From contig CAMYIO010000033.1 in assembly GCA_947258515.1 (NCBI GenBank), positions 609-64,608 on the forward strand: a stretch of DNA of 64,000 bases. Reading direction: 5' to 3'. A program made the translations under genes and the position numbers. Position 1 is the stretch's first letter. Every line of letters begins with the position of its first letter. Shown here piece after piece: positions 1 to 64,000 of this stretch. A model generated the notes under the pieces. It worked only from the letters and a program-made list of their open reading frames with translations, was not told where the DNA came from and made no database searches. Source of the DNA: an uncultured Ectothiorhodospiraceae bacterium (GTDB lineage Bacteria; Pseudomonadota; Gammaproteobacteria; UBA9214).

Positions 1-123
1 CTGCAGAAGCGCAACCCATCCTTCATCGGTGTTGATACCATAGGCGCCACTGAGACTGTCGCCCAGCACCAGGATCACAGCCGCTGTTTCGGTTGTAACG
101 GCCACTGCATGGCCCGGCATCAT
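1..123 (-). CDS. tesA: SGNH/GDSL hydrolase (TesA-like acyl-CoA thioesterase I/arylesterase), N-terminal fragment running off window
   Basis: Reverse-complement translation is MMPGHAVAVTTETAAVILVLGDSLSGAYGINTDEGWVALLQ. The GDSLS catalytic block matches TesA, and the gene is divergent from ybbA as in enterobacteria. Confidence 0.55.
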   Translation of the reverse strand, partial: MMPGHAVAVTTETAAVILVLGDSLSGAYGINTDEGWVALLQ

Positions 124-172
124 GGTGATGCAAAATAATGCGGACAGGATAATTCCGGAGAATCGCTTGATC

Positions 173-862
173 ATGGCTGATAGTTCGTCAACTGGTTTTG
201 TCGAGGCCCGCAAGCTGGGCAAACAGGTGAGCACCCGTGATGGCGTGCTGACCCTGCTCGATGATATCAACTTCAGGGTCGATGAGGGTACCTCGGTAGC
301 GATACTGGGTGCTTCCGGTTCCGGCAAGACCACCTTGCTGGGCCTGCTGGCCGGCCTGGACATGCCAACCCATGGTGAGGTCATCATTGACGGCCACAAT
401 CTCAATGACTTCGATGAAGACGGACGTGCGCAACTCAGGGGCGAGCTGGTCGGTTTTGTCTTCCAGAATTTCCAGCTGCTGTTCGGGCTGACCGCACTCG
501 AGAATGTCATGCTGCCGCTGGAACTGGCACAAGCGCCCCATCCGCGTAAAACGGCCGCGGAACTGCTGGAACGTGTCGGGCTTGGTGAGCGCCTGCAGCA
601 CTATCCAAACCAGCTGTCCGGCGGTGAACAGCAGCGTTGTGCAATCGCCCGTGCATTTGCCACGCAGCCACGCTGCCTGTTTGCGGACGAACCTACTGGC
701 AACCTCGACAGCGATACCGGCAGTCGCATAATCGAACTGCTGTTTGAGCTCAACAGCGAGCAGGGCACGACACTGATCATGGCCACCCATGATGCACAGC
801 TGTCGCAACTATGCAAACGGCGCATTCATCTCGACGCCGGCAGATTGTCGGAACCAGGATGA
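173..862 (+). CDS. ybbA: ABC transporter ATP-binding protein (YbbA/LolD-like)
   Basis: Walker [13 protein letters not shown] signature LSGGEQQR and Walker [12 protein letters not shown] are present. It overlaps the downstream FtsX permease start by ATGA. The ORF opens at 122, but an internal ATG at 173 fits the family N-terminus better. Confidence 0.85.
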
Positions 863-3384
863 CTGATGGTGCGCAGAAAAGGGGGCTCTCGTTTGTCTGG
901 CATACGTCGTGGCGCATGCTGTGGCGTGACTGGCGTGGCGGCGAGCTCAGCATCCTTGCCGTGGGGCTTGTCATTGCAGTAACCAGTATTACCGCCGTCG
1001 GATTCTTTACCGACCGGATTGAACGCGGCCTGAAACTGCAATCCGCCGAACTTATCGGTGCGGATCTGGTGATCACCTCAGCAAAACCCGATGTCGCAGA
1101 CTATCTCGAAGATACCCGTGCCCATGGCTTTCAGGCCGCCACCACACAACAGTTCCGCAGTGTCGTGCTGGCCAATGAACGACCGCAACTGGTTGAAGTC
1201 AAGGCGGTCTCTGAAGGCTACCCGTTGCGGGGTGTGTTGCGTATCAGCGACAGCGCCTTTGGTGTCGATGAAGCAACCACAGCGATTCCCGCCGCGGGCG
1301 ATGTCTGGGTCGAGGCACGGCTGCTGCAGCTGCTGGATCTGCAGGTCGGGGATGAAATCAGTCTTGGCGCCACGACCTTTACCCTGCGCAAGCTGCTGCG
1401 TTATGAACCGGACCGGGCAGGGGATATGTTCAGCGTCGCACCGCGCGTAATGATGAACCGCGCCGACCTGGATGCCACGGAACTGATCGGCACGGGCGCG
1501 CTGGTGAACTATCGCGTCCTGATCGCGGGACCGCGCAGCAGTATCGAAGACTATCGCCGTGCCATCAAGGACAGCCTCAGGCAGGGGGAGCAGCTGCTGA
1601 CAGTTGAGGAGGGTCGTCCGGAACTCAACAGGGCACTTGAAAAGGCGCAGCAGTTTCTTGGCCTTGCCGCGCTGATCAGCGTCTTGCTTGCCGGTGTTGC
1701 CGTGGCAACGGTGGCCTACCGCTTCAGCAACCGACACCTCGACAGCAGCGCCATGTTGCGCTGTCTCGGCGCCTCGCAGAAAACTATCATCCGGCTTTTC
1801 ACCACGGAAATGCTGTGGCTGTCCCTGCTGGCCAGCAGTGTCGGCTGCATCCTGGGACTGCTGACACAGTTTGTTATCACCGAACTGCTGGACCAGCTAG
1901 TGCTTGCACAACTGCCTCCACCCTCTTTCAAGGCCGTGCTGCTGGGGTATGCAACCGGCATCGTTATGCTGACCGGATTCGCCATTCCACCCCTGTTGTC
2001 CCTCAGGCGTGTACCGCCACTGCGCGTGTTGCGCAAGGACGTACCCATGACCCCGGTCAGTGGCTGGGTCGTTTACCTTGCCGTGGTGATTTGTATGGCG
2101 GTATTGCTGTACTGGCAGGTCGGGGATATTAAACTGGTCACGCTGGTCCTTGGCGGCATTACCGCAACGCTGCTGCTACTGGCGCTTGCCGCCTATGCGC
2201 TGATCCTGTTAATGAATCGCCTGCGTGGCCGGGTCGGTGTCGCATGGCGATTCGGGCTGGCCAATATATCGAGAAGGCCGGCAAGCAGTGTCATCCAGGT
2301 GGTCGCCTTTGGCCTCGGTATCATGGTCATGCTGTTACTCTCCACGGTGCGTTCAGACCTGCTGGATGACTGGCAGCAAAGCCTGCCGGAAGGCGCTCCC
2401 AACCATTTTGTCATCAACGTGCAACCTGACCAGGTTGAAGCAATCCGCAATTACTTCAATGAACGCGGTGTCGCGGGCACGCGCCTGTATCCCATGGTGC
2501 GGGCACGACTGGTGGCGATCAATGGCAAGGCCGCACGCACCTCCGATTATGAGAGCGAGCGTGCCAAGCACATGATCACCCGAGAATTCAATCTCTCATG
2601 GGCAGAGGATATGCAGGCCGACAATGCACTGCTGGCCGGTTCCTGGTGGAGCAGGGACGACTTCGGCACACCGCTGCTGTCGCTGGAGTCGAAACTGGCG
2701 GAAACACTGCGCCTGCAATTACACGATGTACTGGGTTTTGATATCAACGGCACGGTTATCGAGTTCACGATAAGCAGCCTGCGGAGTGTTGAGTGGGATA
2801 CCTTCAACATCAATTTCTTTACCGTGGTGCCACCGGGTGTACTGGAGGACAAACCGGCAAACTGGGTGACCAGCGTGTATCTTGACAGCGTACAACGTCA
2901 GCAACTGGGAGAACTGGTACGCATGTTTCCAAATATAACGCTGATTGACGTGGACATCGTCATGCGACGTGTACGCGGCATTATGGACCGCGTAGCGCTT
3001 GCGGTTGAGTTTGTTTTCCTGTTCACGATCCTGGCGGGACTGGCAGTACTGTATGCCGCCATCCAGGCCAACCAGGACGAACGGCGCTTTGAAAGCGCCG
3101 TCTTGCGTACGCTGGGCGCCAGGAAGAAAACACTGCTACTCGGTCTGTTTGCAGAGTTCACCACACTCGGTGCACTGTCCGGTCTGCTCGCCGGGCTTTC
3201 CGCAACCACGCTTGCCTGGTTGCTGGCCGAGTTTATCTTCAAGTTTGACTACCGGCTCGATTTCACCGTGGTCCTCACAGGAATAATCAGCGGGACCCTG
3301 ATCGTCGTGACGGCCGGTTTGCTGGGTACTCGCAGCGTGTTGACACACCCGCCTGTCGAAACGTTGCGGGAAGGAACAGGCTGA
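859..3384 (+). CDS. ybbP: ABC transporter permease, FtsX-like with two permease domains (YbbP-like)
   Basis: 842 aa with many transmembrane segments, two repeated FtsX-type halves and a MacB-like periplasmic domain. It is translationally coupled to the upstream ATPase gene. Confidence 0.85.
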   Translation: MTDGAQKRGLSFVWHTSWRMLWRDWRGGELSILAVGLVIAVTSITAVGFFTDRIERGLKLQSAELIGADLVITSAKPDVADYLEDTRAHGFQAATTQQFRSVVLANERPQLVEVKAVSEGYPLRGVLRISDSAFGVDEATTAIPAAGDVWVEARLLQLLDLQVGDEISLGATTFTLRKLLRYEPDRAGDMFSVAPRVMMNRADLDATELIGTGALVNYRVLIAGPRSSIEDYRRAIKDSLRQGEQLLTVEEGRPELNRALEKAQQFLGLAALISVLLAGVAVATVAYRFSNRHLDSSAMLRCLGASQKTIIRLFTTEMLWLSLLASSVGCILGLLTQFVITELLDQLVLAQLPPPSFKAVLLGYATGIVMLTGFAIPPLLSLRRVPPLRVLRKDVPMTPVSGWVVYLAVVICMAVLLYWQVGDIKLVTLVLGGITATLLLLALAAYALILLMNRLRGRVGVAWRFGLANISRRPASSVIQVVAFGLGIMVMLLLSTVRSDLLDDWQQSLPEGAPNHFVINVQPDQVEAIRNYFNERGVAGTRLYPMVRARLVAINGKAARTSDYESERAKHMITREFNLSWAEDMQADNALLAGSWWSRDDFGTPLLSLESKLAETLRLQLHDVLGFDINGTVIEFTISSLRSVEWDTFNINFFTVVPPGVLEDKPANWVTSVYLDSVQRQQLGELVRMFPNITLIDVDIVMRRVRGIMDRVALAVEFVFLFTILAGLAVLYAAIQANQDERRFESAVLRTLGARKKTLLLGLFAEFTTLGALSGLLAGLSATTLAWLLAEFIFKFDYRLDFTVVLTGIISGTLIVVTAGLLGTRSVLTHPPVETLREGTG

Positions 3385-3405
3385 TTCGATTATCGCGGCA
3401 TGGCG

Positions 3406-4320
3406 CTAGAATCTCACCTTCAAGGTTGCTCCGAGGAAGGGTGCGGTGGACAGGTCGCTTTTGCTGATCAGGTCACCTGATTCGTCCTCCAGTCGCAGAG
3501 TGGCACCAAGCTCCGCTCCGCCGAGCAGGCTCAGCGTAATATCACTGGACACCGCAAACTCTGCCAGCGCGAATAGCGGGAAGGCTTTATCCTGACCGAC
3601 ACCATCGGGTGCCGGGCCGCTGTCGTCAAGGCGGAAGCGGGTCTTCTCGTAGCGTCCACCCAGGGCGAACTGCCAGCGCGGCGAATACTGCCACTTGAGT
3701 TGCAGGCCTGGCCCGCGGCTTGCCGCAAAACCACCGCCGGTCTCAAGCGACAGCGTGTCGGTGATCTTCCAGTCAATAACCAGAATAGGGAAGAAGCTCG
3801 TACTGTCCTCTATTTCGCTGAAGACACCAAGACCCGGACCGATGCTAAGTGTGTCGCTGATCTTGTACGCTGCGCCGGCGAGCAGGCCACCATTCCTGCC
3901 ATCATTGAGCGAAGCACCGGACTCCGCATTGAAGCGCAGCGATGGAATGGCGTAGACAGTCCAGTGCTCGTTGGCAAAGTACTGCAGCGGCACGCCGATG
4001 CGAAATTCGCGAATCCTGTCCCAGGGGTCGAGTCCACCAAAGCCCCCGGATCCCGAGAAGTCATAGTGATCCTCGCCATAGCCCAGAGCAGCACCCACAC
4101 GCCAGCGTCGAGCGAAGACACGTCCAAGGCCGCCGCTGACAAACGCGCGCCCGGCGCTCATGTCACCGCCGCTATCGAGTGAGGTACTGGACTGGTAGAC
4201 AGCACCGGCATCCAGTGTCCATTTCCAGGGGCTGTCGCCGCGCTGTGTCCGTTCGGCGGCCATGGACGGCATGGCAAGCCCCAGCAGCAACAGGCTGGTC
4301 ATCAGTGAGTGCAGCGACAT
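3406..4320 (-). CDS. outer-membrane beta-barrel protein (MipA/OmpV-like)
   Basis: Signal peptide MSLHSLMTSLLLLGLAMPSMAA, alternating amphipathic beta-strand pattern, and a C-terminal ...LKVRF with terminal Phe typical of outer-membrane barrels. Confidence 0.6.
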   Translation of the reverse strand: MSLHSLMTSLLLLGLAMPSMAAERTQRGDSPWKWTLDAGAVYQSSTSLDSGGDMSAGRAFVSGGLGRVFARRWRVGAALGYGEDHYDFSGSGGFGGLDPWDRIREFRIGVPLQYFANEHWTVYAIPSLRFNAESGASLNDGRNGGLLAGAAYKISDTLSIGPGLGVFSEIEDSTSFFPILVIDWKITDTLSLETGGGFAASRGPGLQLKWQYSPRWQFALGGRYEKTRFRLDDSGPAPDGVGQDKAFPLFALAEFAVSSDITLSLLGGAELGATLRLEDESGDLISKSDLSTAPFLGATLKVRF

Positions 4321-4590
4321 CTTGCAGGTTTCCTCTGGCAGGTGGATTGTAGCTCGACCGGTGCCAAAGCGACGGCACACAACAAGCGCAGTCCGTTTAT
4401 ATTACCAGAATCCAGCTGCAAAACCTCTTCCTCTGCAATCGCCATGGAAGCACAAAATCTTGATGAAACCTGTTGGCTCGCATCTGGTCTGAATTCATGA
4501 CAACAGTTACAGTAAAGCGAGAACAGAAAAGATAACGAAACGGCTTTATGGGCAATGGATTCATACGCGCGCAAGCACTGCGAGGTGAGC

Positions 4591-4982
4591 ATGACAAATC
4601 TGGGGCATGTGGTATTTTATGTTCGTGACCTTGAACGCTCCGTGAAATTCTACACCAATGCGGTTGGACTAGGGCTCAGCGGTACCATCTTCAATGGCCG
4701 TGCGGCATTACTCAGTGGTGGCAGTACACACCACGAGTTACTGCTTATCCAGACAGGTGCCGCCGAGGGTCCCTTGCAGGGGAAGCGTATCGGCCTTTAC
4801 CACGTCGGCTGGAAAATCGGTGATTCACTCGAGGAATTAACCACACTATCAGTCAAAGTATTTATCTCAGAGACCCTGATGGCAATGAAATTGAATTGTA
4901 TGTCGACAATCCGGATTATGACTGGCGCAACGATGACAGCTGGATGGAGGCGCCTGTTAAACCATTGAAAACCAGCAACTGA
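4591..4982 (+). pseudogene. VOC/glyoxalase-family protein, apparently disrupted
   Basis: The N-terminus NLGHVVFYVRDLERSVKFY...HHELLL...HVGWKIGDSLEEL is a typical VOC fold. The conserved C-terminus YLSDPDGNEIELYVD...PVKPLKTSN lies in another frame ending at 4982, and about 17 aa between the two parts are missing. Confidence 0.5.
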
Positions 4983-5013
4983 CAGCTACGCCACTTGAGA
5001 GGTGAATATCGAC

Positions 5014-5205
5014 ATGAGCGGAGTAACCCCCTACATTACCCTTGAGCAAATTGCCGCACGCATGCAAGACATGAATACCTGTGAGGCAGTCAACGAGGCG
5101 CTGGATGAGGTAGAATACCTGTTTGAAGTCATACCGCCCGAGCTGCAAGACCCTGCCGAGACATTGATTGCCCAGCTCAGGGAGAAGCTGAAGAACCTGG
5201 AATAA
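5014..5205 (+). CDS. hypothetical small acidic protein
   Basis: 64-aa ORF with a GAGAGGTG Shine-Dalgarno 9 nt upstream of ATG 5014. No recognisable family. Confidence 0.4.
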   Translation: MSGVTPYITLEQIAARMQDMNTCEAVNEALDEVEYLFEVIPPELQDPAETLIAQLREKLKNLE

Positions 5206-5338
5206 TCCGGACTCCATGCACTGCATGAAACAAGCCGGACCGCCCGGGCAGTGTTAATCAGCAGCTAACCATTGCAAGCCTGCCATCAGGGGCCTATTGT
5301 GTCGCGGCATCCCGACCGGCAAAACAATACAGGACAAC

Positions 5339-6102
5339 ATGAACGAGAAAACAGAAACCCGCAACATGGCACTGTTCTGCGACTTCGAGAACGTCGCGCT
5401 GGGCGTGCGCGATGCCAATTACTCGGCCTTCAACATACAGAAGGTACTGGAACGCCTGCTGCTCAAGGGCAGTATCGTCGTCAAGAAGGCCTACTGCGAC
5501 TGGGACCGCTACAAGGAATTCAAGAAAACCATGCAAACTCTGCCGACATTCGCATGGTCGTTGACGCGCTGGACCTCTGTTATACCAAGTCGCATGTCGA
5601 CACCTTCGTGATCATCAGCGGCGACTCGGATTTTTCGCCCCTGGTCAGCAAACTGCGCGAGAATGACAAGGTGGTCATCGGTGTTGGCGTGAAGAGCTCC
5701 ACATCTGACCTGCTGATTGCAAACTGCGACGATTTTATCTTCTACGACGACCTGGTACGCGAGTCGGAGAAGCCGCGCCGCGCCCGGCGCAAGCCCGTGG
5801 CCAAAAAGGCAGGCAAGAAAGACAATACAAAGATCGAGGATGACAAGCAGCAGGAAGCACTGGACCTGGTCGTTGAAACGGTAGAGGCGTTGCTCAAGGA
5901 GCGCGGAGAACAGGAAAAGGTCTGGGGCTCGATGGTCAAGCAGACCCTGAAACGACGCAAGCCGGGTTTCAACGAGACCTACCACGGTTTCCGCACTTTT
6001 GGACAACTGCTGGAAGAAGCGCAGGCGCGTAAAATGCTGACATTGCAGCTGGACGAGAAATCGGGCGGCTACATCATCAAGGAACTCAACCGCGACGACT
6101 AG
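5339..6102 (+). pseudogene. NYN-domain (LabA-like) RNA-binding protein with C-terminal OST-HTH/LOTUS domain, disrupted
   Basis: The N-terminus MALFCDFENVALGV...KKAYCDWDRYKEFKK is in the 5297 frame. The rest, NSADIRMVVDALDLCYTKSHVDTFVIISGDSDFSPLV...GFRTFGQLLEEA, is in the 5272 frame. About 20 aa of the NYN core are missing at the junction near 5530. Confidence 0.55.
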
Positions 6103-6277
6103 CCGTTACCGAACACGGCGGATTCACCCGGCATAAACTGTTGACTTGCGTGGCGGGCAAGTCGCAGTCTTGCCCGCCCCTTGAGTTACCACCGCCATGC
6201 TGCGAAAATAATGAAGCTGTGCACAGGAACAATCAACGCATGTGGCAGTCAACAGTAAAATAAAGTGAGGTTTAGCT

Positions 6278-6571
6278 ATGAACATACCCGAACGCGACGG
6301 TGACGGTTACCTGGTCGACAGCAGCGTCTGGACAGAGGAGATTGCACGCGCCATGGCAGAAGCCGATGATGTGGAACTGGATGACGTCAAGTGGCAGCAA
6401 ATTCTGAAGGCGCGTGAGTACTACGAAGAACACGCCGTGGTGCCGCCCATACGGAAATTCTCCAAGTACCTCGGGGCGGACCAGAAAGAGATGTTCAAAA
6501 TGTGGATGACCGGCCCGATGAAGCCGATCACCAAGTACGGTGGATTGCCCAAACCCACTGGTTGCGTCTGA
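6278..6571 (+). CDS. tusE: TusE/DsrC-family sulfur relay protein
   Basis: 97 aa ending ...KYGGLPKPTGCV, the DsrC/TusE C-terminal arm. Only the penultimate Cys is present and the DsrC CysB position is Thr, so it is TusE-like. GAGG Shine-Dalgarno. Confidence 0.8.
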   Translation: MNIPERDGDGYLVDSSVWTEEIARAMAEADDVELDDVKWQQILKAREYYEEHAVVPPIRKFSKYLGADQKEMFKMWMTGPMKPITKYGGLPKPTGCV

Positions 6572-6896
6572 GGGGGGCAGCCGGACAGAGCTGCACAAGT
6601 CCATTCAACCCGGAAAAGCGGCAACCTGTACCAGACTGACAACTCTCTGACGCAAAAGCGACCCACAGCCGGGAATGGACCTGCTTGTCCATGCTATCGT
6701 TGCTCTGGTGTAGGTTGCTGCTGCAGTGCCACAGAAGGCCCGTTGCACGGAAATCACACGACACCCCTGCAGCCTGAACCCCACTGCATTGGTCCAGGTA
6801 CAGCTGGATCGCACGTCTCTTTGACCTGTATCAACGACTGTATGGGATTTTTTGTATAGGTTTTAGCAATTAAGACAAGAGAAAGGGACACAGATC

Positions 6897-7391
6897 ATGG
6901 TTCTGGACAACACACTGATTGGTGCACTGATCATTCTGCTGGTGGGGCTCTCTGCGCTTGTATTCTTCAACTGGTCAAATACCCGCAGTGCCCGCCGACA
7001 TACAGAAAAGATTTTCCAGCAACAGCACCTGGTAAGAACCCACCCGGACGTGCATCGCCTGTCCCAGGCAGTGCATTTACTGCGTCCCTCGGTACGCCTC
7101 GGTTTTGATTATGTCATCCAGCATGATGATGGCAAGCTCCCCTGTATCTCGGAATGGAACACCGGCGGCTCGATGCCGACACAGGCGGATCTTGATGATG
7201 CGCTCAAGAAAGTGACCACAATCGACTCCACCGGCTATGCAGCCATGCGCAGATCGGAGTACCCGAGCATCGAGGATCAACTGGATGCGGCCTACAAGGC
7301 ACGCCGTGGCGATTTGTCCGAGCAGGAAGAACTGGATCTGCGCATCGAACAGATCAAGAACAAGTATCCCAAAACAGACGACGCCCTCTGA
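6897..7391 (+). CDS. hypothetical membrane-anchored protein
   Basis: N-terminal transmembrane helix LIGALIILLVGLSALVFF followed by a soluble domain. Good Shine-Dalgarno (AGAAAGGGA). Confidence 0.5.
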   Translation: MVLDNTLIGALIILLVGLSALVFFNWSNTRSARRHTEKIFQQQHLVRTHPDVHRLSQAVHLLRPSVRLGFDYVIQHDDGKLPCISEWNTGGSMPTQADLDDALKKVTTIDSTGYAAMRRSEYPSIEDQLDAAYKARRGDLSEQEELDLRIEQIKNKYPKTDDAL

Positions 7392-7511
7392 TGTCGATTA
7401 CAAGGCGCCCGGCATTATACCTGCCGTGAATAACACACGGCCATATCCTGCGCCGCCTGTTACAGGCCGCTCGCAGGTATCAAAGAATCAGTCACCAGGA
7501 AGAGGAGTAAT

Positions 7512-8027
7512 ATGAACAACGTCCAACCGCTATCGGGTTCCCGGTATTCGCTAAAAAAGCTTTTCTGGCTATTGCTCCCGGTGGCCCTGTCTGTGCCGCT
7601 GGCGGTACACAGCAGTTCATCGAATAATGACGGAAACGAGGATGATCTTGAGACGCACTTCACCGATTTGCGCACTTTAGTCGAAATGCCCGAGCGGGCT
7701 CGCCAGATACTAATTGAAGACATGCTCGATCATCTTGCGGTATTGAATGAAATCAACCGTTACCTGTCCGAAAACAAACTATCCTCTGCCGCGGAGGTTG
7801 CGGAAACCGGCATGGGCCAGAGCCTGCTGAGCAAGTACCAGGACGAGGCGCTGCGGCCCGGACACTACATGCCGCAGGAAATGCGGGAAATCGGCTGGGA
7901 ACTGCACAATGCGGCAACCGGGTTCGCAAAGGCTGCCAGACAAGGCAATCTGCAGGAAACCTTGATTGCCTACCATCGCATCAGCAGTGCATGCGTAGCC
8001 TGCCACTACAGCTACCGCACCCGCTGA
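7512..8027 (+). CDS. class II c-type cytochrome (cytochrome c'/c556 family)
   Basis: Signal peptide, ~150-aa helical domain, and a single CXXCH (ACVACHYSY) close to the C-terminus as in cytochrome c'. Strong Shine-Dalgarno AGGAAGAGGAG. Confidence 0.65.
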   Translation: MNNVQPLSGSRYSLKKLFWLLLPVALSVPLAVHSSSSNNDGNEDDLETHFTDLRTLVEMPERARQILIEDMLDHLAVLNEINRYLSENKLSSAAEVAETGMGQSLLSKYQDEALRPGHYMPQEMREIGWELHNAATGFAKAARQGNLQETLIAYHRISSACVACHYSYRTR

Positions 8028-8049
8028 GTTAGCCGGTCTCAGCGCCGGC

Positions 8050-8997
8050 GTGCATGACGACACCGACAGACCGGAAGCCGATCCGTCGAAAAGCGAAGGG
8101 GCAGGCCGGGGGGTACCGTCCACCTACGCGATCGGTGACGTCCAGGGCTGCTTCGATGACTTGCTGAGGCTGCTGGACAAACTGGATTTCGATCCGGCGC
8201 ACGATCGCCTCTGGTTTACCGGAGATCTCGTCAACAAGGGACCCAACTCACTGGAACTGCTGCGCTTCGTGCATGGCCTCGGCAACGCTGCCATCAGCGT
8301 GCTCGGCAACCACGACCTGCACCTGCTCGCCACGGCGGCCGGGGCGGTCAAGATCCGCAAGAAGGACACTATAGCCGAGATCCTCGATGCCCCCGACTGC
8401 GAAGAACTCCTGTTCTGGCTGCGGCATCAACCACTCCTGCACCACAACGAGGCCCTTGGCTTCACCATGATTCATGCCGGACTCCCGCCACAGTGGGACC
8501 TGGATAAAGCCCGCCAATGTGCCTCTGAGCTGGAAACCGTGTTGCAGAACCTCGATTACGAGGACCTGTTCCTGCATTTGCAGAGAGACAGGCCGCTGCG
8601 CTGGAGGGAGGACCTGGAGGGCTGGGAACGCCTGCGTTATATCACTAATTGCTTCACACAGTTGCGCTGGTGCGATGCTGACGGCCGTATCGATCTGACG
8701 GGGGAAAGGCGCAAGTCGCCGTCAGGCAAAAAACGCTCGCGACCCTGGTTCGAGCTGCCGCGCCGCGCCGGCAAACCGCTGCGGATTATCTTCGGGCACT
8801 GGGCAAAGCTGGTCATCGCCGAGCCGACCAGGAGGGCCGCACGCGTCATCCCGCTGGACACGGGCTGTGCCAACGGCGGCCGGTTTACGGCATTTCGACT
8901 TCAGGACCAGCGCTATTTCAGACTCAAGTGCAAGAACAGGGCCGTCCCCTGGAGAAGTCTCGACATGGCCGATCGCAAGGTCAGGAAAAACCCGTGA
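8050..8997 (+). CDS. apaH: bis(5'-nucleosyl)-tetraphosphatase, symmetrical (ApaH)
   Basis: YAIGDVQGCFDDLLRLLDK...LWFTGDLVNKGPNSLE...GNHDLHLL metallophosphatase motifs match ApaH. N- and C-terminal extensions relative to E. coli. Confidence 0.85.
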   Translation: MHDDTDRPEADPSKSEGAGRGVPSTYAIGDVQGCFDDLLRLLDKLDFDPAHDRLWFTGDLVNKGPNSLELLRFVHGLGNAAISVLGNHDLHLLATAAGAVKIRKKDTIAEILDAPDCEELLFWLRHQPLLHHNEALGFTMIHAGLPPQWDLDKARQCASELETVLQNLDYEDLFLHLQRDRPLRWREDLEGWERLRYITNCFTQLRWCDADGRIDLTGERRKSPSGKKRSRPWFELPRRAGKPLRIIFGHWAKLVIAEPTRRAARVIPLDTGCANGGRFTAFRLQDQRYFRLKCKNRAVPWRSLDMADRKVRKNP

Positions 8998-9129
8998 GCC
9001 GTACAGCTACAGGAAAGTCAATCCGGACATTAATAACAATCCCGTTTGTTAAACCGGACACAAATGTTCTGGTAACATGATCCCTGCAAGAAAAGCAGGG
9101 GCCCTCGGCCCGGCATTCAAGGAAGCCAT

Positions 9130-9999
9130 GTGAACAACACTGCATCGAAGTCAGCCGTGCTGCTGATACACTGCCCGGATCAGAAGGGGATAGTGATATC
9201 AATTACCGAGTTCATATTCAAGAACGGCGGCAACATCCTCTATCTGGACCAGCACGTGGATACAGAGCGCCAGGTCTTTTTCATGCGCATCGAGTGGGAC
9301 TTGCATGACTTTGTCATTGCCGACGGCAAGATCGGTGAGTACTTTGAAACCCTCGTGGCAAAACGCTTCTCGATGAACTGGCAACTGCACTTCTCGAATG
9401 AAGTGCCGCGCATGGCACTGTTTGTGTCAAAACAGCCGCACTGCTTCTACGATATCCTGGCCCGCTACGAGGCTGGCGAGTGGCAGGTCGAGATCCCCCT
9501 GATTATCAGCAATCATACCGACATGCAGACCGCAGCCGAACGTCAGGGCATTGATTTTGTATACCTGCCGCTCAGCGCTGAGAACCGGGCGGAACAGGAG
9601 CACAAACAGCTTGAGCTGCTGCAAGAGTACCGTATCGATTTCATTGTTCTGGCGCGCTACATGCAGATCCTCAGTGACAACTTTATCGACAACTACCCGG
9701 ACCGCATCATCAATATCCATCATTCCTTTCTGCCTGCGTTTCCCGGTGCACGGCCCTACCACTCCGCGCATGAGCGGGGAGTGAAGATCATCGGCGCCAC
9801 CAGTCACTATGCAACCGCCGAGCTGGACACAGGACCGATCATCGAGCAGGACGTGGTGCGCGTGAGCCACGAGAATTCGGTTGAAGACATGATCCGCAAG
9901 GGTCGCGATCTCGAAAAGATGGTACTGGCCCGCGCCGTATGGCACCACCTGCACCATAACCTGCTGGTTTATGAAAACCGCACGGTTGTATTTGAATAG
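9130..9999 (+). CDS. purU: formyltetrahydrofolate deformylase (PurU)
   Basis: ACT domain followed by a formyltransferase domain with NIHHSFLPAFPGARPYHSAHERGVKIIGATSHYAT, near-identical to the E. coli PurU motif. Probable GTG start. Confidence 0.9.
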   Translation: MNNTASKSAVLLIHCPDQKGIVISITEFIFKNGGNILYLDQHVDTERQVFFMRIEWDLHDFVIADGKIGEYFETLVAKRFSMNWQLHFSNEVPRMALFVSKQPHCFYDILARYEAGEWQVEIPLIISNHTDMQTAAERQGIDFVYLPLSAENRAEQEHKQLELLQEYRIDFIVLARYMQILSDNFIDNYPDRIINIHHSFLPAFPGARPYHSAHERGVKIIGATSHYATAELDTGPIIEQDVVRVSHENSVEDMIRKGRDLEKMVLARAVWHHLHHNLLVYENRTVVFE

Positions 10000-10324
10000 A
10001 CTACGGGTGACACAGTAAAGCATTCACGAGGAACACCCCACCGACAGCGAGTTTGTCATTCAGGACGGGAATCACGCCAGTTGATGAAACTGCCTGAGCC
10101 AGCTCCTGTATTCTTCTGCCGGTATCGGCTTGGCAATTATGTAACCTTTATATAACCCTGCTATAACGGGGTTTTTCTTCAGCCACCAGACCAATATCAT
10201 TTCCCCTGACACACTGGCACCCGTAACCCGGACACCGAGGGAGCTTTGCGGTGCAGTGCGCTGTTGTGTCTGCCCGCATGATTGTGCGTGATATATTCAA
10301 TTATTCACATCACCCGAGAAACGT

Positions 10325-11350
10325 ATGCAAGCCATCCGCAAGCTAGTCCTGATTCTTTTGCTGATCAGCTGTAGCCGGGCGTGGAGCGGGTTTTACGAGG
10401 GTTTTGTCCTCTATGAGCAGGGCAATTATGAACTGGCGCTGCAGGAATTCAGACCACTGGCAGAAGGGGGTAACGCCTTCGCGCAATTATATCTTGGCGT
10501 TATGTATAACAAGGGTCACGGTGTAACGCAGAATTTCAATGAAGCAATAAAGTGGTGGCGCATGTCAGCCGAGCAGGGCGGGGCTGTTGCGCAGTACAAC
10601 CTGGGTGGTATGTATGAACGTGGCCAGGGTGTCCAGCGCAATGACAGTGAAGCCGTGAAGTGGTATCGCAAGGCAGCCAATTCCGGCTTGGCCGACGCGC
10701 AGTACAATATGGGTAACATGTACACAAAGGGCAAGGGAATCCCGCAGAACTACAAGGTGGCGGCTTACTGGTATCGCAAGGCCGCGGCGCAGGATGATGC
10801 CCGCGCACAGTTAAGCCTCGGCGTCATGTACGACGGTGGCCGGGGAGTGGAAAGAGATTACGCACAGGCCGCGGACTGGTATCGCAAGGCGGCGGAACAG
10901 GGTGACCCACGGGCGCAATACAACCTCGGCGGTCTCTATGCAAAGGGTCAGGGTGTAGAAAAAGATTACTCGCAGGCGGCGGCCTGGTATCGCAAGGCGG
11001 CGGAACAGGGCGACCCGCTTGCGCAATACAATCTCGGCATCCTCTACGATGAAGGCCAGGGTGTATTGCAGGACGACAAGCTGGCAGTAAAGTGGTACCA
11101 CAGGGCTGCCGAGCAGGGGTTTGCCGATGCGCAATACAATCTGGCCATCATGTACCACGAGGGTATGGGGATTCAGCAGGATGATGTTAAGGCCTACAAG
11201 TGGTTCAGTATTGTTGCTGCGGGAGGCAATCATGGTGCGCTCAGTGGGCGCGATACCATTGCCAAAACAATGACAGCCACTCAGATTGCAGACGCTCAAA
11301 GGCTTGCCCGGGAGTGGCTTAACGCACATAAAGTGCAGGCAGCCAAATAG
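10325..11350 (+). CDS. Sel1-like repeat (TPR-like) secreted protein
   Basis: Signal peptide plus about 8 tandem ~36-aa Sel1 repeats (AQYNLGxMYxxGxGVxxD...A.KWYRKAAEQG). Confidence 0.8.
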   Translation: MQAIRKLVLILLLISCSRAWSGFYEGFVLYEQGNYELALQEFRPLAEGGNAFAQLYLGVMYNKGHGVTQNFNEAIKWWRMSAEQGGAVAQYNLGGMYERGQGVQRNDSEAVKWYRKAANSGLADAQYNMGNMYTKGKGIPQNYKVAAYWYRKAAAQDDARAQLSLGVMYDGGRGVERDYAQAADWYRKAAEQGDPRAQYNLGGLYAKGQGVEKDYSQAAAWYRKAAEQGDPLAQYNLGILYDEGQGVLQDDKLAVKWYHRAAEQGFADAQYNLAIMYHEGMGIQQDDVKAYKWFSIVAAGGNHGALSGRDTIAKTMTATQIADAQRLAREWLNAHKVQAAK

Positions 11351-11497
11351 GTTCACTCTCAACAATAACTCATAAATTACTGTTATTTAATGCATATAAC
11401 ATGATTTACTCTCATGGTGAACATACCAGCAGGCGCAGAAACCTCAAACGCGGCAGATAAATCGAGCTATAATATTAGGAATTGATTATATTTGGCC

Positions 11498-13483
11498 TTG
11501 TTAATGTACAAGCATTTCTACCAACTCGTCACCAATCCCTTCAGGCTCGCGCCCGAGCCCGATTTCTGTTTTAGCCATTCAGGCTACGAGCGCGCCAGGG
11601 AATACCTTGAATACGCACTTGCCCAGGGGGAAGGCTTTGTCATGGTGACCGGTCGACCAGGCACCGGTAAAACGATGCTGGTTGAAACGTTTCTCAAGGC
11701 AATCAACCCCGGCGAGGTGGCTGCAAGACGCATTGCCGTATCCAGTTTCGGGGCAACTGATCTACTGCGTGCCGTGGCTTACGCCTACGGTATCGAGGCA
11801 GCCGGGATGGACAAGGGCACCATGCGCCACCGGATTCAGCAGTTCTTTGTACAACAGGAGCGCACCGGACGGCGCGTACTGCTGATAATTGATGAGGCAC
11901 AGGCGCTCAGTCATGCCGCCCTGGAAGAACTGAGGATACTGGCAGACCTGCAGACGCAATCGCGCCTGATGCTGCAACTCTTTCTGGTCGGGCAGGAGTC
12001 GTTGCAGGATTTGATGCAGACACCTGCCATGGAGCAATTCCAGCAACGCGTCATCGCAAATTATCAGCTGGTGCCGCTCAATCTGGAAGACACGCGCGCA
12101 TACATTGAACATCGCCTGCTGCAAGCCGGCTGGAAAGGCGATCCGGAATTCAGCAGTGCCGCGGTGTCAGGAATTTATCAACTCAGTAATGGCGTGCCAC
12201 GCCATATAAACAAGATATGTAACCGCTTGTTGCTCCTCGGTTTCGGCAAGGCCAGCCACATCTTTGACGAACAGGACATCGTGGAAATAGCCGCCGAGAT
12301 GCGTGAAGAGCGATTAACACCGCTGGTGCCAAAGCAGACAACGCACAACGACGTTGGCAATGTCACCAATCTGTCCGAAATTCGTGATAGCCAGATATTC
12401 GGGACCGATCTGGCCATTCGGGCAGACAAGATGGATGCCAGTGCGGTCGCCATCGCTGAAGGTTCACGGCTGGCTGTACGGAACAAGGAAGGGTTTATAA
12501 CGCGTCACCACACACACCCTGTGAGCCGCCATGAGCAGACCACCACACCCGATATAGAAACGGCCACACCGGCAAAGATTGCGCCCGAGCCGTTACATGC
12601 CGCCAACGAATCGTTCACTGCAACACGTGATCCTGAACACAGGGTAAAAGAGCGCCATACAGGTCACCATGGCTGGAAAAGAACGCTATCCGTCACAGCC
12701 GTGTTGCTGGTCCTGTTGGCGGTCAGTGTCGCAGTCGTACCCTCATTTCCGGGACACGAAGGTGTCAGGGACAGGCTGCTGTCATTTTTGGATCAATTTC
12801 AACGGCAAGACCCGCGGCTTGCCACCTTGCTGGAAGAAACAGCAGCAGCGGCACCCGGTGCTGGCAGTGAAATACGGCTACAGGCTGAAGATGAAAACGT
12901 GAGCACACCTGCGCAAGATGCTGGCCCGGCCGCACCGACCACAGCTACCGCCGGTGTTATCAACAGACATCCTGTGAAGACCGGGGGATCTGTCCCGGCG
13001 TCGTGGATTACTAAAATACGCGGGCAGGCCAATGTCATGGAGAGCAGCAATATCGAGGTGATACTTGCACAAGGCCGACAGGCACTGGATGACTACCGTC
13101 TGGTGACGCCCGAAGGCAATAATGCCTATGAATACCTGCTTGCAGCCCTGCAGCTGGATCCGGGAAACGAACCGGCCCAGGCGGGTATTGAGGAGATTGT
13201 TGATATTTATATTACACTCGCATCAAAGGCCGCAAACAACAACGAGCTCGAGAGAGCAGGTCGCTACCTTGATCGCGGGCTCGGCATACAACCGGATAAC
13301 CCTGAGTTACTGGTATTGAGAAACACCGTTAACGGCACAATGGAAGCTGCGCACGTAATGCAGGGGACAGCGGCACAGCTAACAGGCGATAGCACGACAT
13401 CGCGGTTACAGCCGGCCCTGATAAAACGGCAGGCCGCGGACAGAAGGCACGACCTCAGCACCACGGCTGGCTGGGATAGCTGA
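11498..13483 (+). CDS. ExeA/GspA/MshM-family AAA+ ATPase with transmembrane anchor and periplasmic TPR-like tail
   Basis: N-terminus MYKHFYQLVTNPFRLAPEPDFCFSHSGYERAREYL...VTGRPGTGKTML is the ExeA/AAA_16 signature. A transmembrane helix lies near residues 395-415, followed by TPR-like C-terminal repeats. An AT-rich promoter region lies upstream. Confidence 0.7.
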   Translation: MLMYKHFYQLVTNPFRLAPEPDFCFSHSGYERAREYLEYALAQGEGFVMVTGRPGTGKTMLVETFLKAINPGEVAARRIAVSSFGATDLLRAVAYAYGIEAAGMDKGTMRHRIQQFFVQQERTGRRVLLIIDEAQALSHAALEELRILADLQTQSRLMLQLFLVGQESLQDLMQTPAMEQFQQRVIANYQLVPLNLEDTRAYIEHRLLQAGWKGDPEFSSAAVSGIYQLSNGVPRHINKICNRLLLLGFGKASHIFDEQDIVEIAAEMREERLTPLVPKQTTHNDVGNVTNLSEIRDSQIFGTDLAIRADKMDASAVAIAEGSRLAVRNKEGFITRHHTHPVSRHEQTTTPDIETATPAKIAPEPLHAANESFTATRDPEHRVKERHTGHHGWKRTLSVTAVLLVLLAVSVAVVPSFPGHEGVRDRLLSFLDQFQRQDPRLATLLEETAAAAPGAGSEIRLQAEDENVSTPAQDAGPAAPTTATAGVINRHPVKTGGSVPASWITKIRGQANVMESSNIEVILAQGRQALDDYRLVTPEGNNAYEYLLAALQLDPGNEPAQAGIEEIVDIYITLASKAANNNELERAGRYLDRGLGIQPDNPELLVLRNTVNGTMEAAHVMQGTAAQLTGDSTTSRLQPALIKRQAADRRHDLSTTAGWDS

Positions 13484-13726
13484 CGATAACCGGCCGGCCC
13501 GCTGGTCAGGCAGGTGAAAGTCAGCCAGCCGTCCGGGCTCGCGAGCGCTGGCCTTCGGTCTGCCTGGTTAAGATGACAGGATCAGACACCCCGGCAGGCC
13601 CGGCTTCATTTAAATCATCGGATCAATCTTTGACCAGGATCAAACCCAAAGGCATGGCACAGCGCCGATAATCCCCATACAGCAATCCGTATTAACAACA
13701 ATCCTGTCACTGCGGGACCTACTCAG

Positions 13727-16480
13727 GTGATGACAGCACTCACTGACAGTAACAAGGGCATAGCCGTCCTGAATGCACGACTCGGTCGACTGCTGGGTGT
13801 CATCATCCTGCTGTTCTCGCTGCTGGCGCTCAATTCGATCTATCTCGCAGCCATTTCACTGTTCGAGGCAATAAGTGGCGAAGTACAGCAGAACTATTTT
13901 TACCTGCTGATGTTCCTGCTGCACCTGGCGCTGGGCCTGTTGATCACCCTGCCGGTGATCGTGTTCGCACTGGCACACATGCGGCGCGCCTGGCGGCGAC
14001 CGAATCGTTATGCTGTCAGGGCAGGTATGGGGCTGTTCTTCACAGTACTGGTATTGCTGTTTTCCGGGCTGTTGCTGACGCGCTTCGAGTTCTTCGAGAT
14101 CAACGATCCACAGGTGCGACGCATTGGCTACTGGCTGCACGTCATCAGTCCGTTCGTCGTTATCTGGCTATTCGTGCTACACCGTCTTGCCGGCCCGCCG
14201 ATCCGCTGGAAGACCGGCTTGCGCTGGTTACTTGCCACCACGGGATTTGCAGCCGTGATGATCGTGCTGCAGACGCTCATACTGACCGACAGCAGTGCAG
14301 CGAAAACAGTGGCATTCCCGCCCTCGCTGGCAATCATGCAGGGCAGCGATTCGATACCGCCTGAACATCTGATGACGGATGAGGCCTGTGCACAGTGCCA
14401 CCCGGACATCGCAAAGACGCACGAACAGAGCATGCACCGCTTCAGCTCCTTCAATAACCCGGCCTACAAATTCAGCGTCGAGGAAACACGCAGGGTCGTG
14501 CTGCAGCGCGATGGCACTGTGCAGGCAGCGCGTTTTTGCGCCGCCTGCCACGATCAGGTCCCCCTGTTCAGCGGTCAGTTCGACGACCCGGACTACGATA
14601 CCGAAGGAAACCCGACGGCACAGGCCGGTATCACCTGCATGGTCTGTCACGCCATGACCCGGGTCAATGGTGTGCACGGTAATGGAGACTTCACCATTGC
14701 CGATCCGCCACGCTATCCCTTCGCATTCAGCGAGTCGCCACTGCTGCACAGTATCAACGCACAGCTGATCAAGGCGAAACCGGCATTCCACATGAAAACC
14801 CTGCTGAAACCGTTTCATCGCACCGCCGAATTCTGTTCTGTCTGCCACAAGGCAAATCTGCCGTCCGAGGTCAATCATTACCGCTGGCTGCGTGCCCAGG
14901 ACCACTATGACAGCTTCCTGCAGAGTGGTGTTTCCGGGCACCGGGTAGACAGTTTCTATTACCCGGCACAGGCCGTAGCACGCTGCAGTGATTGTCATAT
15001 GCCGTTGATGCCGTCAGACGACCCGGCGGCACGCGATTTCGATTACAGCAAGCAGCGCAGCGTGCACAATCACCAGTTCCCGGCGGCCAATACCGGTATC
15101 ACAAAGCTGCTGGATTTACCCGACTGGGTCATGCAGGCACACCGGCAGCGTCTCAGCGATGTCACGCGCGTCGATATCTTTGCCATCAAGGAAGACGGTC
15201 GCATCGATGGTGAACTGCATGCGCCGTTACGGCCGTCGCTACCGGAATTGCTGCCCGGGAAACGCTACCTGGTCGAGATCGTCGTCCGCACCACCGGGGT
15301 CGGACATCACCTGACGCAGGGCACCGCTGACTCCAATGAACTGTGGCTGGATGTGACTGTCAGTGCGGACGGCAAGCTCATCGGCCGTAGCGGCAGCCTG
15401 GATGCACAGGGGGCCGTCAACCCCTGGTCCTACTTCGTCAACAGCTATGTACTGGACAGGCAGGGCAGGCGCATTGACCGGCGCAACGGTCAGGATATCT
15501 TTGTCGCCCTCTACAACCACCAGATTCCGCCAGGCGCCGCGACCGTGGTGCACTACCTGCTGGAGGTACCGCAAGACGCACGGGGACCGGTTGCCATCGA
15601 GGCACAACTAAACTACCGTAAATTCGACGCAACCTACCTGCGTCACCTGCAGGGCGAACAATACAGCGGCAACCGGCTACCGGTCACGGTGATGGCATCT
15701 GACCGGCTGCAGTTGCCATTGCAGGGCCAGCATGCCTCACTCGACGAGCAACAAATCGTGGCAGTCAAGCCCGGCGAGCGCTGGAATGACTACGGCATCG
15801 GGCTACTTCGTGAAGGCAACAGCGGATCCAGCAAGGGCGAATTGCGCCAGGCGGAACAGGCCTTTCAACAGGTGGAGGCGCTGGGTGAAAACAGCGGCGC
15901 GCTGAACCTGGCGCGCGTCTACTTCAAGGAAGGACAGCTGGAACAGGCCGCAATGGCACTGCGGCGAGCCAGCGAGCAACAGGCACTGCCGTGGACAATC
16001 GCCTGGTACAGCGCCCTGATCGACCGCGAAAACGGCCACCTGGAGGCCGCGACACGCACCCTGGAATTCATTATCAACAATCAGTTCGCGGACGCACGCC
16101 AGCGCGGCTTCGACTTTTCCTACGACGTCAGGGTGCTGAATGAACTGGGCCGTACCCTGTATGAGCGCAGCCGGCAATTGCACGGTGCCGCGCAGCACGA
16201 ACTGCTGATACAGGCGCTGGGCTGGTTTGACAGGACCTTGCGAATAGATCCTGAGAACCTTGCCGCGCATTACAACCTCGCCCTGGTGCATGCGCAGCTC
16301 GGCAATACCGAAAAGTCAGGACAACATCGGGCATTGCATGAAAAATACCGTCCGGATGATCACGCCGTTGAACAGGCGGTCGCCCGACACCGCCGCGACA
16401 ATCCTGCCGCCGATCATGCCGCCGCCGCCACTGCCATCTACGACCTGGGCCGCGGGTTAAACGTAGAGACCGACCATTGA
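13727..16480 (+). CDS. polytopic membrane multiheme c-type cytochrome (5 CXXCH) with C-terminal TPR domain
   Basis: 4-5 N-terminal transmembrane helices, then CAQCH, CAACH, CMVCH, CSVCH and CSDCH heme motifs, then TPR repeats in the last ~250 aa. Confidence 0.75.
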   Translation: MMTALTDSNKGIAVLNARLGRLLGVIILLFSLLALNSIYLAAISLFEAISGEVQQNYFYLLMFLLHLALGLLITLPVIVFALAHMRRAWRRPNRYAVRAGMGLFFTVLVLLFSGLLLTRFEFFEINDPQVRRIGYWLHVISPFVVIWLFVLHRLAGPPIRWKTGLRWLLATTGFAAVMIVLQTLILTDSSAAKTVAFPPSLAIMQGSDSIPPEHLMTDEACAQCHPDIAKTHEQSMHRFSSFNNPAYKFSVEETRRVVLQRDGTVQAARFCAACHDQVPLFSGQFDDPDYDTEGNPTAQAGITCMVCHAMTRVNGVHGNGDFTIADPPRYPFAFSESPLLHSINAQLIKAKPAFHMKTLLKPFHRTAEFCSVCHKANLPSEVNHYRWLRAQDHYDSFLQSGVSGHRVDSFYYPAQAVARCSDCHMPLMPSDDPAARDFDYSKQRSVHNHQFPAANTGITKLLDLPDWVMQAHRQRLSDVTRVDIFAIKEDGRIDGELHAPLRPSLPELLPGKRYLVEIVVRTTGVGHHLTQGTADSNELWLDVTVSADGKLIGRSGSLDAQGAVNPWSYFVNSYVLDRQGRRIDRRNGQDIFVALYNHQIPPGAATVVHYLLEVPQDARGPVAIEAQLNYRKFDATYLRHLQGEQYSGNRLPVTVMASDRLQLPLQGQHASLDEQQIVAVKPGERWNDYGIGLLREGNSGSSKGELRQAEQAFQQVEALGENSGALNLARVYFKEGQLEQAAMALRRASEQQALPWTIAWYSALIDRENGHLEAATRTLEFIINNQFADARQRGFDFSYDVRVLNELGRTLYERSRQLHGAAQHELLIQALGWFDRTLRIDPENLAAHYNLALVHAQLGNTEKSGQHRALHEKYRPDDHAVEQAVARHRRDNPAADHAAAATAIYDLGRGLNVETDH

Positions 16481-16590
16481 ATTCGCGGATGCGGTCCGCT
16501 CCTACAGGTGGCTGTAATGGGTGTAGGAACGCTCCGCGAGCGCGATCGGGGTAACTGCTGGATTCGCGGATGCGATCCGCTCTTATAGAG
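16481..16590. repeat. REP-like palindromic element cluster (type B)
   Basis: attcgcggatgcggtccgctcctacag ... tgtaggaacgctccgcgagcgcgatc ... gattcgcggatgcgatccgctcttatagag. It is the reverse complement of the tgtaggagcggaccgcgtccgcgaa motif repeated at 58262. Confidence 0.5.
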
Positions 16591-16696
16591 CCACAAAAGT
16601 ATGCTGTGATAATGCATTCAAATGATGTACATCAATTCACCACACCACCGCGGGGTTGTAAAATCCCGCTATGTATTCATCTACTGACAAACTTTC

Positions 16697-18535
16697 ATGA
16701 CAAAGCAACACAATAATACTGACACCACACGGGCCGGTGAAGCCATCATTCGGCACTGGTTTCGCCGCTCACTCGCCATCATCCTGGGCGTCGGGATTAT
16801 CGCAGCCGGCATTGTCTGGTACCTGGGGCGCGACAGCGCACCCGACATAATTATCGAAGAGGCCGTCGTCAGCGGCCCGGTCGTTGCGGCACACACACCG
16901 CAGCAAACCCCTCCGGCGGTGATCTTCAGGGATATCACGGCAGCAGCCGGTATTGAGTTTGTCCATACAAACGGCGCCTACGGTGACAAGCTCATGCCGG
17001 AGACCATCGGCAGCGGTGCGGCATTCCTCGATTACGACAATGACACTGACCAGGACCTGTTACTGGTGAATTCCAGCTGGTTCCCCGGCCATGAACAGGA
17101 GAACCTGCCAACACTGGCACTGTACCGGAACGATGGCAGCGGCCGGTTCACCGACGTCACCCGGGAAACCGGACTGGCCATCAACTGCTACGGCATGGGC
17201 GTCGCGGCCGGTGATTATGACAACGACGGCTGGACAGATCTGTATATCACGGCACTGGGTGACAATTATCTGCTCAAAAACGGGCAGGGACACTTTACCG
17301 ATGTAACGACATCCACGGGCACCGCCGGCCAGACCTCCGACTGGAGTACAGCAGCAGCCTTTCTTGATATCGACAATGACGGTGACCTGGACCTGTTTGT
17401 CGGCAACTACGTGCAGTGGTCACGCCAGATTGATCTGGAGATCGACTTTCGCCTCACCGGCGTGGGACGTTCGATTGGTGCCCCCAACCATTTTTTCGGT
17501 ACTACCAACCGGCTGTACCGTAATGAGGGTGATGGCCGTTTCAGCGATGTATCCGCATCAGCGGGCATCATGATTACTGACCCCGTCACGCATGCACCGG
17601 CAGGCAAAACGCTGTCAGTAGCCCCGGTAGATTATGACCGCGATGGCCTTATGGACCTGTTCGTAGCCAATGACACCACCCGGAACTTTCTCTATCACAA
17701 CCTCGGCAAAGGACAATTCGAGGAGATCGGCGCCCTCGAGGGTATTGCCTATGACCGCAACGGCAAGGCCACCGGTGCCATGGGCATCGACGCCGCGTAT
17801 TTCCGCAATGATGAGGACCTCGGCATCGGTATTGGCAACTTCGCCAACGAAATGAGCTCACTGTATGTCACGGCCGGCGGACAGCCGCCCTTTGCTGACG
17901 AAGCCATCCTGGAGGGTTTTGGACCGGCGTCACGCCTGGCACTGACCTTTGGACTGTTCTTCTTTGACTATGACCTTGACGGCCGGCTCGACCTGTTTCA
18001 GGCAAACGGTCACCTCGAAACAGAGATCAACCTCATGCAGTCCAGCCAGACCTATGCACAAGCCGCGCAGTTGTTCTGGAATTGCGGGTCGGCCTGCCGC
18101 AGCCGCTTTGTTACCGTCACCGACAGTGGCGATTTTGCCAATCCCATGGTCGGCCGCGGCGCCGCCTACGCGGATATCGATAGTGACGGTGACCTCGACG
18201 TGGTGGTCACCCAGAACGGCCGCCGGGCCGTACTGTTCCGCAATGACCAGTCACTCGGGCATCATTGGCTGCGGGTCCGGCTGGTAGGAGATCGCGCCAA
18301 CCGAAACGCCATTGGTGCCACAGTGGAGATATCGGTCGACGGCGTTACCCAGCGGCGGATGGTGATGCCGACACGCAGCTACCTGTCCCAGTCCGAACTG
18401 CCCGTCACCTTTGGCCTGGGTACCCGCCACTCACTGGATGAACTGCACATCACCTGGCCTGACGGCCAGCGGCAAACCGTTCCCGTGCCCGCCGTCAATG
18501 TCATGATGACCATCACCCAAAGCGACCAGCCATAG
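16697..18535 (+). CDS. CRTAC1-family protein (FG-GAP repeats + ASPIC/UnbV domain)
   Basis: Repeated DxDxDGxxD calcium-binding FG-GAP motifs (DYDNDGWTDLYIT, DIDNDGDLDLFVGN, DYDRDGLMDLFVAND, DIDSDGDLDVVV) and a C-terminal ASPIC/UnbV-like segment. N-terminal transmembrane/signal anchor. Confidence 0.8.
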   Translation: MTKQHNNTDTTRAGEAIIRHWFRRSLAIILGVGIIAAGIVWYLGRDSAPDIIIEEAVVSGPVVAAHTPQQTPPAVIFRDITAAAGIEFVHTNGAYGDKLMPETIGSGAAFLDYDNDTDQDLLLVNSSWFPGHEQENLPTLALYRNDGSGRFTDVTRETGLAINCYGMGVAAGDYDNDGWTDLYITALGDNYLLKNGQGHFTDVTTSTGTAGQTSDWSTAAAFLDIDNDGDLDLFVGNYVQWSRQIDLEIDFRLTGVGRSIGAPNHFFGTTNRLYRNEGDGRFSDVSASAGIMITDPVTHAPAGKTLSVAPVDYDRDGLMDLFVANDTTRNFLYHNLGKGQFEEIGALEGIAYDRNGKATGAMGIDAAYFRNDEDLGIGIGNFANEMSSLYVTAGGQPPFADEAILEGFGPASRLALTFGLFFFDYDLDGRLDLFQANGHLETEINLMQSSQTYAQAAQLFWNCGSACRSRFVTVTDSGDFANPMVGRGAAYADIDSDGDLDVVVTQNGRRAVLFRNDQSLGHHWLRVRLVGDRANRNAIGATVEISVDGVTQRRMVMPTRSYLSQSELPVTFGLGTRHSLDELHITWPDGQRQTVPVPAVNVMMTITQSDQP

Positions 18536-18542
18536 GTACAAC

Positions 18543-20219
18543 ATGTCATTTCTCAACAGGCTTAAACTGCTCACATTTATCACCTTGCTGCTGGCCGGTC
18601 CACCTGCCATGGCGGGCGATGCCGCATCCGCGCTGCCCGTGTCGCTGGCAGGCAGCTTGCGGGCCATCCAGGAGGTCAGGCTGGATGACCTGGATACGCA
18701 GGCCCGGGACAGTATCCAGCTGGCACGGCGACAACTCAACGAGGTGCTGCAAGCGCAACCCGTTCAGCTTGACAAGCTGGCCGCCGCCTATGGTGAGCTG
18801 GGCGGACTCTACCAGGTCCACGCTGCCTTCCCGGCTGCTGAGGATTGTTACCACAATGCCGGGCAACTGGCACCCGATGAGTTCCGCTGGGCCTACTACG
18901 CAGCCTATCTCGCCGAGAAGGACGGGCGTACCAAACTGGCCCTGGACCGCTACCGGCATGCCCTGACACTGGACACCGCCTACAAGGCCCTTACGCTGCG
19001 GCTTGGAAACATCCTGCTGGATCTCAACGAACTGGAGCAGGCGCAGACAGCGTTTCAAGAGGTTGTAAGCGCCGTCGGACTGGAGGCGGCGTCTCTATAC
19101 GGTCTCGGGCAGATTGCCCTGCTGCAGCGCGATTATGACACGGCCATTGATGCCTTTACCCGTGCCCTGCAGTACGAACCGGCCGCATCCCGCATACATT
19201 ACCCACTGGCGCAGGCACTGCGTGCAACACAGCGTAACGACGAGGCAAAAGCCCAGCTGGCACTGCGCGGTGACCAGCCACCTTCCTTCAGAGACCCGCT
19301 GATCGAGGGCCTCGAAGCACTGAAGATCGGCTCACGTTTCCAATTCCTGCAGGCCATGAAGGCTATCAAGCGGCAGGACTATGCAGCAGCCAGCGAGGCC
19401 TTTGCAGAGGGGCTGTCCGGCGATCCGGACAATGTTCAGGCCCGCATCAGTTACGCACGCACGCTGTACCTCGCAGATAAAAAGAGCGGGGCCCGGCAGG
19501 CACTGGAAGCAGCACTTGCCATGCAGCCGGACAACTCGCTGGGCCTGTTCCTGCTGGGGATACTGGCTGAAGAGACGGGTGATGCCAGCAAGGCCGCCTC
19601 TTATTACCGTCTCGCGATTCGCTACACGCCTGACCATACCGGTGCGCATCAATACCTGGCCGATCAGTATTACCGTCAGGGCAACTACACAGCAGCTGCA
19701 GAACACTATGCCAGCAGTATCAGGGGAGAACCGAGCAATCTGGCGGCGACGATCCCCTACATAGGGACGCTGCTGCTAACCGATGCGCCTGCCGCCACCT
19801 TGATGACCGAGCTTGAAACCGCAATCGATCGTTTTCCTGAATATCCCGGCTTCAAGTCCCTGCAAATACTGCTGCTGGCCGGCAGCCGTAATCCAGAGAT
19901 TCATGCCCCGGAAACGGCGCTGAAAAACGCACAGCAACTGAACGATCAGTACCGAATACCACCGCACCAGGAATTGCTGGCGCTGGCCTACGCAGCGTCT
20001 GGCGACTACCCGCAAGCGGTATCCATGCAGGAAGAGCTGCTGTCCTATGCGCACCGCGCCATGCCGGGAGAGGCGGACCGCGTGGCACAAACCCTCGCTT
20101 ACTATCAGGACAAGACACTGCCCCCGCTGGATGAGCTTCTCAATTATGCTGCATTAGAGGCACAAAGATTCAATGCCACCGCGGCGTTTCGCGATTACCC
20201 GGCACCCAGACCCTATTGA
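18543..20219 (+). CDS. TPR-repeat secreted protein
   Basis: Signal peptide MSFLNRLKLLTFITLLLAGPPAMA followed by many TPR repeats. Sits directly after the CRTAC1 gene. Confidence 0.75.
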   Translation: MSFLNRLKLLTFITLLLAGPPAMAGDAASALPVSLAGSLRAIQEVRLDDLDTQARDSIQLARRQLNEVLQAQPVQLDKLAAAYGELGGLYQVHAAFPAAEDCYHNAGQLAPDEFRWAYYAAYLAEKDGRTKLALDRYRHALTLDTAYKALTLRLGNILLDLNELEQAQTAFQEVVSAVGLEAASLYGLGQIALLQRDYDTAIDAFTRALQYEPAASRIHYPLAQALRATQRNDEAKAQLALRGDQPPSFRDPLIEGLEALKIGSRFQFLQAMKAIKRQDYAAASEAFAEGLSGDPDNVQARISYARTLYLADKKSGARQALEAALAMQPDNSLGLFLLGILAEETGDASKAASYYRLAIRYTPDHTGAHQYLADQYYRQGNYTAAAEHYASSIRGEPSNLAATIPYIGTLLLTDAPAATLMTELETAIDRFPEYPGFKSLQILLLAGSRNPEIHAPETALKNAQQLNDQYRIPPHQELLALAYAASGDYPQAVSMQEELLSYAHRAMPGEADRVAQTLAYYQDKTLPPLDELLNYAALEAQRFNATAAFRDYPAPRPY

Positions 20220-20302
20220 AGCATCGCTCACGCGCATAGCCCAGGCCAGCCTCGGTTTCGCCTTCTCCTTGCGCTCCACGATATAGCTGCGTCCCTGCAG
20301 GC

Positions 20303-20328
20303 AAAAAAGGCGCACCCTGGGGTGCGCC
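20303..20328 (-). terminator. rho-independent terminator of the Gly/Tyr-rich protein gene
   Basis: On the minus strand GGCGCACCC-cag-GGTGCGCC followed by TTTTTT, lying 65 nt downstream of the stop at 20393. Confidence 0.55.
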
Positions 20329-20392
20329 CTATGCACTGCGTGGCTACCGATTCAGCACTCAGGATATTAACTGAATCGATAGCGCTTGCAGA

Positions 20393-20782
20393 TTACTTCG
20401 CCGGCGCTGCGGCGGGTGCTGCCGGTGCTGCCGGTGCTGCCGGTGCTGCCGGTGCTGCCGGTGCATAGCCATAGCCACCCCAGCCATAGCCCGGATAGCC
20501 ACCATAGCCACCATAGCCGTAGCCCGGATAACCGCCATAGCCACCATAGCCGTAGCGCGGATAGCCGCCATAGCCGTAGCCCGGATAGCCACCCCAGCCA
20601 TAGCCCGGATAGCCGCCATAGCCGTAGCCCGGATAGCCGCCATAGCCCCAGGGGCCACCACCCCAGGGACCGTAATAGTCGTCATAATAATCATTACCCC
20701 ACCAGGCACTGGCTGTACCGGCGCCCAGGGCGGCAGTACCGGCAACGATGGCGACGGCAATAAGCTTGGTCATTTCCTTCAT
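20393..20782 (-). CDS. secreted Gly/Tyr-rich repeat protein, sulfur-globule-protein (Sgp)-like
   Basis: Signal peptide MKEMTKLIAVAIVAGTAALGAGTASA, then about 9 GYPGYGYGG/GYGGYGGYP repeats, then a C-terminal (PAA)6 tail. GGAGG Shine-Dalgarno 7 nt upstream. All three overlapping frames are open only because of the tandem DNA repeats, and only this frame has a signal peptide. Confidence 0.6.
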   Translation of the reverse strand: MKEMTKLIAVAIVAGTAALGAGTASAWWGNDYYDDYYGPWGGGPWGYGGYPGYGYGGYPGYGWGGYPGYGYGGYPRYGYGGYGGYPGYGYGGYGGYPGYGWGGYGYAPAAPAAPAAPAAPAAPAAAPAK

Positions 20783-20971
20783 GATTAATCCTCCAAATAC
20801 GAAAAATTGTCATAACAACCGTTGCAGGCTCAGACACCAGCTAACGTCTGTAGAGTATAGTCAATTCTTTGGCCACTCTCCTAGTCCCCCGGATTGCATC
20901 TGACAGGCATCCGGGCATCTATTTTCAGATACTTTGACATAGATCAAACACTTGATCATGAAAGACCACCT

Positions 20972-21973
20972 TTAAGTAGCCTCACACATCGTCCGTACCC
21001 GTGGTGTCGCCGTATCCACCTCCAGCTCCGAGGGCAGCGATGCCGTTGGATCCAGTATCCATGACAGCATATCCTGCAGCACCACGGCGGCCTGCAGGTC
21101 GCGTGTCAGCATGTGATAACCGTCCGGGTAGAGCACCATTCGCCAGCGGGCAGCCTGCGGCTCGGGAAGTCCCTGCAGCATTGCGCACACCGAGTTTGGC
21201 GGGATGATGTCATCATTTTCTCCGTAAAGGATCAGCGCCGGCAGGGTCAGCTGCCGGCTGGAGAGCAGTGCTGACTCCATCAGGTTGGTGAGGCCGAACA
21301 TGGCATCGATACGCGTTGCCTTGATGACCAACGGATCCCGCCCCAACGCACGCAACATTTCGATATTATCCGACGGGGTGATTTCAAGACCGTCACCGGT
21401 GAGCGTCTGACCGGGTGCCGTATGTGCCGCCAGCCACAGTGCCGAGCGCTGCAACACCGGCATGACTTGCCAGCCCCATACCGCCGGTGCCACGAGTATG
21501 ATGCCTTTGAGACAGGATGCTTCGGCATCCTGGAGCAAATTCATGACCACGGCACCGCCCATGCTTTCACCAAGCAGGTACAGGGGGATACCGGGATGGC
21601 GTGCACACAGCAACTGCACCACCGTGCGGGCATCCTGCTGCAGGACATCGGCACCCGGCCAGATACCGCGCTGCTCCGTCTCGCCAAAGCCGCGCTGGTC
21701 ATAGGCGTAGGTCATGATACCGTTGACTGCCAGGTATTCCGCCGGCGCAGCAAAGGCCAGGCGGTAATCATTAAAGCCATGCAGGCCAAGTACGATCGCC
21801 TGCGGTTCACCCGCCGGTTGCCAGATACTTATTGGCAAGCGGTAGCCATCCGCCATACTGGCATCCACTGGAGTCAGTATCGGGACCTGTGTAGTATCGG
21901 ACGTTACCTGCACCCCGGGTGTGGCACACGCCAGCAGCCAGAACGGCATCAACAGATATACAAGGGCATTCAT
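20972..21973 (-). CDS. alpha/beta-hydrolase lipoprotein (lysophospholipase/monoacylglycerol-lipase-like)
   Basis: Lipobox LLAC, then HGFNDY oxyanion region and GESMGG nucleophile elbow. Confidence 0.75.
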   Translation of the reverse strand: MNALVYLLMPFWLLACATPGVQVTSDTTQVPILTPVDASMADGYRLPISIWQPAGEPQAIVLGLHGFNDYRLAFAAPAEYLAVNGIMTYAYDQRGFGETEQRGIWPGADVLQQDARTVVQLLCARHPGIPLYLLGESMGGAVVMNLLQDAEASCLKGIILVAPAVWGWQVMPVLQRSALWLAAHTAPGQTLTGDGLEITPSDNIEMLRALGRDPLVIKATRIDAMFGLTNLMESALLSSRQLTLPALILYGENDDIIPPNSVCAMLQGLPEPQAARWRMVLYPDGYHMLTRDLQAAVVLQDMLSWILDPTASLPSELEVDTATPRVRTMCEAT

Positions 21974-21989
21974 AGAGCGGAGAGAGACC

Positions 21990-22277
21990 ATGTCAAATGA
22001 AGGTTACCATGAACCCATTAACGAACTGTCGGATGAGACACGCGACATGCACCGCGCCATCACCTCACTGATGGAGGAACTCGAGGCGGTTGACTGGTAC
22101 AACCAGCGGGTTGATGCCTGCAAGGACAAGGAGCTGAAAGCCATACTGGCGCATAACCGTGACGAGGAGAAGGAACACGCCGCCATGGTGCTGGAATGGA
22201 TCCGGCGCAAGGATCCGGCCTTTGACAAGGAGTTGAAGGACTATCTATTCACCGACAAGGAAATCGCGCATAGCTGA
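21990..22277 (+). CDS. ferritin-like protein of the encapsulated-ferritin (EncFtn) family
   Basis: MSNEGYHEP...MEELEAVDWYNQRVDACKDKELKAILAHNRDEEKEHAAMVLEWIRR closely matches the EncFtn di-iron ferroxidase motifs. There is no C-terminal encapsulin targeting peptide and no adjacent encapsulin gene. Confidence 0.7.
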   Translation: MSNEGYHEPINELSDETRDMHRAITSLMEELEAVDWYNQRVDACKDKELKAILAHNRDEEKEHAAMVLEWIRRKDPAFDKELKDYLFTDKEIAHS

Positions 22278-22302
22278 AGCCCCGAGACTGCGAACCATCA
22301 TT

Positions 22303-22375
22303 GTAGGAGCGCCGTCCCCGGCGCGATTGTTCTTTGTCTTGCCCCCGAATCGCGGCGAGGACGCCGCTCCTACAA
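22303..22375. repeat. REP-like palindromic element (type A, copy 1)
   Basis: tgtaggagcgccgtccccggcgcgattg -spacer- aatcgcggcgaggacgccgctcctaca, an imperfect inverted repeat. Near-identical copies lie at 34870, 41423 and 62526. Confidence 0.6.
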
Positions 22376-22407
22376 TATAATTATTACAATAGCTTACGTT
22401 ATATTCC

Positions 22408-23521
22408 TCAGAACCATATTGAAACGAAAAGCTGCGCCACGTCGGCACCGAATTTGTACAGCGGTTCATCTCCCGCCGGTGCGCCGCTGTCGCGCAGATC
22501 GCGAAAATCATGGTAGTTGAACCAGATGTGATCATAGGACAGGTTAATACTGCCACGGTCTATCCAGCGCCAGCCATTCTGTACGAAATCATAACTCAAC
22601 GAAAACCCGAGCGTGTTGCTGTCAAAAGAGCTGAGTTCCTTGTCGCGCGCGAGAAAGTTCTGTGCATCCCTGCGCGGGAACAGGTCACTGTAAAAGTCGG
22701 CTGAATTCTGCGTGTAATAGCGGTAGTGAGCTTCAAATAACCAGCCACCGCTCAGCGGGTGTATGTAGGCAAGCTTGACGTTATGCGCCCGGATTCCCCA
22801 GGTGTCATCAAAGATCCGGTACTCTGCATAGGTTGATGCACGATAAGGTAAATAATAAAGTCCGCGCACGGCAACTGCGTTGCTGGTGCGTGTATTCGGG
22901 TAGACCTCCGGCTGATAACTGTAACCCGGAGAACTCGCAGTATCGATGTAACGCACCGAACGGTAGGGATTATTCAAATATGCTGATCACCTGCGTGAGC
23001 CCGACTGTATAATTCTGCCGGTCCACATCTTCGGAGAAGGCAGGGTCGTTATTGTTGCCAACGACATCCCAGCCACGTGCATATCCCAGTGTCACGGTGG
23101 TCATGTTGCCAAACATGTCCATGCTGATACCAAAACTGGCGGTATTGGCCGAGTAATCACTCTCCTCACTGTTGGTATAGGAGACACTCATAATCGAATT
23201 GCCATGCAGGTAGTCTGCACCCAGCGAGTATTCAGTTCGCTCTTCCGTGTAGGGACTGGCCGTGGTGACGACATCAATGGATGCGCTGCTGATGGAATCC
23301 ACGTAGTAGTTACCGCTGAGCGCAAAATTCTGCCCGACGTTTTTCAGAACCAGCACCGATGGCCCGGTGATCTCGACCCCGCCGCCATCATAGGAGTGAT
23401 ACAGCGCATCGGCACGGTCATCCGGCAACACGCCGGCCACGGTCGGCAAGCCGCTGCACAGCAGGCACAGACCCGCGAGACAGGTTTTGCGGATACTAGT
23501 TACAGCCACAGCCCCCACCAT
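22408..23521 (-). pseudogene. DUF3570-like outer-membrane protein, split by a frameshift near 22970
   Basis: Two abutting 189-aa ORFs. The N-terminal half carries the signal peptide (LAGLCLLCSGLPTVAG). The C-terminal half ends ...FVSIWF, the terminal-Phe signature of outer-membrane barrels. Together they make ~378 aa, typical of DUF3570. It sits next to the DUF4266/TlpA partners. Confidence 0.5.
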
Positions 23522-23732
23522 TACCACCTTCAGCACCACGCGCCGCCTCGCGTGCCTGGTAGACGTGAATCATGTAGGAGGATGACACCGGGTTGCGTTC
23601 GAAACGCATGATTTCATCCGCAAGGTATTCACGCTCATAGGGCTTTACCCAGGGTTCGACCATACTGCAAGCCGGCAGGTACAACACACCCAGAACGAGA
23701 ATAACTGCTTTGCGGATAGTCACTGCCGTCAT
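23496..23732 (-). CDS. DUF4266-like small lipoprotein
   Basis: 78 aa, lipobox LPAC, C-terminal Gly-rich ...GGNGGGCGCN tail. Conserved neighbour of DUF3570 and TlpA genes. Confidence 0.55.
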   Translation of the reverse strand: MTAVTIRKAVILVLGVLYLPACSMVEPWVKPYEREYLADEIMRFERNPVSSSYMIHVYQAREAARGAEGGNGGGCGCN

Positions 23733-24241
23733 TCCCTGATCAGGTCACGAACCTGTTGCTGGTAGACAGTCTCAAGTCCGGGTTTATAGCCCTTGTGCAG
23801 GTAGCGCATATTGCCATCGCGATCCACCAGCACGGTGCTGGGCATGGCAACCACGTCATATTGCTTGCTGACGACGCTGTCGCTGTCAAATACCACGGGA
23901 AAACTCACCGGCAGTTCCTCCAGCAGTTTTTTCGCCTTGCTCGAATCAGCCTCGACGTTGACACCCAGCACGGTGAATCCCAGTGCACGGTACTTGTCAT
24001 GCAGTTCGCTGAGTACCGGCATCTCCTGGCGGCAGGGGCCGCACCACGAGGCCCAGAAATTGATCAGCACAACCTCGCCGCGGTATTCACTGAGCCTGAG
24101 ATTTTCACCCGTGTTGCTCTTCAGCGTAAAGTCCGGTGCACCCGACTGCTTCATGCCGGCATATACAGCGGATGTCGCCATGATCACCGCAGCGGCCATG
24201 CCGAGCCATGATTTCATGTAATGTGCTAACTTGTTTTCCAT
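23729..24241 (-). CDS. TlpA-family periplasmic thiol:disulfide oxidoreductase
   Basis: Signal peptide and thioredoxin fold with WASWCGPC active site. Stop/start overlap with the downstream lipoprotein gene. Confidence 0.8.
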   Translation of the reverse strand: MENKLAHYMKSWLGMAAAVIMATSAVYAGMKQSGAPDFTLKSNTGENLRLSEYRGEVVLINFWASWCGPCRQEMPVLSELHDKYRALGFTVLGVNVEADSSKAKKLLEELPVSFPVVFDSDSVVSKQYDVVAMPSTVLVDRDGNMRYLHKGYKPGLETVYQQQVRDLIRE

Positions 24242-24253
24242 AATCGACTCCTG

Positions 24254-24922
24254 TTAAAAGAAGAAACTGATACCGGCGGTACCTTCCAGGTTATGTGTTG
24301 TTTTATCCTTTCCGAGCAGGTCGGATTTGAAAATGTGGTCGCGGAAGTCTAGATGCAGCGCAACCCAGTCATTCACCAGGAACCGGTAGCCGGCGCCGAC
24401 GTTGACAGTGAAATGGCTGTCATCCGCAAACTCTGTATTTCCAACGCCGGCGATCAGGTACAGGGCACTGTTAAAGGCGTGACCCTTGCCGATAAATGCC
24501 TCACCCGGCAGGATGTTGTACCCCAGCGAGAGATTGTAGTAAGTCAGTTTCCGCTGACTGTCCGTCAGCACCCGGGCACCACCACTGAGCGTCTCGTAAC
24601 TGGTGTCGCCTGCCTTTGTCCGGCCGATAGCGGCCTCGGTAAAGAAGTCCTCGGTAATGTGGTAGGCGCCGCGCGCTCCATAGACCACGTTAGTGCCGAA
24701 GTCCTCGATACTCATGACACCGACAAAAGCACCGACCTCGAAGTCCTCACTGTCGATATCAGCTTCGGAAACCGTGCGTCTTTCAAGGTCCGGGCTTATC
24801 ACCGGCGTCGTGTCATCCTGTGGTGCATCATCAACCCGCACCCAGGAGCAACCCGGCAGCAGGCTCATGAAGGCCAGTGCAAGCATTGACCTCAGAAGAA
24901 AAATGCGAAACCTGCTTTCCAT
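24254..24922 (-). CDS. outer-membrane beta-barrel lipoprotein (OmpA/OmpW-like barrel)
   Basis: Lipobox LLPGCSW, amphipathic beta strands, C-terminal ...GISFFF. Confidence 0.6.
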   Translation of the reverse strand: MESRFRIFLLRSMLALAFMSLLPGCSWVRVDDAPQDDTTPVISPDLERRTVSEADIDSEDFEVGAFVGVMSIEDFGTNVVYGARGAYHITEDFFTEAAIGRTKAGDTSYETLSGGARVLTDSQRKLTYYNLSLGYNILPGEAFIGKGHAFNSALYLIAGVGNTEFADDSHFTVNVGAGYRFLVNDWVALHLDFRDHIFKSDLLGKDKTTHNLEGTAGISFFF

Positions 24923-25665
24923 TCGTTTATCTCCTGGTTGTCGTCCTTATCCTGAAAAATGACGCTGTTCCTGTATTCGGCACGCAGCAAGAATCGACGC
25001 GTCAGATAGCAGCGGATACCCACGCCGACACTGCCGATCTGCTCGGTACGATCCAGCTCATCGACCAGCGTAACGTTCGGGTCGGTATAGATAATCCCTG
25101 TCCCCAGAGAAAAGAAAGGCGACAGACGCCACTCCGGAAACGGATGCGCGAGCAGACTGACGCGACCAACAACCGAATCCGAATAATTCCCGAACACCTG
25201 TGATACAGACAATTCTGCAGAGAAATTCGCCGTCATGGCATATCCTGCATAAGCCGTGATCATATCCGCACCTTCAAAGTCTCCGGCCAGCACCCCGGCT
25301 TCCCAGCGTCTTTTCGAGAAATCCCCGATATTTGCCTCCGCGAAGCGGGTCTGGTCACCCGCGGGGGTTAACGTCTGTTCCATTTCCGCACGCCTGACCC
25401 AGCCTTCCTTGCCTTTCCCGGTACGTACCCTGAACCAGTCGGTACGCCGCTTCAGTACGCTAATGGTCTCGCCACGATCAACCACGTGGAATACCGGGTA
25501 ACCGCGGCCGGGGCCGGTATGCATTTCCAGGTATGGCGCAGCAACAACAACCTCGACCAGTTGTTCTTCAGAAAATGCCTGTCTGGCCAGCAGGGCCTGC
25601 AACAGCAGTACAATCACGAGCACGCGTAACTGCGAAAATCCCCGGGCAACAGTGCACGCGTGCAT
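24892..25665 (-). CDS. SH3-domain + outer-membrane beta-barrel protein
   Basis: Signal peptide, a bacterial SH3-like segment (YPVFHVVDRGETISVLKRRTDWFRVRTGKGKEGWV), then a barrel ending ...GFAFFF. Confidence 0.55.
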   Translation of the reverse strand: MHACTVARGFSQLRVLVIVLLLQALLARQAFSEEQLVEVVVAAPYLEMHTGPGRGYPVFHVVDRGETISVLKRRTDWFRVRTGKGKEGWVRRAEMEQTLTPAGDQTRFAEANIGDFSKRRWEAGVLAGDFEGADMITAYAGYAMTANFSAELSVSQVFGNYSDSVVGRVSLLAHPFPEWRLSPFFSLGTGIIYTDPNVTLVDELDRTEQIGSVGVGIRCYLTRRFLLRAEYRNSVIFQDKDDNQEINEWKAGFAFFF

Positions 25666-25675
25666 ACAGTCGCTA

Positions 25676-28252
25676 TCAGTTACCGGGTACTGCGAATGGA
25701 TCGTTGTAATACTGCGCACCGATATCCAGCCATTCCGAGACAAGTCTCAGTTCGGCTGCATCAAGACGATTCTCGTGACTGCCTCCACTGTTGAACAGAT
25801 CAAAAAAACGCCAGCTTGCACGTGCACCGGCGCTCGACATGGCAGGCGCAACCGGTACACGCACCTCGGTCGGCAATCCCGTCTCGGGATCGATCGGACC
25901 GGGTACCAGGATGTCCTGCAGGCCGTTATCACCGAGTTCCTCGGCGAAGTCAGCGAACAGTAGCTCCCGATAGGAGTGGAAATGCGCGGCCTGTTCTGCG
26001 GACACACCATCGGTCAGATCGAGCTGTGCATCCGGTACCCTGTCCATGTCGGCTGCATCGAGGCTGGCATGGCATTCTGTGCAGGTGTTTACGCCACGGT
26101 CACGATTCCACAGGGGGTGTATATGCTGCTCATAATTGATCACTGTCCTGCATTGACTGTCCCAGTCCCCCTGGCAGACGGATGAGGCCGGTGCAGCGGT
26201 TGACAGGTCCGCATACAGCAGGCTGGTTGACGCATCCTTGAGGCGAGCGGCAGCCATTTCGTCGGTCCAGAGGTCGTGATATATCAGGTCAGTCGAGGGT
26301 TGCAGGGAGAGGACATCAAACCGCGCCAGGGTTTCCGCCATGGTTTCTCCGTATATCGCGGGCAAGGCAGGGTCTGTATTCGGGAATTCCATAGCGGTTG
26401 CCGGGGCACCGGCATGCACAGACTGCGCCCCCTGCGGGTGACCGTGGGGGCTGCCACCGGCATGATTATGGCAACCGTTACAGTGGACTGTTTCCCCGGC
26501 ACGCACTTGCAACCAGTTCTGGTGACGGTCGCCGATGCGCCGTCCGTCCCTGTCCACCACGCTGATGGCCAGTGGCACATCGGCCGGTACCTTGACCCGC
26601 ACGGACCCGTCCGGCTGTACCGGTGTGTAGCCGATGATCTCGCGCATCAGTTGCTGGCTACTGCGTCCAAAGGCAGTAAACGGCAGTGTGGCCACGTCGT
26701 TGTCTGGCATGGCGACGGCCTTGACGATGCGCAGGAAACGGGCAGGGCGATCAGCGGCCAGGGACTCTTTCGGGTCGGCGAGCGTGGCGATATCCGGTGC
26801 CGCGGTATCCACACCGTCGATGTCATAGACACTGCGGATATTGAGTATGCCGACACCCTCGTCAATCCACTGCAGGTCCAGCTCGATACCGGGCTGCTTG
26901 TCGAAAATGATGGATGGCAGGGCGCGTGGGGCGGTTGCCACCACATTGGTATAGGTAATGCCTTCCTGCGGGACAACCACCGGTAACTGAGTATCGGTAG
27001 ACATGTCATAGAGAAATATTCCGTACAGTGGATCGGCCTCGAGTGCATCAGGACTTTCAATCCGGCCGGCGGTGCAGGGGACAATCACGGTATCCTCCAG
27101 CAAACGGCATTCGCTCCAGCTGACCAGTACACGATCCGTACCATCCAGCAGCGGCCAGGCGCTACGGAAACGGCCACCGGGAGAGACACTGTTGTCTGTA
27201 CGGACATCATTGATCAGCAGAGCGGACTGCGCCGGTCCGGACAGTATCCCCTGGTTGTCCATTGTAGGTTCGGTGTTATCGATATAGTTTTCGATATCCA
27301 GTGAAATCAGCTCGCCGCCACGGTAGGACCCTGTAAATGGCAGCAGCAGGGCGAGCAGCCGGCCATTTTCCAATTCCCGCGGTTGCAGGAAATGCACATC
27401 AGCGTTATTGGTGCCGGTGTCATGGCTATGGGAACCGTACAGAAGCTGCAAGCCGGTCCCGTCCGGATACATCTTGTAGAGGCTTATGGCATTACGACTA
27501 CCCATGTCATCCCAGCGGCTGAAAACCACTTCTCCGGAAGAAAGCACCATCGGATCAAGATCGTGGCTCTGGTTAAACGAGACCTGCCTGATATCACTAC
27601 CGTCTGCATTCATGACATGTAACACCATGGCATGTTCGTTGAGGTTTTCATCCAGCGCGGTAAATTGTGGTTTGCCTTCGTCCAGCAGCACGGCACGCGA
27701 TGTTCTTTGACGTGACGAGGAGAATATTATGCGGCCATCCGGCAGGTAGTGTGGCGCCACATCCTGCCCGGCGGCAGCGGTAATGTCCGACGGGATGACG
27801 CGCTGCAGCTCATCGGCCTCAATCAGGTATTCCCAGATATCCCACTTCGGCTGGTCAGCCGGGGCGAGGCCGGGTATCTCGGGCGCACGCATGGCGAAGA
27901 GCAGCCGCTCGCCGTCATAGGACACTTCAACATCCTTCACATCACCCAGGCCACCGGTGAAGGATGCGGTTACATTGCGTTGCCGTGCACCCGGAGAAGC
28001 CAGATCACGGTAAAACAGGTCACCACCGGCATTGAACGTTAATGCCTCGCGAATATCCGGCTGCGTCAACACATTATTCATATCAACGATCAGAGGACGA
28101 CGCACAAAGGCAATACCGAAATCCTCGACCAGTGGATCAGGGTCCTGACCATCACCCCCGCCACATGCCTGCAATGCAACAGACAACACGCAGGCAACGC
28201 ACATGGCTGCAATCTTCCTGACGCCCTGAAAACACGCGTTGATTAGAGTCAT
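25676..28252 (-). CDS. lipoprotein with PD40/TolB-like beta-propeller repeats and two c-type heme motifs
   Basis: Lipobox LQAC. Propeller-like repeats (DGSDIRQVSF..., LYKMYPDGTGLQ...) plus HCNGCH and CTECH CXXCH motifs. The ORF opens at a TTG (28342), but an internal ATG gives a proper lipoprotein signal. Confidence 0.6.
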   Translation of the reverse strand: MTLINACFQGVRKIAAMCVACVLSVALQACGGGDGQDPDPLVEDFGIAFVRRPLIVDMNNVLTQPDIREALTFNAGGDLFYRDLASPGARQRNVTASFTGGLGDVKDVEVSYDGERLLFAMRAPEIPGLAPADQPKWDIWEYLIEADELQRVIPSDITAAAGQDVAPHYLPDGRIIFSSSRQRTSRAVLLDEGKPQFTALDENLNEHAMVLHVMNADGSDIRQVSFNQSHDLDPMVLSSGEVVFSRWDDMGSRNAISLYKMYPDGTGLQLLYGSHSHDTGTNNADVHFLQPRELENGRLLALLLPFTGSYRGGELISLDIENYIDNTEPTMDNQGILSGPAQSALLINDVRTDNSVSPGGRFRSAWPLLDGTDRVLVSWSECRLLEDTVIVPCTAGRIESPDALEADPLYGIFLYDMSTDTQLPVVVPQEGITYTNVVATAPRALPSIIFDKQPGIELDLQWIDEGVGILNIRSVYDIDGVDTAAPDIATLADPKESLAADRPARFLRIVKAVAMPDNDVATLPFTAFGRSSQQLMREIIGYTPVQPDGSVRVKVPADVPLAISVVDRDGRRIGDRHQNWLQVRAGETVHCNGCHNHAGGSPHGHPQGAQSVHAGAPATAMEFPNTDPALPAIYGETMAETLARFDVLSLQPSTDLIYHDLWTDEMAAARLKDASTSLLYADLSTAAPASSVCQGDWDSQCRTVINYEQHIHPLWNRDRGVNTCTECHASLDAADMDRVPDAQLDLTDGVSAEQAAHFHSYRELLFADFAEELGDNGLQDILVPGPIDPETGLPTEVRVPVAPAMSSAGARASWRFFDLFNSGGSHENRLDAAELRLVSEWLDIGAQYYNDPFAVPGN

Positions 28253-28510
28253 AGTAGATCCTGATGCACATATATAAGTACGCACATCCGACGTCGTTTT
28301 CCTTTGGTGATCCCTGCATCCGTAATCACACACAAAAATCAATGTGATTCAGTTCCCGCCTGTTACATAACCCGTGTCGCAGTTGAACTATAGGACAGTC
28401 GAGGAATCCTGTTCCGCGAACAGAATCACAGAAAGCCACGCCTACAAACATCAGGATTGTCAGCCACGGAGATAACGACAATTAAAAACCAATGATTGCA
28501 GGAAGTGATT

Positions 28511-29704
28511 ATGCGTCTGTCAAAACAGTCTGATTACACAACGTCTAACCACCGGATCCGCAGGGCAATCATTGTGTGCATCCTGATGTTGTTCTCTACG
28601 ACTGCTTTTGCCGATGCACTCGAACGCCGTCAGGCGAAACGCCTGCATGACAGGCTGGCCGGTATTCCGCCAGAGGAATCGGTACTTGATGACATGGAAG
28701 CCGCGTTAATGGCCGGCAATGATCTGGATGCAGCCCTTATCGCAATGGACAACAAGGCCTTCTATAACATTACCCTGAAAAATTTTGCGGCCCCATGGAG
28801 CAACCGTGAAAGGACGCTGTTTGCACCGTTGAATGACTACACCGCCACCGTCATCGGCATGATTCGCGATAAAACACCCTTCAACGAACTGCTGTCAGCC
28901 AACCTGGTATATGTCGGCGATCCGGTATTGGGACTGCCTGACTACTCAATGACCGACAACGATCATTACCAGGCGCTGGAGGACCAGGGTATTGACCTGA
29001 AGACTCACCTGCAGGCCGTCACACAGACTTCTGTCACCGACCTGCCGGTAAATGCAACGGCGGGCGTGATGACGACGCGTGCTGCAGCCGAGGCTTTTTT
29101 CGTGGCGGGAACAAACCGCGCCATGTTTCGCTTCACCTTGCTGAATCATCTCTGCAACGACATGGAGCAGGTCAAGGACAGCAGTTATTCACCTGCCCGC
29201 ATTCGCCAGGATGTCTCACGCAGTCCCGGCGGTGACAGTCGCCTGTTCCTCAACTCCTGCATCGGTTGCCACAACGGCATGGACCCGATGGCTCAGGCGT
29301 TCGCCTACTACAACTTCGATGAAACCACTCAGCGTATCCAGTACACACCCGGTTCGGTACAGCCCAAATACCATATCAATGCCGACACCTTCAAGTACGG
29401 CTACATCACAGCGGATGACCGCTGGGACAATTACTGGCGCAGTGGTCAAAACGCATTGCTGGGCTGGGACAGCAACCTGACCGGTTCCGGTTCCGGTGCC
29501 AAATCAATGGGCAGAGAACTTGCCAACAGCGAGGCATTCGCCCGTTGCCAGGTCAAGAAGGCCTTCAAGACGGTTTGTTTGCGTGATCCGGGCAACGCGG
29601 CTGACCGTAACCAGGTGGACATCACCACTGCCAGTTTCAAGGCGGACAACTACAACATGAAGACAGCGTTTGCAGAAGTTGCCGTCTACTGCATGGGCGA
29701 ATAA
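28511..29704 (+). CDS. secreted protein with one CXXCH heme motif (PSCyt/DUF1588-like?)
   Basis: Signal peptide and CIGCHNGMDP motif. AGGAAG Shine-Dalgarno. Translationally coupled to the next gene (4-nt gap). Confidence 0.55.
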   Translation: MRLSKQSDYTTSNHRIRRAIIVCILMLFSTTAFADALERRQAKRLHDRLAGIPPEESVLDDMEAALMAGNDLDAALIAMDNKAFYNITLKNFAAPWSNRERTLFAPLNDYTATVIGMIRDKTPFNELLSANLVYVGDPVLGLPDYSMTDNDHYQALEDQGIDLKTHLQAVTQTSVTDLPVNATAGVMTTRAAAEAFFVAGTNRAMFRFTLLNHLCNDMEQVKDSSYSPARIRQDVSRSPGGDSRLFLNSCIGCHNGMDPMAQAFAYYNFDETTQRIQYTPGSVQPKYHINADTFKYGYITADDRWDNYWRSGQNALLGWDSNLTGSGSGAKSMGRELANSEAFARCQVKKAFKTVCLRDPGNAADRNQVDITTASFKADNYNMKTAFAEVAVYCMGE

Positions 29705-29707
29705 CCA

Positions 29708-32200
29708 ATGAACTACATCATAAATTCCATCATGCATCTCGTCCTGCATCGATACGGGGCAGTGTTGCTTGCCAGCGCCATGCTTTCCGCCTGTGGCGGT
29801 GAAAGCACGACTGAAAATCCGCAGACATTTACCACCATGACGTCCAGTTATTCCGGCCCGGCAGCAACGACGGCCGATGTACAGGCATTCAGGCTGAATG
29901 TCTGGGAGAACCTCAATAGACAGAATCGTTGTGGTGCCTGCCACGGTAGCGGCGGTCAGTCACCCACATTCGTACGCATGGATGACGTCAACCTCGCCTA
30001 TGCCGAGGCGAACAGCATCGTTGACCTCGCCAACCCGGCCAGTTCACGCATGGTAACCAAGGTAGCAGGCGGTCATAACTGCTGGCTGGACAGTGACAGT
30101 GCCTGTGGTGATGTCATCACGGCCTATATCACCGCCTGGGCCGGTGGGGTCGCCGGTGGCGGAAATATTATTGAACTCGTTGCACCCCCGCTGCGAGACC
30201 CGGGTGACAGCAAAAGTTTTCCCGACGACTCGGGCCTGTTCGCCACTACCGTGCATCCCTTGCTAACGGCTCATTGTGCCAGCTGCCATGTGGATTCGGC
30301 CGCCAATGCACAGTCTCCCTTCTTTGCGGACAGTGACGCGGACACAGCCTACGAGGCCGCCAAACCCAGGATTGACCTGGATAATCCCGCGAACTCACGT
30401 TTCGTGCTGCGGCTGCGTGAAGAATTTCATAATTGCTGGACATCTAACTGCCTGAATGACGCTGACACCATGGAAGCAGCCATCGCCGCCTTCGCTGCAC
30501 AAATCCCGGTGACGCAAATCGATTCACAGCTTGTCACCAGCAAGGCCCTGACATTACCCGACGGTATCGTTGCCAGTGGTGGTAGCCGCCATGAACAGAA
30601 TGTCATCGCGCTGTACCAGTTTAAAACCGGGCAGGGAAACACCGCGTTCGACACCAGTGGCGTCGAACCGGGCATGCACCTGACACTGAGCGGCAACACC
30701 GGCTGGGTGGGTGGCTGGGGACTCGATATCACCAATGGCAGGGCGCAGGCCTCGACGACAACCAGCCGCAAGCTGCATGAACTGATTACCGCCACCGGTG
30801 AATACACCATTGAAGCCTGGGTGGTAGCAGCCAACGTCACCCAGGAAGGTCCGGCACGCATTATCAGTTACTCAGCCGGAACCACTGTGCGTAATTTCAC
30901 CCTCGGGCAAACGCAGTACAACTACAATTTCCTGCAGCGCAACACCAACACGGACCCCAATGGTGATCCCGCACTGTCTACTGCTGATGCCGATGAAGAC
31001 CTGCAGGCGACGCAACAGCATGTCGTGGCAACCTATGACCCGGTAAGGGGCCGCCGTATTTACGTGAATGGCATCTTTACCGGTGACAGTGACCCGGTTG
31101 CCGGCGGCAGCCTGATTGACTGGGATGACAGTTTTGCCTTCCTGCTGGGTAACGAGGTCTCCGGTGACCGCCAGTGGCAGGGCCGGTTGCGGCTGGTAGC
31201 CATCCATAACCGTGTCCTCACCAATGCACAAATCATGCAGAACTTTGAAGCAGGTGTTGGTGAGAAATTCTTTTTACTGTTTAACGTCAGTGATCATAGC
31301 GGCATTGCGGACTCCTATGTCATGTTACAGGTCAGCCAGTTCGACAACTACAGCTATCTGTTCAATGACCCGTTATTCATCATCCTCGATGCCGATGCCA
31401 CGCCAGACAATATCCCGGTGGCGGGCATGCGCATCGGAATCAACGGCAAGGAGGCGAGCGTCGGTCAGGCCTATCAGCATCTGGATACCACTCTCAGCAG
31501 TGCACAGTATCAACCCGGCATGGGCCAGAAACTGTCCGTACTGGGGACCATTATTGCACTGGAAAAAGGTCCTGAATCAGACGAATTCTTTCTAACCTTC
31601 GAGGTGTTTGGAAACAGTACCCATGTTGTACTTGAGCCACAGCCACTGCAGCCCGGCACACCGCCCGATCTGCCGGAAGCCGCAGATGTCGGACTGCGTA
31701 ATTTTGACGAGATCAATGCCACTATGGCCACCATTACCCGCGTCAGTCCTGAACAGGAAGATGTAGACGATGTATTCGAAACCGTCAGGCAACAGCTGCC
31801 CACCGTTGAAAATATCGAGGGGTTTCTCTCGGCACACCAGATGGCAGTCTCGCAAATGGCCATCGAATACTGCAACGCGCTGGTAGATAACAACGGCAAC
31901 GTGCTGCGCACGGACTATTTTCCGCAGTTTGATTTCAACGAGACGGCAGACAATGCCTTTAATACAGCCGCCCAACGTGACAAGGTCATCCTGCCACTGC
32001 TCAACAGGGTAATGAATACCGGGTTAACAACACAGCCCGACCCCGCACAGGTCATCAGCGAACTTGACGACCTGATACTCATCCTGACTGCCTGCGCCAA
32101 TGGTCCTTCGCCGGGTTGCGCGACAGTGACACGTACGCGGGAAGTCGTGAAGGCGACCTGTGCCGCCATGCTTGGCAGTGCCGCCATGCTGATTCAATAG
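29708..32200 (+). CDS. lipoprotein with two repeated CXXCH-containing domains and a LamG/concanavalin-like domain
   Basis: Lipobox LSAC. A ~100-aa module occurs twice (CGACHG...SPTF...NPASSRMV...HNCW and CASCHV...SPFF...NPANSRFV...HNCW), followed by a LamG-like region. Confidence 0.6.
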   Translation: MNYIINSIMHLVLHRYGAVLLASAMLSACGGESTTENPQTFTTMTSSYSGPAATTADVQAFRLNVWENLNRQNRCGACHGSGGQSPTFVRMDDVNLAYAEANSIVDLANPASSRMVTKVAGGHNCWLDSDSACGDVITAYITAWAGGVAGGGNIIELVAPPLRDPGDSKSFPDDSGLFATTVHPLLTAHCASCHVDSAANAQSPFFADSDADTAYEAAKPRIDLDNPANSRFVLRLREEFHNCWTSNCLNDADTMEAAIAAFAAQIPVTQIDSQLVTSKALTLPDGIVASGGSRHEQNVIALYQFKTGQGNTAFDTSGVEPGMHLTLSGNTGWVGGWGLDITNGRAQASTTTSRKLHELITATGEYTIEAWVVAANVTQEGPARIISYSAGTTVRNFTLGQTQYNYNFLQRNTNTDPNGDPALSTADADEDLQATQQHVVATYDPVRGRRIYVNGIFTGDSDPVAGGSLIDWDDSFAFLLGNEVSGDRQWQGRLRLVAIHNRVLTNAQIMQNFEAGVGEKFFLLFNVSDHSGIADSYVMLQVSQFDNYSYLFNDPLFIILDADATPDNIPVAGMRIGINGKEASVGQAYQHLDTTLSSAQYQPGMGQKLSVLGTIIALEKGPESDEFFLTFEVFGNSTHVVLEPQPLQPGTPPDLPEAADVGLRNFDEINATMATITRVSPEQEDVDDVFETVRQQLPTVENIEGFLSAHQMAVSQMAIEYCNALVDNNGNVLRTDYFPQFDFNETADNAFNTAAQRDKVILPLLNRVMNTGLTTQPDPAQVISELDDLILILTACANGPSPGCATVTRTREVVKATCAAMLGSAAMLIQ

Positions 32201-32220
32201 AACACTACCGGGAGTATTGC

Positions 32221-33819
32221 ATGGCCAGAAAATCCAACCACCGTCGACTGAATGAACCCCTGCGCCTGAATGATCATGGCCGCCCGATCAGCCGCCGTGA
32301 CTTGCTGGGGCAGGGGCTTCTTTCAGGGCTTGGCCTCGTGACCGCACCGACGTTCTTCGGCCTGTTCGCCAATCCGCGCAGGGCCGCCGCGGACCTGTCC
32401 CCGGATCTGGAGGCGTTGAAGACCAGCTGCGGCATCAAGTCCCTCGGCGCCGGTAAAATTCCGTTTATCTGTTTTGACCTGGCCGGGGGTGCGAATATCG
32501 CAGGCTCCAACGTACTGGTCGGGAAACAGGACGGGCAACTGGATTCCCTGAGCACCGCCGGTTACAGCAAACTGGGGTTACCGGGTGACATGACACCGGA
32601 CTCGATAAATCCGCTGACAGGCAACAGTTTCATTAACACGGACTTCGGGCTCGGCTTTCATGCCAGCAGTGCGATGCTGCAGGGCATTCAGGAAAAGGCG
32701 CTGGGCCGCAGCACTGAAATCAATGGTGCCGTGATCCCCGCGCGCTCGGATAACGACACCGCTAACAACCCGCACAATCCCATGTATGGCATCGCGCGTG
32801 CCGGTGCAGATGGCAGCCTGTTGTCTCTGATCGGCTCCAGGAGTTCCGACTCCGGCGGAAACTCCATGGCACCGGCCATGCTGATTGATCCCTCGATCCG
32901 TCCCACCAAGGTTGACCGTCCGTCCGATGTCACGGGCATGGTGGATACCGGCCAGTTGATCGGCGTGCTCAGCCAGGATGACGCGGTTGCCGTGATGGAG
33001 TCCATCGAACGCATCAGCCGGATGAAACTCGACCAGGTCGATACCCGGGTCACGGCGGATGCCATAGTCAAGGACCTGGTGCAATGTGGCTATGTGAAGG
33101 CGGCAGACATTGCCGACCGTTTTGGTGACCCGACCACGCTTGATCCGGCGCTCGATCCTGACATTGTCGGGCCTGGCGGGATATTCGATCAGACCGAATT
33201 CAACAATGACAGCGAGTTTCGCAAAACCGCTTCCGTCATGAAAATGGTCATCAATGGTTTTGCCGGTGCCGGAACAATCACCCTGGGTGGCTATGATTAC
33301 CACACCGGCGATCGCGCCAGCGGTGAATTGCGCGATCTGCGTGCCGGGCGCTGCATCGGCGCCTGTCTGGAGTATGCTGCACGCGCCAACAATGGCAACG
33401 GTGTACCTTTGATGGTCTACGTATTCAGTGATGGTTCCGTATTCAGCAACGGCATGACAGATGACACCCAGACGGGTGGCGGCAAGGGCGTCTGGACCGG
33501 TGATAACTCTTCAACCGCCGCGTCATTCTTTCTTGTCTACAATCCAGGATCAAGGCCACAATTGCTCGGCGCAGACATGGTTGAACGGGCCGTACACCAG
33601 CAGCTGGGGCATTTCCGCAGTGACGGTTCTGTAGAAACCAATGCCACACCGGCCGCCAACCAGGTCAACCTGCTGGTCGAGACCGTGATACTGAATTACA
33701 TGGTACTGCATGGCGAGCAGGCTAACTTCACGAGCCTGTTCCCGAACCATGGCCTCGGTAATGCTGCACTCATGGACAAACTGACCGCGTTCAATCCCAT
33801 TGTTTCCGGGACGATATAG
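32221..33819 (+). CDS. twin-arginine (TAT) signal protein, DUF1552/DUF1501-like partner of the CXXCH proteins
   Basis: Tat motif SRRDLLGQGLLSGLGL. GGGAG Shine-Dalgarno before ATG 32221. The longer ORF upstream (32116) overlaps the previous gene. Confidence 0.55.
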   Translation: MARKSNHRRLNEPLRLNDHGRPISRRDLLGQGLLSGLGLVTAPTFFGLFANPRRAAADLSPDLEALKTSCGIKSLGAGKIPFICFDLAGGANIAGSNVLVGKQDGQLDSLSTAGYSKLGLPGDMTPDSINPLTGNSFINTDFGLGFHASSAMLQGIQEKALGRSTEINGAVIPARSDNDTANNPHNPMYGIARAGADGSLLSLIGSRSSDSGGNSMAPAMLIDPSIRPTKVDRPSDVTGMVDTGQLIGVLSQDDAVAVMESIERISRMKLDQVDTRVTADAIVKDLVQCGYVKAADIADRFGDPTTLDPALDPDIVGPGGIFDQTEFNNDSEFRKTASVMKMVINGFAGAGTITLGGYDYHTGDRASGELRDLRAGRCIGACLEYAARANNGNGVPLMVYVFSDGSVFSNGMTDDTQTGGGKGVWTGDNSSTAASFFLVYNPGSRPQLLGADMVERAVHQQLGHFRSDGSVETNATPAANQVNLLVETVILNYMVLHGEQANFTSLFPNHGLGNAALMDKLTAFNPIVSGTI

Positions 33820-33824
33820 GCATC

Positions 33825-34853
33825 ATGACCCACCCGCACAGTCTCATGCCATCCAGGCCCCACACGATTAACAATCGGGCACGTCATGTACGCCTTTTAA
33901 TACTGTCCATACTGATGCTATTGCCACTCGATGCCAGCGCCGGCTGGATCCGCCAGGAAGCCGCCATCATGGGCACGGCCATCAATGTTGAACTCTGGCA
34001 TGAAGACGCTGCACAGGGCAGGGCCCTGACACAGGCGGTACTGGACGAAATGCATCGCATCGACAATTTGATGAGTACCTACAAGCCTGACAGCGAGCTG
34101 TCCTTAATCAATGCCAATGCCGCCGACGGACCGGTTACCGTCAGCACGGAACTGTTGTCTCTGATCATACGCGCGCTGGATTACTCTGTAATTACGGCTG
34201 GCGCCTTTGATATCACCTATGCCAGTGCAGGACAGTACTATGATTACCGGAACGCTAAAAAACCCAGCGACAGGCAACTCGAGCAGGCATTGCCTGCCAT
34301 CAATTACCGTCACGTAAAGATTGACCCGCAAAGCTCCAGCATTGAATTCATGCGCCAGGGTGTACGCATAGACCTTGGCGGCATAGCAAAGGGCTATGCC
34401 GTTGATCGCAGCATGGAAATACTGCGAAGTGGCGGCGTCGAAAATGCCATTGTCAGTGCCGGTGGTGATTCGCGCGTCATCGGTAAGCGCCGGGACAGGC
34501 CCTGGAATGTCGGCATCCGCCATCCTCGCAACAAGGACAGTATCGTCTCGATGATTCCGCTGGAAAATTCAGCCATCTCCACCTCCGGTGATTATGAACG
34601 CTATTTTGAAGAGGGCGGTGTGCGCTACCATCACATCCTCAACCCGGGCACGGGCACTTCGTCTCACGAGGTACACAGTTCCAGTATTATCGGGGCAGTG
34701 GCGACGGATACGGATGCACTGTCTACCAGTGTGTTTGTACTCGGCGTCAATGACGGTCTGCAGTTAATCAATTCCATACCTGATACCGAGGCCGTCATTA
34801 TCGACAACCAGGGACGTATGCATTATTCCACCGGTCTCGCACAGCTCCAGTAA
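33825..34853 (+). CDS. apbE: FAD:protein FMN transferase (ApbE family)
   Basis: Signal peptide and ApbE motifs (FDITYASAGQYYDY, IDLGGIAKGYAVD, ISTSGDYERYFE...RYHHILNP). Confidence 0.85.
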   Translation: MTHPHSLMPSRPHTINNRARHVRLLILSILMLLPLDASAGWIRQEAAIMGTAINVELWHEDAAQGRALTQAVLDEMHRIDNLMSTYKPDSELSLINANAADGPVTVSTELLSLIIRALDYSVITAGAFDITYASAGQYYDYRNAKKPSDRQLEQALPAINYRHVKIDPQSSSIEFMRQGVRIDLGGIAKGYAVDRSMEILRSGGVENAIVSAGGDSRVIGKRRDRPWNVGIRHPRNKDSIVSMIPLENSAISTSGDYERYFEEGGVRYHHILNPGTGTSSHEVHSSSIIGAVATDTDALSTSVFVLGVNDGLQLINSIPDTEAVIIDNQGRMHYSTGLAQLQ

Positions 34854-34869
34854 CATTTTTTGAATTCAC

Positions 34870-34939
34870 ATGTAGGAGCGCCGTCCCCGGCGCGATTGTT
34901 TTTTCATGATTCGAATCGCGGCGAGGACGCCGCTCCTAC
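34870..34939. repeat. REP-like palindromic element (type A, copy 2)
   Basis: tgtaggagcgccgtccccggcgcgattg ... aatcgcggcgaggacgccgctcctaca, the same element as at 22303. Confidence 0.6.
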
Positions 34940-35083
34940 AGACGTGTCTTTGTAGCACAGGAACGGACCGCTCCCGCGATCAAGAACTGTGATGCTCCGC
35001 GCATCCTCTTGATGCGAAATTCAGCACACTTGTAACAGGCTGCCAGTCGGCAGTCGCTGCTGTGTTTACGGAGGCCGCATGTC

Positions 35084-35638
35084 ATGTCCCTGAAATGCCA
35101 TTTTCCTGTTCCGTTCCGTTTCTGGATAGTACTGCTGATATTCTGCACTACCACAGTCGCCGCAGAGCCGGCCGCACAAACAGCCGGCACGACGGCAAGT
35201 CTCGATGAAGAAATCCAGTCCCTGAAGCAAGACGTGCTGGCGCTCAACCGGGAACTGTTCATCCTTGAAGAAGAACTGCTGTACCCTGCAAACACCCAGG
35301 TCGCGGTGTTTCTGTCTCTCGACATCGGCGAGTTTTTCAGCCTTGACTCGGTACAACTGAAGATCGACGACAATGTGGTCAGCAACTATCTCTATACGCA
35401 ACGCGAGGTAGACGCCCTGCACCAGGGCGGTGTCCAGCGCCTCTACATGGGCAACCTTAAGGCCGGTGAACACGAGCTGGTTGCCATCTTCACGGGCCAG
35501 GGACCCAATGGCCGGGAATACCGTCGTGGCGCCAACCATATCATCACCAAGACACTCGGGGCCCGATTCATTGAACTGAAAATTGTCGATAACGACAGCA
35601 GCGAGCAGCCTGATTTCAGCATCAGGGAATGGGAATAA
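35084..35638 (+). CDS. periplasmic coiled-coil protein (first gene of the Exb/TPR cluster)
   Basis: Signal anchor, coiled-coil segment (EEIQSLKQDVLALNRELFILEEELL), then a beta-rich domain. GGAGG Shine-Dalgarno. Confidence 0.5.
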   Translation: MSLKCHFPVPFRFWIVLLIFCTTTVAAEPAAQTAGTTASLDEEIQSLKQDVLALNRELFILEEELLYPANTQVAVFLSLDIGEFFSLDSVQLKIDDNVVSNYLYTQREVDALHQGGVQRLYMGNLKAGEHELVAIFTGQGPNGREYRRGANHIITKTLGARFIELKIVDNDSSEQPDFSIREWE

Positions 35639-37515
35639 GCAGCATGCCGGTTTTCACCTGCTCACGGCTGTTGCTGCTGTGTCTGATCGTGATCACACCC
35701 TCACTTGACGCAGCGGATGCACCGCCGTCAGCGGTCAAGGACCTGCAATACGGCGAGGTTCTCTACCATTATTTCCAGCAGGACTACTTCAACAGCATCG
35801 TGCGCCTGCAGATTGCAAGGCAGCAGCAACGCCTGCCAAACCACGCGGCAGAGGCCGAACTGATGCTGGGTGGTCTCGACCTGTCCTATGGCCTCAGGGA
35901 CGAGGCCAACCACATTTTTCAACGCCTGCTCAGCGAGGAGACCAGCGATGTCAGCACGCGCAACCGTGCCTGGTTCTATCTTGCGAAGATCTCCTGGCAG
36001 CGCGGTGATATAAACGCGGCACTGCAGGCCATAGAACGTGTGCAGGGAACGATGACAGCCGCAACCCGCACAGCCACAGTCAACCTGCACAGCCTGCTGT
36101 TGCTGCAACAGGGTAACAACCAGGCGGCCATTAAGCTGTTGCAGGATGCACGCAGCGGCAAACGCTGGTCACCGTTCCTGAACTACAACCTCGGTATTGC
36201 CCTGATCCGGGAACAGCAACAGCAGCTGGGCGCGAAACAACTTGATCATATCGGTGATATCAATGGCCGCAACGAGGAGCTGCGCCTGCTGCGTGACAAG
36301 GCCAACCTGGCACTCGGCTACAGTTACCTGCAAGACGGCAATCCGGAAATGGCCCGCAAGACACTGGAGCGTGTACGTCTCGAAGGCCCGCTGTCGAACA
36401 GGGCATTGCTCGGCACCGGCTGGGCAGATACCGAAAGTGAAAACTATGCAGCGGCACTGGTGCCGTGGCTGGAGTTGAGCAGCCGTGACAGCACCGATCC
36501 GGCGGTACAGGAATCATTGCTGGCCATTCCCTATGCCATGACAAAGATGAACCTGCATGGACGCGCTGTAGAGCATTACAATGATGGCATCAGGCAGTTG
36601 ATCGAGGAACGACAGAAACTGGATCAATCCATCAGCGCCATCCACCAGGGCAGACTGCTGGATCTGCTGCAACAACACAACCTCGGCGCCGGCAACGGCT
36701 GGATGCAACAACTGCACCTCGACTCCGAGGCACCTGCGCTGCGCTACCAGCTCGCACTGATGTCATCGCACGACTTTCAGGAAGCTGTGAAGAATTACCG
36801 TGATCTCCTTGTATTACAAGTTAATCTATCCAGCTGGGAGAGCGCTATCGCCGCCTACGACGATATGCTCGCCGGCCGCCAGGCACGCTTTGAGACACAC
36901 CGCCCCGCAGCACAACAGGTACTGCAGGGCACGCGCCTGCAGCAACTGCAACAGCGCCGTGCCGCACTGGCCGAGAATCTTGCCCGCATCGGCATAATGG
37001 ACGATGCCGCCGCACTGGCGACCCCGGAAGAGGCCCGGCAGTGGCATCAACTGGCAACCATCGCTGAGCGACTGGCGCAGCTACCGGATAATCCCGATAC
37101 CGCGACATTGCACGACAAGCAGCAGCGCCTGCGTGGCCTGCTCATCTGGCAATTTCAGGAAGACTACAAACCACGCCTGTGGCAAGCCAGGAGGCAACTC
37201 GCCGAACTGGACACCCTGCTCAACGAGTCACAGCACGGCATCGACAGCCTGCAGCAGGCCAAAATCGATGCCCCGTCCGGTTTTGGCGATTTCAAACGGC
37301 GTATCGCCGCTAACAAGTCAACCATCGAGAAACTGTCAGCACAGACGGATACCACCCTGCTTGCACAAGGCAAGCAACTGGAGCATCTCGCCATCAATGA
37401 ACTGGAGCGTCAACAACAGCGTGTCGATGCCTATATCATCCAGGCACGTTTCGCGCTTGCGCAAACCTATGACAACGCCCTGCAGCAACCGGCAGTGGAG
37501 GGGAGCGTACAGTGA
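35629..37515 (+). CDS. periplasmic TPR + coiled-coil protein
   Basis: Signal peptide, N-terminal TPRs and a long C-terminal coiled-coil. Overlaps the next gene's start. Confidence 0.6.
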   Translation: MGISSMPVFTCSRLLLLCLIVITPSLDAADAPPSAVKDLQYGEVLYHYFQQDYFNSIVRLQIARQQQRLPNHAAEAELMLGGLDLSYGLRDEANHIFQRLLSEETSDVSTRNRAWFYLAKISWQRGDINAALQAIERVQGTMTAATRTATVNLHSLLLLQQGNNQAAIKLLQDARSGKRWSPFLNYNLGIALIREQQQQLGAKQLDHIGDINGRNEELRLLRDKANLALGYSYLQDGNPEMARKTLERVRLEGPLSNRALLGTGWADTESENYAAALVPWLELSSRDSTDPAVQESLLAIPYAMTKMNLHGRAVEHYNDGIRQLIEERQKLDQSISAIHQGRLLDLLQQHNLGAGNGWMQQLHLDSEAPALRYQLALMSSHDFQEAVKNYRDLLVLQVNLSSWESAIAAYDDMLAGRQARFETHRPAAQQVLQGTRLQQLQQRRAALAENLARIGIMDDAAALATPEEARQWHQLATIAERLAQLPDNPDTATLHDKQQRLRGLLIWQFQEDYKPRLWQARRQLAELDTLLNESQHGIDSLQQAKIDAPSGFGDFKRRIAANKSTIEKLSAQTDTTLLAQGKQLEHLAINELERQQQRVDAYIIQARFALAQTYDNALQQPAVEGSVQ

Positions 37516-38276
37516 AGCCCGTACTGCCTGTCATGGTGATGATGGCCGCCCTGTCAAGCGCCTGCTCAGTGCTGCACGGGGACAATGAGCCTACCATCGC
37601 GAGCCTCGGCAAACGCCCGGTAAAACTCGAGGACACACCGGTGTCAGCCAGTGAAGTGCAGGCGATCTCGGCCTACCGGTCCTTTCTTGACAGCGGTGAT
37701 GAATCGGATTCACGCCCGCACGCGATGCGCCGCATTGCCGACCTGAACCTGGAAAAAGAGGAACTGCCGCAAGCCGGGCAGACTACCCCGGACACCCCGT
37801 CGCTGCAGCCAATAGAGGCGCGCGAATCCATCGAACTGTACCAGAGCGTACTGTCACTCTATCCACAGCGCGCGGACAACGACTCGGTGCTCTATCAACT
37901 CGCACGCGCCTACGAGATGGATGGCCAGCCGCGACAATCGCTCGACACGCTGGCAACCCTCGTACAACACTACCCGCAGAGTCAATATGTGCTGGAAGCA
38001 CAGTTCAGGCGTGGCGAGATCCTGTTCGAGCAACGCGACTACGATAACGCAGAGCAGGCCTACCGCGCCGTGGTCAGCAGTGGCCCGGATAATTCGTTCT
38101 ACCGGCAATCGCTATACAAGAGCGGCTGGTGTTTTTTCAAGCTGTCAGAGCTGGATGAATCACTGGATGCCTTCATGGCACTCCTCGATCTGGAGCTGCA
38201 GGATACCGAAGCGGGTATTGCGCAACTCGATCAGCTGAGCCGTCCGCGGCGCGAACTGGCGCGAACTGGTGGATGA
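37512..38276 (+). CDS. TPR lipoprotein, 5' fragment of a split ~935-aa TPR gene (GltD/AgmU-like)
   Basis: Lipobox LSSACS. The frame ends 8 nt after the tandem 10-bp duplication gcgcgaactg/gcgcgaactg at 38249-38268. Removing one copy fuses it in frame to the next ORF. Confidence 0.6.
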   Translation: MKPVLPVMVMMAALSSACSVLHGDNEPTIASLGKRPVKLEDTPVSASEVQAISAYRSFLDSGDESDSRPHAMRRIADLNLEKEELPQAGQTTPDTPSLQPIEARESIELYQSVLSLYPQRADNDSVLYQLARAYEMDGQPRQSLDTLATLVQHYPQSQYVLEAQFRRGEILFEQRDYDNAEQAYRAVVSSGPDNSFYRQSLYKSGWCFFKLSELDESLDAFMALLDLELQDTEAGIAQLDQLSRPRRELARTGG

Positions 38277-40320
38277 CACCCTGCGCGTGGTCAGTCTGGG
38301 TTTCTCCTATGGGCAGGGTGCCGATGGCGTGTCCGAGTATTTCAAGCGACGCGGCACACGCCATTACGAATACATCATCTACGACAACCTTGGCCTGCTG
38401 TACCTGCAGAAGGAACGTTATAACGACGCCGCACAAACCTTCCAGGCGTTTGTGACACAAAACCCCATACATCGCCTGGCGCCCGGCTTCCAGATGCGCG
38501 TTATCGAGACCTATCAGCAAGGCAACTTCCCGACACTGGTACTGGAAAGCAAGGAGGCACTGGTCGATCAGTACAACCTGCAGAGTGAGTACTGGCAGCA
38601 TTACTCGCCAGAGGACAACCCGCAGGTACTGGATTACCTGAAGCTGGCCATGACTGACCTGTCCCGTCACTACCATGCACTGGCGCAGAAGGACAAGAAG
38701 CCGCAGGACTACCAGCAGGCCGCACACTGGTACCGGCGCTACCTGGGTTCATTCAGGGAGGATGCGGACGCGCCGCAGATGAATTTCCTGCTGGCCGAAC
38801 TGTTATTTGAATCCGGTGACTACCAGCAGGCCGCACTGGAATACGAAATTACCGCCTACGACTACGCCCCTCACGAGAACGCAGCAGCTGCCGGTTATGC
38901 GGCGGTACTCGCCTATGACAAACAGGAAGAGCGCCTGACAGGCAGCGCACAACAGGCGTGGCACCGGCAGTCTATCGAGTATGCCATCCGCTTTGCCAGC
39001 ACCTTCCCCCGGCATCCGCAGGCCATGGCTGTCCTTACCCGCAGCAGCGAACAGCTGCTGGCCAGCGGTGACCAGGAACGGGCAATACAGGTTGCGCAGT
39101 CAGTCATTGCCAGCGAGCAGGCCAGTGCCGTCCAGCAACGGGTTGCCTGGACGGTACAGGCACATGCCTACTTCGAGCAGGGAGATTTCCTGCAGGCTGA
39201 GGCCGCCTACCAGCAGGTACGCCAGCGCATGCCACGGGATAACAAGGAGTATGACAATATAAATGAGCGACTTGCCGCATCTATCTATAAACAGGGAGAA
39301 GCTGCGCAGGCGGCCGGTGAAACCGCCGACGCCGTCGCCCATTTCCGGCGGGTGCGTGAAGCCACACCCACGGCCTCCATCGTGGCCACCGCCGAATTCG
39401 ATGCGGCTGCCGGATTATTGTCACTACAACAATGGTCACAGGCTGCCGCCATGCTGGACCGTTTCCGCAACAGCTACCCGAATGATCCACGCCAGGACGA
39501 GGTAACGCGACGCCTCGCCACGGCTTACCTGGCCGAGGAGCAACCGCTGCAGGCCGCCCGCGAGTTCGAACGCATCGGCACCAGCCATGAGGACCCGACA
39601 TTGCGGCGTGAGGCACTCTGGCAAGCAGCGGAACTGTATACCGCGGCCGGCCAGCCGAACGAGTCCGTCGTGGCATACCAGCGCTACATCCAGCAATTTC
39701 CGCAACCCGTTGAACCAGCCGTCGAGGCACGGCAACGGATCGCTACACATTACGCGGCCAGCAACAACCTGGCGGAACAGCAGCGCTGGTTGAAGGACAT
39801 CATCAGGGCGGACCGGCAGGCGGGCAAGCAACGCAGTGACCGCACCCGCTATCTTGCCGCGCGCGCACAACTGACGCTTGCTGATAATGCCCATGAAAAC
39901 TACCGTCGCGCAAGACTGGTCCTGCCATTGAAGAAAAGCCTCGCTGTCAAGAAGCGCCTGATGCAATCGGCCATGCAGCAATACGAACAGGCCGCCGCTT
40001 ACCAGGTCGCCGAAGTCACCACGGCGGCCACCTTTCAAACGGCGCAGATCTATACGGAACTGGGCGTCGCCTTGCTGCAATCACAGCGACCGGCGAACCT
40101 GAGCGGCGAGCCCCTGGAGCAATACAACATTCTGCTGGAAGAACAGGCCTATCCGTTTGAAGAGCAGGCCATCACGCTGCATGAGACCAATGTGCAACGC
40201 ATCGAGTCCGGTCTGTACAACGCCTGGATCGAAAAAAGCCTGCAACAACTCGCGCAACTGGTGCCGGCCCGGTATGCCAAACTGGAAAGAGGGGCGCCCT
40301 ATGTCACCGCACTTAAATAA
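38269..40320 (+). CDS. TPR protein, 3' fragment of the same split gene
   Basis: Continues the TPR array (RRELVDDTLRVVSLGF... after removing one repeat copy). It has no start codon or Shine-Dalgarno of its own. Confidence 0.6.
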   Translation: MDDTLRVVSLGFSYGQGADGVSEYFKRRGTRHYEYIIYDNLGLLYLQKERYNDAAQTFQAFVTQNPIHRLAPGFQMRVIETYQQGNFPTLVLESKEALVDQYNLQSEYWQHYSPEDNPQVLDYLKLAMTDLSRHYHALAQKDKKPQDYQQAAHWYRRYLGSFREDADAPQMNFLLAELLFESGDYQQAALEYEITAYDYAPHENAAAAGYAAVLAYDKQEERLTGSAQQAWHRQSIEYAIRFASTFPRHPQAMAVLTRSSEQLLASGDQERAIQVAQSVIASEQASAVQQRVAWTVQAHAYFEQGDFLQAEAAYQQVRQRMPRDNKEYDNINERLAASIYKQGEAAQAAGETADAVAHFRRVREATPTASIVATAEFDAAAGLLSLQQWSQAAAMLDRFRNSYPNDPRQDEVTRRLATAYLAEEQPLQAAREFERIGTSHEDPTLRREALWQAAELYTAAGQPNESVVAYQRYIQQFPQPVEPAVEARQRIATHYAASNNLAEQQRWLKDIIRADRQAGKQRSDRTRYLAARAQLTLADNAHENYRRARLVLPLKKSLAVKKRLMQSAMQQYEQAAAYQVAEVTTAATFQTAQIYTELGVALLQSQRPANLSGEPLEQYNILLEEQAYPFEEQAITLHETNVQRIESGLYNAWIEKSLQQLAQLVPARYAKLERGAPYVTALK

Positions 40321-40455
40321 AGCACCCTACCTCCATAGCTGCATTCCCTCTTTCCCAGGAGAGGGCCACGACTGCAGGGATGCAGGAGGTAGGGCACCAA
40401 AAGCAGGCGCTTTAGCGACGCATGGCGCAGTTGCCGAGGGAGAGGGGAAAGACAG

Positions 40456-41064
40456 ATGAAGTTGAAACATGCGCTGGCACTGCTATTCATTGCCATCTGC
40501 CTGCTGCTAATAAATGGCTGCACGAACACCCGCAGCCATCAACCGGCGCTCATTGCAACGCCCACGGCAGACATTAAATCCGGGTATCAAAGCGCACTGC
40601 TAGCGATGCAGGCCGAACAATGGCAGCCAGCCCGCGAGCAACTCACTGAAATAACGACCCAACAACCCTCACTCTCCGGACCCTGGGTCAACCTGGGTAT
40701 CACCCGGACCATGCTCGGTGATCACGCCGGTGCCGAGAGCGCCTTCAAGAAAGCTATCGATACCAACAGCCGGAATATCGAGGCCTACAACCAGCTCGGC
40801 ATGCTCTACCGGCGTCACAGCCGTCTCGATGAAGCGCAATTCATCTACGAGGAAGCGCTGCGACGCGACCCGGACAACAGCAACATCCATTGGAACCTTG
40901 GCATCCTCTATGACCGCTACCTGCCGAATCCGCGCCAGGCCTTGCAGCACTACCAGCGCTACCAGAAGCTCACCGCGTCCGACGATCCCCGCTTACTGGC
41001 ATGGATTGCCGAACTGGAGGCACGCAATCCCGGCGACAACGTGACTGCGAAGGTAAAACCATGA
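40456..41064 (+). CDS. TPR lipoprotein
   Basis: Lipobox LLINGCT, then 4-5 TPRs. Confidence 0.65.
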   Translation: MKLKHALALLFIAICLLLINGCTNTRSHQPALIATPTADIKSGYQSALLAMQAEQWQPAREQLTEITTQQPSLSGPWVNLGITRTMLGDHAGAESAFKKAIDTNSRNIEAYNQLGMLYRRHSRLDEAQFIYEEALRRDPDNSNIHWNLGILYDRYLPNPRQALQHYQRYQKLTASDDPRLLAWIAELEARNPGDNVTAKVKP

Positions 41065-41339
41065 TGCGTACAACGTTCCACAGGCTGTTGCCTGCCATAC
41101 TGCTGAGCACGGCCTTGCAGGCACACGCCGAGGACACACTGACGCTCGATGGTGCCACCATTGTCGGTAACCGTGAATTACCCAAGGCACTGCACATCGT
41201 GCCCTGGAAATCGGCTGAAGCCGGTGAACTGGCCGGCCGTCCCATGAACAGCCTGGTCGATGAAATCCTCGCACCCGTAGACCGTGACGTGTTCCTCAGG
41301 GAACTCGAGTACTACGAAGCAGTTCACGGTATTGAATGA
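41061..41339 (+). CDS. small secreted hypothetical protein
   Basis: ATGATG overlap with the upstream stop. Signal peptide MMRTTFHRLLPAILLSTALQAHA. Confidence 0.45.
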   Translation: MMRTTFHRLLPAILLSTALQAHAEDTLTLDGATIVGNRELPKALHIVPWKSAEAGELAGRPMNSLVDEILAPVDRDVFLRELEYYEAVHGIE

Positions 41340-41422
41340 ACACATCAGTAATCTTTACCCGGTAGTTTTGAAAATCCCGGACTGAGAGCTGGTTTTGCCA
41401 CTGCTAAGGTTTTGGCTAAATC

Positions 41423-41474
41423 CTGCAGGAGCGCCGTCCCCGGCGCGAATCGCGGCGAGACGCCGCTCCTGCAG
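41423..41474. repeat. REP-like palindromic element (type A, copy 3, no spacer)
   Basis: ctgcaggagcgccgtccccggcgcgaatcgcggcgagacgccgctcctgcag. Confidence 0.55.
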
Positions 41475-41572
41475 TAAGCTTTTATACAATGCCGGATTGT
41501 TCCAACATCGCATACAGCGTGAAAGACGAGCACCACCAGATATATTCTAGACACGATAAACAGGAGCAGCCT

Positions 41573-42198
41573 ATGGACGCTTACACCACCATTGTCGGAT
41601 TCTTCCAGTCCGGCGGCTTATTCATGTACCCGATAGTGCTGATGAGCGCTACATCTATCTCAGCATGGCCAGGACCAGCAATCACCGCATCTGGAAAAAA
41701 CTCCAGCCACTGTTGCAAAAGGGCGATTATCTGCAGGTTGCCATGGTCACCGAGAAGTCCCGTTCCGCCATCAGCCACATCTTCAGTTACGGTCTCAACC
41801 GCGCACGCACCTCGCGCCGCCGCGATGATGTCGAGATCGCCATGGAGGAGGGCCTGATGGAGACCGTACCCAACCTTGAAAAACGCACCCCCTACCTGGC
41901 CACCTTTGCCAATATCGCGACCCTGCTGGGGTTGCTGGGGACCATTATCGGCCTGATCCAGGCGTTTACCGCCGTTGCCGCCGCAAACCCTGCCGAGAAG
42001 GCCGACATGCTGTCCGCAAGTATCTCGGTCGCCATGAACACCACGGCCTTCGGCCTGATGGTCGCCATCCCGTTGCTGCTGATATACGCCGTGCTGCAGA
42101 CCAAGACCACGCAACTGGTCGACAGTCTCGAAATGGCCTCGGTGAAGTTCCTGAACCTGTTAACTGAACGGCCGCTCGGCGAGGCCAAGGCCGGATGA
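41573..42198 (+). pseudogene. exbB: MotA/TolQ/ExbB-family proton channel, frameshifted near 41665
   Basis: N-terminus MDAYTTIVGFFQSGGLFMYPIVLMSATSI in one frame. The remainder, ...RIWKKLQPLLQKGD...GLLGTIIGLIQAF...MVAIPLLLIYAVLQ, is in the 41665 frame. AGGAG Shine-Dalgarno before 41573. Confidence 0.6.
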
Positions 42199-42719
42199 GA
42201 CGCCGCCTGCGTCGCCGCGCCGGGCAGCACGAACCGGCCGACATCAATATCACTGCCTTCATGAACCTGATGGTGATCCTGGTGCCGTTCCTGCTCATCA
42301 CGGCGGTGTTCTCGCGCATCACTATACTGGAACTGAATCTGCCGGCCGCGAGCGCCGGCCAGGCCGACAGCGAGCACGCCTTCCAGCTGGAGATCATCGT
42401 GCGTGCTGACATGATCGAGGTAGGCGACCGCAACGGCGGCCTGATCAGGCGCATCCCCGCAAACGAGGCAGGGCAAGACTACCGGCAATTATCGGAGCTG
42501 TTACAACAGGTGAAGGCTCGCTTCCCCGAGAAGCTCGACGCCATGCTGTTGCTGGAGGCCGACATTTCCTACGACACCGTGGTACAGGCCATGGACAGCA
42601 TCCGCGTGGCGCCGGTTGTGCAGGCCGGCACGTTACAGCTGGCCGAACTGTTTCCGGAAATCGCCATTGGCGATGCACCTGCTGACAACAGCAAAGTCGC
42701 CAGCAACAAGGGTCCGTAA
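42195..42719 (+). CDS. exbD: ExbD/TolR-family biopolymer transport protein
   Basis: ADINITAFMNLMVILVPFLL transmembrane helix plus periplasmic domain. ATGA overlap with exbB. Confidence 0.8.
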   Translation: MRRRLRRRAGQHEPADINITAFMNLMVILVPFLLITAVFSRITILELNLPAASAGQADSEHAFQLEIIVRADMIEVGDRNGGLIRRIPANEAGQDYRQLSELLQQVKARFPEKLDAMLLLEADISYDTVVQAMDSIRVAPVVQAGTLQLAELFPEIAIGDAPADNSKVASNKGP

Positions 42720-42721
42720 TC

Positions 42722-43228
42722 ATGATCCATTCGCGTCGTGCAGATCGTATGAATCGTCACCACAAACGGGCCGGCCGCAACACCGGCATCAACCTGGTGT
42801 CGCTGATGGACATTTTCACCATCCTGGTGTTCTTCCTGCTGGTGAACTCATCCGACGGTGAGGTACTGCCAACACAAAAGTCCGTGAAACTGCCCGAGTC
42901 GGTCGCCGAAGAACAGCCTCGCATGGCGCTGGTCGTCATGATCAATGAAACTGATATCATGATTCATGGCAAGGTCATCACCAGCACAGAAGCTGTGCTG
43001 AACGCAGATGCTGGCGCCACAGACCTGCTGAGAACAGCCCTGCAGGCTGAACTCGGGAAATCCGCGCAGCAGGATAAAAACGGCAAGCCCGTCAAACACG
43101 AGGCCACCATTATGGGTGACCGCGATATCCCCTACAGGATTCTGAAACAGGTGATGGCGAGCTGCACCGAAGCGGGGTTTGCGCGCATTTCACTGGCGGT
43201 ATTGCAAAAGCCACTGCAGGAGAGCTAA
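42722..43228 (+). CDS. exbD: ExbD/TolR-family biopolymer transport protein (second copy)
   Basis: GINLVSLMDIFTILVFFLLV transmembrane helix plus periplasmic domain. Confidence 0.8.
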   Translation: MIHSRRADRMNRHHKRAGRNTGINLVSLMDIFTILVFFLLVNSSDGEVLPTQKSVKLPESVAEEQPRMALVVMINETDIMIHGKVITSTEAVLNADAGATDLLRTALQAELGKSAQQDKNGKPVKHEATIMGDRDIPYRILKQVMASCTEAGFARISLAVLQKPLQES

Positions 43229-43231
43229 GCC

Positions 43232-44242
43232 ATGACGAGCTACAGTCACGCGCTCACCATGCCATGGACCTATAGCGCCGAAAGCGATGACCGCTATCAG
43301 CGTATCCTGCGTATCAATCTGGTGTTGTGCCTGTTGTTCGGCATTGCCATGCCGTTTCTGCCGCTGTCAGAGAGGGACGAGCCGATAATTGAAGAACCAC
43401 CGCGCCTTGCGACCCTGATCCTTGAAGTAAAACCGGTTCCGCCACCACCCAAACCGAAACCGGTCCCGAAACCACTGCCGAAAAAGGTCACCCAGCCGGA
43501 ACCAAAGCCCGTACCGAAGAAGGCCGTGGCGCCGAAAAAGACCGTGACGCCTGCAAAGCCGGTACCGAAGGTTGCCAAGGCAGCCCCGGTAAAACCCGTG
43601 CAGGCGAAGCCGGTACCGGTAAAGCCCAGGGTTACGGCACGGCAAAAGGCCGAGAAGTCCGGCCTGCTGGCGCTAACAGACAGCCTTGCTGACATGCGCC
43701 AGGGCACCAGTAGCAGTAACCTGCGTAAAACAAACCAACTGTCACAGAACGGCGGGCAGGCCCGCACCACCGAGCGTGCGCTACTGACCAGCGGCACCAC
43801 CCGTTCCAGCGGCGGCATCCAGACCGCCAGCCTGAGCCGCAATACCGGCGGCGGTGAACTGGCAACACGTTCCACCACACAGGTACAGAGTCCGGGAGGC
43901 ACTACCGCCAGCGGTGGTACAGTGGGCAACAGTGACAGGGGAACACGCAGCGCCGGGCGCAGCATCGAAGAGATCCAGATGGTTTTCGACCGCAACAAGG
44001 GGGCCATCTACAGTGTCTACAACCGTGCCCTCAGGAAGGACCCGACCCTGCAGGGTAAAGTCGTTCTGCAACTCACCATCGCCCCGTCCGGCAAGGTGAC
44101 CCGCTGTGAACTGGTCTCCAGTGAACTGCACGATGCCACCCTCGGCCAAAAGATTACGCAACGCGTCAAGCTCTTCAATTTCGAATCCAAAGACGTCAGC
44201 GAAATCACCATCACCTATCCCATCGATTTCCTGCCCGCCTGA
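43232..44242 (+). CDS. TonB-family energy transducer (Pro/Lys-rich spacer + TonB C-terminal domain)
   Basis: Transmembrane helix, (PxP/KP)n spacer PVPPPPKPKPVPKPLPKK..., and a C-terminal TonB-type domain (VVLQLTIAPSGKV...ITITYPIDF). Confidence 0.75.
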   Translation: MTSYSHALTMPWTYSAESDDRYQRILRINLVLCLLFGIAMPFLPLSERDEPIIEEPPRLATLILEVKPVPPPPKPKPVPKPLPKKVTQPEPKPVPKKAVAPKKTVTPAKPVPKVAKAAPVKPVQAKPVPVKPRVTARQKAEKSGLLALTDSLADMRQGTSSSNLRKTNQLSQNGGQARTTERALLTSGTTRSSGGIQTASLSRNTGGGELATRSTTQVQSPGGTTASGGTVGNSDRGTRSAGRSIEEIQMVFDRNKGAIYSVYNRALRKDPTLQGKVVLQLTIAPSGKVTRCELVSSELHDATLGQKITQRVKLFNFESKDVSEITITYPIDFLPA

Positions 44243-44507
44243 TCCCGATTCCCGGGCCGCACATGCCTTTGTCCGTTGTTGCCGCTATACTGCGCGCAGA
44301 CACTGGCAAGAGTAGCTTTGACGAATGGTCGAAAGATCGAGGCCGTGAAGATATTGCGTCGCGACAGGATTCATTGATAGCACAAAAGCAGACATAGTGG
44401 AGTAGTGCTCCTGCATAAATTATCGCACGAGCTGACTCGGGAAAGTATTGTGGCGCTTGTCGTTGTACTTCCCGATCGCTCAGCTCGACTATAATGATAT
44501 GTACGCC

Positions 44508-44855
44508 ATGAATAAACTAATGACAACCCTGTACTTTGCCTTTACCTTGTTGATTCCGCAGGCGTCAGCCGAAATGATTGAGCGTGTTGATCAAAATGGA
44601 GTGATCTATTTTACATCAGGCCAGGCTGCACATGAGGTCATTATGTACGGCGTAACAAACTGCGGCTATTGCCGAAAAGCACGCCAGTATTTTTCGAAAC
44701 ACGGTATCGACTATGTAGAATACAATATCAACAAGTCTTCAAAGCGCTTGAAAGAATTCAGACGCATGGGAGGACGCGGCACACCGCTGATCCTGATTGA
44801 TGGCAGAAAAATACAGGGTTTCAACACGCGCGCCATCGAAGCGGCATTGAAATAG
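44508..44855 (+). CDS. secreted DUF4124-glutaredoxin fusion protein
   Basis: Signal peptide, DUF4124-like ERVDQNGVIYFTS, then glutaredoxin fold with CGYC active site and GTPLILIDG. Confidence 0.65.
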   Translation: MNKLMTTLYFAFTLLIPQASAEMIERVDQNGVIYFTSGQAAHEVIMYGVTNCGYCRKARQYFSKHGIDYVEYNINKSSKRLKEFRRMGGRGTPLILIDGRKIQGFNTRAIEAALK

Positions 44856-44864
44856 TACTCAACC

Positions 44865-45305
44865 ATGAATAATGAAAACAACAGTATTGTCTCGCAACTA
44901 CGGCGCAATGCGGTCGCGTTAATCAGTCTCGTGATCGCCGTCAGCAGCCTGAGTTACAATACCTGGCGTAATGAAAAAACAGAAGACAATCGTAACCAGC
45001 GTTTTGCTGCATTTGAAATTCTCCTGAAGCTGGGCGAGTTGCAGCAGGTTGTCTTCCATCATCACTACGACAAGGACAAGGCAGACAAAGGAAACCCCCG
45101 TACCGGCTGGAGCTACGTCCTGACAGTACGTGATTTATCCCGGGTATTGCACCCGCCATTACCCGACACAGCTGATAAATTGCTCACTGTATGGAGCGAA
45201 AACTGGGAAGGGCTGGACAAAAACATCACGAATGTTGACTCGATTTTGGCTGGCATAGACGAGATGCGTGGCGAAACACTGCAATTACTCGACTCGCTTG
45301 AATGA
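44865..45305 (+). CDS. hypothetical membrane-anchored protein
   Basis: One transmembrane helix (AVALISLVIAVSSL). Low GC, no recognisable family. Confidence 0.4.
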   Translation: MNNENNSIVSQLRRNAVALISLVIAVSSLSYNTWRNEKTEDNRNQRFAAFEILLKLGELQQVVFHHHYDKDKADKGNPRTGWSYVLTVRDLSRVLHPPLPDTADKLLTVWSENWEGLDKNITNVDSILAGIDEMRGETLQLLDSLE

Positions 45306-45377
45306 TATTCATGCACGAATATTCCGTTACACTGCGCGCCGATGCATTATGGCAGCTGCATACAAGGAGAGAATAGA

Positions 45378-45791
45378 ATGTTGAAACGCCCGTTTATAGC
45401 TGTCGTGGTAATTTTCATAGCCTGGTCGCTGCTCGATTTTGTGATCCATGGCCTGCTCTTGCAGGAGACATACGAAGCAACAGCCAGTCTGTGGCGTCCC
45501 ATGGAAGAGATGAACATGACGCTCATGTACATCGTCACGCTGGCATACACTGTCTGCTTCGTTGCGATTTATGATGTCTTCGTCAGTCAGAAATCTGTTT
45601 CAACCGGTATAAAATACGGCGCGCTGTTCGGTTTAGCGGCCGGCATATCAATGGGCTTCGGTTCCTACACGTTCATGCCAATACCCTGGTCTCTGGCATT
45701 AAGCTGGTTTACAGGAACACTGGTTGAATCAATCGTGGCAGGCGCACTGGCTGGTGCCATCATAAAACAGTCGGATAACCGACCCCTATGA
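45378..45791 (+). CDS. hypothetical integral membrane protein
   Basis: Three to four transmembrane helices. Start placed at the MLKRPF ATG. Confidence 0.45.
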   Translation: MLKRPFIAVVVIFIAWSLLDFVIHGLLLQETYEATASLWRPMEEMNMTLMYIVTLAYTVCFVAIYDVFVSQKSVSTGIKYGALFGLAAGISMGFGSYTFMPIPWSLALSWFTGTLVESIVAGALAGAIIKQSDNRPL

Positions 45792-46090
45792 ATCGTCGGC
45801 ATGGCAGGTCAATCATGCCCACACGATCTATCTGTGCCTTTCTGTTTGTATCACTGCCGTTTTCAATGACTGCCTGTGCCTGGATGCAGCAGCCCGATAA
45901 TCCTGAAGATACCGGCCTGAGCCTGCAAACAACAGAATTCGATGGCCTGGAACGCAGCTATTATTTGCATTTGCCACCCGACTATAACGCCGCTTCCAGG
46001 CTGCCTGTTGTGTTCGTGCTTCATGGCGGCGGCAAGGCAGACGGCGACGAGGTAGCCAGCAGAACGGGGGCGGATCACCGGGATGCCTGA
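45788..46090 (+). pseudogene. esterase/PHB-depolymerase-family protein, N-terminal remnant
   Basis: Lipoprotein signal plus ERSYYLHLPPDYNAASRLPVVFVLHGGGK. The frame stops after 100 aa, about one third of family length. Confidence 0.5.
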
Positions 46091-46199
46091 TACCCTGCAG
46101 GACAACACACCCCGATAAAATTACGTGAGGTTTATCGTTGGGTATGGCCGTGTATCCTGGTAATTCCAGTCAAACTGTATTAGTGACAAAGGCTTCATT

Positions 46200-46742
46200 G
46201 TGCGAAAAATGTCCGTCATCGTTGTTATTATTGCCAGCGTTCTGGGTTATGGATACTGGCATTCATTGACCCATGCTGCTTTTCATGTACAGCTGGATTT
46301 CAAGGATCATGACAATGGAACAGAGGAAATCCTTCCAAGGGTCGGGATTGATTTTCTGGACACGGAGGGACGTGTGTTAGCTCAGGGTGTAAGCGACGAA
46401 CACTATAACTATGTGCATCTGATACACCCGGAAGTCGGTGACTGCCGTCAGGCAGAAGAGTCCGCCCCATTTTCAGGCGAAGGCAGAAATGCCTGGCAGA
46501 CATGTTTTGAACACCTGTCTACCTGGATAGCCACCTGGGCCGGCAAGGTTAGCCGGGTAAACGTGAATACTGACCGTTGTACCCGGAGAAATCTCCCCGT
46601 GACCGTTTCAGAAAGTAATTCCGACTGGTTTCTCTGGTGGGTCCCTCACCCCCATATAGGTGGAAATCCGTACAAGTATTATAGTTTATCGATCACAGTC
46701 GATGAAAAAGATTGCGCCAACCAGGTAATGACGCCTGATTGA
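46200..46742 (+). CDS. hypothetical protein with N-terminal membrane anchor
   Basis: 180-aa ORF in a low-GC segment. No recognisable family. Confidence 0.4.
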   Translation: MRKMSVIVVIIASVLGYGYWHSLTHAAFHVQLDFKDHDNGTEEILPRVGIDFLDTEGRVLAQGVSDEHYNYVHLIHPEVGDCRQAEESAPFSGEGRNAWQTCFEHLSTWIATWAGKVSRVNVNTDRCTRRNLPVTVSESNSDWFLWWVPHPHIGGNPYKYYSLSITVDEKDCANQVMTPD

Positions 46743-46782
46743 TACATTCGAATGCAAGCAGGATTGGGCTATTTAAAAGAAC

Positions 46783-47019
46783 ATGGCAGATAAACTGCAT
46801 AATGCTGGCATCGCACTCGCGATTTTCCTGATTTCTTTGCCCCTCGCCATATTCGTCACGATCTTGTTACTACCATTATGGAAGTGGCTCGAATCAACGT
46901 TTAAAATCGAGTCCATTGGTCACTCGGGTCCGTCGGAGTGGTGTTATTGGACGAGCTACTTCATTATTGTGAGCTGTTTTTGTTTAATCTGGTGGAAAAA
47001 ACGACGCACCGGTACCTGA
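46783..47019 (+). CDS. hypothetical small membrane protein
   Basis: 78 aa with two hydrophobic helices. Weak call. Confidence 0.3.
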   Translation: MADKLHNAGIALAIFLISLPLAIFVTILLLPLWKWLESTFKIESIGHSGPSEWCYWTSYFIIVSCFCLIWWKKRRTGT

Positions 47020-47070
47020 TAGCGTCATTGATGGCATACTACGCAAACCCGATTCAGGGGACTGGTTAAC

Positions 47071-47388
47071 ATGGCATGGATCTATCTTATTCTCGCAGGA
47101 CTGTTTGAAATTGGCTGGCCGGTAGGCCTGAAAATGGCACAAGTGCCTGAGTCCCGGATATCAGGTGTCATTATTGCCGTTGCCTGCATGGGCATCAGCG
47201 GGTTATTACTGTGGCTCGCCCAGAAACAGATTCCGCTCGGCACCTCGTACGCAGTGTGGACGGGTATCGGTGCGGCCGGCACCTTCCTGGTGGGCATCAT
47301 GTTCTATGGCGATGCCGCCAGCCTCGGCAGATACCTCGGCATCATCCTGATCATTGGCGGCGTTGTGACACTGAAACTGGCCCACTGA
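47071..47388 (+). CDS. sugE: SMR-family transporter (SugE/Gdx-type)
   Basis: 105 aa, four transmembrane helices, conserved membrane Glu in LFEIGWP, and the typical SugE C-terminus. Confidence 0.8.
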   Translation: MAWIYLILAGLFEIGWPVGLKMAQVPESRISGVIIAVACMGISGLLLWLAQKQIPLGTSYAVWTGIGAAGTFLVGIMFYGDAASLGRYLGIILIIGGVVTLKLAH

Positions 47389-47422
47389 AATCGTCCGCCA
47401 TTCATGCACGCATAACCCCAAG

Positions 47423-47935
47423 ATGATCAAGTGGATTGAACACCTCAACAACAGCGTACTGCATCACCATGGCACCCGCCTGATTGGTGGGTTCCCTGAA
47501 CCTTTCTACAAGGCAGCGGAAATCGGCTCACTGGCCGAGGTACAATTTACCCGCGACTACGAACGCAGCGCCCTGCACGAACTGGGACACTGGTGTATCG
47601 CCGGTAAACAGCGGCGACTCATGAACGACTACGGTTACTGGTATGTACCGGACGGCCGTTCTGACAAGCAGCAACGCCTTTTCTATACGGTAGAAGCCAA
47701 ACCGCAGGCCGTGGAAAAACATTTCTGTGCAGCACTGGAACTGGCTTTCGAGGTCAGTGCTGATAACCTCGGCAATTATTCCCGCGCCGACATGGATGCA
47801 TTCAGTGACCGCGTCGAAGAACAGTACAGGTCCTACCAGAGAACAGGCTTTCCAGCACGGGCCACTGACATATTCGAGTGCCTGCGGCAGTGGCATTCTG
47901 AAACCCGGAGCAGGGCGGTGACCAACCCATTATGA
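47423..47935 (+). CDS. epmC: elongation factor P hydroxylase (EpmC/YfcM family)
   Basis: ALHELGHWCIAGKQRRLMNDYGYWYVPDGR matches YfcM HEISHWCIAGKARR...DFGYWYCPDGR. Confidence 0.75.
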   Translation: MIKWIEHLNNSVLHHHGTRLIGGFPEPFYKAAEIGSLAEVQFTRDYERSALHELGHWCIAGKQRRLMNDYGYWYVPDGRSDKQQRLFYTVEAKPQAVEKHFCAALELAFEVSADNLGNYSRADMDAFSDRVEEQYRSYQRTGFPARATDIFECLRQWHSETRSRAVTNPL

Positions 47936-48966
47936 AACTCACCAAAGCCAGCCTCGATAGCGCAGTAAACGAAGGCATCCTGGACAAGCAGCAGGCAGAG
48001 GCCCTGTACACCTTCCTGGGCGCGCAACCCGATTCGGGGCCGGCATTCAGCTTCACCAATATCCTTTATTATTTTGGCGGCCTCATTGCCATTGGTGCCA
48101 TGACGCTGTTCATGAACCTCGGCTGGGAACAGTTCGGCGGCTGGGGCATACTGTTTATCGCTATCCTCTATGCCGGCATCGGTCTGCTGCTGACAGGTCA
48201 TTTTCAGCGGGGAGGGCACGCGGTTCCCGCCGGCATCTGCGCCACCTTTGTGATCGCGATGGCACCGCTGGGTATCTACGGTTTACAACAGGGCATGGGC
48301 TGGTGGCCGGACGATACCGTTTACCGGGACTACCACCATTACATCAAGTGGCACTGGATCTACCTTGAGCTGGGCACACTGGCAATCGGTGCGGTCATGG
48401 CCTGGCGCTACCGCTACCCGTTCATGATCATGCCGGTCGCCGTGACGCTCTGGTACATGTCGATGGATGTCGCCGCCATGCTAACCGGGGGGGAGGCCGA
48501 TTATCTATTCCGCGCCTTTGTCTCCCTGTGGTTCGGCATACTGATGATACTGCTCGCCTTCTGGATCGACATCCGCTCGCGCAAATCCGGACAGGATTAC
48601 GCTTTCTGGCTTTACCTGTTCGGGGTCATAGCTTTCTGGTGCGGCCTGTCACTGCAGCACTCCGACAGCGAACTTTCAAGGTTTATTTATTTCTGTGTCA
48701 ACCTCGGTCTTATTCTTGCCGGTGCGATTCTGGTACGCAGGGTATTTGTCATATTCGGGGCGCTGGGCAGTGCCGTTTACATTGGGCACCTGGCCTCAAC
48801 TATTTTCCAGGACAGCTGGTTGTTTCCCATTGCACTCACCGCCATCGGCCTGGGTATTATTTATCTCGGCCTGTTCTGGCAACGCAACGAAGCCTTGATT
48901 ACACAGAAGACCAGGGCATTATTACCCGCGGCCCTGCGGGAACTGCTCGCGGAAAGGGCATCGTAA
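47932..48966 (+). CDS. hypothetical polytopic membrane protein
   Basis: 8-9 predicted transmembrane helices. ATGA overlap with epmC. Confidence 0.55.
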   Translation: MKLTKASLDSAVNEGILDKQQAEALYTFLGAQPDSGPAFSFTNILYYFGGLIAIGAMTLFMNLGWEQFGGWGILFIAILYAGIGLLLTGHFQRGGHAVPAGICATFVIAMAPLGIYGLQQGMGWWPDDTVYRDYHHYIKWHWIYLELGTLAIGAVMAWRYRYPFMIMPVAVTLWYMSMDVAAMLTGGEADYLFRAFVSLWFGILMILLAFWIDIRSRKSGQDYAFWLYLFGVIAFWCGLSLQHSDSELSRFIYFCVNLGLILAGAILVRRVFVIFGALGSAVYIGHLASTIFQDSWLFPIALTAIGLGIIYLGLFWQRNEALITQKTRALLPAALRELLAERAS

Positions 48967-48978
48967 GAACCAGCATAC

Positions 48979-49617
48979 ATGGAAGAGGGCGTCATAAAAT
49001 TCAGGCTGCAGTTTTCCGAGGCAGGGCCCGTGGATATGGAGCCACTCGCAGAACTCAACAGGTGGCGAACCGTCCTCTGGCAACAGGCGCTCATCGGACA
49101 GGACCCGGCACGGTATGAGGGCTTTGGCTTTGGAAACGTGAGTCAACGCACCGGGGCCGACAATGCAGCATGCGGCAAACGTTGTTTCATCATCAGCGGC
49201 ACCCAGACCGGCCATCTGTCTGAACTGGATAGCAACCACTACACACTGGTTAAGTCATACGATGCCGCCAGTAACGCAGTGAGTGCGGCAGGCCCCATCA
49301 AACCCTCATCCGAGTCCCTGACGCATGGCATGATCTATGATCTCGATGATGAGATACGCATCGTCCTGCATGTCCATTCACCGGACATCTGGCTTGCAGC
49401 CGACCGCCTCGACATACCCGTTACGGATAGTACCGTAGCATATGGCACACCGCAGATGGCGACAGAGGTGCAGCGCCTGTTTAACGAAACTGACGTCCGG
49501 GAGCATAAAATATTTTCCATGGGCGGACACGAGGATGGGGTTATATCCTTTGGAACAAGCGCAGAGGAGGCCGGTAAGATCCTGTTACGCACACTGGATG
49601 CCAGCCGGAAACACTGA
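48979..49617 (+). CDS. class II aldolase/adducin-family protein
   Basis: SESLTHG and HVHSP metal-ligand motifs of class II aldolases. Confidence 0.7.
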   Translation: MEEGVIKFRLQFSEAGPVDMEPLAELNRWRTVLWQQALIGQDPARYEGFGFGNVSQRTGADNAACGKRCFIISGTQTGHLSELDSNHYTLVKSYDAASNAVSAAGPIKPSSESLTHGMIYDLDDEIRIVLHVHSPDIWLAADRLDIPVTDSTVAYGTPQMATEVQRLFNETDVREHKIFSMGGHEDGVISFGTSAEEAGKILLRTLDASRKH

Positions 49618-49650
49618 TCCTTGTTTCCCTAATAATCAACGAGGTCACCA

Positions 49651-50277
49651 ATGACAAAACCTGTTATCAGTTGCTCTAAAAACGGCCCCGTGATTGTCAA
49701 AGGGCTGGAGAACTTCATCGACAGCGACGGCCATCGACTGGATACGAAACCCGCGATGGGGCTCTGCCGTTGTGGCAACTCACTGAACAAACCTTATTGC
49801 GATGGCAACCACAAGTACACCGGCTTTACTGATGAAGTCTCACCGGACCGTACCGAAGACAAGGCAACACGCTACGAAGGCAGGGAGATCACCATTGTGA
49901 ATAATCCGCTGTTGTGTTCTGTAGCGGAACACTGCCACAGGGAACTGGAAAGCGTGTTCAACATGCACAATGATCCCTGGATAGAACCTGACGGCGACAC
50001 ACTGGAGCGTGTCAAGGCAGTCATCGAAAAATGTCCATCCGGCGCATTGTCATATTCGATCAATGGACAGCCGCAATCCGTCAGTGATTGCGAAGCAGCC
50101 ATTACGATTGAAAAAAACGGACCCTTGCGCATCACCGGCGGAATCGAATTGCAGGATGCACACTGGGGACAGGGTGCTTCACAGGAACATTACACACTGT
50201 GTCGCTGCGGTGCATCAAAGAACAAACCGTTTTGCGACGGCTCACATGCCGCAGTCAACTTTGACGACAGTAAATAA
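49651..50277 (+). CDS. tandem CDGSH iron-sulfur domain protein
   Basis: Two CDGSH-type modules: CRCGNSLNKPYCDGNH and CRCGASKNKPFCDGSH. Confidence 0.75.
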   Translation: MTKPVISCSKNGPVIVKGLENFIDSDGHRLDTKPAMGLCRCGNSLNKPYCDGNHKYTGFTDEVSPDRTEDKATRYEGREITIVNNPLLCSVAEHCHRELESVFNMHNDPWIEPDGDTLERVKAVIEKCPSGALSYSINGQPQSVSDCEAAITIEKNGPLRITGGIELQDAHWGQGASQEHYTLCRCGASKNKPFCDGSHAAVNFDDSK

Positions 50278-50463
50278 TCTGTAGCGTGCGCCGTGCACAC
50301 CGAAATAATGTGTTCGGCAGCGCGAATTACGTGTGATTAGCCCAAATCCCTTAAACCCTCAGAATGCTGTCAGACAGGGGCCTGCAGGGCGGAAAGTGGA
50401 AATATGGAAAAATATGCTATTTAACATAATATACATTATACGCATTAATATACGCGCCGGATT

Positions 50464-50949
50464 TTACAACCGGGGGGCCATAACCGGGGCTGCCGGGAGC
50501 TGTACAGGCCGCCCTGGACCCTCCGGCAATACAGGATGTTCAGGCTGTATTGGCGGACTGATGACCGGTGGATACAGCGGACGATTCGGATAGCTGTAGC
50601 CGTTTTTATAGTCTGTCACTGGCTGCGCTTCAGTTTCTTTTGCTTGTTGCCGTGACTGCCGTTGCGCATCCTTGCGTTGCTGAGCACGCTCCGCATTCGC
50701 CGCGCCAAGGTCAATGGCCTGTGATTCAATGCGCTTGGCACGCTCGATGCTTTCCTGCTGCCGGGCCTCGGATGGTCCCGGTTGCAGCTGGACTTCCTGT
50801 ACCTCAACCGCGCCGGGCTGTGGTCTGTCAGAGAAAATGACCTCACCCTGTTCATTGACCGATTTGTACAGTGGTTGCGCTACAACGCTTGTGGCATACA
50901 AGGAGACGGCAATACTGCACAATTTGAGCCGGTTACTCATCGATTTCAT
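50464..50949 (-). CDS. DUF4124-domain secreted protein
   Basis: Signal peptide, LYKSVNEQGEVIFSDRP DUF4124 motif, and a low-complexity Pro/Gln-rich tail. Confidence 0.6.
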   Translation of the reverse strand: MKSMSNRLKLCSIAVSLYATSVVAQPLYKSVNEQGEVIFSDRPQPGAVEVQEVQLQPGPSEARQQESIERAKRIESQAIDLGAANAERAQQRKDAQRQSRQQAKETEAQPVTDYKNGYSYPNRPLYPPVISPPIQPEHPVLPEGPGRPVQLPAAPVMAPRL

Positions 50950-51010
50950 CCTCGCCCTTGCATGATTTAGAACCAGTGTAGAATACTACCTAACTTCTAC
51001 TATCCATTTA

Positions 51011-51955
51011 ATGTCAATGTTTTCGCATTTATACACCTTGAATATGTACACATTCCTCACTTGTATACTCGTCATCATCGCTAGCGGCCCGTCACGGGCT
51101 GACATCTTCACACTGCCACCACCGGATGTTGACGTCATTGGTCAGATGGATAGCGTCACGGCCAGCCGGGATGAAACGCTACTCGATATAGCCCGCCGAT
51201 ATGACCTTGGACAAAATGAAATCCTGCTGGCTAACCCGGCGGTCGATCGCTGGCTACCCGAGGAAAACTCGGTCGTTGTTTTGCCGAATCGTTTCATACT
51301 GCCCAACGTGGAACGTACCGGGCTGGTACTCAACCTGCCTGAAATGAGGCTGTATTACTTCCCGAAACCCGCCCCCGGAGAGACACCCGTCGTTATCACT
51401 CACCCGGTCAGCGTCGGCAGAATGGATTGGGAAACCCCGCTCGGTCAAACAAAAATCGTCACCAAGCAAAAAGATCCGGACTGGCGTCCTCCACAGTCAC
51501 TGAAAGACGAAGCCATTGCCGAGGGTAATGAACCCTTGCCGGATATTGTCAAGGCCGGCCCTGACAATCCGCTGGGCCGCTATGCCATGCGGCTTGGTAT
51601 ACCCGGTTACCTGATTCACAGCACCAATAAACCTTACGGCGTTGGTATGCGCGTTACACACGGCTGTTTGCGCATGTACCCCGAAGACATCGAGCGACTG
51701 TTTGAAGATATCCCGGTCGGCACACCGGTACACCTTGTCAATCAACCCATCAAACTGGGCTGGCTTGCAGGTTCACTGTTCGTGGAACTGCACCCGCCGC
51801 TGGAGGAAGACACGGAAAACTACGCGAACTACATGCAAAGGGTACTCGATGCCATTGCCGAGTTTACCGCCCCGGATGAAATCAGTCTCAGTGGCAGAGT
51901 ACTGTGGCAGGCCATTGAGCACCAGGACGGTATACCGGTTGCGGTGACACGCTAG
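51011..51955 (+). CDS. L,D-transpeptidase with LysM domain (YnhG/YbiS class)
   Basis: LysM (ETLLDIARRYDLGQNEILLANP) and YkuD catalytic motif YLIHSTNKPYGVGMRVTHGCLRM. Confidence 0.8.
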   Translation: MSMFSHLYTLNMYTFLTCILVIIASGPSRADIFTLPPPDVDVIGQMDSVTASRDETLLDIARRYDLGQNEILLANPAVDRWLPEENSVVVLPNRFILPNVERTGLVLNLPEMRLYYFPKPAPGETPVVITHPVSVGRMDWETPLGQTKIVTKQKDPDWRPPQSLKDEAIAEGNEPLPDIVKAGPDNPLGRYAMRLGIPGYLIHSTNKPYGVGMRVTHGCLRMYPEDIERLFEDIPVGTPVHLVNQPIKLGWLAGSLFVELHPPLEEDTENYANYMQRVLDAIAEFTAPDEISLSGRVLWQAIEHQDGIPVAVTR

Positions 51956-51974
51956 CCCGCCTGCTGCCGCATAT

Positions 51975-51996
51975 AAAAAAGCCCCCGAAGGGGCTT
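51975..51996. terminator. bidirectional stem-loop terminator between the L,D-transpeptidase gene and lpp-like gene
   Basis: aaaaaaGCCCCcgaaGGGGCttcg. It has a T-tract on the minus strand (the lpp side) and a weaker tail on the plus strand. Confidence 0.5.
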
Positions 51997-52021
51997 CGTA
52001 AAACAGGGTTAATACCAGCAA

Positions 52022-52321
52022 CTATTTATACATTGCCTTTTTAAACATGCGGTCAATCTTTGTCTCGGTTTCTTCCGAGGTCGCTTTGGCTTCATTGGCA
52101 GTCTCTGTCGCACTGGCTGCCATCGCCCTGGCTTCTGCAGCCTCGGCACGTGCCGCACTCGCCTCGGCCCTGGCGGCACTGGCATCTGCACTGGCCGCAT
52201 CGACTCTCGCACCCAATGCGTCCATATCACCGGTACTTGCACAAGCCGTCAGACCGAAAACACCCACAATTAATGACACTTTCCCGACTTTTGCCAGGAC
52301 TTTTCCATACTTACCCATCAT
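52022..52321 (-). CDS. Lpp-like alanine-zipper outer-membrane lipoprotein
   Basis: Lipobox LTAC, Ala-rich heptads (SAARAEASAARAEAAEARA), and a C-terminal ...MYK with terminal Lys as in Braun lipoprotein. Confidence 0.65.
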   Translation of the reverse strand: MMGKYGKVLAKVGKVSLIVGVFGLTACASTGDMDALGARVDAASADASAARAEASAARAEAAEARAMAASATETANEAKATSEETETKIDRMFKKAMYK

Positions 52322-52437
52322 TCATTTCTCCTTCACAAACTGAAAATTTAAATCATAGTATGCGGCTAACAGCTGACAGCCGTCCCGCATACATCACCCA
52401 TGCCGCGCATATGCTACCAGCATCCGCGCATGTCTGC

Positions 52438-52998
52438 TTAGCGAATTTCCACCGGGGTACCGACCCGGGCCCATTGCAACAGCTGGTCAATCTGCGCATT
52501 GCTTAAAGCCACGCAGCCATTTGTCCAGTTATATTGTTGATGTACCGCCATATCGCCCTGCCCTAACCCGTGAATCCCGATATAGCCGCCCAGCGGCGTG
52601 TGTTGCGGGGGGATCTTGCCCGCCTCGAGGGCGCGACGAATTTCCTGCCACTGCGCCTCGCTGATGCGCTCATCCACCAGGGCACGATCGGCCGCCGGCC
52701 GGTCCGGGTAGGTCAGCCCCAGGAAAATATAATAGCGGGACTCGCTGTTGATCCAGCCGATCCTGTAGTTTCCCAGCGGGGTTTTATTATCGCCCTGCCG
52801 CTTGAAATAGGTCTTGCCGTAGCGGCCAATAGCAATATCCGGAAATGTCTTGATGACGGTATCGCCGTACATCACCGTGAGCGTTGCGGCCCTGGTATCA
52901 ATGAAAATGCGAGCACTGCCCGCCTGCGCCTGACACACAATCAGGGCCAGCAGGCCATACAGCAACACCTTCCATAATATTTTCCGGATATTTAACAT
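52438..52998 (-). CDS. L,D-transpeptidase (YkuD domain)
   Basis: Signal peptide. Catalytic GIHGLG...NGCVALSN with His/Cys. Confidence 0.75.
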   Translation of the reverse strand: MLNIRKILWKVLLYGLLALIVCQAQAGSARIFIDTRAATLTVMYGDTVIKTFPDIAIGRYGKTYFKRQGDNKTPLGNYRIGWINSESRYYIFLGLTYPDRPAADRALVDERISEAQWQEIRRALEAGKIPPQHTPLGGYIGIHGLGQGDMAVHQQYNWTNGCVALSNAQIDQLLQWARVGTPVEIR

Positions 52999-53086
52999 AC
53001 AATCTGGATCGTCGCCGTTATTATGATCAACCGGTCGCCATCATACCCCTCAACTATTCAGTGATGTAAACCTATGCGCACAGGTC

Positions 53087-54214
53087 TTGCACATGCATGA
53101 GTCCGAATTCCCGCTGGATGACTCGATCATCTACCTGAACCATGCGGCAGTCTCGCCGTGGCCGCAACGTACCGCAAACGCGGTGAAACGCTTCGCCGAC
53201 GAAAATGTCGCGTTTGGCAGTCAGAACTACCCGTCATGGGTTGCCACGGAAAGCATGCTGCGACAGCAGTTACAACAACTGATACATGCGGCATCCAGTG
53301 ACGAAATCGCGTTGTTAAAAAACACCTCTGAAGCACTGTCCGTGGTGGCCTACGGGCTACCCTGGAAACCCGGCGATAATGTGGTTATCACCAGCCAGGA
53401 ATTCCCGTCCAACCGGGTGGTATGGGAATCACTGCAGAAGTATGGTGTGACTACCCGCGCAGCTGATATCACCGCAAACGACTCACCCGAGGCCGCCATT
53501 CTCGACACCCTTGATGACAGCACCCGCCTGCTATCGGTCAGCGCCGTGCAATACGGCAGCGGACTGAGGCTGGACCTCCCCGTTCTCGGTGCAGCCTGCC
53601 GGGAAAGAGACATCCTGTTTTGTGTTGATGCCATACAAAGCCTGGGCGCGGTTCGCCTTGACGTTCAGGCCTGCCAGGCTGATTTCGTCATGGCGGATGC
53701 CCACAAATGGATGCTCGGCCCGGAAGGCATCGCCCTGTTTTATTGTCGCCAGGCCATCATGGAGCGGCTGGACCTGAAGCAATATGGCTGGCACATGCTC
53801 GAGGACCCGCATAACTTTGACAACAAGAACTGGGAAATTGCCGGCAGCGCACGTCGATTTGAATGCGGCAGCCCGAACATGACAGGCATACATGCCCTGC
53901 ACGCCAGCATGACCCTGATTCTGGAAACCGGTATGCAAACCATTGAAGCACAGGTCCTCGAAAATACACATTTCATGATTGATTATTTTTCACAGCAGTC
54001 CGATCGTTATCAGCTCATCACTCCAGGCGCCGAACACCGCCATGCTGGCATCGTCACCTTCCGCCCATTGAACGAGACACCGGAATCGCTCTTCGAGATG
54101 CTCGCAAGGGAGCATGTGTTCTGCGCACTCAGGGGCGGCGGTATTCGTTTCTCGCCGCACTTCTATACGCCGCGCAAGCGGCTGTTCAAGGCCCTGGAAA
54201 TGCTTGATGGCTAG
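53087..54214 (+). CDS. class V aminotransferase-fold PLP-dependent enzyme
   Basis: AAVSPWP N-terminal motif. DAHKWMLGPEGIALFY matches the PLP-lysine region of class V enzymes. Confidence 0.75.
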   Translation: MHMHESEFPLDDSIIYLNHAAVSPWPQRTANAVKRFADENVAFGSQNYPSWVATESMLRQQLQQLIHAASSDEIALLKNTSEALSVVAYGLPWKPGDNVVITSQEFPSNRVVWESLQKYGVTTRAADITANDSPEAAILDTLDDSTRLLSVSAVQYGSGLRLDLPVLGAACRERDILFCVDAIQSLGAVRLDVQACQADFVMADAHKWMLGPEGIALFYCRQAIMERLDLKQYGWHMLEDPHNFDNKNWEIAGSARRFECGSPNMTGIHALHASMTLILETGMQTIEAQVLENTHFMIDYFSQQSDRYQLITPGAEHRHAGIVTFRPLNETPESLFEMLAREHVFCALRGGGIRFSPHFYTPRKRLFKALEMLDG

Positions 54215-54457
54215 GCGCCCGGCAGGTACCCGCCACTTCATTTTCCGCCTGCCTGCGCCGCTAAGCTGTATGGACCTGAGCTGTATAAAGCAATCAGTGG
54301 CTTGAAACAGCCTTGAAACTCGGCGCAAGGATGTATGTCCAATTACCACTGACCTGAAACAATGAGTGAATACGCCTGACAACACGAATACACTGTAACA
54401 ACAGGTCAACTACGATACAGCACTAGTGGCGCCTGATACGCGCCAGGGATAACTGCC

Positions 54458-56932
54458 ATGCACTGGATGATCGAACTGACCGTTATTCTGGCACTGCCGG
54501 GATTCATGATGGCCCGTCAGGCATCACGCTTCATCTGGACAGCGGTGCTGGCCGCCCTGCTCGGTTACTGGACCCTCCGCTACACACCACCCGTCTGGGC
54601 ACTGCTTGTCAGCTGGGGCACGCTTGTCCCGCTTGGCCTGCTGCTGACCGTAACACCGCTGCGACGCGCCCTCATTATCAAACCCCTGCTTGGCTTCTAC
54701 AGAAAGATCATGCCGGGCATGTCCGATACGGAACGTGAGGCACTGCAGGCCGGCACTGTTTGGTGGGAAGCGGACATCTTCAGTGGACGACCGGACTGGC
54801 AACGCATGCTCGGCTTTGCCGCCCCTTCGCTCAGCGTCGAGGAACAGGCCTTTATTGACGGTCCGGTGAATAAACTGTGCGCCATGGTTAATGACTGGGA
54901 AGTCACGGAGGAACTGCGTGACCTGACACCGGCCACCTGGGACTTTCTCAAGAAGCAGGGCTTCTTTGGCATGATCATACCGAAACAATACGGCGGCCTC
55001 GAGTTTTCCGCCAATGCACACTCCTGTATCGTTATGAAGGTCGCCAGCCGCAGCATCTCCGCCGGCGTCACGGTCATGGTGCCCAACTCACTGGGGCCGG
55101 CGAAGTTACTGTTGTCCTATGGTACCGAGGCACAAAAGAACCATTACCTGCCGCGCCTCGCCAGCGGCGAGGAAATCCCCTGCTTCGCCCTGACCGGACC
55201 GGATGCCGGCAGCGACGCCGCGTCCATGCCGGATATCGGCATTGTTTGTCGACAGCCTTTTGACGGCAGGGATGGCGTGCTCGGCATACGCCTGAACTGG
55301 GAAAAACGCTATATCACGCTCGGCCCTGTGGCTACGTTACTGGGACTCGCCTTCCACCTGCACGATCCCGATCAATTGCTGGGTGACAGGGAAGACATTG
55401 GCATCACGCTGGCACTGATCCCCACGACCACGCCGGGGATCGAAATCGGCAGCCGCCATTTTCCCATGAGCCAGTCATTCATGAACGGTCCCAACCGGGG
55501 TACAGACGTGTTCATTCCAATGGACTGGGTGATCGGTGGCCAGGACTATGTTGGCCAGGGCTGGCGCATGTTGATGAACAGTCTGTCCGATGGACGCGCC
55601 ATCTCCCTCCCCGCCCTGAGTACGGCCTCGGGACAACTGGTGAGCCGCAGCGTCGGCGCCTATGCCGCGGTACGGAAACAGTTCAAGGTATCCATCGGTA
55701 AATTCGAGGGCATCAGCGAGGTACTCGCGCGCATCGCGGGTACGACCTATATCCTCAATGCCGCGCGCGGCTTTACCACGGCGGCCTTCGACAGCGGCGA
55801 GGAACCTTCCGTCGCGTCCGCCATAATCAAGTACCATTTTACAGAACGCATGCGGGTAATCGTCAACGATGCCATGGACATTCTTGCCGGTCGCGGCATC
55901 AGCATGGGACCGAACAACTTTCTTGGCCGCGCCTACCAGGCACTGCCAATCGCGATCACCGTGGAAGGTGCGAATATTCTCACCCGCAACCTGATTATCT
56001 TCGGACAGGGTGCGATACGCTGCCATCCCTTCCTGTTCAGGGAGATGGAGGCTGCCGGCCAGTCCGATGTTGCCGGGTTTGACGAAGCCCTGCTCGGCCA
56101 TGGCAGTCATATCATGAGCAACATCAGCCGCAGCCTGTTTCACAGCCTGACCCGCGGACGCTTGCTTGCAACGCCCCGACACGGCGTGAGCGGGCATTAT
56201 TATCGCCAGTTTAGCCGCATGAGCCTTGCCTTCGCGGTAACGGCCGAGATGACCCTGCTGTCACTGGGTGGCGGACTGAAGCGCAAGGAGTCACTGTCCG
56301 GCAGGCTCGGGGACGTGCTCAGCCTTCTCTACCTTGGCAGCGCGCTCCTGAAACACCATGACGACAATGGTTCTCCTGACGATGAACTGCCGTTGCTTGA
56401 GTGGGCCTGCCAGGATCTGCTCTTCAGTATGCAGACACGCTTGCATGAAGTGTTGAACAACCTGCCCAATCGCGTCGTTGCGGGGATCACGCACGCGCTC
56501 ACCTTTCCACTGGGCAAACCCTACCAGCGCCCCTCTGACAGACTTGGACAGCAGGTTGCCAATCTCCTACTTGAACCGGGAGCACTTCGTGACCGCCTGA
56601 CTGAAGCTGTGTATATTCCAGAGAATAAATCGGAAGCGGTCGCTCAACTTGATGATGCGCTTGAGAAGAGCTTCGCGGCAGAACCAGCTATTCGCAAGCT
56701 GCGCAGGGCCATGAAGGCAGGCACCCTGCCCAAGGGCGACCCTGAGGAGCACATTGATGCCGGCGTCAATGCCAGCATCATTGACACAGGAGAAGCAGCC
56801 ATTATCCGTGCTGCCATTGCCGCACGCAAGGTTGTCATACAGGTAGATGAATTTCTCCCTGATTACTTAACCAAGGAGCGCAGAGAATGGGGGAACGACA
56901 ATCCGGGTGGGGTGGCCGGCCAGTCTATGTAG
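54458..56932 (+). CDS. fadE: acyl-CoA dehydrogenase FadE
   Basis: 824 aa, collinear with E. coli FadE (AGTVWWEADIFSGRPDW, EIPCFALTGPDAGSDAASMPD, ITVEGANILTRNLIIFGQGAIRCHPF). Confidence 0.9.
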   Translation: MHWMIELTVILALPGFMMARQASRFIWTAVLAALLGYWTLRYTPPVWALLVSWGTLVPLGLLLTVTPLRRALIIKPLLGFYRKIMPGMSDTEREALQAGTVWWEADIFSGRPDWQRMLGFAAPSLSVEEQAFIDGPVNKLCAMVNDWEVTEELRDLTPATWDFLKKQGFFGMIIPKQYGGLEFSANAHSCIVMKVASRSISAGVTVMVPNSLGPAKLLLSYGTEAQKNHYLPRLASGEEIPCFALTGPDAGSDAASMPDIGIVCRQPFDGRDGVLGIRLNWEKRYITLGPVATLLGLAFHLHDPDQLLGDREDIGITLALIPTTTPGIEIGSRHFPMSQSFMNGPNRGTDVFIPMDWVIGGQDYVGQGWRMLMNSLSDGRAISLPALSTASGQLVSRSVGAYAAVRKQFKVSIGKFEGISEVLARIAGTTYILNAARGFTTAAFDSGEEPSVASAIIKYHFTERMRVIVNDAMDILAGRGISMGPNNFLGRAYQALPIAITVEGANILTRNLIIFGQGAIRCHPFLFREMEAAGQSDVAGFDEALLGHGSHIMSNISRSLFHSLTRGRLLATPRHGVSGHYYRQFSRMSLAFAVTAEMTLLSLGGGLKRKESLSGRLGDVLSLLYLGSALLKHHDDNGSPDDELPLLEWACQDLLFSMQTRLHEVLNNLPNRVVAGITHALTFPLGKPYQRPSDRLGQQVANLLLEPGALRDRLTEAVYIPENKSEAVAQLDDALEKSFAAEPAIRKLRRAMKAGTLPKGDPEEHIDAGVNASIIDTGEAAIIRAAIAARKVVIQVDEFLPDYLTKERREWGNDNPGGVAGQSM

Positions 56933-58191
56933 TCGACGGCAGCCGCACTCCGTACATCAAGACCCGCGGGAAACCCGGACCGTTTTCAGCTTCCGACCTG
57001 GCCGTTGCGGCCGGGCAACCGCTGCTCGCACGTCAACCCTTCGCGCCCGACGACCTCGATGAGGTCATTCTGGGTTGCGTAATGCCCAGTGAAAACGAGG
57101 CTAACATCGGTCGTGTCGCCGCACTGAGACTCGGCTGCGGTGAGCGGGTGCCTGCCTGGACCGTACAACGCAATTGCGCCTCGGGCATGCAATCCATCGA
57201 CTCGGCGGCACAGAATATCGCCAGCGGGCGGTCCAGCCTGGTACTCGCCGGTGGTGTTGAATCCATGAGTCGCGCACCGATCCTGTATAACGACACCATG
57301 GTGCACTGGTTCGCCGCCATGGCGGCTGCACGCACACTGCCTGAAAAACTCAAAATGCTTGGCCGCCTGCGTCCCGGCCATTTCAAACCGGTGATCGCCC
57401 TGCTCCATGGCCTCACCGATCCTGTCGTTGGACTCTCTATGGGGCAGACGGCAGAAATCCTGGCACACCGTTTTGGCATCAGCCGTGAAATGATGGACAG
57501 CTTTGCGGTACGCAGCCACACACGACTGACGAGCGCGCACGAGAACGGTTATCTCGATGAGATCGAAGCTCTGTATGATACCCGTGGCAATGTTTACGAC
57601 CATGATGACGGGGTTCGCCCGGATTCTTCCATCGAGAAACTGGCGAAGTTGCGCCCGGTATTCGACAAGCCGCTGGGTAACGTCACCGCCGGCAACAGCG
57701 CGCAGATTACCGATGGTGCCGCCTGGGTTATCCTTGCATCGGAGGACAGGGTGTCCCGCCACAACCTGCCGGTACTGGGTCAACTGATTGACAGCCAGTG
57801 GGCCGGCCTGGACCCCGCACAAATGGGACTGGGACCCTGCTATGCCATGGCACCCATCATGCAACGCCACGGACTGGACAGCGCTGATATCGACTTTATA
57901 GAAATCAACGAAGCCTTCGCAGCCCAGGTACGGGCCTGCCTCGCCGCCTGGAAAGACCCGGACTTCTGTCGCGATGAACTGGGCAGGGAGTCAGCCTTTA
58001 CGGCGATCGACGAGGACCGCCTGAATATCGATGGCGGTGCGGTCGCTATCGGTCACCCGGTGGGATCCAGCGGTGCACGCATCGTCTTGCATCTACTAAA
58101 GGTCCTGCAACGTAACAATGCAAAACGCGGCATGGCAAGCATCTGCATTGGCGGCGGCCAGGGTGGCGCTATGTTGATTGAAAGGGCTTGA
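56887..58191 (+). CDS. fadI: acetyl-CoA C-acyltransferase (FadI-type 3-ketoacyl-CoA thiolase)
   Basis: Thiolase catalytic motifs (NCASGMQS, ...GHPVGSSGARIV..., CIGGGQGGAML). ~434 aa like FadI. The true start may be internal, because the ORF overlaps fadE by 46 nt. Confidence 0.85.
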   Translation: MGERQSGWGGRPVYVVDGSRTPYIKTRGKPGPFSASDLAVAAGQPLLARQPFAPDDLDEVILGCVMPSENEANIGRVAALRLGCGERVPAWTVQRNCASGMQSIDSAAQNIASGRSSLVLAGGVESMSRAPILYNDTMVHWFAAMAAARTLPEKLKMLGRLRPGHFKPVIALLHGLTDPVVGLSMGQTAEILAHRFGISREMMDSFAVRSHTRLTSAHENGYLDEIEALYDTRGNVYDHDDGVRPDSSIEKLAKLRPVFDKPLGNVTAGNSAQITDGAAWVILASEDRVSRHNLPVLGQLIDSQWAGLDPAQMGLGPCYAMAPIMQRHGLDSADIDFIEINEAFAAQVRACLAAWKDPDFCRDELGRESAFTAIDEDRLNIDGGAVAIGHPVGSSGARIVLHLLKVLQRNNAKRGMASICIGGGQGGAMLIERA

Positions 58192-58195
58192 AATG

Positions 58196-58340
58196 AGTCG
58201 TGACCATAATGCAGGAGCAGATCGCGCTTGCGAAGCGCTCCTGCAAACGAGTCATGACCATATTGTAGGAGCGGACCGCGTCCGCGAAATATTCTGGACT
58301 GGAACAAATCGCGCTTGCGAAGCGATTCTGCAAACGAAGG
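58196..58340. repeat. REP-like palindromic element cluster (type B) in the fadI-fadJ spacer
   Basis: Three palindromes: gcaggagcagatcgcgcttgcgaagcgctcctgc, tgtaggagcggaccgcgtccgcgaa, and aatcgcgcttgcgaagcgatt. The unit is related to the one at 16481-16590. Confidence 0.5.
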
Positions 58341-58350
58341 GATACCACGA

Positions 58351-60287
58351 ATGACCGAGACTAACGCAACCACACATTTCCATTCAGAAACAGACGACGA
58401 CAATATCGTCTGGCTGCATTTTGACAAGGCGGATGCCGGCACCAATGTGCTTAATGTTGAAGTCCTTGAGCAACTCGATCAGCATCTGCAGCAGATCGCT
58501 GCCCAGGGTCCGCGGGGTCTTGTCATCCTCTCGGACAAGGCAAACGGATTTATCGCCGGGGCCGATATCACGGCCTTTACGCAGCTCAAGACCAGTGACC
58601 AGGCATTGGCTTTCCTGCGCAGCGGGCAGGACGTTTTCAACCGGCTTGAAGCACTGCCCTTCCCCACCGTTGCGTTGATCCACGGCTTTTGCCTGGGCGG
58701 TGGCACCGAACTGTCACTGGCCTGCCGCTATCGCGTCACGCGCGACGATCCGGGAACACGCATGGGCTTGCCGGAAGTGAAACTCGGCATTCATCCCGGC
58801 TGGGGTGGCAGGTTGTCCCCGAACGGCACCTGCGTGCGGCGGCGCGCAAACTGGTACTGGAATCACCGGCACCACATCAACCCGGGTGGCTTGACCGCCT
58901 ATCCAATAATGTTCTCGTCCGCCCGCTGCTTGCACGCGTGTTCGGCCAACAGGTCGCAAAACGAGCGCCCAGAAACCATTACCCGTCACCCTACGCGATG
59001 ATCGATATATGGCGCCAGCACGCCACGGACAAGCAGGGCATGCTCGATGCCGAAGCACAGTCTTTGGCGCAGCTGATTACCGGTGCGACTGCAAAAAACC
59101 TGGTGCGTGTCTTTTTCCTGCAGGAGCAACTCAAGTCGCTTGGCAAGGACAAAAGCTACCAGCCAAAGTATGTGCATGTCATCGGCGCCGGCACCATGGG
59201 TGGTGATATCGCTGCCTGGTGCGCCTTCCGTGGTTTTCATGTCTCCCTGCAGGACCAGACTCCGCAGCGCATTGCCCCGGCGATCAAGCGCGCCCACAGC
59301 CTGTTCAAGCGCAAACTGAAACGGCCTGTCAAGATCACCGAGGCCATGGACCGCCTGATGCCCGACCACAAGGGTATTGGTGTCGAGCGTGCCGATATTA
59401 TAATTGAGGCAATTTTTGAAGATGCGGACGTAAAGCGTTCTTTATACAAGACTATTGAACCCAGAATGAAACCGGATGCCGTGCTTGCGACCAATACCTC
59501 CAGCATCCCGCTGGAAGAACTGTGCACGGCCCTGTCCCGTCCCGAACGACTGGTCGGCCTGCACTTTTTCAACCCGGTCGCGATGATGCAACTGGTGGAA
59601 GTCGTCACAGGTGAGTCCACCTCGGCGGAGGTGGCCGCACACGCCATGACCTTCACCCGGCAGATTGACCGCTTGCCCCTGCCCGTCACCAGTACGCCCG
59701 GCTTCCTCGTTAATCGCATCCTCATGCCCTACCTGATGGAAGCCGTGCTGCTCGAAGCCGAAGGTATCCCTCCGGCCGTTATCGACAAGGCCGCCACGAC
59801 GTTCGGTATGCCCATGGGGCCGGTGCAACTGGCCGACACCGTGGGGCTGGACATCTGCCTGCATGTCGCCGAGATACTTGCCGAACACTTCACTGCTGAA
59901 ATCCCGGACAGCCTCAGGAAACGGGTTGCTGACGGCAACCTTGGACGCAAATCCGGGCGTGGATTTTATAACTACAAGAAGGGTAAACCGGTGAAAACAA
60001 GAACCGGGGCTGGCAACTGGAACATGGAAGAGATCAGCAACCGTCTGATAGACCGCCTGCTGAATGAGTCCGTCAGCTGTTTACGCGAGCACGTGGTGGA
60101 GAATAATGATCTGCTGGATGCCGGCATGATTTTCGGCACCGGCTTTGCACCCTTTCGCGGCGGCCCCATGCAGCACATTGATGCTGTCGGGGCTGAAACC
60201 GTGTACAAACAGTTACAGACTCTGAAGGCATTACGCGGCGAACGTTTTACCCCGGATGATGGTTGGAATATCCTGATGCAATCCTAG
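58351..60287 (+). pseudogene. fadJ: fatty-acid oxidation complex alpha subunit FadJ (enoyl-CoA hydratase + 3-hydroxyacyl-CoA dehydrogenase), internally disrupted
   Basis: The hydratase domain (HGFCLGGGTELSLACRYRV...LGIHPGWGG) is in the 58315 frame. The remainder (RHLRAAARKLVLE... VIGAGTMGGDIA ... dehydrogenase) is in the 58689 frame. About 16 aa (TxRLPRLxG...) are missing at ~58810-58840. Confidence 0.7.
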
Positions 60288-60301
60288 GGAGGGAGTACTG
60301 C

Positions 60302-62110
60302 ATGAGCAATGTGACTACTGACAATATTTCAGCGAGCGACGCCAAAACACTCGCCGGCCTGTTCCGCGAACGCGTTGCACGCACACCGGATGCCATTGCC
60401 TATCGACAATTCAATGCGGCTGAAAAGCAGTGGTACGATTCCAGCTGGGCAGAGATGGCCAGTGAAGTAGCGCGCTGGCAGGCGGCGCTCGCCAATGAAC
60501 ACCTGCAACCGGGCGAACGCGTCGCTATATTACTGCGCAATTGCAAGGAATGGGTCACCTTCGACCAGGCCGCACTCGGTTGTGGGCTGGTCATCGTGCC
60601 GCTCTATATGGATGACCGCCCCGAGAGCATGGCCTACATCCTGAATGACTCAGGATGCAAGGTATTGCTAATACAGGGACAGGAACAATGGGAAGGTCTA
60701 CAGACCGTCCTGCACGAACTTGATACGCTGGTACGCATACTTACCCTTGAAACCGTCAACAACAGCAATGACGATGATCGCGTGCGCTGTGTAGCTGACT
60801 GGTTGCCCGAATCGGCAAGCAGCTTGCGCACCGATGACAGTGATTCAAACGATGTTGCGACCATTGTCTATACCTCCGGTACGACCGGTAGACCGAAAGG
60901 CGTCATGCTGAGCCACTGGAATATCCTGTTTGACACCGACAGTGCCGGCGAAATCTGTCAAATGCTTCCGAGTGATCTGCTACTTTCTTTTTTACCGCTA
61001 TCGCACACCTTTGAGCGAACTGTCGGTTACTACATGCCCATGATGGCCGGTTCAACCATTGCCTATGCTCGTTCAATACCGGAACTGGCTGAAGACCTGC
61101 AAACCATTCGGCCAACGGTGATGATATCCGTGCCACGCATCTATGAGCGTGTCTACAACAAGATCCAGGCAGGCCTTGCCGAGAAGTCACCGATTGCAAC
61201 ACGGCTGTTCAATGCAGCGGTTGAGACCGGGTGGAAACGGTTCCTGCGCCAGCAGGGACGGGGTGGCTGGCATCCAGCCATGCTGCTCTGGCCGCTGCTG
61301 AACAAGCTCGTGGCCGGCAAGATTATGGCGAAGCTGGGTGGAAGGATGCGGCTGGCCGCATCCGGCGGCGCACCCTTGCCGACACCGATCGCGAAAGTAT
61401 TCATAGGTCTCGGTCTCAACCTGGTCCAGGGTTATGGCCTCACCGAGACCAGCCCGATACTGACGGGCAATCCGGTAGATGACAATGACCCGAGCAGTGT
61501 CGGAATACCACTGAAGGGTATTGAGCTGAAGATCGGCGAGAACGATGAGTTACTCGCACGTGGACCGGTCATCATGCTGGGCTACTGGAATAATCAGGAA
61601 GCAACCGCTGCGGTTATCGACAGCGAAGGCTGGTTTCATACCGGTGACAAGGCCCGTATTGACAACAACCATGTCTACATTACCGGACGCATCAAGGAAA
61701 TAATCGTGTTGGCCAACGGTGAAAAGGTGCCTCCGGCCGACATGGAGATGGCCATTGCACTGGACACATTGTTCGAGCAGGTAATGATCATCGGCGAAAA
61801 CCGACCCTTCCTGACTGCCCTGCTGGTACTCAACCCCGAACAATGGAAGCTCATCACTCGTGAGTTGCAACTGGACAGCGATGATTCCGGGGCACTGAGC
61901 TCAGAAGCGTTTGAAAAGCTGGTGTTTGACAAGTTGGCCCGACAGCTTGCCGGCTTTCCGGGCTATGCACGGATTCACGGGATCACCTGCACCCTTGAGC
62001 CCTGGACTATTGATAATGAATTAATCACACCGACACTCAAGCTCAAGCGCAACCGCGTCATGGAACGCTTTGCGGCTGACATCGATCGCATGTACGAGGG
62101 ACACAGCTAG
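60302..62110 (+). CDS. long-chain-fatty-acid--CoA ligase (AMP-binding, FadD-like)
   Basis: AMP-binding motif IVYTSGTTGRPKGVMLSH and GYGLTETS. GGGAGGGAG Shine-Dalgarno before ATG 60302. Confidence 0.8.
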   Translation: MSNVTTDNISASDAKTLAGLFRERVARTPDAIAYRQFNAAEKQWYDSSWAEMASEVARWQAALANEHLQPGERVAILLRNCKEWVTFDQAALGCGLVIVPLYMDDRPESMAYILNDSGCKVLLIQGQEQWEGLQTVLHELDTLVRILTLETVNNSNDDDRVRCVADWLPESASSLRTDDSDSNDVATIVYTSGTTGRPKGVMLSHWNILFDTDSAGEICQMLPSDLLLSFLPLSHTFERTVGYYMPMMAGSTIAYARSIPELAEDLQTIRPTVMISVPRIYERVYNKIQAGLAEKSPIATRLFNAAVETGWKRFLRQQGRGGWHPAMLLWPLLNKLVAGKIMAKLGGRMRLAASGGAPLPTPIAKVFIGLGLNLVQGYGLTETSPILTGNPVDDNDPSSVGIPLKGIELKIGENDELLARGPVIMLGYWNNQEATAAVIDSEGWFHTGDKARIDNNHVYITGRIKEIIVLANGEKVPPADMEMAIALDTLFEQVMIIGENRPFLTALLVLNPEQWKLITRELQLDSDDSGALSSEAFEKLVFDKLARQLAGFPGYARIHGITCTLEPWTIDNELITPTLKLKRNRVMERFAADIDRMYEGHS

Positions 62111-62118
62111 TAGTCGGC

Positions 62119-62517
62119 ATGAGCGACACGCCGGACAATGACGATCTTGCCATCCGGGTCATGGCCATGCCTGCTGATACCAATGCGGCCGGAGACATTT
62201 TCGGTGGCTGGTTAATGTCACAGATGGATATAGCCGGTAGTGTCTTCGCACGCCGGATCGCCCGTGGCCGGGTAGTGACCGTGGCAGTTGATTCCTTTCA
62301 GTTCAAGCAACCGGTATTTGTCGGTGATTTGATCAGCTGCTACGCATCCATCACACGCATTGGAAAAACATCGCTCACAGTACACGTCAAGGCTTTCGCC
62401 GAACGGCAAGGCAAGACACATGAAAATATCCAGGTGACCGAGGCTGACTTGACGTATGTTGCGGTGAATGATCAGCGCAGGCCACGGCAGATTTCGAAAG
62501 GCTGCATCAGCGTTTAA
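62119..62517 (+). CDS. yciA: acyl-CoA thioester hydrolase YciA (hotdog fold)
   Basis: LAMPADTNAAGDIFGGWLMSQMDIAGS...GRVVTV is collinear with E. coli YciA. Confidence 0.8.
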   Translation: MSDTPDNDDLAIRVMAMPADTNAAGDIFGGWLMSQMDIAGSVFARRIARGRVVTVAVDSFQFKQPVFVGDLISCYASITRIGKTSLTVHVKAFAERQGKTHENIQVTEADLTYVAVNDQRRPRQISKGCISV

Positions 62518-63231
62518 TTTATATCTGTAGGAGCGCCGTCCCCGGCGCGATTGAATTTTGATATGCCCCGAATCGCGCCGGGGACCACGGTGAGGCACCG
62601 GGGCCAGGTAGGGCGAATCCGTTTCAACCAGGTAGCGGTCTGACGGCATTCGCGTTGCGATATCCTGCAATTCCCGGGCACTCTTGAAGGTCACGATGCC
62701 GGAAAATGAAATATAAAAATTCATTTCCATAGCACGCTGTGCCATCTCCCAGTCACCTGTAAAGCAATGCATGACGCCACCGACTGCGCTGGCCTGCTCT
62801 TCTTCGAGGATATTCAGGGTGTCGTCCCTGGCATCGCGAGAGTGAATAATCAACGGCTTGCCGGACTCTTTTGCCGCCGCGATATGCCGGCGAAAACGCT
62901 CACGCTGCCAGTCCAGATCACCCTCGCTGCGAAAGTAATCCAGTCCGGTTTCGCCAATGGCGATAACTCCCGGGTGTTTGGCAAGGTCTACCAGTTCATC
63001 GATAGCTGGATCATGCCCCCCCTGTTCATTCGGGTGCAGACCGACCGACGCCGATACCTGATCGTGCTCCTCGGCAATCTTCAGCACCGCCGGATAATCC
63101 TCAAGGTTGATCGACACGCACAGAAAATGACCGATACCCTGCTCTGCTGCCGCAGCGAGTGCAGCGTCCATGCTGCCAGCAAAATGTGACAGGTCGAGTC
63201 TGTCCAGGTGACAATGGGAATCTACAAGCAT
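62218..63231 (-). CDS. tatD: TatD-family hydrolase (YcfH/TatD), 3' end disrupted by the REP element
   Basis: MLVDSHCHLD...GLHP...GETGLDY...HCFTG...ETDSPYLAPVPHRG covers ~216 aa of a normal ~260-aa TatD. The frame then reads through the REP element (PRRDSGHIKIQSRRGRRSY) and ~300 nt antisense to yciA, with no family similarity. Confidence 0.65.
   Translation of the reverse strand: MLVDSHCHLDRLDLSHFAGSMDAALAAAAEQGIGHFLCVSINLEDYPAVLKIAEEHDQVSASVGLHPNEQGGHDPAIDELVDLAKHPGVIAIGETGLDYFRSEGDLDWQRERFRRHIAAAKESGKPLIIHSRDARDDTLNILEEEQASAVGGVMHCFTGDWEMAQRAMEMNFYISFSGIVTFKSARELQDIATRMPSDRYLVETDSPYLAPVPHRGPRRDSGHIKIQSRRGRRSYRYKLNADAAFRNLPWPALIIHRNIRQVSLGHLDIFMCLALPFGESLDVYCERCFSNACDGCVAADQITDKYRLLELKGINCHGHYPATGDPACEDTTGYIHL
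62526..62585. repeat. REP-like palindromic element (type A, copy 4)
   Basis: tgtaggagcgccgtccccggcgcgattg-aattttgatatgcccc-gaatcgcgccggggac. It lies inside the 3' end of the tatD reading frame. Confidence 0.55.
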
Positions 63232-63305
63232 GAACCAGCCTCAATGAATGTCGAGGTTGAATAATAGAGTGTTTGCAAGGCGCCGCAAACCACTACGGCA
63301 GAATA

Positions 63306-63659
63306 TTACATGGTATGGGTCGGCCGTTCGCTATCCAGTGCCCCGGCCAGGAAACCCTCGATCTTGTTGCGCGCCGCGCCCTCGTCCTGGTCGCTGAACT
63401 GAACGCCGATTCCTGCGGCACGATTACCCTGCGCACCCACCGGTGTTACCCAGATGATCTTGCCCGCAACCGGTATCTTTTCCGTTTCTTCCATCAGCGT
63501 CAGCAGCATGAAGACCTCTTCGCCGATTTGGTAGCTCTTTTTCGTCGGGATAAACAGGCCACCGCCTTTCACAAAGGGCATATAAGCGGCATACAAGGCA
63601 CTTTTGTCCTTGATTGTGAGTGAAAGAATACCCTGTCGAGGTGTTGTTGCCTGAGTCAT
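63306..63659 (-). CDS. pilZ: type IV pilus assembly protein PilZ
   Basis: GILSLTIKDKSALYAAYMPFVKGGGLFIPT is near-identical to Pseudomonas PilZ. The holB-pilZ-tatD gene order is conserved. Confidence 0.8.
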   Translation of the reverse strand: MTQATTPRQGILSLTIKDKSALYAAYMPFVKGGGLFIPTKKSYQIGEEVFMLLTLMEETEKIPVAGKIIWVTPVGAQGNRAAGIGVQFSDQDEGAARNKIEGFLAGALDSERPTHTM

Positions 63660-63698
63660 TACATAGGTTCCCTTGGTCGATCTCCCGGGTATTCCCCG

Positions 63699-64000
63699 TT
63701 ACTTTTGCGCTGCCCATGCCAGCAGGATATCTTCTGTCAGCAACTGGCGATTCAAGCTGCCGGTCGTGAGTCCCAATGTCCTGTTGATATGCTCCAGCTG
63801 CGCAAACAGTACCTTGCTATCCAGCCTGCGTGCAAGCCTTGCCAGCCTGTCGTGCAAATCCGCACTGCGTACCCCGCTGCTCTGGCCCGTCATGGCAATC
63901 CGCAGCAGGTCCATCAGCCAGTCCCGCATCCAGCGAATTCCCTGCATATCGTCTTCCTTCGACCATAACAGGGCAGTCGCCAGCGGAGCCGTCCTGCCTT
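63699..64000 (-). CDS. holB: DNA polymerase III delta' subunit (HolB), C-terminal part, running off window
   Basis: The C-terminal helical domain and its position upstream of pilZ/tatD match the conserved holB-pilZ-tatD locus. Partial. Confidence 0.55.
   Translation of the reverse strand, partial: GRTAPLATALLWSKEDDMQGIRWMRDWLMDLLRIAMTGQSSGVRSADLHDRLARLARRLDSKVLFAQLEHINRTLGLTTGSLNRQLLTEDILLAWAAQK

Follow-up and report, generated by a model that had tools for sequence, protein, structure and literature searches.

In 2011, the Myxococcus gliding machinery was traced back to an ancestral stand-alone envelope machine, the core complex (Luciano et al., PLoS Genet, PMC3169522), and both the gliding (Agl-Glt) and the spore-coat (Agl-Nfs) machineries of Myxococcus were built from it. 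Its hosts include Gamma- and Betaproteobacteria, Geobacter and Fibrobacter, and its job in non-gliders is unknown (PMC3169522). For Marinobacter, Hahella, Saccharophagus, Cellvibrio, Teredinibacter and Shewanella, Table S3 of that study gives the gene order GltC-GltD-GltE-(unlisted gene)-AglR-AglQ-AglS-GltG. The products range over 550–692, 933–1016 and 162–263 aa from GltC to GltE, and over 205–272, 169–188, 162–185 and 321–334 aa for AglR, AglQ, AglS and GltG, with a 535-aa GltG of Thioalkalivibrio as an outlier (PMC3169522). An interaction of AglR with GltG was found in a two-hybrid assay (PMC3169522). In an AlphaFold model of the Myxococcus complex, AglR5 holds an AglQ-AglS heterodimer plug, GltG lies in a crevice of GltD, GltE sits on the GltD C-terminus, and GltC is the connector to the outer membrane (PMC11761067).

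Organization and conservation of the nine-gene cluster

The locus consists of nine tightly packed open reading frames on the + strand (35084–44242) of the window, i.e., the whole 64,000-nucleotide stretch of DNA analyzed (Table 1). Neighboring genes overlap or are spaced by 2–5 nt, except for two gaps (40320 to 40456 and 41339 to 41573), and the same-strand, coupled cluster of the original prediction is thus real. A Pfam scan of the products detected TPR repeats in three, MotA_ExbB (PF01618) in one, ExbD (PF02472) in two, and a borderline TonB_C match in the last, confirming the expected set of one MotA/TolQ/ExbB channel, two ExbD/TolR paralogues and a TonB-like protein. The four TPR partners counted earlier were one too many; the first product, made of a helix and a beta-sandwich, is TPR-free.

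Table 1. Features of the cluster and its surroundings (positions in the window)
Feature	Position	Strand	Remarks
REP-like palindromic element upstream of cluster	34869..34942	.	two inverted arms matching GGAGCGCCGTCCCCGGCGCGA
Gene 1, secreted coiled-coil/beta-sandwich protein, 184 aa	35084..35638	+	signal peptide, one long helix, Ig/transthyretin-like beta-sandwich
Gene 2, GltC-sized periplasmic protein, 628 aa	35629..37515	+	TPR_16/TPR_2 matches and helical region
Gene 3, GltD-sized TPR lipoprotein, pseudogene here	37512..40320	+	932 aa when repaired; TPR_6/YbgF-like repeats
10-bp tandem duplication breaking the GltD-like frame	38250..38269	+	CGCGAACTGG x2; read directly
Gene 4, GltE-sized TPR lipoprotein, 202 aa	40456..41064	+	many TPR families match
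Gene 5, small secreted protein, 92 aa	41061..41339	+	conserved at same place in nearly all loci
REP-like palindrome inside cluster	41424..41475	.	intergenic, gene 5 to exbB
Gene 6, AglR-like TolQ/ExbB-type channel, pseudogene here	41573..42198	+	MotA_ExbB 104 bits on C-terminal ORF
Gene 7, ExbD/TolR paralogue 1, 174 aa	42195..42719	+	AglQ position; ExbD Pfam 54 bits
Gene 8, ExbD/TolR paralogue 2, 168 aa	42722..43228	+	AglS position; ExbD Pfam 61 bits
Gene 9, GltG-like TonB/TolA-like transducer, 336 aa	43232..44242	+	AgmX/PglI-type C-terminal domain

After gene 1, the products measure 628, 932 (repaired), 202, 92, 217 (in intact relatives), 174, 168 and 336 aa. The locus agrees with the published core complex in this gene order, in the product sizes, in combining one channel with two ExbD/TolR paralogues, in the AgmX/PglI-type C-terminal domain of its TonB-like GltG, and in the lack of Group A genes, here in the cluster and ten flanking proteins; it differs in belonging to an uncultured gammaproteobacterial lineage outside that study and in that two genes are broken in the present copy (PMC3169522). 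We consider it likely that a gammaproteobacterial copy of the Agl/Glt core complex, the force path proposed below and a recent, strain-specific inactivation together form one explanation of the locus.

Among 54 related loci with enough upstream DNA, all nine genes are present in 51 and colinear in 50, in line with the synteny that the original prediction had proposed to check. The cluster occurs in Gammaproteobacteria (Thiohalobacterales, Ectothiorhodospiraceae, Acidiferrobacterales, Steroidobacteraceae and Woeseiaceae) and in a few Desulfobacterales, with at least 564 matching stretches in a one-genome-per-species collection; among named relatives, Thiohalobacter, Thiogranum and Ectothiorhodospiraceae MAGs come nearest. 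The 184-aa and 92-aa proteins, for neither of which a Pfam or NCBIfam family was matched, are conserved members of the cluster. The 184-aa gene is its conserved opening gene, with an SPI-type signal kept across orthologues, and is added to the core-complex unit by the present analysis. The 92-aa protein carries the conserved motifs GN(R/K)E(L/A)PKxLxIVPWK and PVDxxVFxRxLxYY, and its gene takes the place of the locus tag that Table S3 skips between GltE and AglR homologues (PMC3169522).

Motor and transducer

The intact channel of a relative (L001) scored higher with the TolQ model (70.9 bits, cut-off 221) than with the ExbB model TIGR02797 (45.8 bits, cut-off 206). TolQ was also the nearest among PDB chains, placing the channel nearer to TolQ than to ExbB or MotA, and the channel keeps the TM2/TM3 Thr and Pro that align with TolQ. 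The TolR model gave approximately 34 bits (cut-off 127) and the ExbD models at most 27 bits (cut-offs 123–216). The TM motifs of the two ExbD paralogues differ consistently from each other across orthologues. Alignment to a solved ExbD chain placed Asn24 of paralogue 1 opposite the essential TM Asp of ExbD; Asn stands at this site in 56 of 58 orthologues, and the TM Asp is present in 72 of 73 orthologues of paralogue 2. This Asn/Asp asymmetry, documented here, is added to the published core complex. In Myxococcus, AglQ has the essential Asp, and the D28N substitution stops the motor (PMC3858216), whereas here the paralogue in the AglQ position carries Asn; the labels AglQ and AglS are therefore positional.

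The transducer encoded by gene 9 has a short cytoplasmic N-terminus (approximately 15–25 residues), one TM helix (residues 16–42), a Pro/Lys-rich spacer, a conserved extended region and a C-terminal domain. When the GltG/AgmX profiles suggested earlier were applied, this domain passed NCBIfam NF033768 (AgmX/PglI = GltJ/GltG) with 72.8 bits against a cut-off of 40, and together with gene order and product sizes this match supports the original prediction of an ancestral Agl(RQS)-Glt(D,E,G) core. The generic TonB C-terminal model TIGR01352 gave 29.2 bits on the same domain (cut-off 27.1). The fold is of the TonB C-terminal domain type, and TonB domains matched it structurally better than TolA domains. 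No FHA domain was found in the GltG-like protein, and the orthologue alignment contains no invariant His in the TM segment.

The TonB-type fold, the TIGR01352 score above its cut-off, the Pro-rich spacer and the ExbB and ExbD Pfam domains are all shared with Ton systems, some of which carry two ExbD genes. The cluster might then be an accessory Ton system of the Vibrio TonB2/TonB3-Ttp or Xanthomonas tonB-exbB-exbD1-exbD2 type, energizing TonB-dependent outer-membrane transporters whose genes lie elsewhere; the TPR proteins would then be accessories. We regard this as very improbable. The AgmX/PglI model fits the C-terminal domain far better, the channel scores higher with TolQ than with ExbB and far under both equivalog cut-offs, and one ExbD paralogue lacks the Asp. 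A conserved His (SHLS) in the TonB TM helix is a criterion of Ton systems, and the GltG-like helix has none. Neither Plug nor TonB_dep_Rec was present among ten flanking proteins scanned, no TonB-dependent receptor lies within 10 kb, and clustering of the flanks of 50+ related loci revealed no recurrent neighbor family across distant taxa. In the Vibrio cluster, TtpB (DUF3450), a large TtpC channel protein and TtpD accompany ExbB-ExbD-TonB. Here the 184-aa protein has no DUF3450 match and the only MotA_ExbB protein is a single one of 217 aa, and the Vibrio type was rejected. Moreover, the three TPR and two extra secreted proteins are obligatorily linked to the motor, being co-conserved in 50 of the 54 loci, and to our knowledge no Ton system has such a set conserved alongside. 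The original statement that this is not a Ton siderophore system holds, with no nearby receptor, TtpB/DUF3450 or TtpC. Zorya and other anti-phage defense systems were also rejected; the sole PADLOC match was that of the channel to the ZorA superfamily, at 17.5 bits.

TPR scaffold and proposed force path

Gene 2 probably starts at 35644, giving 623 aa (the 628 aa are counted from the first ATG). Its product has an SPI signal conserved in orthologues, and its position and size agree with homologues of MXAN_2541 (GltC), which have 550–692 aa (Table S3, PMC3169522). The original Agl/Glt reading, otherwise supported, had missed this putative GltC counterpart. Orthologues of the 932-aa and 202-aa proteins retain signal peptides with the lipobox Cys, as predicted for TPR lipoproteins. 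The best NCBIfam match of gene 4 was gliding_GltE at 47.3 bits (cut-off 225), a weak match at the level of PilW (47.0), and its size fits the MXAN_4869 homologues (162–263 aa; Table S3, PMC3169522). The NCBIfam GltD and GltC models gave no match at E ≤ 10. By position and size against the published tables, and by the phylogeny in PMC3169522, the three TPR proteins are putative counterparts of GltC, GltD and GltE.

The repaired 932-aa protein scored 119 bits, spread over six stretches, on TIGR02795 (the YbgF/CpoB model), and many of its homologues are labeled ‘TolA-binding protein’ by JGI. Together with a channel closest to TolQ, this raises the question of a divergent second Tol-Pal-like system for outer membrane attachment or constriction, in which the 932-aa protein would be an expanded CpoB/YbgF. 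Indeed, a 5:2-type TolQ-like channel with TolR-like plugs, an elongated TolA/TonB-like transducer and a YbgF/CpoB-type TPR partner that may bind it are common to both. Yet TolB and Pal homologues are absent from the cluster and its flanks, the TolR-like subunits are predicted to be heteromeric rather than homodimeric, the transducer domain is TonB-like and not TolA-like, the lipoprotein that serves as TPR partner has 932 aa, and all Tol equivalog cut-offs were missed (TolQ 70.9 vs. 221, TolR 34 vs. 127). Such a system is improbable as a separate identity; a Tol-like role is a possible job of the core complex, compatible with core membership and no true alternative to it.

For the core complex we propose a force path based on homology with TolQR/ExbBD and on the published AlphaFold model of the Myxococcus complex. 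A TolQ/ExbB-like pentamer would house one copy each of the two ExbD/TolR paralogues, the Asp one and the Asn one, and proton flow through this inner-membrane motor would move the single membrane helix of the TonB-like GltG protein. The long conserved periplasmic stretch and the TonB-type C-terminal domain of GltG may engage the GltD/GltE/GltC-like TPR scaffold, with the participation of the 184-aa and 92-aa conserved secreted subunits, and force would be passed toward the outer membrane in intact relatives.

The cluster shares with Myxococcus xanthus Agl-Glt/Agl-Nfs the proposed motor architecture of an AglR channel with an AglQ/AglS heterodimer, the transducer C-terminal domain and a periplasmic TPR scaffold, putatively of the GltC/D/E type. 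In contrast to the Myxococcus machinery, the cluster and ten flanking proteins lack the GltA/B/H outer-membrane barrels, the GltK/CglB adhesin, GltF, GltI and GltJ; GltA/B, absent here, are the outer-membrane partners of Myxococcus GltC. The scan of ten flanking proteins revealed neither an OmpA-like barrel nor a further Glt protein. With a cytoplasmic part of only approximately 15–25 residues that lacks an FHA domain, the GltG-like protein is not expected to connect to the MglA/MreB/AglZ platform. A Myxococcus-type gliding machinery proper was rejected, since neither Group A components nor FHA were found in the cluster and the ten flanking proteins. Three proteins are shorter here than in Myxococcus: GltG (336 vs. 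650 aa, model length), GltD (932 vs. approximately 1200 aa; PMC11761067) and GltE (202 vs. approximately 455 aa). Two extra secreted subunits are present, at least one of them stated to have no Myxococcales homologue.

Two lesions and the REP-like palindromes

Direct reading and comparison with relatives confirmed the predicted 10-bp duplication in the large TPR gene, which is split into ORFs 37512–38276 and 38269–40320. Deleting one CGCGAACTGG copy restores the 932-aa ORF. Aligned with L001, the duplication shows up as 10 inserted bp, and L045, L003, L001, L024 and L009 all lack it; L001 and every one of the closest homologues, even those of 95% identity, have an intact gene of 932 aa. The disruption of exbB is likewise real, although its cause is not the simple frameshift that had been assumed. 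The gene has lost 28 bp between 41643 and 41644, a deletion that takes out most of TM1 and throws the rest of the gene out of frame. A same-species contig (L085) has an intact 217-aa channel gene and otherwise only 6 mismatches in 626 nt (99% identical); therefore, the remainder of exbB gives no other sign of decay. Neither same-species contigs nor 95%-identical homologues carry the lesions, which are therefore private to this genome; by this comparison both are very recent and strain-specific, and the earlier suggestion of a decaying system overstates the case. With channel TM1 lost and the GltD-like scaffold split, the machine is almost certainly dead in this genome.

The near-identity of the remaining exbB, as well as the many 1-bp frameshifts resembling errors in a related long-read MAG (L045), would also agree with sequencing or assembly artefacts in a system that is intact and functional in the organism. 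However, neither the 10-bp tandem duplication nor the 28-bp deletion resembles a homopolymer slip, the window has many other long ORFs that are unbroken (up to 917 aa), and two independent lesions within one operon agree with a loss of function after which selection relaxed. Artefacts are thus an unlikely explanation, and we retain true, recent inactivation of the core complex.

The original prediction placed the cluster between two REP copies, but the second copy sits inside it and none was found after 44242. The upstream element is missing, as an alignment gap, from its site in a same-species contig (L084). In the spacer between gene 5 and exbB, no REP copies were seen in L003, L045 and L085, and copies are also present in L001. 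GGAGCGCCGTCCCCGGCGCGA matches the window at 6 places; the expected number is 0.01.

Layout and identity of the nine-gene cluster

Coordinates of the cluster genes and of the REP-like elements are collected in the table below. The ORFs are packed closely, with neighbouring stop and start codons overlapping or lying 2-5 nt apart, except for two longer spacers of 135 nt upstream of the 202-aa gene and 233 nt upstream of the exbB-like gene. In the promoter and terminator scan shuffled sequence did equally well, and scans for tRNAs and Rfam families gave no matches. Four REP-like palindromes were found in the window, one of them upstream of the cluster and another within it, in the spacer that separates exbB from the 92-aa gene. 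The original prediction placed the cluster between two REP copies; this is wrong, since no REP follows the last gene. As the 34869-34942 copy is missing from a contig of the same species (L084), these elements vary between strains; another related contig (L001) has copies at equivalent sites.

Positions, strands and family assignments of the cluster genes and REP-like elements in the window
Feature	Position	Strand	Assignment
184-aa gene	35084-35638	+	ORF; Pfam: no match
628-aa gene (GltC-like)	35629-37515, true start probably 35644	+	Pfam TPR repeats
Large TPR gene (GltD-like), split in two	37512-38276 plus 38269-40320	+	Pfam TPR repeats
202-aa gene (GltE-like)	40456-41064	+	Pfam TPR repeats
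92-aa gene	41061-41339	+	ORF; Pfam: no match
Broken exbB-like channel gene	41573-42198	+	Pfam MotA_ExbB, 104 bits
First ExbD paralogue (ExbD1), 174 aa, small membrane protein	42195-42719	+	Pfam ExbD, 54 bits
Second ExbD paralogue (ExbD2), 168 aa, small membrane protein	42722-43228	+	Pfam ExbD, 61 bits
TonB-like last gene (GltG-like), 336 aa	43232-44242	+	Pfam TonB_C, borderline
REP-like palindromes	22300-22378; 34869-34942; 41424-41475; ~62524-62590		core GGAGCGCCGTCCCCGGCGCGA plus imperfect inverted arm

Gene order and product sizes match those of the "core complex" of Luciano et al. 2011 (PMC3169522), which consists of gltC, gltD, gltE, gltG, aglR, aglQ and aglS, together with a further gene that has no homologue in Myxococcales. 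Clusters of these genes occur in several Gammaproteobacteria and one betaproteobacterium as well as in Geobacter and Fibrobacter; no function of the complex is known (PMC3169522). In the carriers of Table S3 in that paper (Marinobacter, Hahella, Saccharophagus, Cellvibrio, Teredinibacter, Shewanella) the genes are consecutive, encoding GltC (550-692 aa), GltD (933-1016 aa) and GltE (162-263 aa), then an unlisted locus tag, followed by AglR (205-272 aa), AglQ (169-188 aa), AglS (162-185 aa) and GltG (321-334 aa). The 92-aa gene occupies the position of the unlisted tag. As an independent test, the GltG-like product passed NCBIfam model NF033768 for the C-terminal domain of AgmX/PglI (GltJ/GltG), with 72.8 bits where 40 are required, and scored 29 bits on the generic TonB C-terminal model; NCBI names of its homologues agree with this assignment. 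Its AlphaFold2 model comprises a membrane helix (residues 16-42), a disordered Pro/Lys-rich spacer and a confident C-terminal domain (245-336). Of TolQ, ExbB and MotA, TolQ is the nearest to the channel, which retains the TM2/TM3 Thr and Pro that align with TolQ.

NCBIfam searches with the TPR proteins gave a weak, non-discriminating match of the GltE-like protein to the GltE model, and the GltD and GltC models matched none of the cluster proteins; no Agl/Glt chains were found in the PDB. For the probable kinship of the three TPR proteins to M. xanthus GltC/D/E we therefore rely on the phylogeny and tables of the published work. The proposed identity with an ancestral Agl/Glt core is upheld by gene order, sizes and the NF033768 match. 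As a gene cluster it has been known since 2011, and the window contributes a new member that was inactivated recently and comes from an uncultured lineage. Our comparison adds a nine-gene definition of the unit, an Asn/Asp asymmetry of the stator and a list of cultured carriers. Literature searches by locus tags or organisms found no functional work after 2011 on the non-gliding gammaproteobacterial core.

The TonB-like protein could also be taken as part of an accessory Ton system. We consider this unlikely: no receptor was found among the ten flanking proteins scanned, Pfam detected no Ttp components among the cluster products, Ton equivalog models missed, the SHLS-type His was not seen in the alignment of GltG-like proteins, and the system has TPR and secreted proteins as obligatory partners. 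The lack of Ttp components and of a nearby receptor led us to reject TonB2/Ttp membership, and agrees with the earlier statement that this is not a canonical TonB siderophore system. Calling it a Tol-Pal paralogue would fairly describe the way in which the system may operate, yet would not identify the cluster, as TolB and Pal are absent from the cluster and its flanks; Tol-Pal membership was rejected on these grounds. Membership in Zorya or another defence system was discarded after a negative defence-system scan.

Conserved subunits and stator asymmetry

A collection with one genome per species was scanned with the GltG-like alignment, giving at least 564 matching stretches, of which the best 80 loci were examined. 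All 80 belonged to Gammaproteobacteria or Desulfobacterales, mostly to uncultured Gammaproteobacteria, and included Thiohalobacter, Thiogranum, Ectothiorhodospiraceae, Acidiferrobacterales, Woeseiaceae, a few Desulfobacterales and Steroidobacteraceae, the last with the cultured Povalibacter uvarum and Peristeroidobacter agariperforans. Among loci with enough upstream DNA, all nine genes were present in 51 of 54 and colinear in 50 of 54. The 184-aa and 92-aa proteins are therefore conserved members of the unit. When the flanks of the related loci were clustered, no tenth gene proved to be conserved in distant taxa; only related lineages had ApbE, a DUF3570-like barrel and a TAT-signal protein in common.

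The 184-aa protein combines a signal peptide with a single long helix and a beta-sandwich of Ig/transthyretin type; it belongs to no family in Pfam or NCBIfam, and a fold search returned generic beta-sandwich matches only. Its family comprises 1215 clusters (50% identity) at E<=1e-3 and 801 at E<=1e-10. Several homologues (P0158, P0162, P0168, P0181, P0192 and P0208) are named "AraC family transcriptional regulator" by NCBI, a name that is very unlikely to be correct, because the family has a signal peptide and a beta-sandwich fold. Two strongly conserved motifs mark the 92-aa protein: GNxExPKxLxIVPWK, which is strand-like, and the C-terminal, helix-like PVDxxVFxRxLxYY. With a putative strand followed by a C-terminal helix, and a gene right after gltE, it may be a counterpart of Myxococcus GltF, and we speculate that it might take the bridging role of that protein. 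The lipobox Cys is retained in GltD-like and GltE-like orthologues, and ordinary signal peptides are found in those of the GltC-like and 184-aa proteins. YbgF/CpoB-type repeats (119 bits over six stretches of the repaired protein) and the JGI name "TolA-binding protein" fit a transducer-binding role of the GltD-like protein.

Alignment to a solved ExbD chain showed that ExbD1 carries Asn in place of the essential membrane Asp of ExbD/TolR. Asn was found in 56 of 58 ExbD1 orthologues and Asp in 72 of 73 ExbD2 orthologues. Only two Steroidobacteraceae loci (L051 and L054) have Asp in both paralogues, and offer a natural contrast to the asymmetry elsewhere. The Asp with which Myxococcus AglQ binds protons is essential (PMC3858216; PMC9120999), and a published AlphaFold model places an AglQ-AglS heterodimer within an AglR pentamer (PMC11761067). 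Given these residue counts, the essential AglQ Asp and the AglQ-AglS model, motors of this class probably share, as a general feature, a fixed heterodimer in which only one site can be protonated. Yet the AglQ position in the window cluster is held by the Asn-bearing paralogue, whereas Myxococcus AglQ has the essential Asp.

The comparison establishes the parts with their predicted locations, the TonB-type domain and the conserved linkage of the nine genes. By analogy with TolQR/ExbBD structures and the Myxococcus model, from which we infer the mechanism, proton flow through the channel-ExbD1-ExbD2 complex would move the membrane helix of GltG. Residues ~136-240 of GltG, highly conserved and intrinsically extended in the alignment, could run along a groove of the GltD-like TPR protein, which would serve as the docking site of the GltG C-terminal domain; the GltE-like and GltC-like proteins would lengthen this scaffold towards the outer membrane. 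GltA/B were absent from the cluster and the ten flanking proteins scanned. A joint reading, which we offer tentatively and regard as rather doubtful, would set the gammaproteobacterial core apart as a third class among the Tol/Ton-like motors that span the envelope, and would count nine obligatory subunits in it, not seven. Its stator plug would be a fixed heterodimer with one protonatable ExbD-like subunit, and its TonB-like arm would pull a lipoprotein/periplasmic TPR scaffold, with no transporter. This scaffold could include two secreted proteins that are new to description, of which the 92-aa protein is a possible positional counterpart of GltF; the double inactivation, private to a single strain, would mean that the system is conditionally dispensable. 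Among widespread proton-driven envelope machines, the Agl/Glt core is one of a handful that have yet to be assigned a function. With all conserved parts listed and the constant Asn/Asp asymmetry known, experiments in cultured carriers (Povalibacter uvarum, Peristeroidobacter agariperforans, Marinobacter, Cellvibrio) should be easier to design, and the Myxococcus motor easier to interpret.

Lesions in the window copy

The 10-bp duplication claimed in the large TPR gene was read directly as two tandem copies of CGCGAACTGG at 38250-38269, and deleting one copy restores an unbroken 932-aa product. The predicted disruption of exbB was also confirmed; the event is not a simple frameshift but a deletion: compared with all relatives examined, 28 bp are missing between 41643 and 41644, and with them most of the first membrane helix, and the frame is shifted as well. 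A metagenome contig of the same species-level population (L085; 94.6% identical to the window over 2.8 kb) has an intact exbB of 217 aa, differing from the window in 6 of 626 nt across the gene. A length of 932 aa is common to all of the nearest homologues of the large TPR protein, among which two are 95% identical. Both lesions are, on these comparisons of sequence, private to this genome, and in our reading they are genuine inactivating mutations of very recent origin. We give the alternative of an assembly error little weight: long ORFs elsewhere in the window run unbroken, so the assembly is not error-ridden in general. As inactivating mutations, they leave a 254-aa lipoprotein stub plus a 683-aa fragment without a signal from the large TPR gene. 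With a channel devoid of TM1 and a cut scaffold lipoprotein, the machine is almost certainly unable to assemble in this genome. The window copy alone adds little and makes the question of function little more testable; its chief use is as evidence that the cell survives loss of the system.

Interrupted or reduced copies were seen elsewhere. The closest species-representative MAG (L045, MFD09779.bin.2.146) has most cluster genes broken by many 1-bp indels, which differ from the window lesions and look like long-read sequencing errors. A 2.6-Mb MAG (L002/L007, CP070821.1) has a reduced cluster at 5759-10990, in which the 184-aa and GltC-like genes are missing, the GltD-like protein is only 498 aa, and the motor, small gene and GltG are retained; this is another lineage with a decaying scaffold half. 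At 7342-8049 of L001 a deletion of ~173 bp makes one 235-aa ORF of two genes, the GltE-like one and that of the small secreted protein, whose signal peptide is lost.

Neighbouring genes

An upstream block (window 29708-34853) travels with the cluster in ~20 related loci (among them L001, L003, L008-L011, L015, L024, L083 and L084), but not in distant taxa. It encodes an 830-aa Laminin_G_3 protein with a weak cytochrome-c match, a 532-aa twin-arginine-signal protein without a Pfam family, and ApbE (FMN transferase). In eight distant loci (L036, L037, L057, L059, L063, L064, L071 and L080) a repeat-rich secreted protein of >1800 aa is encoded directly after the gltG-like gene; by its look this would be a surface protein, and possibly a surface cargo or partner. 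Downstream, ~1.7 kb of the window (45345-47027) is absent from a related contig (L086); a 100-aa ORF within it (45788-46090) may be a gene remnant, as it resembles the N-terminal stub of a secreted esterase/depolymerase. Finally, an 888-aa protein encoded at 25676-28342 (-) matches PF18582, the middle domain of the hydrazine synthase alpha subunit, with 52.9 bits, a match unexpected outside anammox bacteria.

Follow-up and report, generated by a model that had tools for sequence, protein, structure and literature searches.

A 10-bp tandem duplication in a conserved TPR lipoprotein gene and further gene-breaking indels in a 64-kb window of gammaproteobacterial DNA

The interrupted gene and its operon

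The window (the whole stretch of 64,000 nucleotides that was analysed) carries on its forward strand an operon that opens with the gene of a 628-aa secreted TPR protein (35629..37515, (+)). The second gene, with which this study is mainly concerned, is the disrupted gene of a conserved 932-aa TPR lipoprotein with YbgF/CpoB-like and BamD-like TPR segments (37512..40320, (+)), recognized from homologues and profile matches. It is followed by genes for a 202-aa TPR lipoprotein with a weak GltE/PilW-like match (40456..41064, (+)) and for a 92-aa conserved protein to which no family was assigned and which is called as a gene in the related loci L006 and L007 (41061..41339, (+)). Further downstream lie an ExbB/TolQ/MotA-family gene (41573..42198, (+); PF01618 at 41665-42198), two intact ExbD/TolR-family genes (42195..42719 and 42722..43228, both (+) and both matching PF02472) and the gene of a 336-aa TonB-like transducer whose linker is rich in proline and lysine and whose C-terminal domain is of the AgmX/PglI type (43232..44242, (+)). 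The genes of the operon were assigned with Pfam and NCBIfam.

In this arrangement, one TolQ/ExbB/MotA-family gene adjoins two TolR/ExbD-family genes, and the TonB-motif transducer is of the GltG/GltJ type by way of its AgmX/PglI domain, which scores 72.8 bits against NF033768 (cut-off, 40). The same protein reaches 24.4 bits against TonB_C, just below the cut-off of 24.6, and stays below the cut-offs of the GltJ and GltG equivalog models. Among the three TPR proteins of the operon, the GltE model scores 47 bits, with a cut-off of 225, and none of them matches the GltD or GltC model at E<=0.001. Because these TPR proteins fall under the Glt equivalog cut-offs, we describe the operon as apparently Agl-Glt-core-like or Tol/Ton-like and do not call it an Agl-Glt member.

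Inside the 932-aa gene, the 10-mer GCGCGAACTG stands twice in direct tandem at 38249-38258 and 38259-38268 (+), in the local order ...CCGTCCGCG GCGCGAACTG GCGCGAACTG GTGGATGACACC... The first-pass annotation had described this as a perfect tandem duplication, and both direct reading and Tandem Repeats Finder (2.2 copies, 100% matches) confirm it; the period-10 identity run covers 38248-38269, that is, 22 nt or 2.2 copies. The extra copy amounts to a +1 frameshift that leaves two ORFs. The N-terminal ORF (37512..38276, (+), 254 aa) encodes a signal peptide with a lipobox, a linker and the first TPRs; its final seven residues (ARTGG plus stop context) are out of frame, and it ends in ...SRPRRELARTGG* at a stop 8 nt past the repeat, exactly as first read. 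The C-terminal ORF (38269..40320, (+), 683 aa) is in the native frame, has no signal peptide of its own and begins at a GTG that overlaps the stop of the 254-aa ORF by 8 nt (GTGGATGA). Within 20 nt 5' of GTG 38269 there is no GGAG, GAGG or AGGA, which agrees with the earlier remark that the 683-aa ORF has a GTG start and no Shine-Dalgarno-like motif; the native start, GTG 37512, has the Shine-Dalgarno sequence GGAGGGGAG upstream and a GTGA overlap with the preceding gene. When one copy of the 10-mer is removed in silico, the two ORFs join seamlessly, as had been predicted, into an uninterrupted ORF of 932 aa that reads ...SRPRRELVDDTLRVVSLGF...

By chance, 0.0975 perfect tandem duplications with a unit of at least 10 bp are expected per window of equal size and composition, and at least one such duplication was present in 9% of 400 Markov simulations. 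By itself, the repeat is merely mildly unusual, and it is the comparative data, as far as sequences can tell, that show a real event. Its form is nevertheless informative: the pre-duplication form GG-CGCGAACT-GG contains a direct repeat of 2 nt, spaced as slippage would require, and a perfect tandem copy flanked by GG..GG is, on the face of the sequence, a signature of polymerase slippage and not of random sequence. Rfam and tRNA scans of the window gave no matches, so an RNA element does not appear to be involved.

One way in which the gene could still yield a full-length product, in this case of 935 aa, is programmed +1 ribosomal frameshifting across the junction. The shift that would be needed is indeed +1, and the TGA lies 5 nt past the point at which the frames merge. 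However, neither a slippery motif of the prfB type (CUU UGA C) nor a Shine-Dalgarno-like stimulator is found in 38240-38276, and the insertion is missing in every relative, so that the recoding site is not conserved; we regard programmed frameshifting as extremely improbable.

The junction in homologues and related loci

The repaired 932-aa protein passes the YbgF model of NCBIfam with 114.8 bits (cut-off, 90.1), and a protein search with it returned more than 3000 homologues. The best 120 of these are almost all 911-941 aa in length (one has 881 aa), cover 93-100% of the query, show a top identity of 96% and read through the junction as ...SRPRRELVDDTLRVV... In P0001, P0002, P0003 and P0012, the junction reads ...QLSR(P/A/S)RRELVDDTLRVVSL..., and these four proteins have in common an N-terminal signal peptide that ends L-S-S-A-C or L-L-S-A-C; it is on account of this conserved signal peptide that the lipoprotein label given at first pass seems reasonable. 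Among the best 120 of the more than 3000 homologues, there is neither a split allele nor an orthologue encoded as two proteins, and a 683-aa fragment at >90% identity would score ~1400 bits, enough to appear among them. In tblastn, the 932-aa proteins of the relatives match the window at 37512-40317 in two frames, and the two fragments cover successive, non-overlapping parts of one continuous relative protein, as the fragments of a frameshift pseudogene do.

The same picture emerges at the DNA level. Seven related loci (L001-L007), taken from metagenome contigs and gammaproteobacterial metagenome-assembled genomes and including two that are 95-96% identical to the window, were compared at the homologous site, where each contains the 10-mer exactly once; the doubled 20-mer is absent from 13/13 related loci retrieved. 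Two metagenome scans for the junction with one, two or three copies gave 0 hits, the single-copy form of L007 included, and exact look-ups of the 254-aa and 628-aa products matched no recorded protein. Given the single 10-mer in all seven loci and the single-protein homologues, the duplication is derived and, as far as visible, specific to this sequence. The proposal that 37512-40320 constitutes one gene is upheld by both the homologues and the single-copy orthologous DNA, and its length needs a small correction, from ~935 aa to 932 aa. One of the seven loci, L005 (CAVOZZ010000007.1), belongs to a long-read assembly and differs from the window and from the other loci by dozens of 1-bp indels; these are probably homopolymer errors of that assembly and illustrate what frameshifts due to sequencing error look like, unlike those of the window.

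The homologues also bear on the idea that the two ORFs form a functional split gene, in which a 254-aa lipoprotein and a 683-aa protein would be made by termination-reinitiation at the overlapping GTG. The 8-nt overlap between GTG and stop has a geometry compatible with translational coupling, and the downstream frame is fully open. Against this stand the homologues, none of those listed being split here, and the predicted fate of the C-terminal part, which would be in the wrong compartment since it has no signal peptide; moreover, a Shine-Dalgarno sequence is lacking, and the break is young and one of many lesions. We therefore consider a functional split gene very unlikely.

Further broken genes and the spectrum of the lesions

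A second member of the operon is broken as well. The ExbB-like gene starts at 41573 and changes frame after MYPIVLM; alignment places a 28-bp deletion between 41643 and 41644, by which most of TM1 is lost and the frame is shifted. The deletion is absent from 6/6 related loci that cover the site, and in L006 the gene is intact and encodes 217 aa.

This deletion matters for the suggestion, made at first pass as an alternative to inactivation, that the lipoprotein gene is phase-varied, that is, switched reversibly ON and OFF by gain and precise loss of one 10-bp copy. Such a switch would suit a perfect tandem duplication within an ORF, the precise excision of which restores the gene, as well as a product that is an envelope lipoprotein, and duplication-based precedent exists in cap3A, cap8E and tts of S. 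pneumoniae (Waite et al. 2001 and 2003, cited in PMC4243769). The main argument against it is that the 28-bp deletion in the ExbB-like gene is irreversible, so that re-switching the TPR gene would not restore the system. In addition, the repeat has 2.2 copies only, no other duplication variants or copy-number polymorphism are seen in the relatives, the ON state with one copy is found in each of the seven related loci and of the 120 listed homologues, and six other, unrelated genes carry non-reversible lesions, a sign that the process extends beyond this locus. Phase variation is thus, in our estimate, highly improbable, while the other half of the original proposal, inactivation by the 10-bp duplication, is supported by the single-copy relatives and the continuous homologues, from which a loss of function would be expected.

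A reciprocal tblastn screen found seven genes broken in the window and none in the same regions of the loci of ten relatives. About 55 of the 64 kb were comparable with relatives, 13.8-20.3 kb and the island at 44.96-47.0 kb having no comparable relative, and the share of broken genes comes to about 12%, or roughly one in eight. As judged from these alignments, at least seven indels of 10-155 bp, the duplication among them, break genes in the window. Outside the operon, the genes concerned are as follows: (i) a glyoxalase-family gene (4555..4979, (+)) with a 55-bp deletion at ~4842, the product of which has 148 aa in L014; (ii) an NYN-domain gene (5339..6102, (+)) with a 52-bp deletion at 5536, encoding 271 aa in L014, L015 and L016, this deletion and the preceding one having been seen against loci found through an identical DsrC protein; (iii) a DUF3570 gene (22408..23539, (-)), present as two 189-aa ORFs that were flagged by Pfam coverage, in which alignment with L008 and L009 (95-96% identity) reveals a 47-bp deletion at ~22981 and the relatives have 392 aa; (iv) a FadB-like gene with ECH and 3HCDH domains (58351..60287, (+)), which has a 106-bp deletion at 58811 and encodes 686-688 aa in L010-L012; and (v) a tatD-family gene (62218..63231, (-)), which has lost its last 44 codons and stop to a deletion of ~150-155 bp at 62585. 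In the last case, the profile match stops at position 217 of 253, the 120 homologues listed have 256-261 aa, nearly all of them 260, and the deletion ends inside a REP-like palindrome, part of which is lost. No lesion-bearing protein is found among the homologues retrieved. With at least seven genes broken, the reading moves from a mechanism specific to one locus to a process, or an artefact, that spans the window.

Several candidates were set aside. The gaps at 24922-25676 and 21991-22408 show no window-specific coding indel relative to L008 and L009 and reflect small genes left uncalled, and a 28-bp insertion at 5206 is intergenic and common to L015. Selection for loss of the operon, which two lesions in 9 kb might suggest, is not needed, such a pair being unsurprising with seven lesions across the window; the probability that two hit the operon by chance is roughly P = 0.2 for 2 of 3 and higher for 2 of 7.

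Other features of the window were recorded in the course of these comparisons. The REP-like palindrome (GGAGCGCCGTCCCCGGCGCGA ... inverted partner) has 6 matches in the window against 0.01 expected, with intergenic copies at 22306-22370, 34875-34936, 41428-41470 and 62530-62590; in the copy beside tatD, which makes up one end of the deletion in that gene, the loop is flipped with respect to L012. At 20393-20782 (-), a small secreted protein with Gly/Tyr repeats of the GYPGYGYGG type and a (PAA)n tail is encoded by a gene with 9-, 24- and 33-bp tandem arrays (repeats at 20408-20647), and the window has one 9-bp unit more than L009, an in-frame variation in copy number. A segment of ~2 kb at 44960-47026, with small membrane or unassigned ORFs, is absent from L001; the 100-aa ORF at 45788-46090 has no Pfam match and no in-frame continuation and by eye resembles the N-terminal stub of an esterase. 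Large secreted proteins are encoded at 25676-32200 and 13727-16480. Among them are an 888-aa protein with a hydrazine-synthase-alpha-like middle domain, an 830-aa protein in which a Laminin_G_3 domain is accompanied by a weak match to cytochrome c, and a protein of 917 aa that weakly matches MtrC/MtrF-like multihaem proteins and TPRs. The gene of the 830-aa protein differs from both L008 and L009 by two single-base indels (+1/-1) at a distance of 7 nt (31222-31229), a compensated frameshift by which two residues are altered. DsrC is encoded at 6278-6571, and together with the large secreted proteins it points to a sediment-type gammaproteobacterium that oxidises sulfur.

Neutral evolution should produce more non-synonymous than synonymous changes. 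The window-specific substitutions in the TPR gene comprise 25 synonymous and 8 non-synonymous changes, and those in the operon 63 and 26, respectively, compared with 61 and 38 on the intact L006 branch. This synonymous excess reveals normal constraint for nearly all of the separate history of the lineage, from which it follows that the lesions are recent and that purifying selection held until shortly before now.

The indels themselves measure +10, -28, -47, -52, -55, -106 and about -155 bp. All are at least 10 bp long, no length is divisible by 3 (P about 0.06 for random sizes), and uncompensated 1-2-bp coding indels or nonsense codons do not occur among the window lesions. At the six deletion junctions, microhomology amounts to 2, 0, 0, 0, 1 and 1 nt, a mean of 0.67 against 0.68 for random breakpoints. 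This spectrum is atypical for natural gene decay, and a free-living bacterium would be heavily burdened if about 12% of its genes were broken while dN/dS had not risen.

Such features give weight to a technical origin, according to which the organism's own DNA contains neither the duplication nor the six deletions and the gene is intact in vivo. Chimeras formed during whole-genome amplification of a single cell, reassembly by aggressive polishing, a long-read consensus at low coverage or later editing of the sequence could each be the route. A technical origin would account for seven lesions in ~55 comparable kb where the loci of ten relatives have none, for the restriction to out-of-frame events of at least 10 bp, for junction microhomology exactly at the random expectation, and for the contrast between indels that look unselected and substitutions, like all else, that are under normal purifying selection; that no retrieved homologue carries any of these lesions points the same way. 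On the other hand, the lesions do not correspond to known types of error: the window has no 1-bp homopolymer errors of the kind seen in L005; a de Bruijn mis-join depends on a common k-mer, and no junction has more than 2 nt in common; and the sole insertion in a coding sequence doubles its unit perfectly in tandem, as biological slippage classically does. Bacterial mutation is also said, since the work of Mira, Ochman and Moran in 2001, to have a deletional bias, which the ratio of six deletions to one insertion would fit. We take a technical origin to be a serious possibility, although on balance a doubtful one.

Proposed course of events and known systems

The explanation that we favour, and that we hold to be just on the probable side, is that a recent, lineage-specific 10-bp duplication is a plain loss-of-function lesion and no regulatory device, that the gene is a pseudogene and that its loss belongs to a recent burst of unselected inactivation. 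The following steps would be involved: (i) a recent 10-bp insertion causes a +1 shift inside the conserved 932-aa TPR lipoprotein gene; (ii) translation from GTG 37512 then stops after 254 residues; (iii) any product of re-initiation at the overlapping GTG, having neither a Shine-Dalgarno sequence nor a signal peptide, would be cytoplasmic and unable to do its job in the envelope; and (iv) the gene of the proton channel (ExbB-like) is independently destroyed by the 28-bp deletion, so that the whole Tol/Ton-like machine is predicted to be non-functional. The seven indels would then represent a very recent burst of unselected gene inactivation in the lineage. That the lesions arose in the organism and not in the course of sequencing or processing is part of this explanation and, like the loss of function, is inferred.

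A broader version of the burst, which we think rather unlikely, would have the lesions mark a sediment-type, DsrC-carrying lineage of Gammaproteobacteria at the very start of massive gene inactivation, with about one-eighth of its genes broken. Microhomology-independent indels of 10-155 bp would in that case have accumulated before any rise in dN/dS and before point lesions, and they might stem from end-joining repair of double-strand breaks or from selection that ceased suddenly when the lifestyle changed. With its two lesions, the Tol/Ton-like TPR operon would then provide the first knock-outs found in nature for a widespread machine whose function is unknown.

For annotation, 37512-40320 is to be treated as one disrupted gene, and the window is to be flagged for its unusual density of frameshifting indels. 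If the lesions are true, the genome would illustrate gene loss at a very early stage, driven by indels and with an unusual mutational spectrum, and the operon of TPR, ExbB, two ExbD and TonB-like genes (Agl-Glt core-like) would be dispensable in the lineage. If they are an artefact, the window would serve as a warning that assembly or processing errors of medium size can mimic pseudogenes. Apart from the odd lesion spectrum, the importance of the locus lies mainly in annotation and quality control.

Among systems known to alter reading frames, the contingency loci of Haemophilus and Neisseria, with their tetra- and pentanucleotide tracts, contain many units of 1-7 bp and are polymorphic among close relatives. 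As in those loci, a change in repeat copy number here shifts the frame of a gene for an envelope protein; unlike them, the window has two copies of a 10-mer in place of a many-copy tract, and the relatives uniformly have one in place of a polymorphism. Closer in form are the spontaneous intragenic tandem duplications described by Waite et al. (2001, 2003) as the basis of phase variation in pneumococcal cap3A, cap8E and tts, as cited in PMC4243769. There, too, an intragenic tandem duplication inactivates a surface-related gene, and its precise excision would restore the gene; the present locus differs in that the operon has a second, irreversible lesion, other, unrelated genes are broken and alternative duplications are not seen.

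With respect to the operon, Luciano et al. (2011) described an Agl-Glt 'core complex' cluster in Gamma- and Deltaproteobacteria, which in Gammaproteobacteria comprises aglR, aglQ, aglS, gltD, gltE, gltG, gltC and one extra gene and is of unknown function there (PMC3169522). The operon in the window shares with this core, and with the Tol-Pal and TonB-ExbBD systems, a TolQ/ExbB-like channel, two TolR/ExbD-like proteins, a TonB-motif transducer whose C-terminal domain is of the AgmX/PglI type and several TPR proteins, lipoproteins among them, all encoded in a single cluster. It differs from Agl-Glt in that its TPR proteins are under the GltE cut-off and have no GltD or GltC match, the likeness resting on profile matches, and from the Tol-Pal and TonB systems in that the operon contains no Pal, TolB or TonB-dependent receptor.

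As an event, the interruption of the 932-aa gene is of a type already known, namely, a frameshift pseudogene that results from a short tandem duplication, and it is not specific to this locus. The classic case of slipped-strand mispairing is the gain and loss of CTGG at the lacI hotspot of E. coli, from which the present case differs in having a 10-bp unit that went from one copy to two, with no pre-existing multi-copy tract. Unlike slippage pseudogenes, moreover, the window also holds six deletions with chance microhomology that slippage does not explain. In the remaining respects, the gene resembles other frameshift pseudogenes made by short duplications: it contains a perfect copy within the ORF, flanked by GG..GG, that is absent in relatives, its product is truncated, and its native frame is open downstream.
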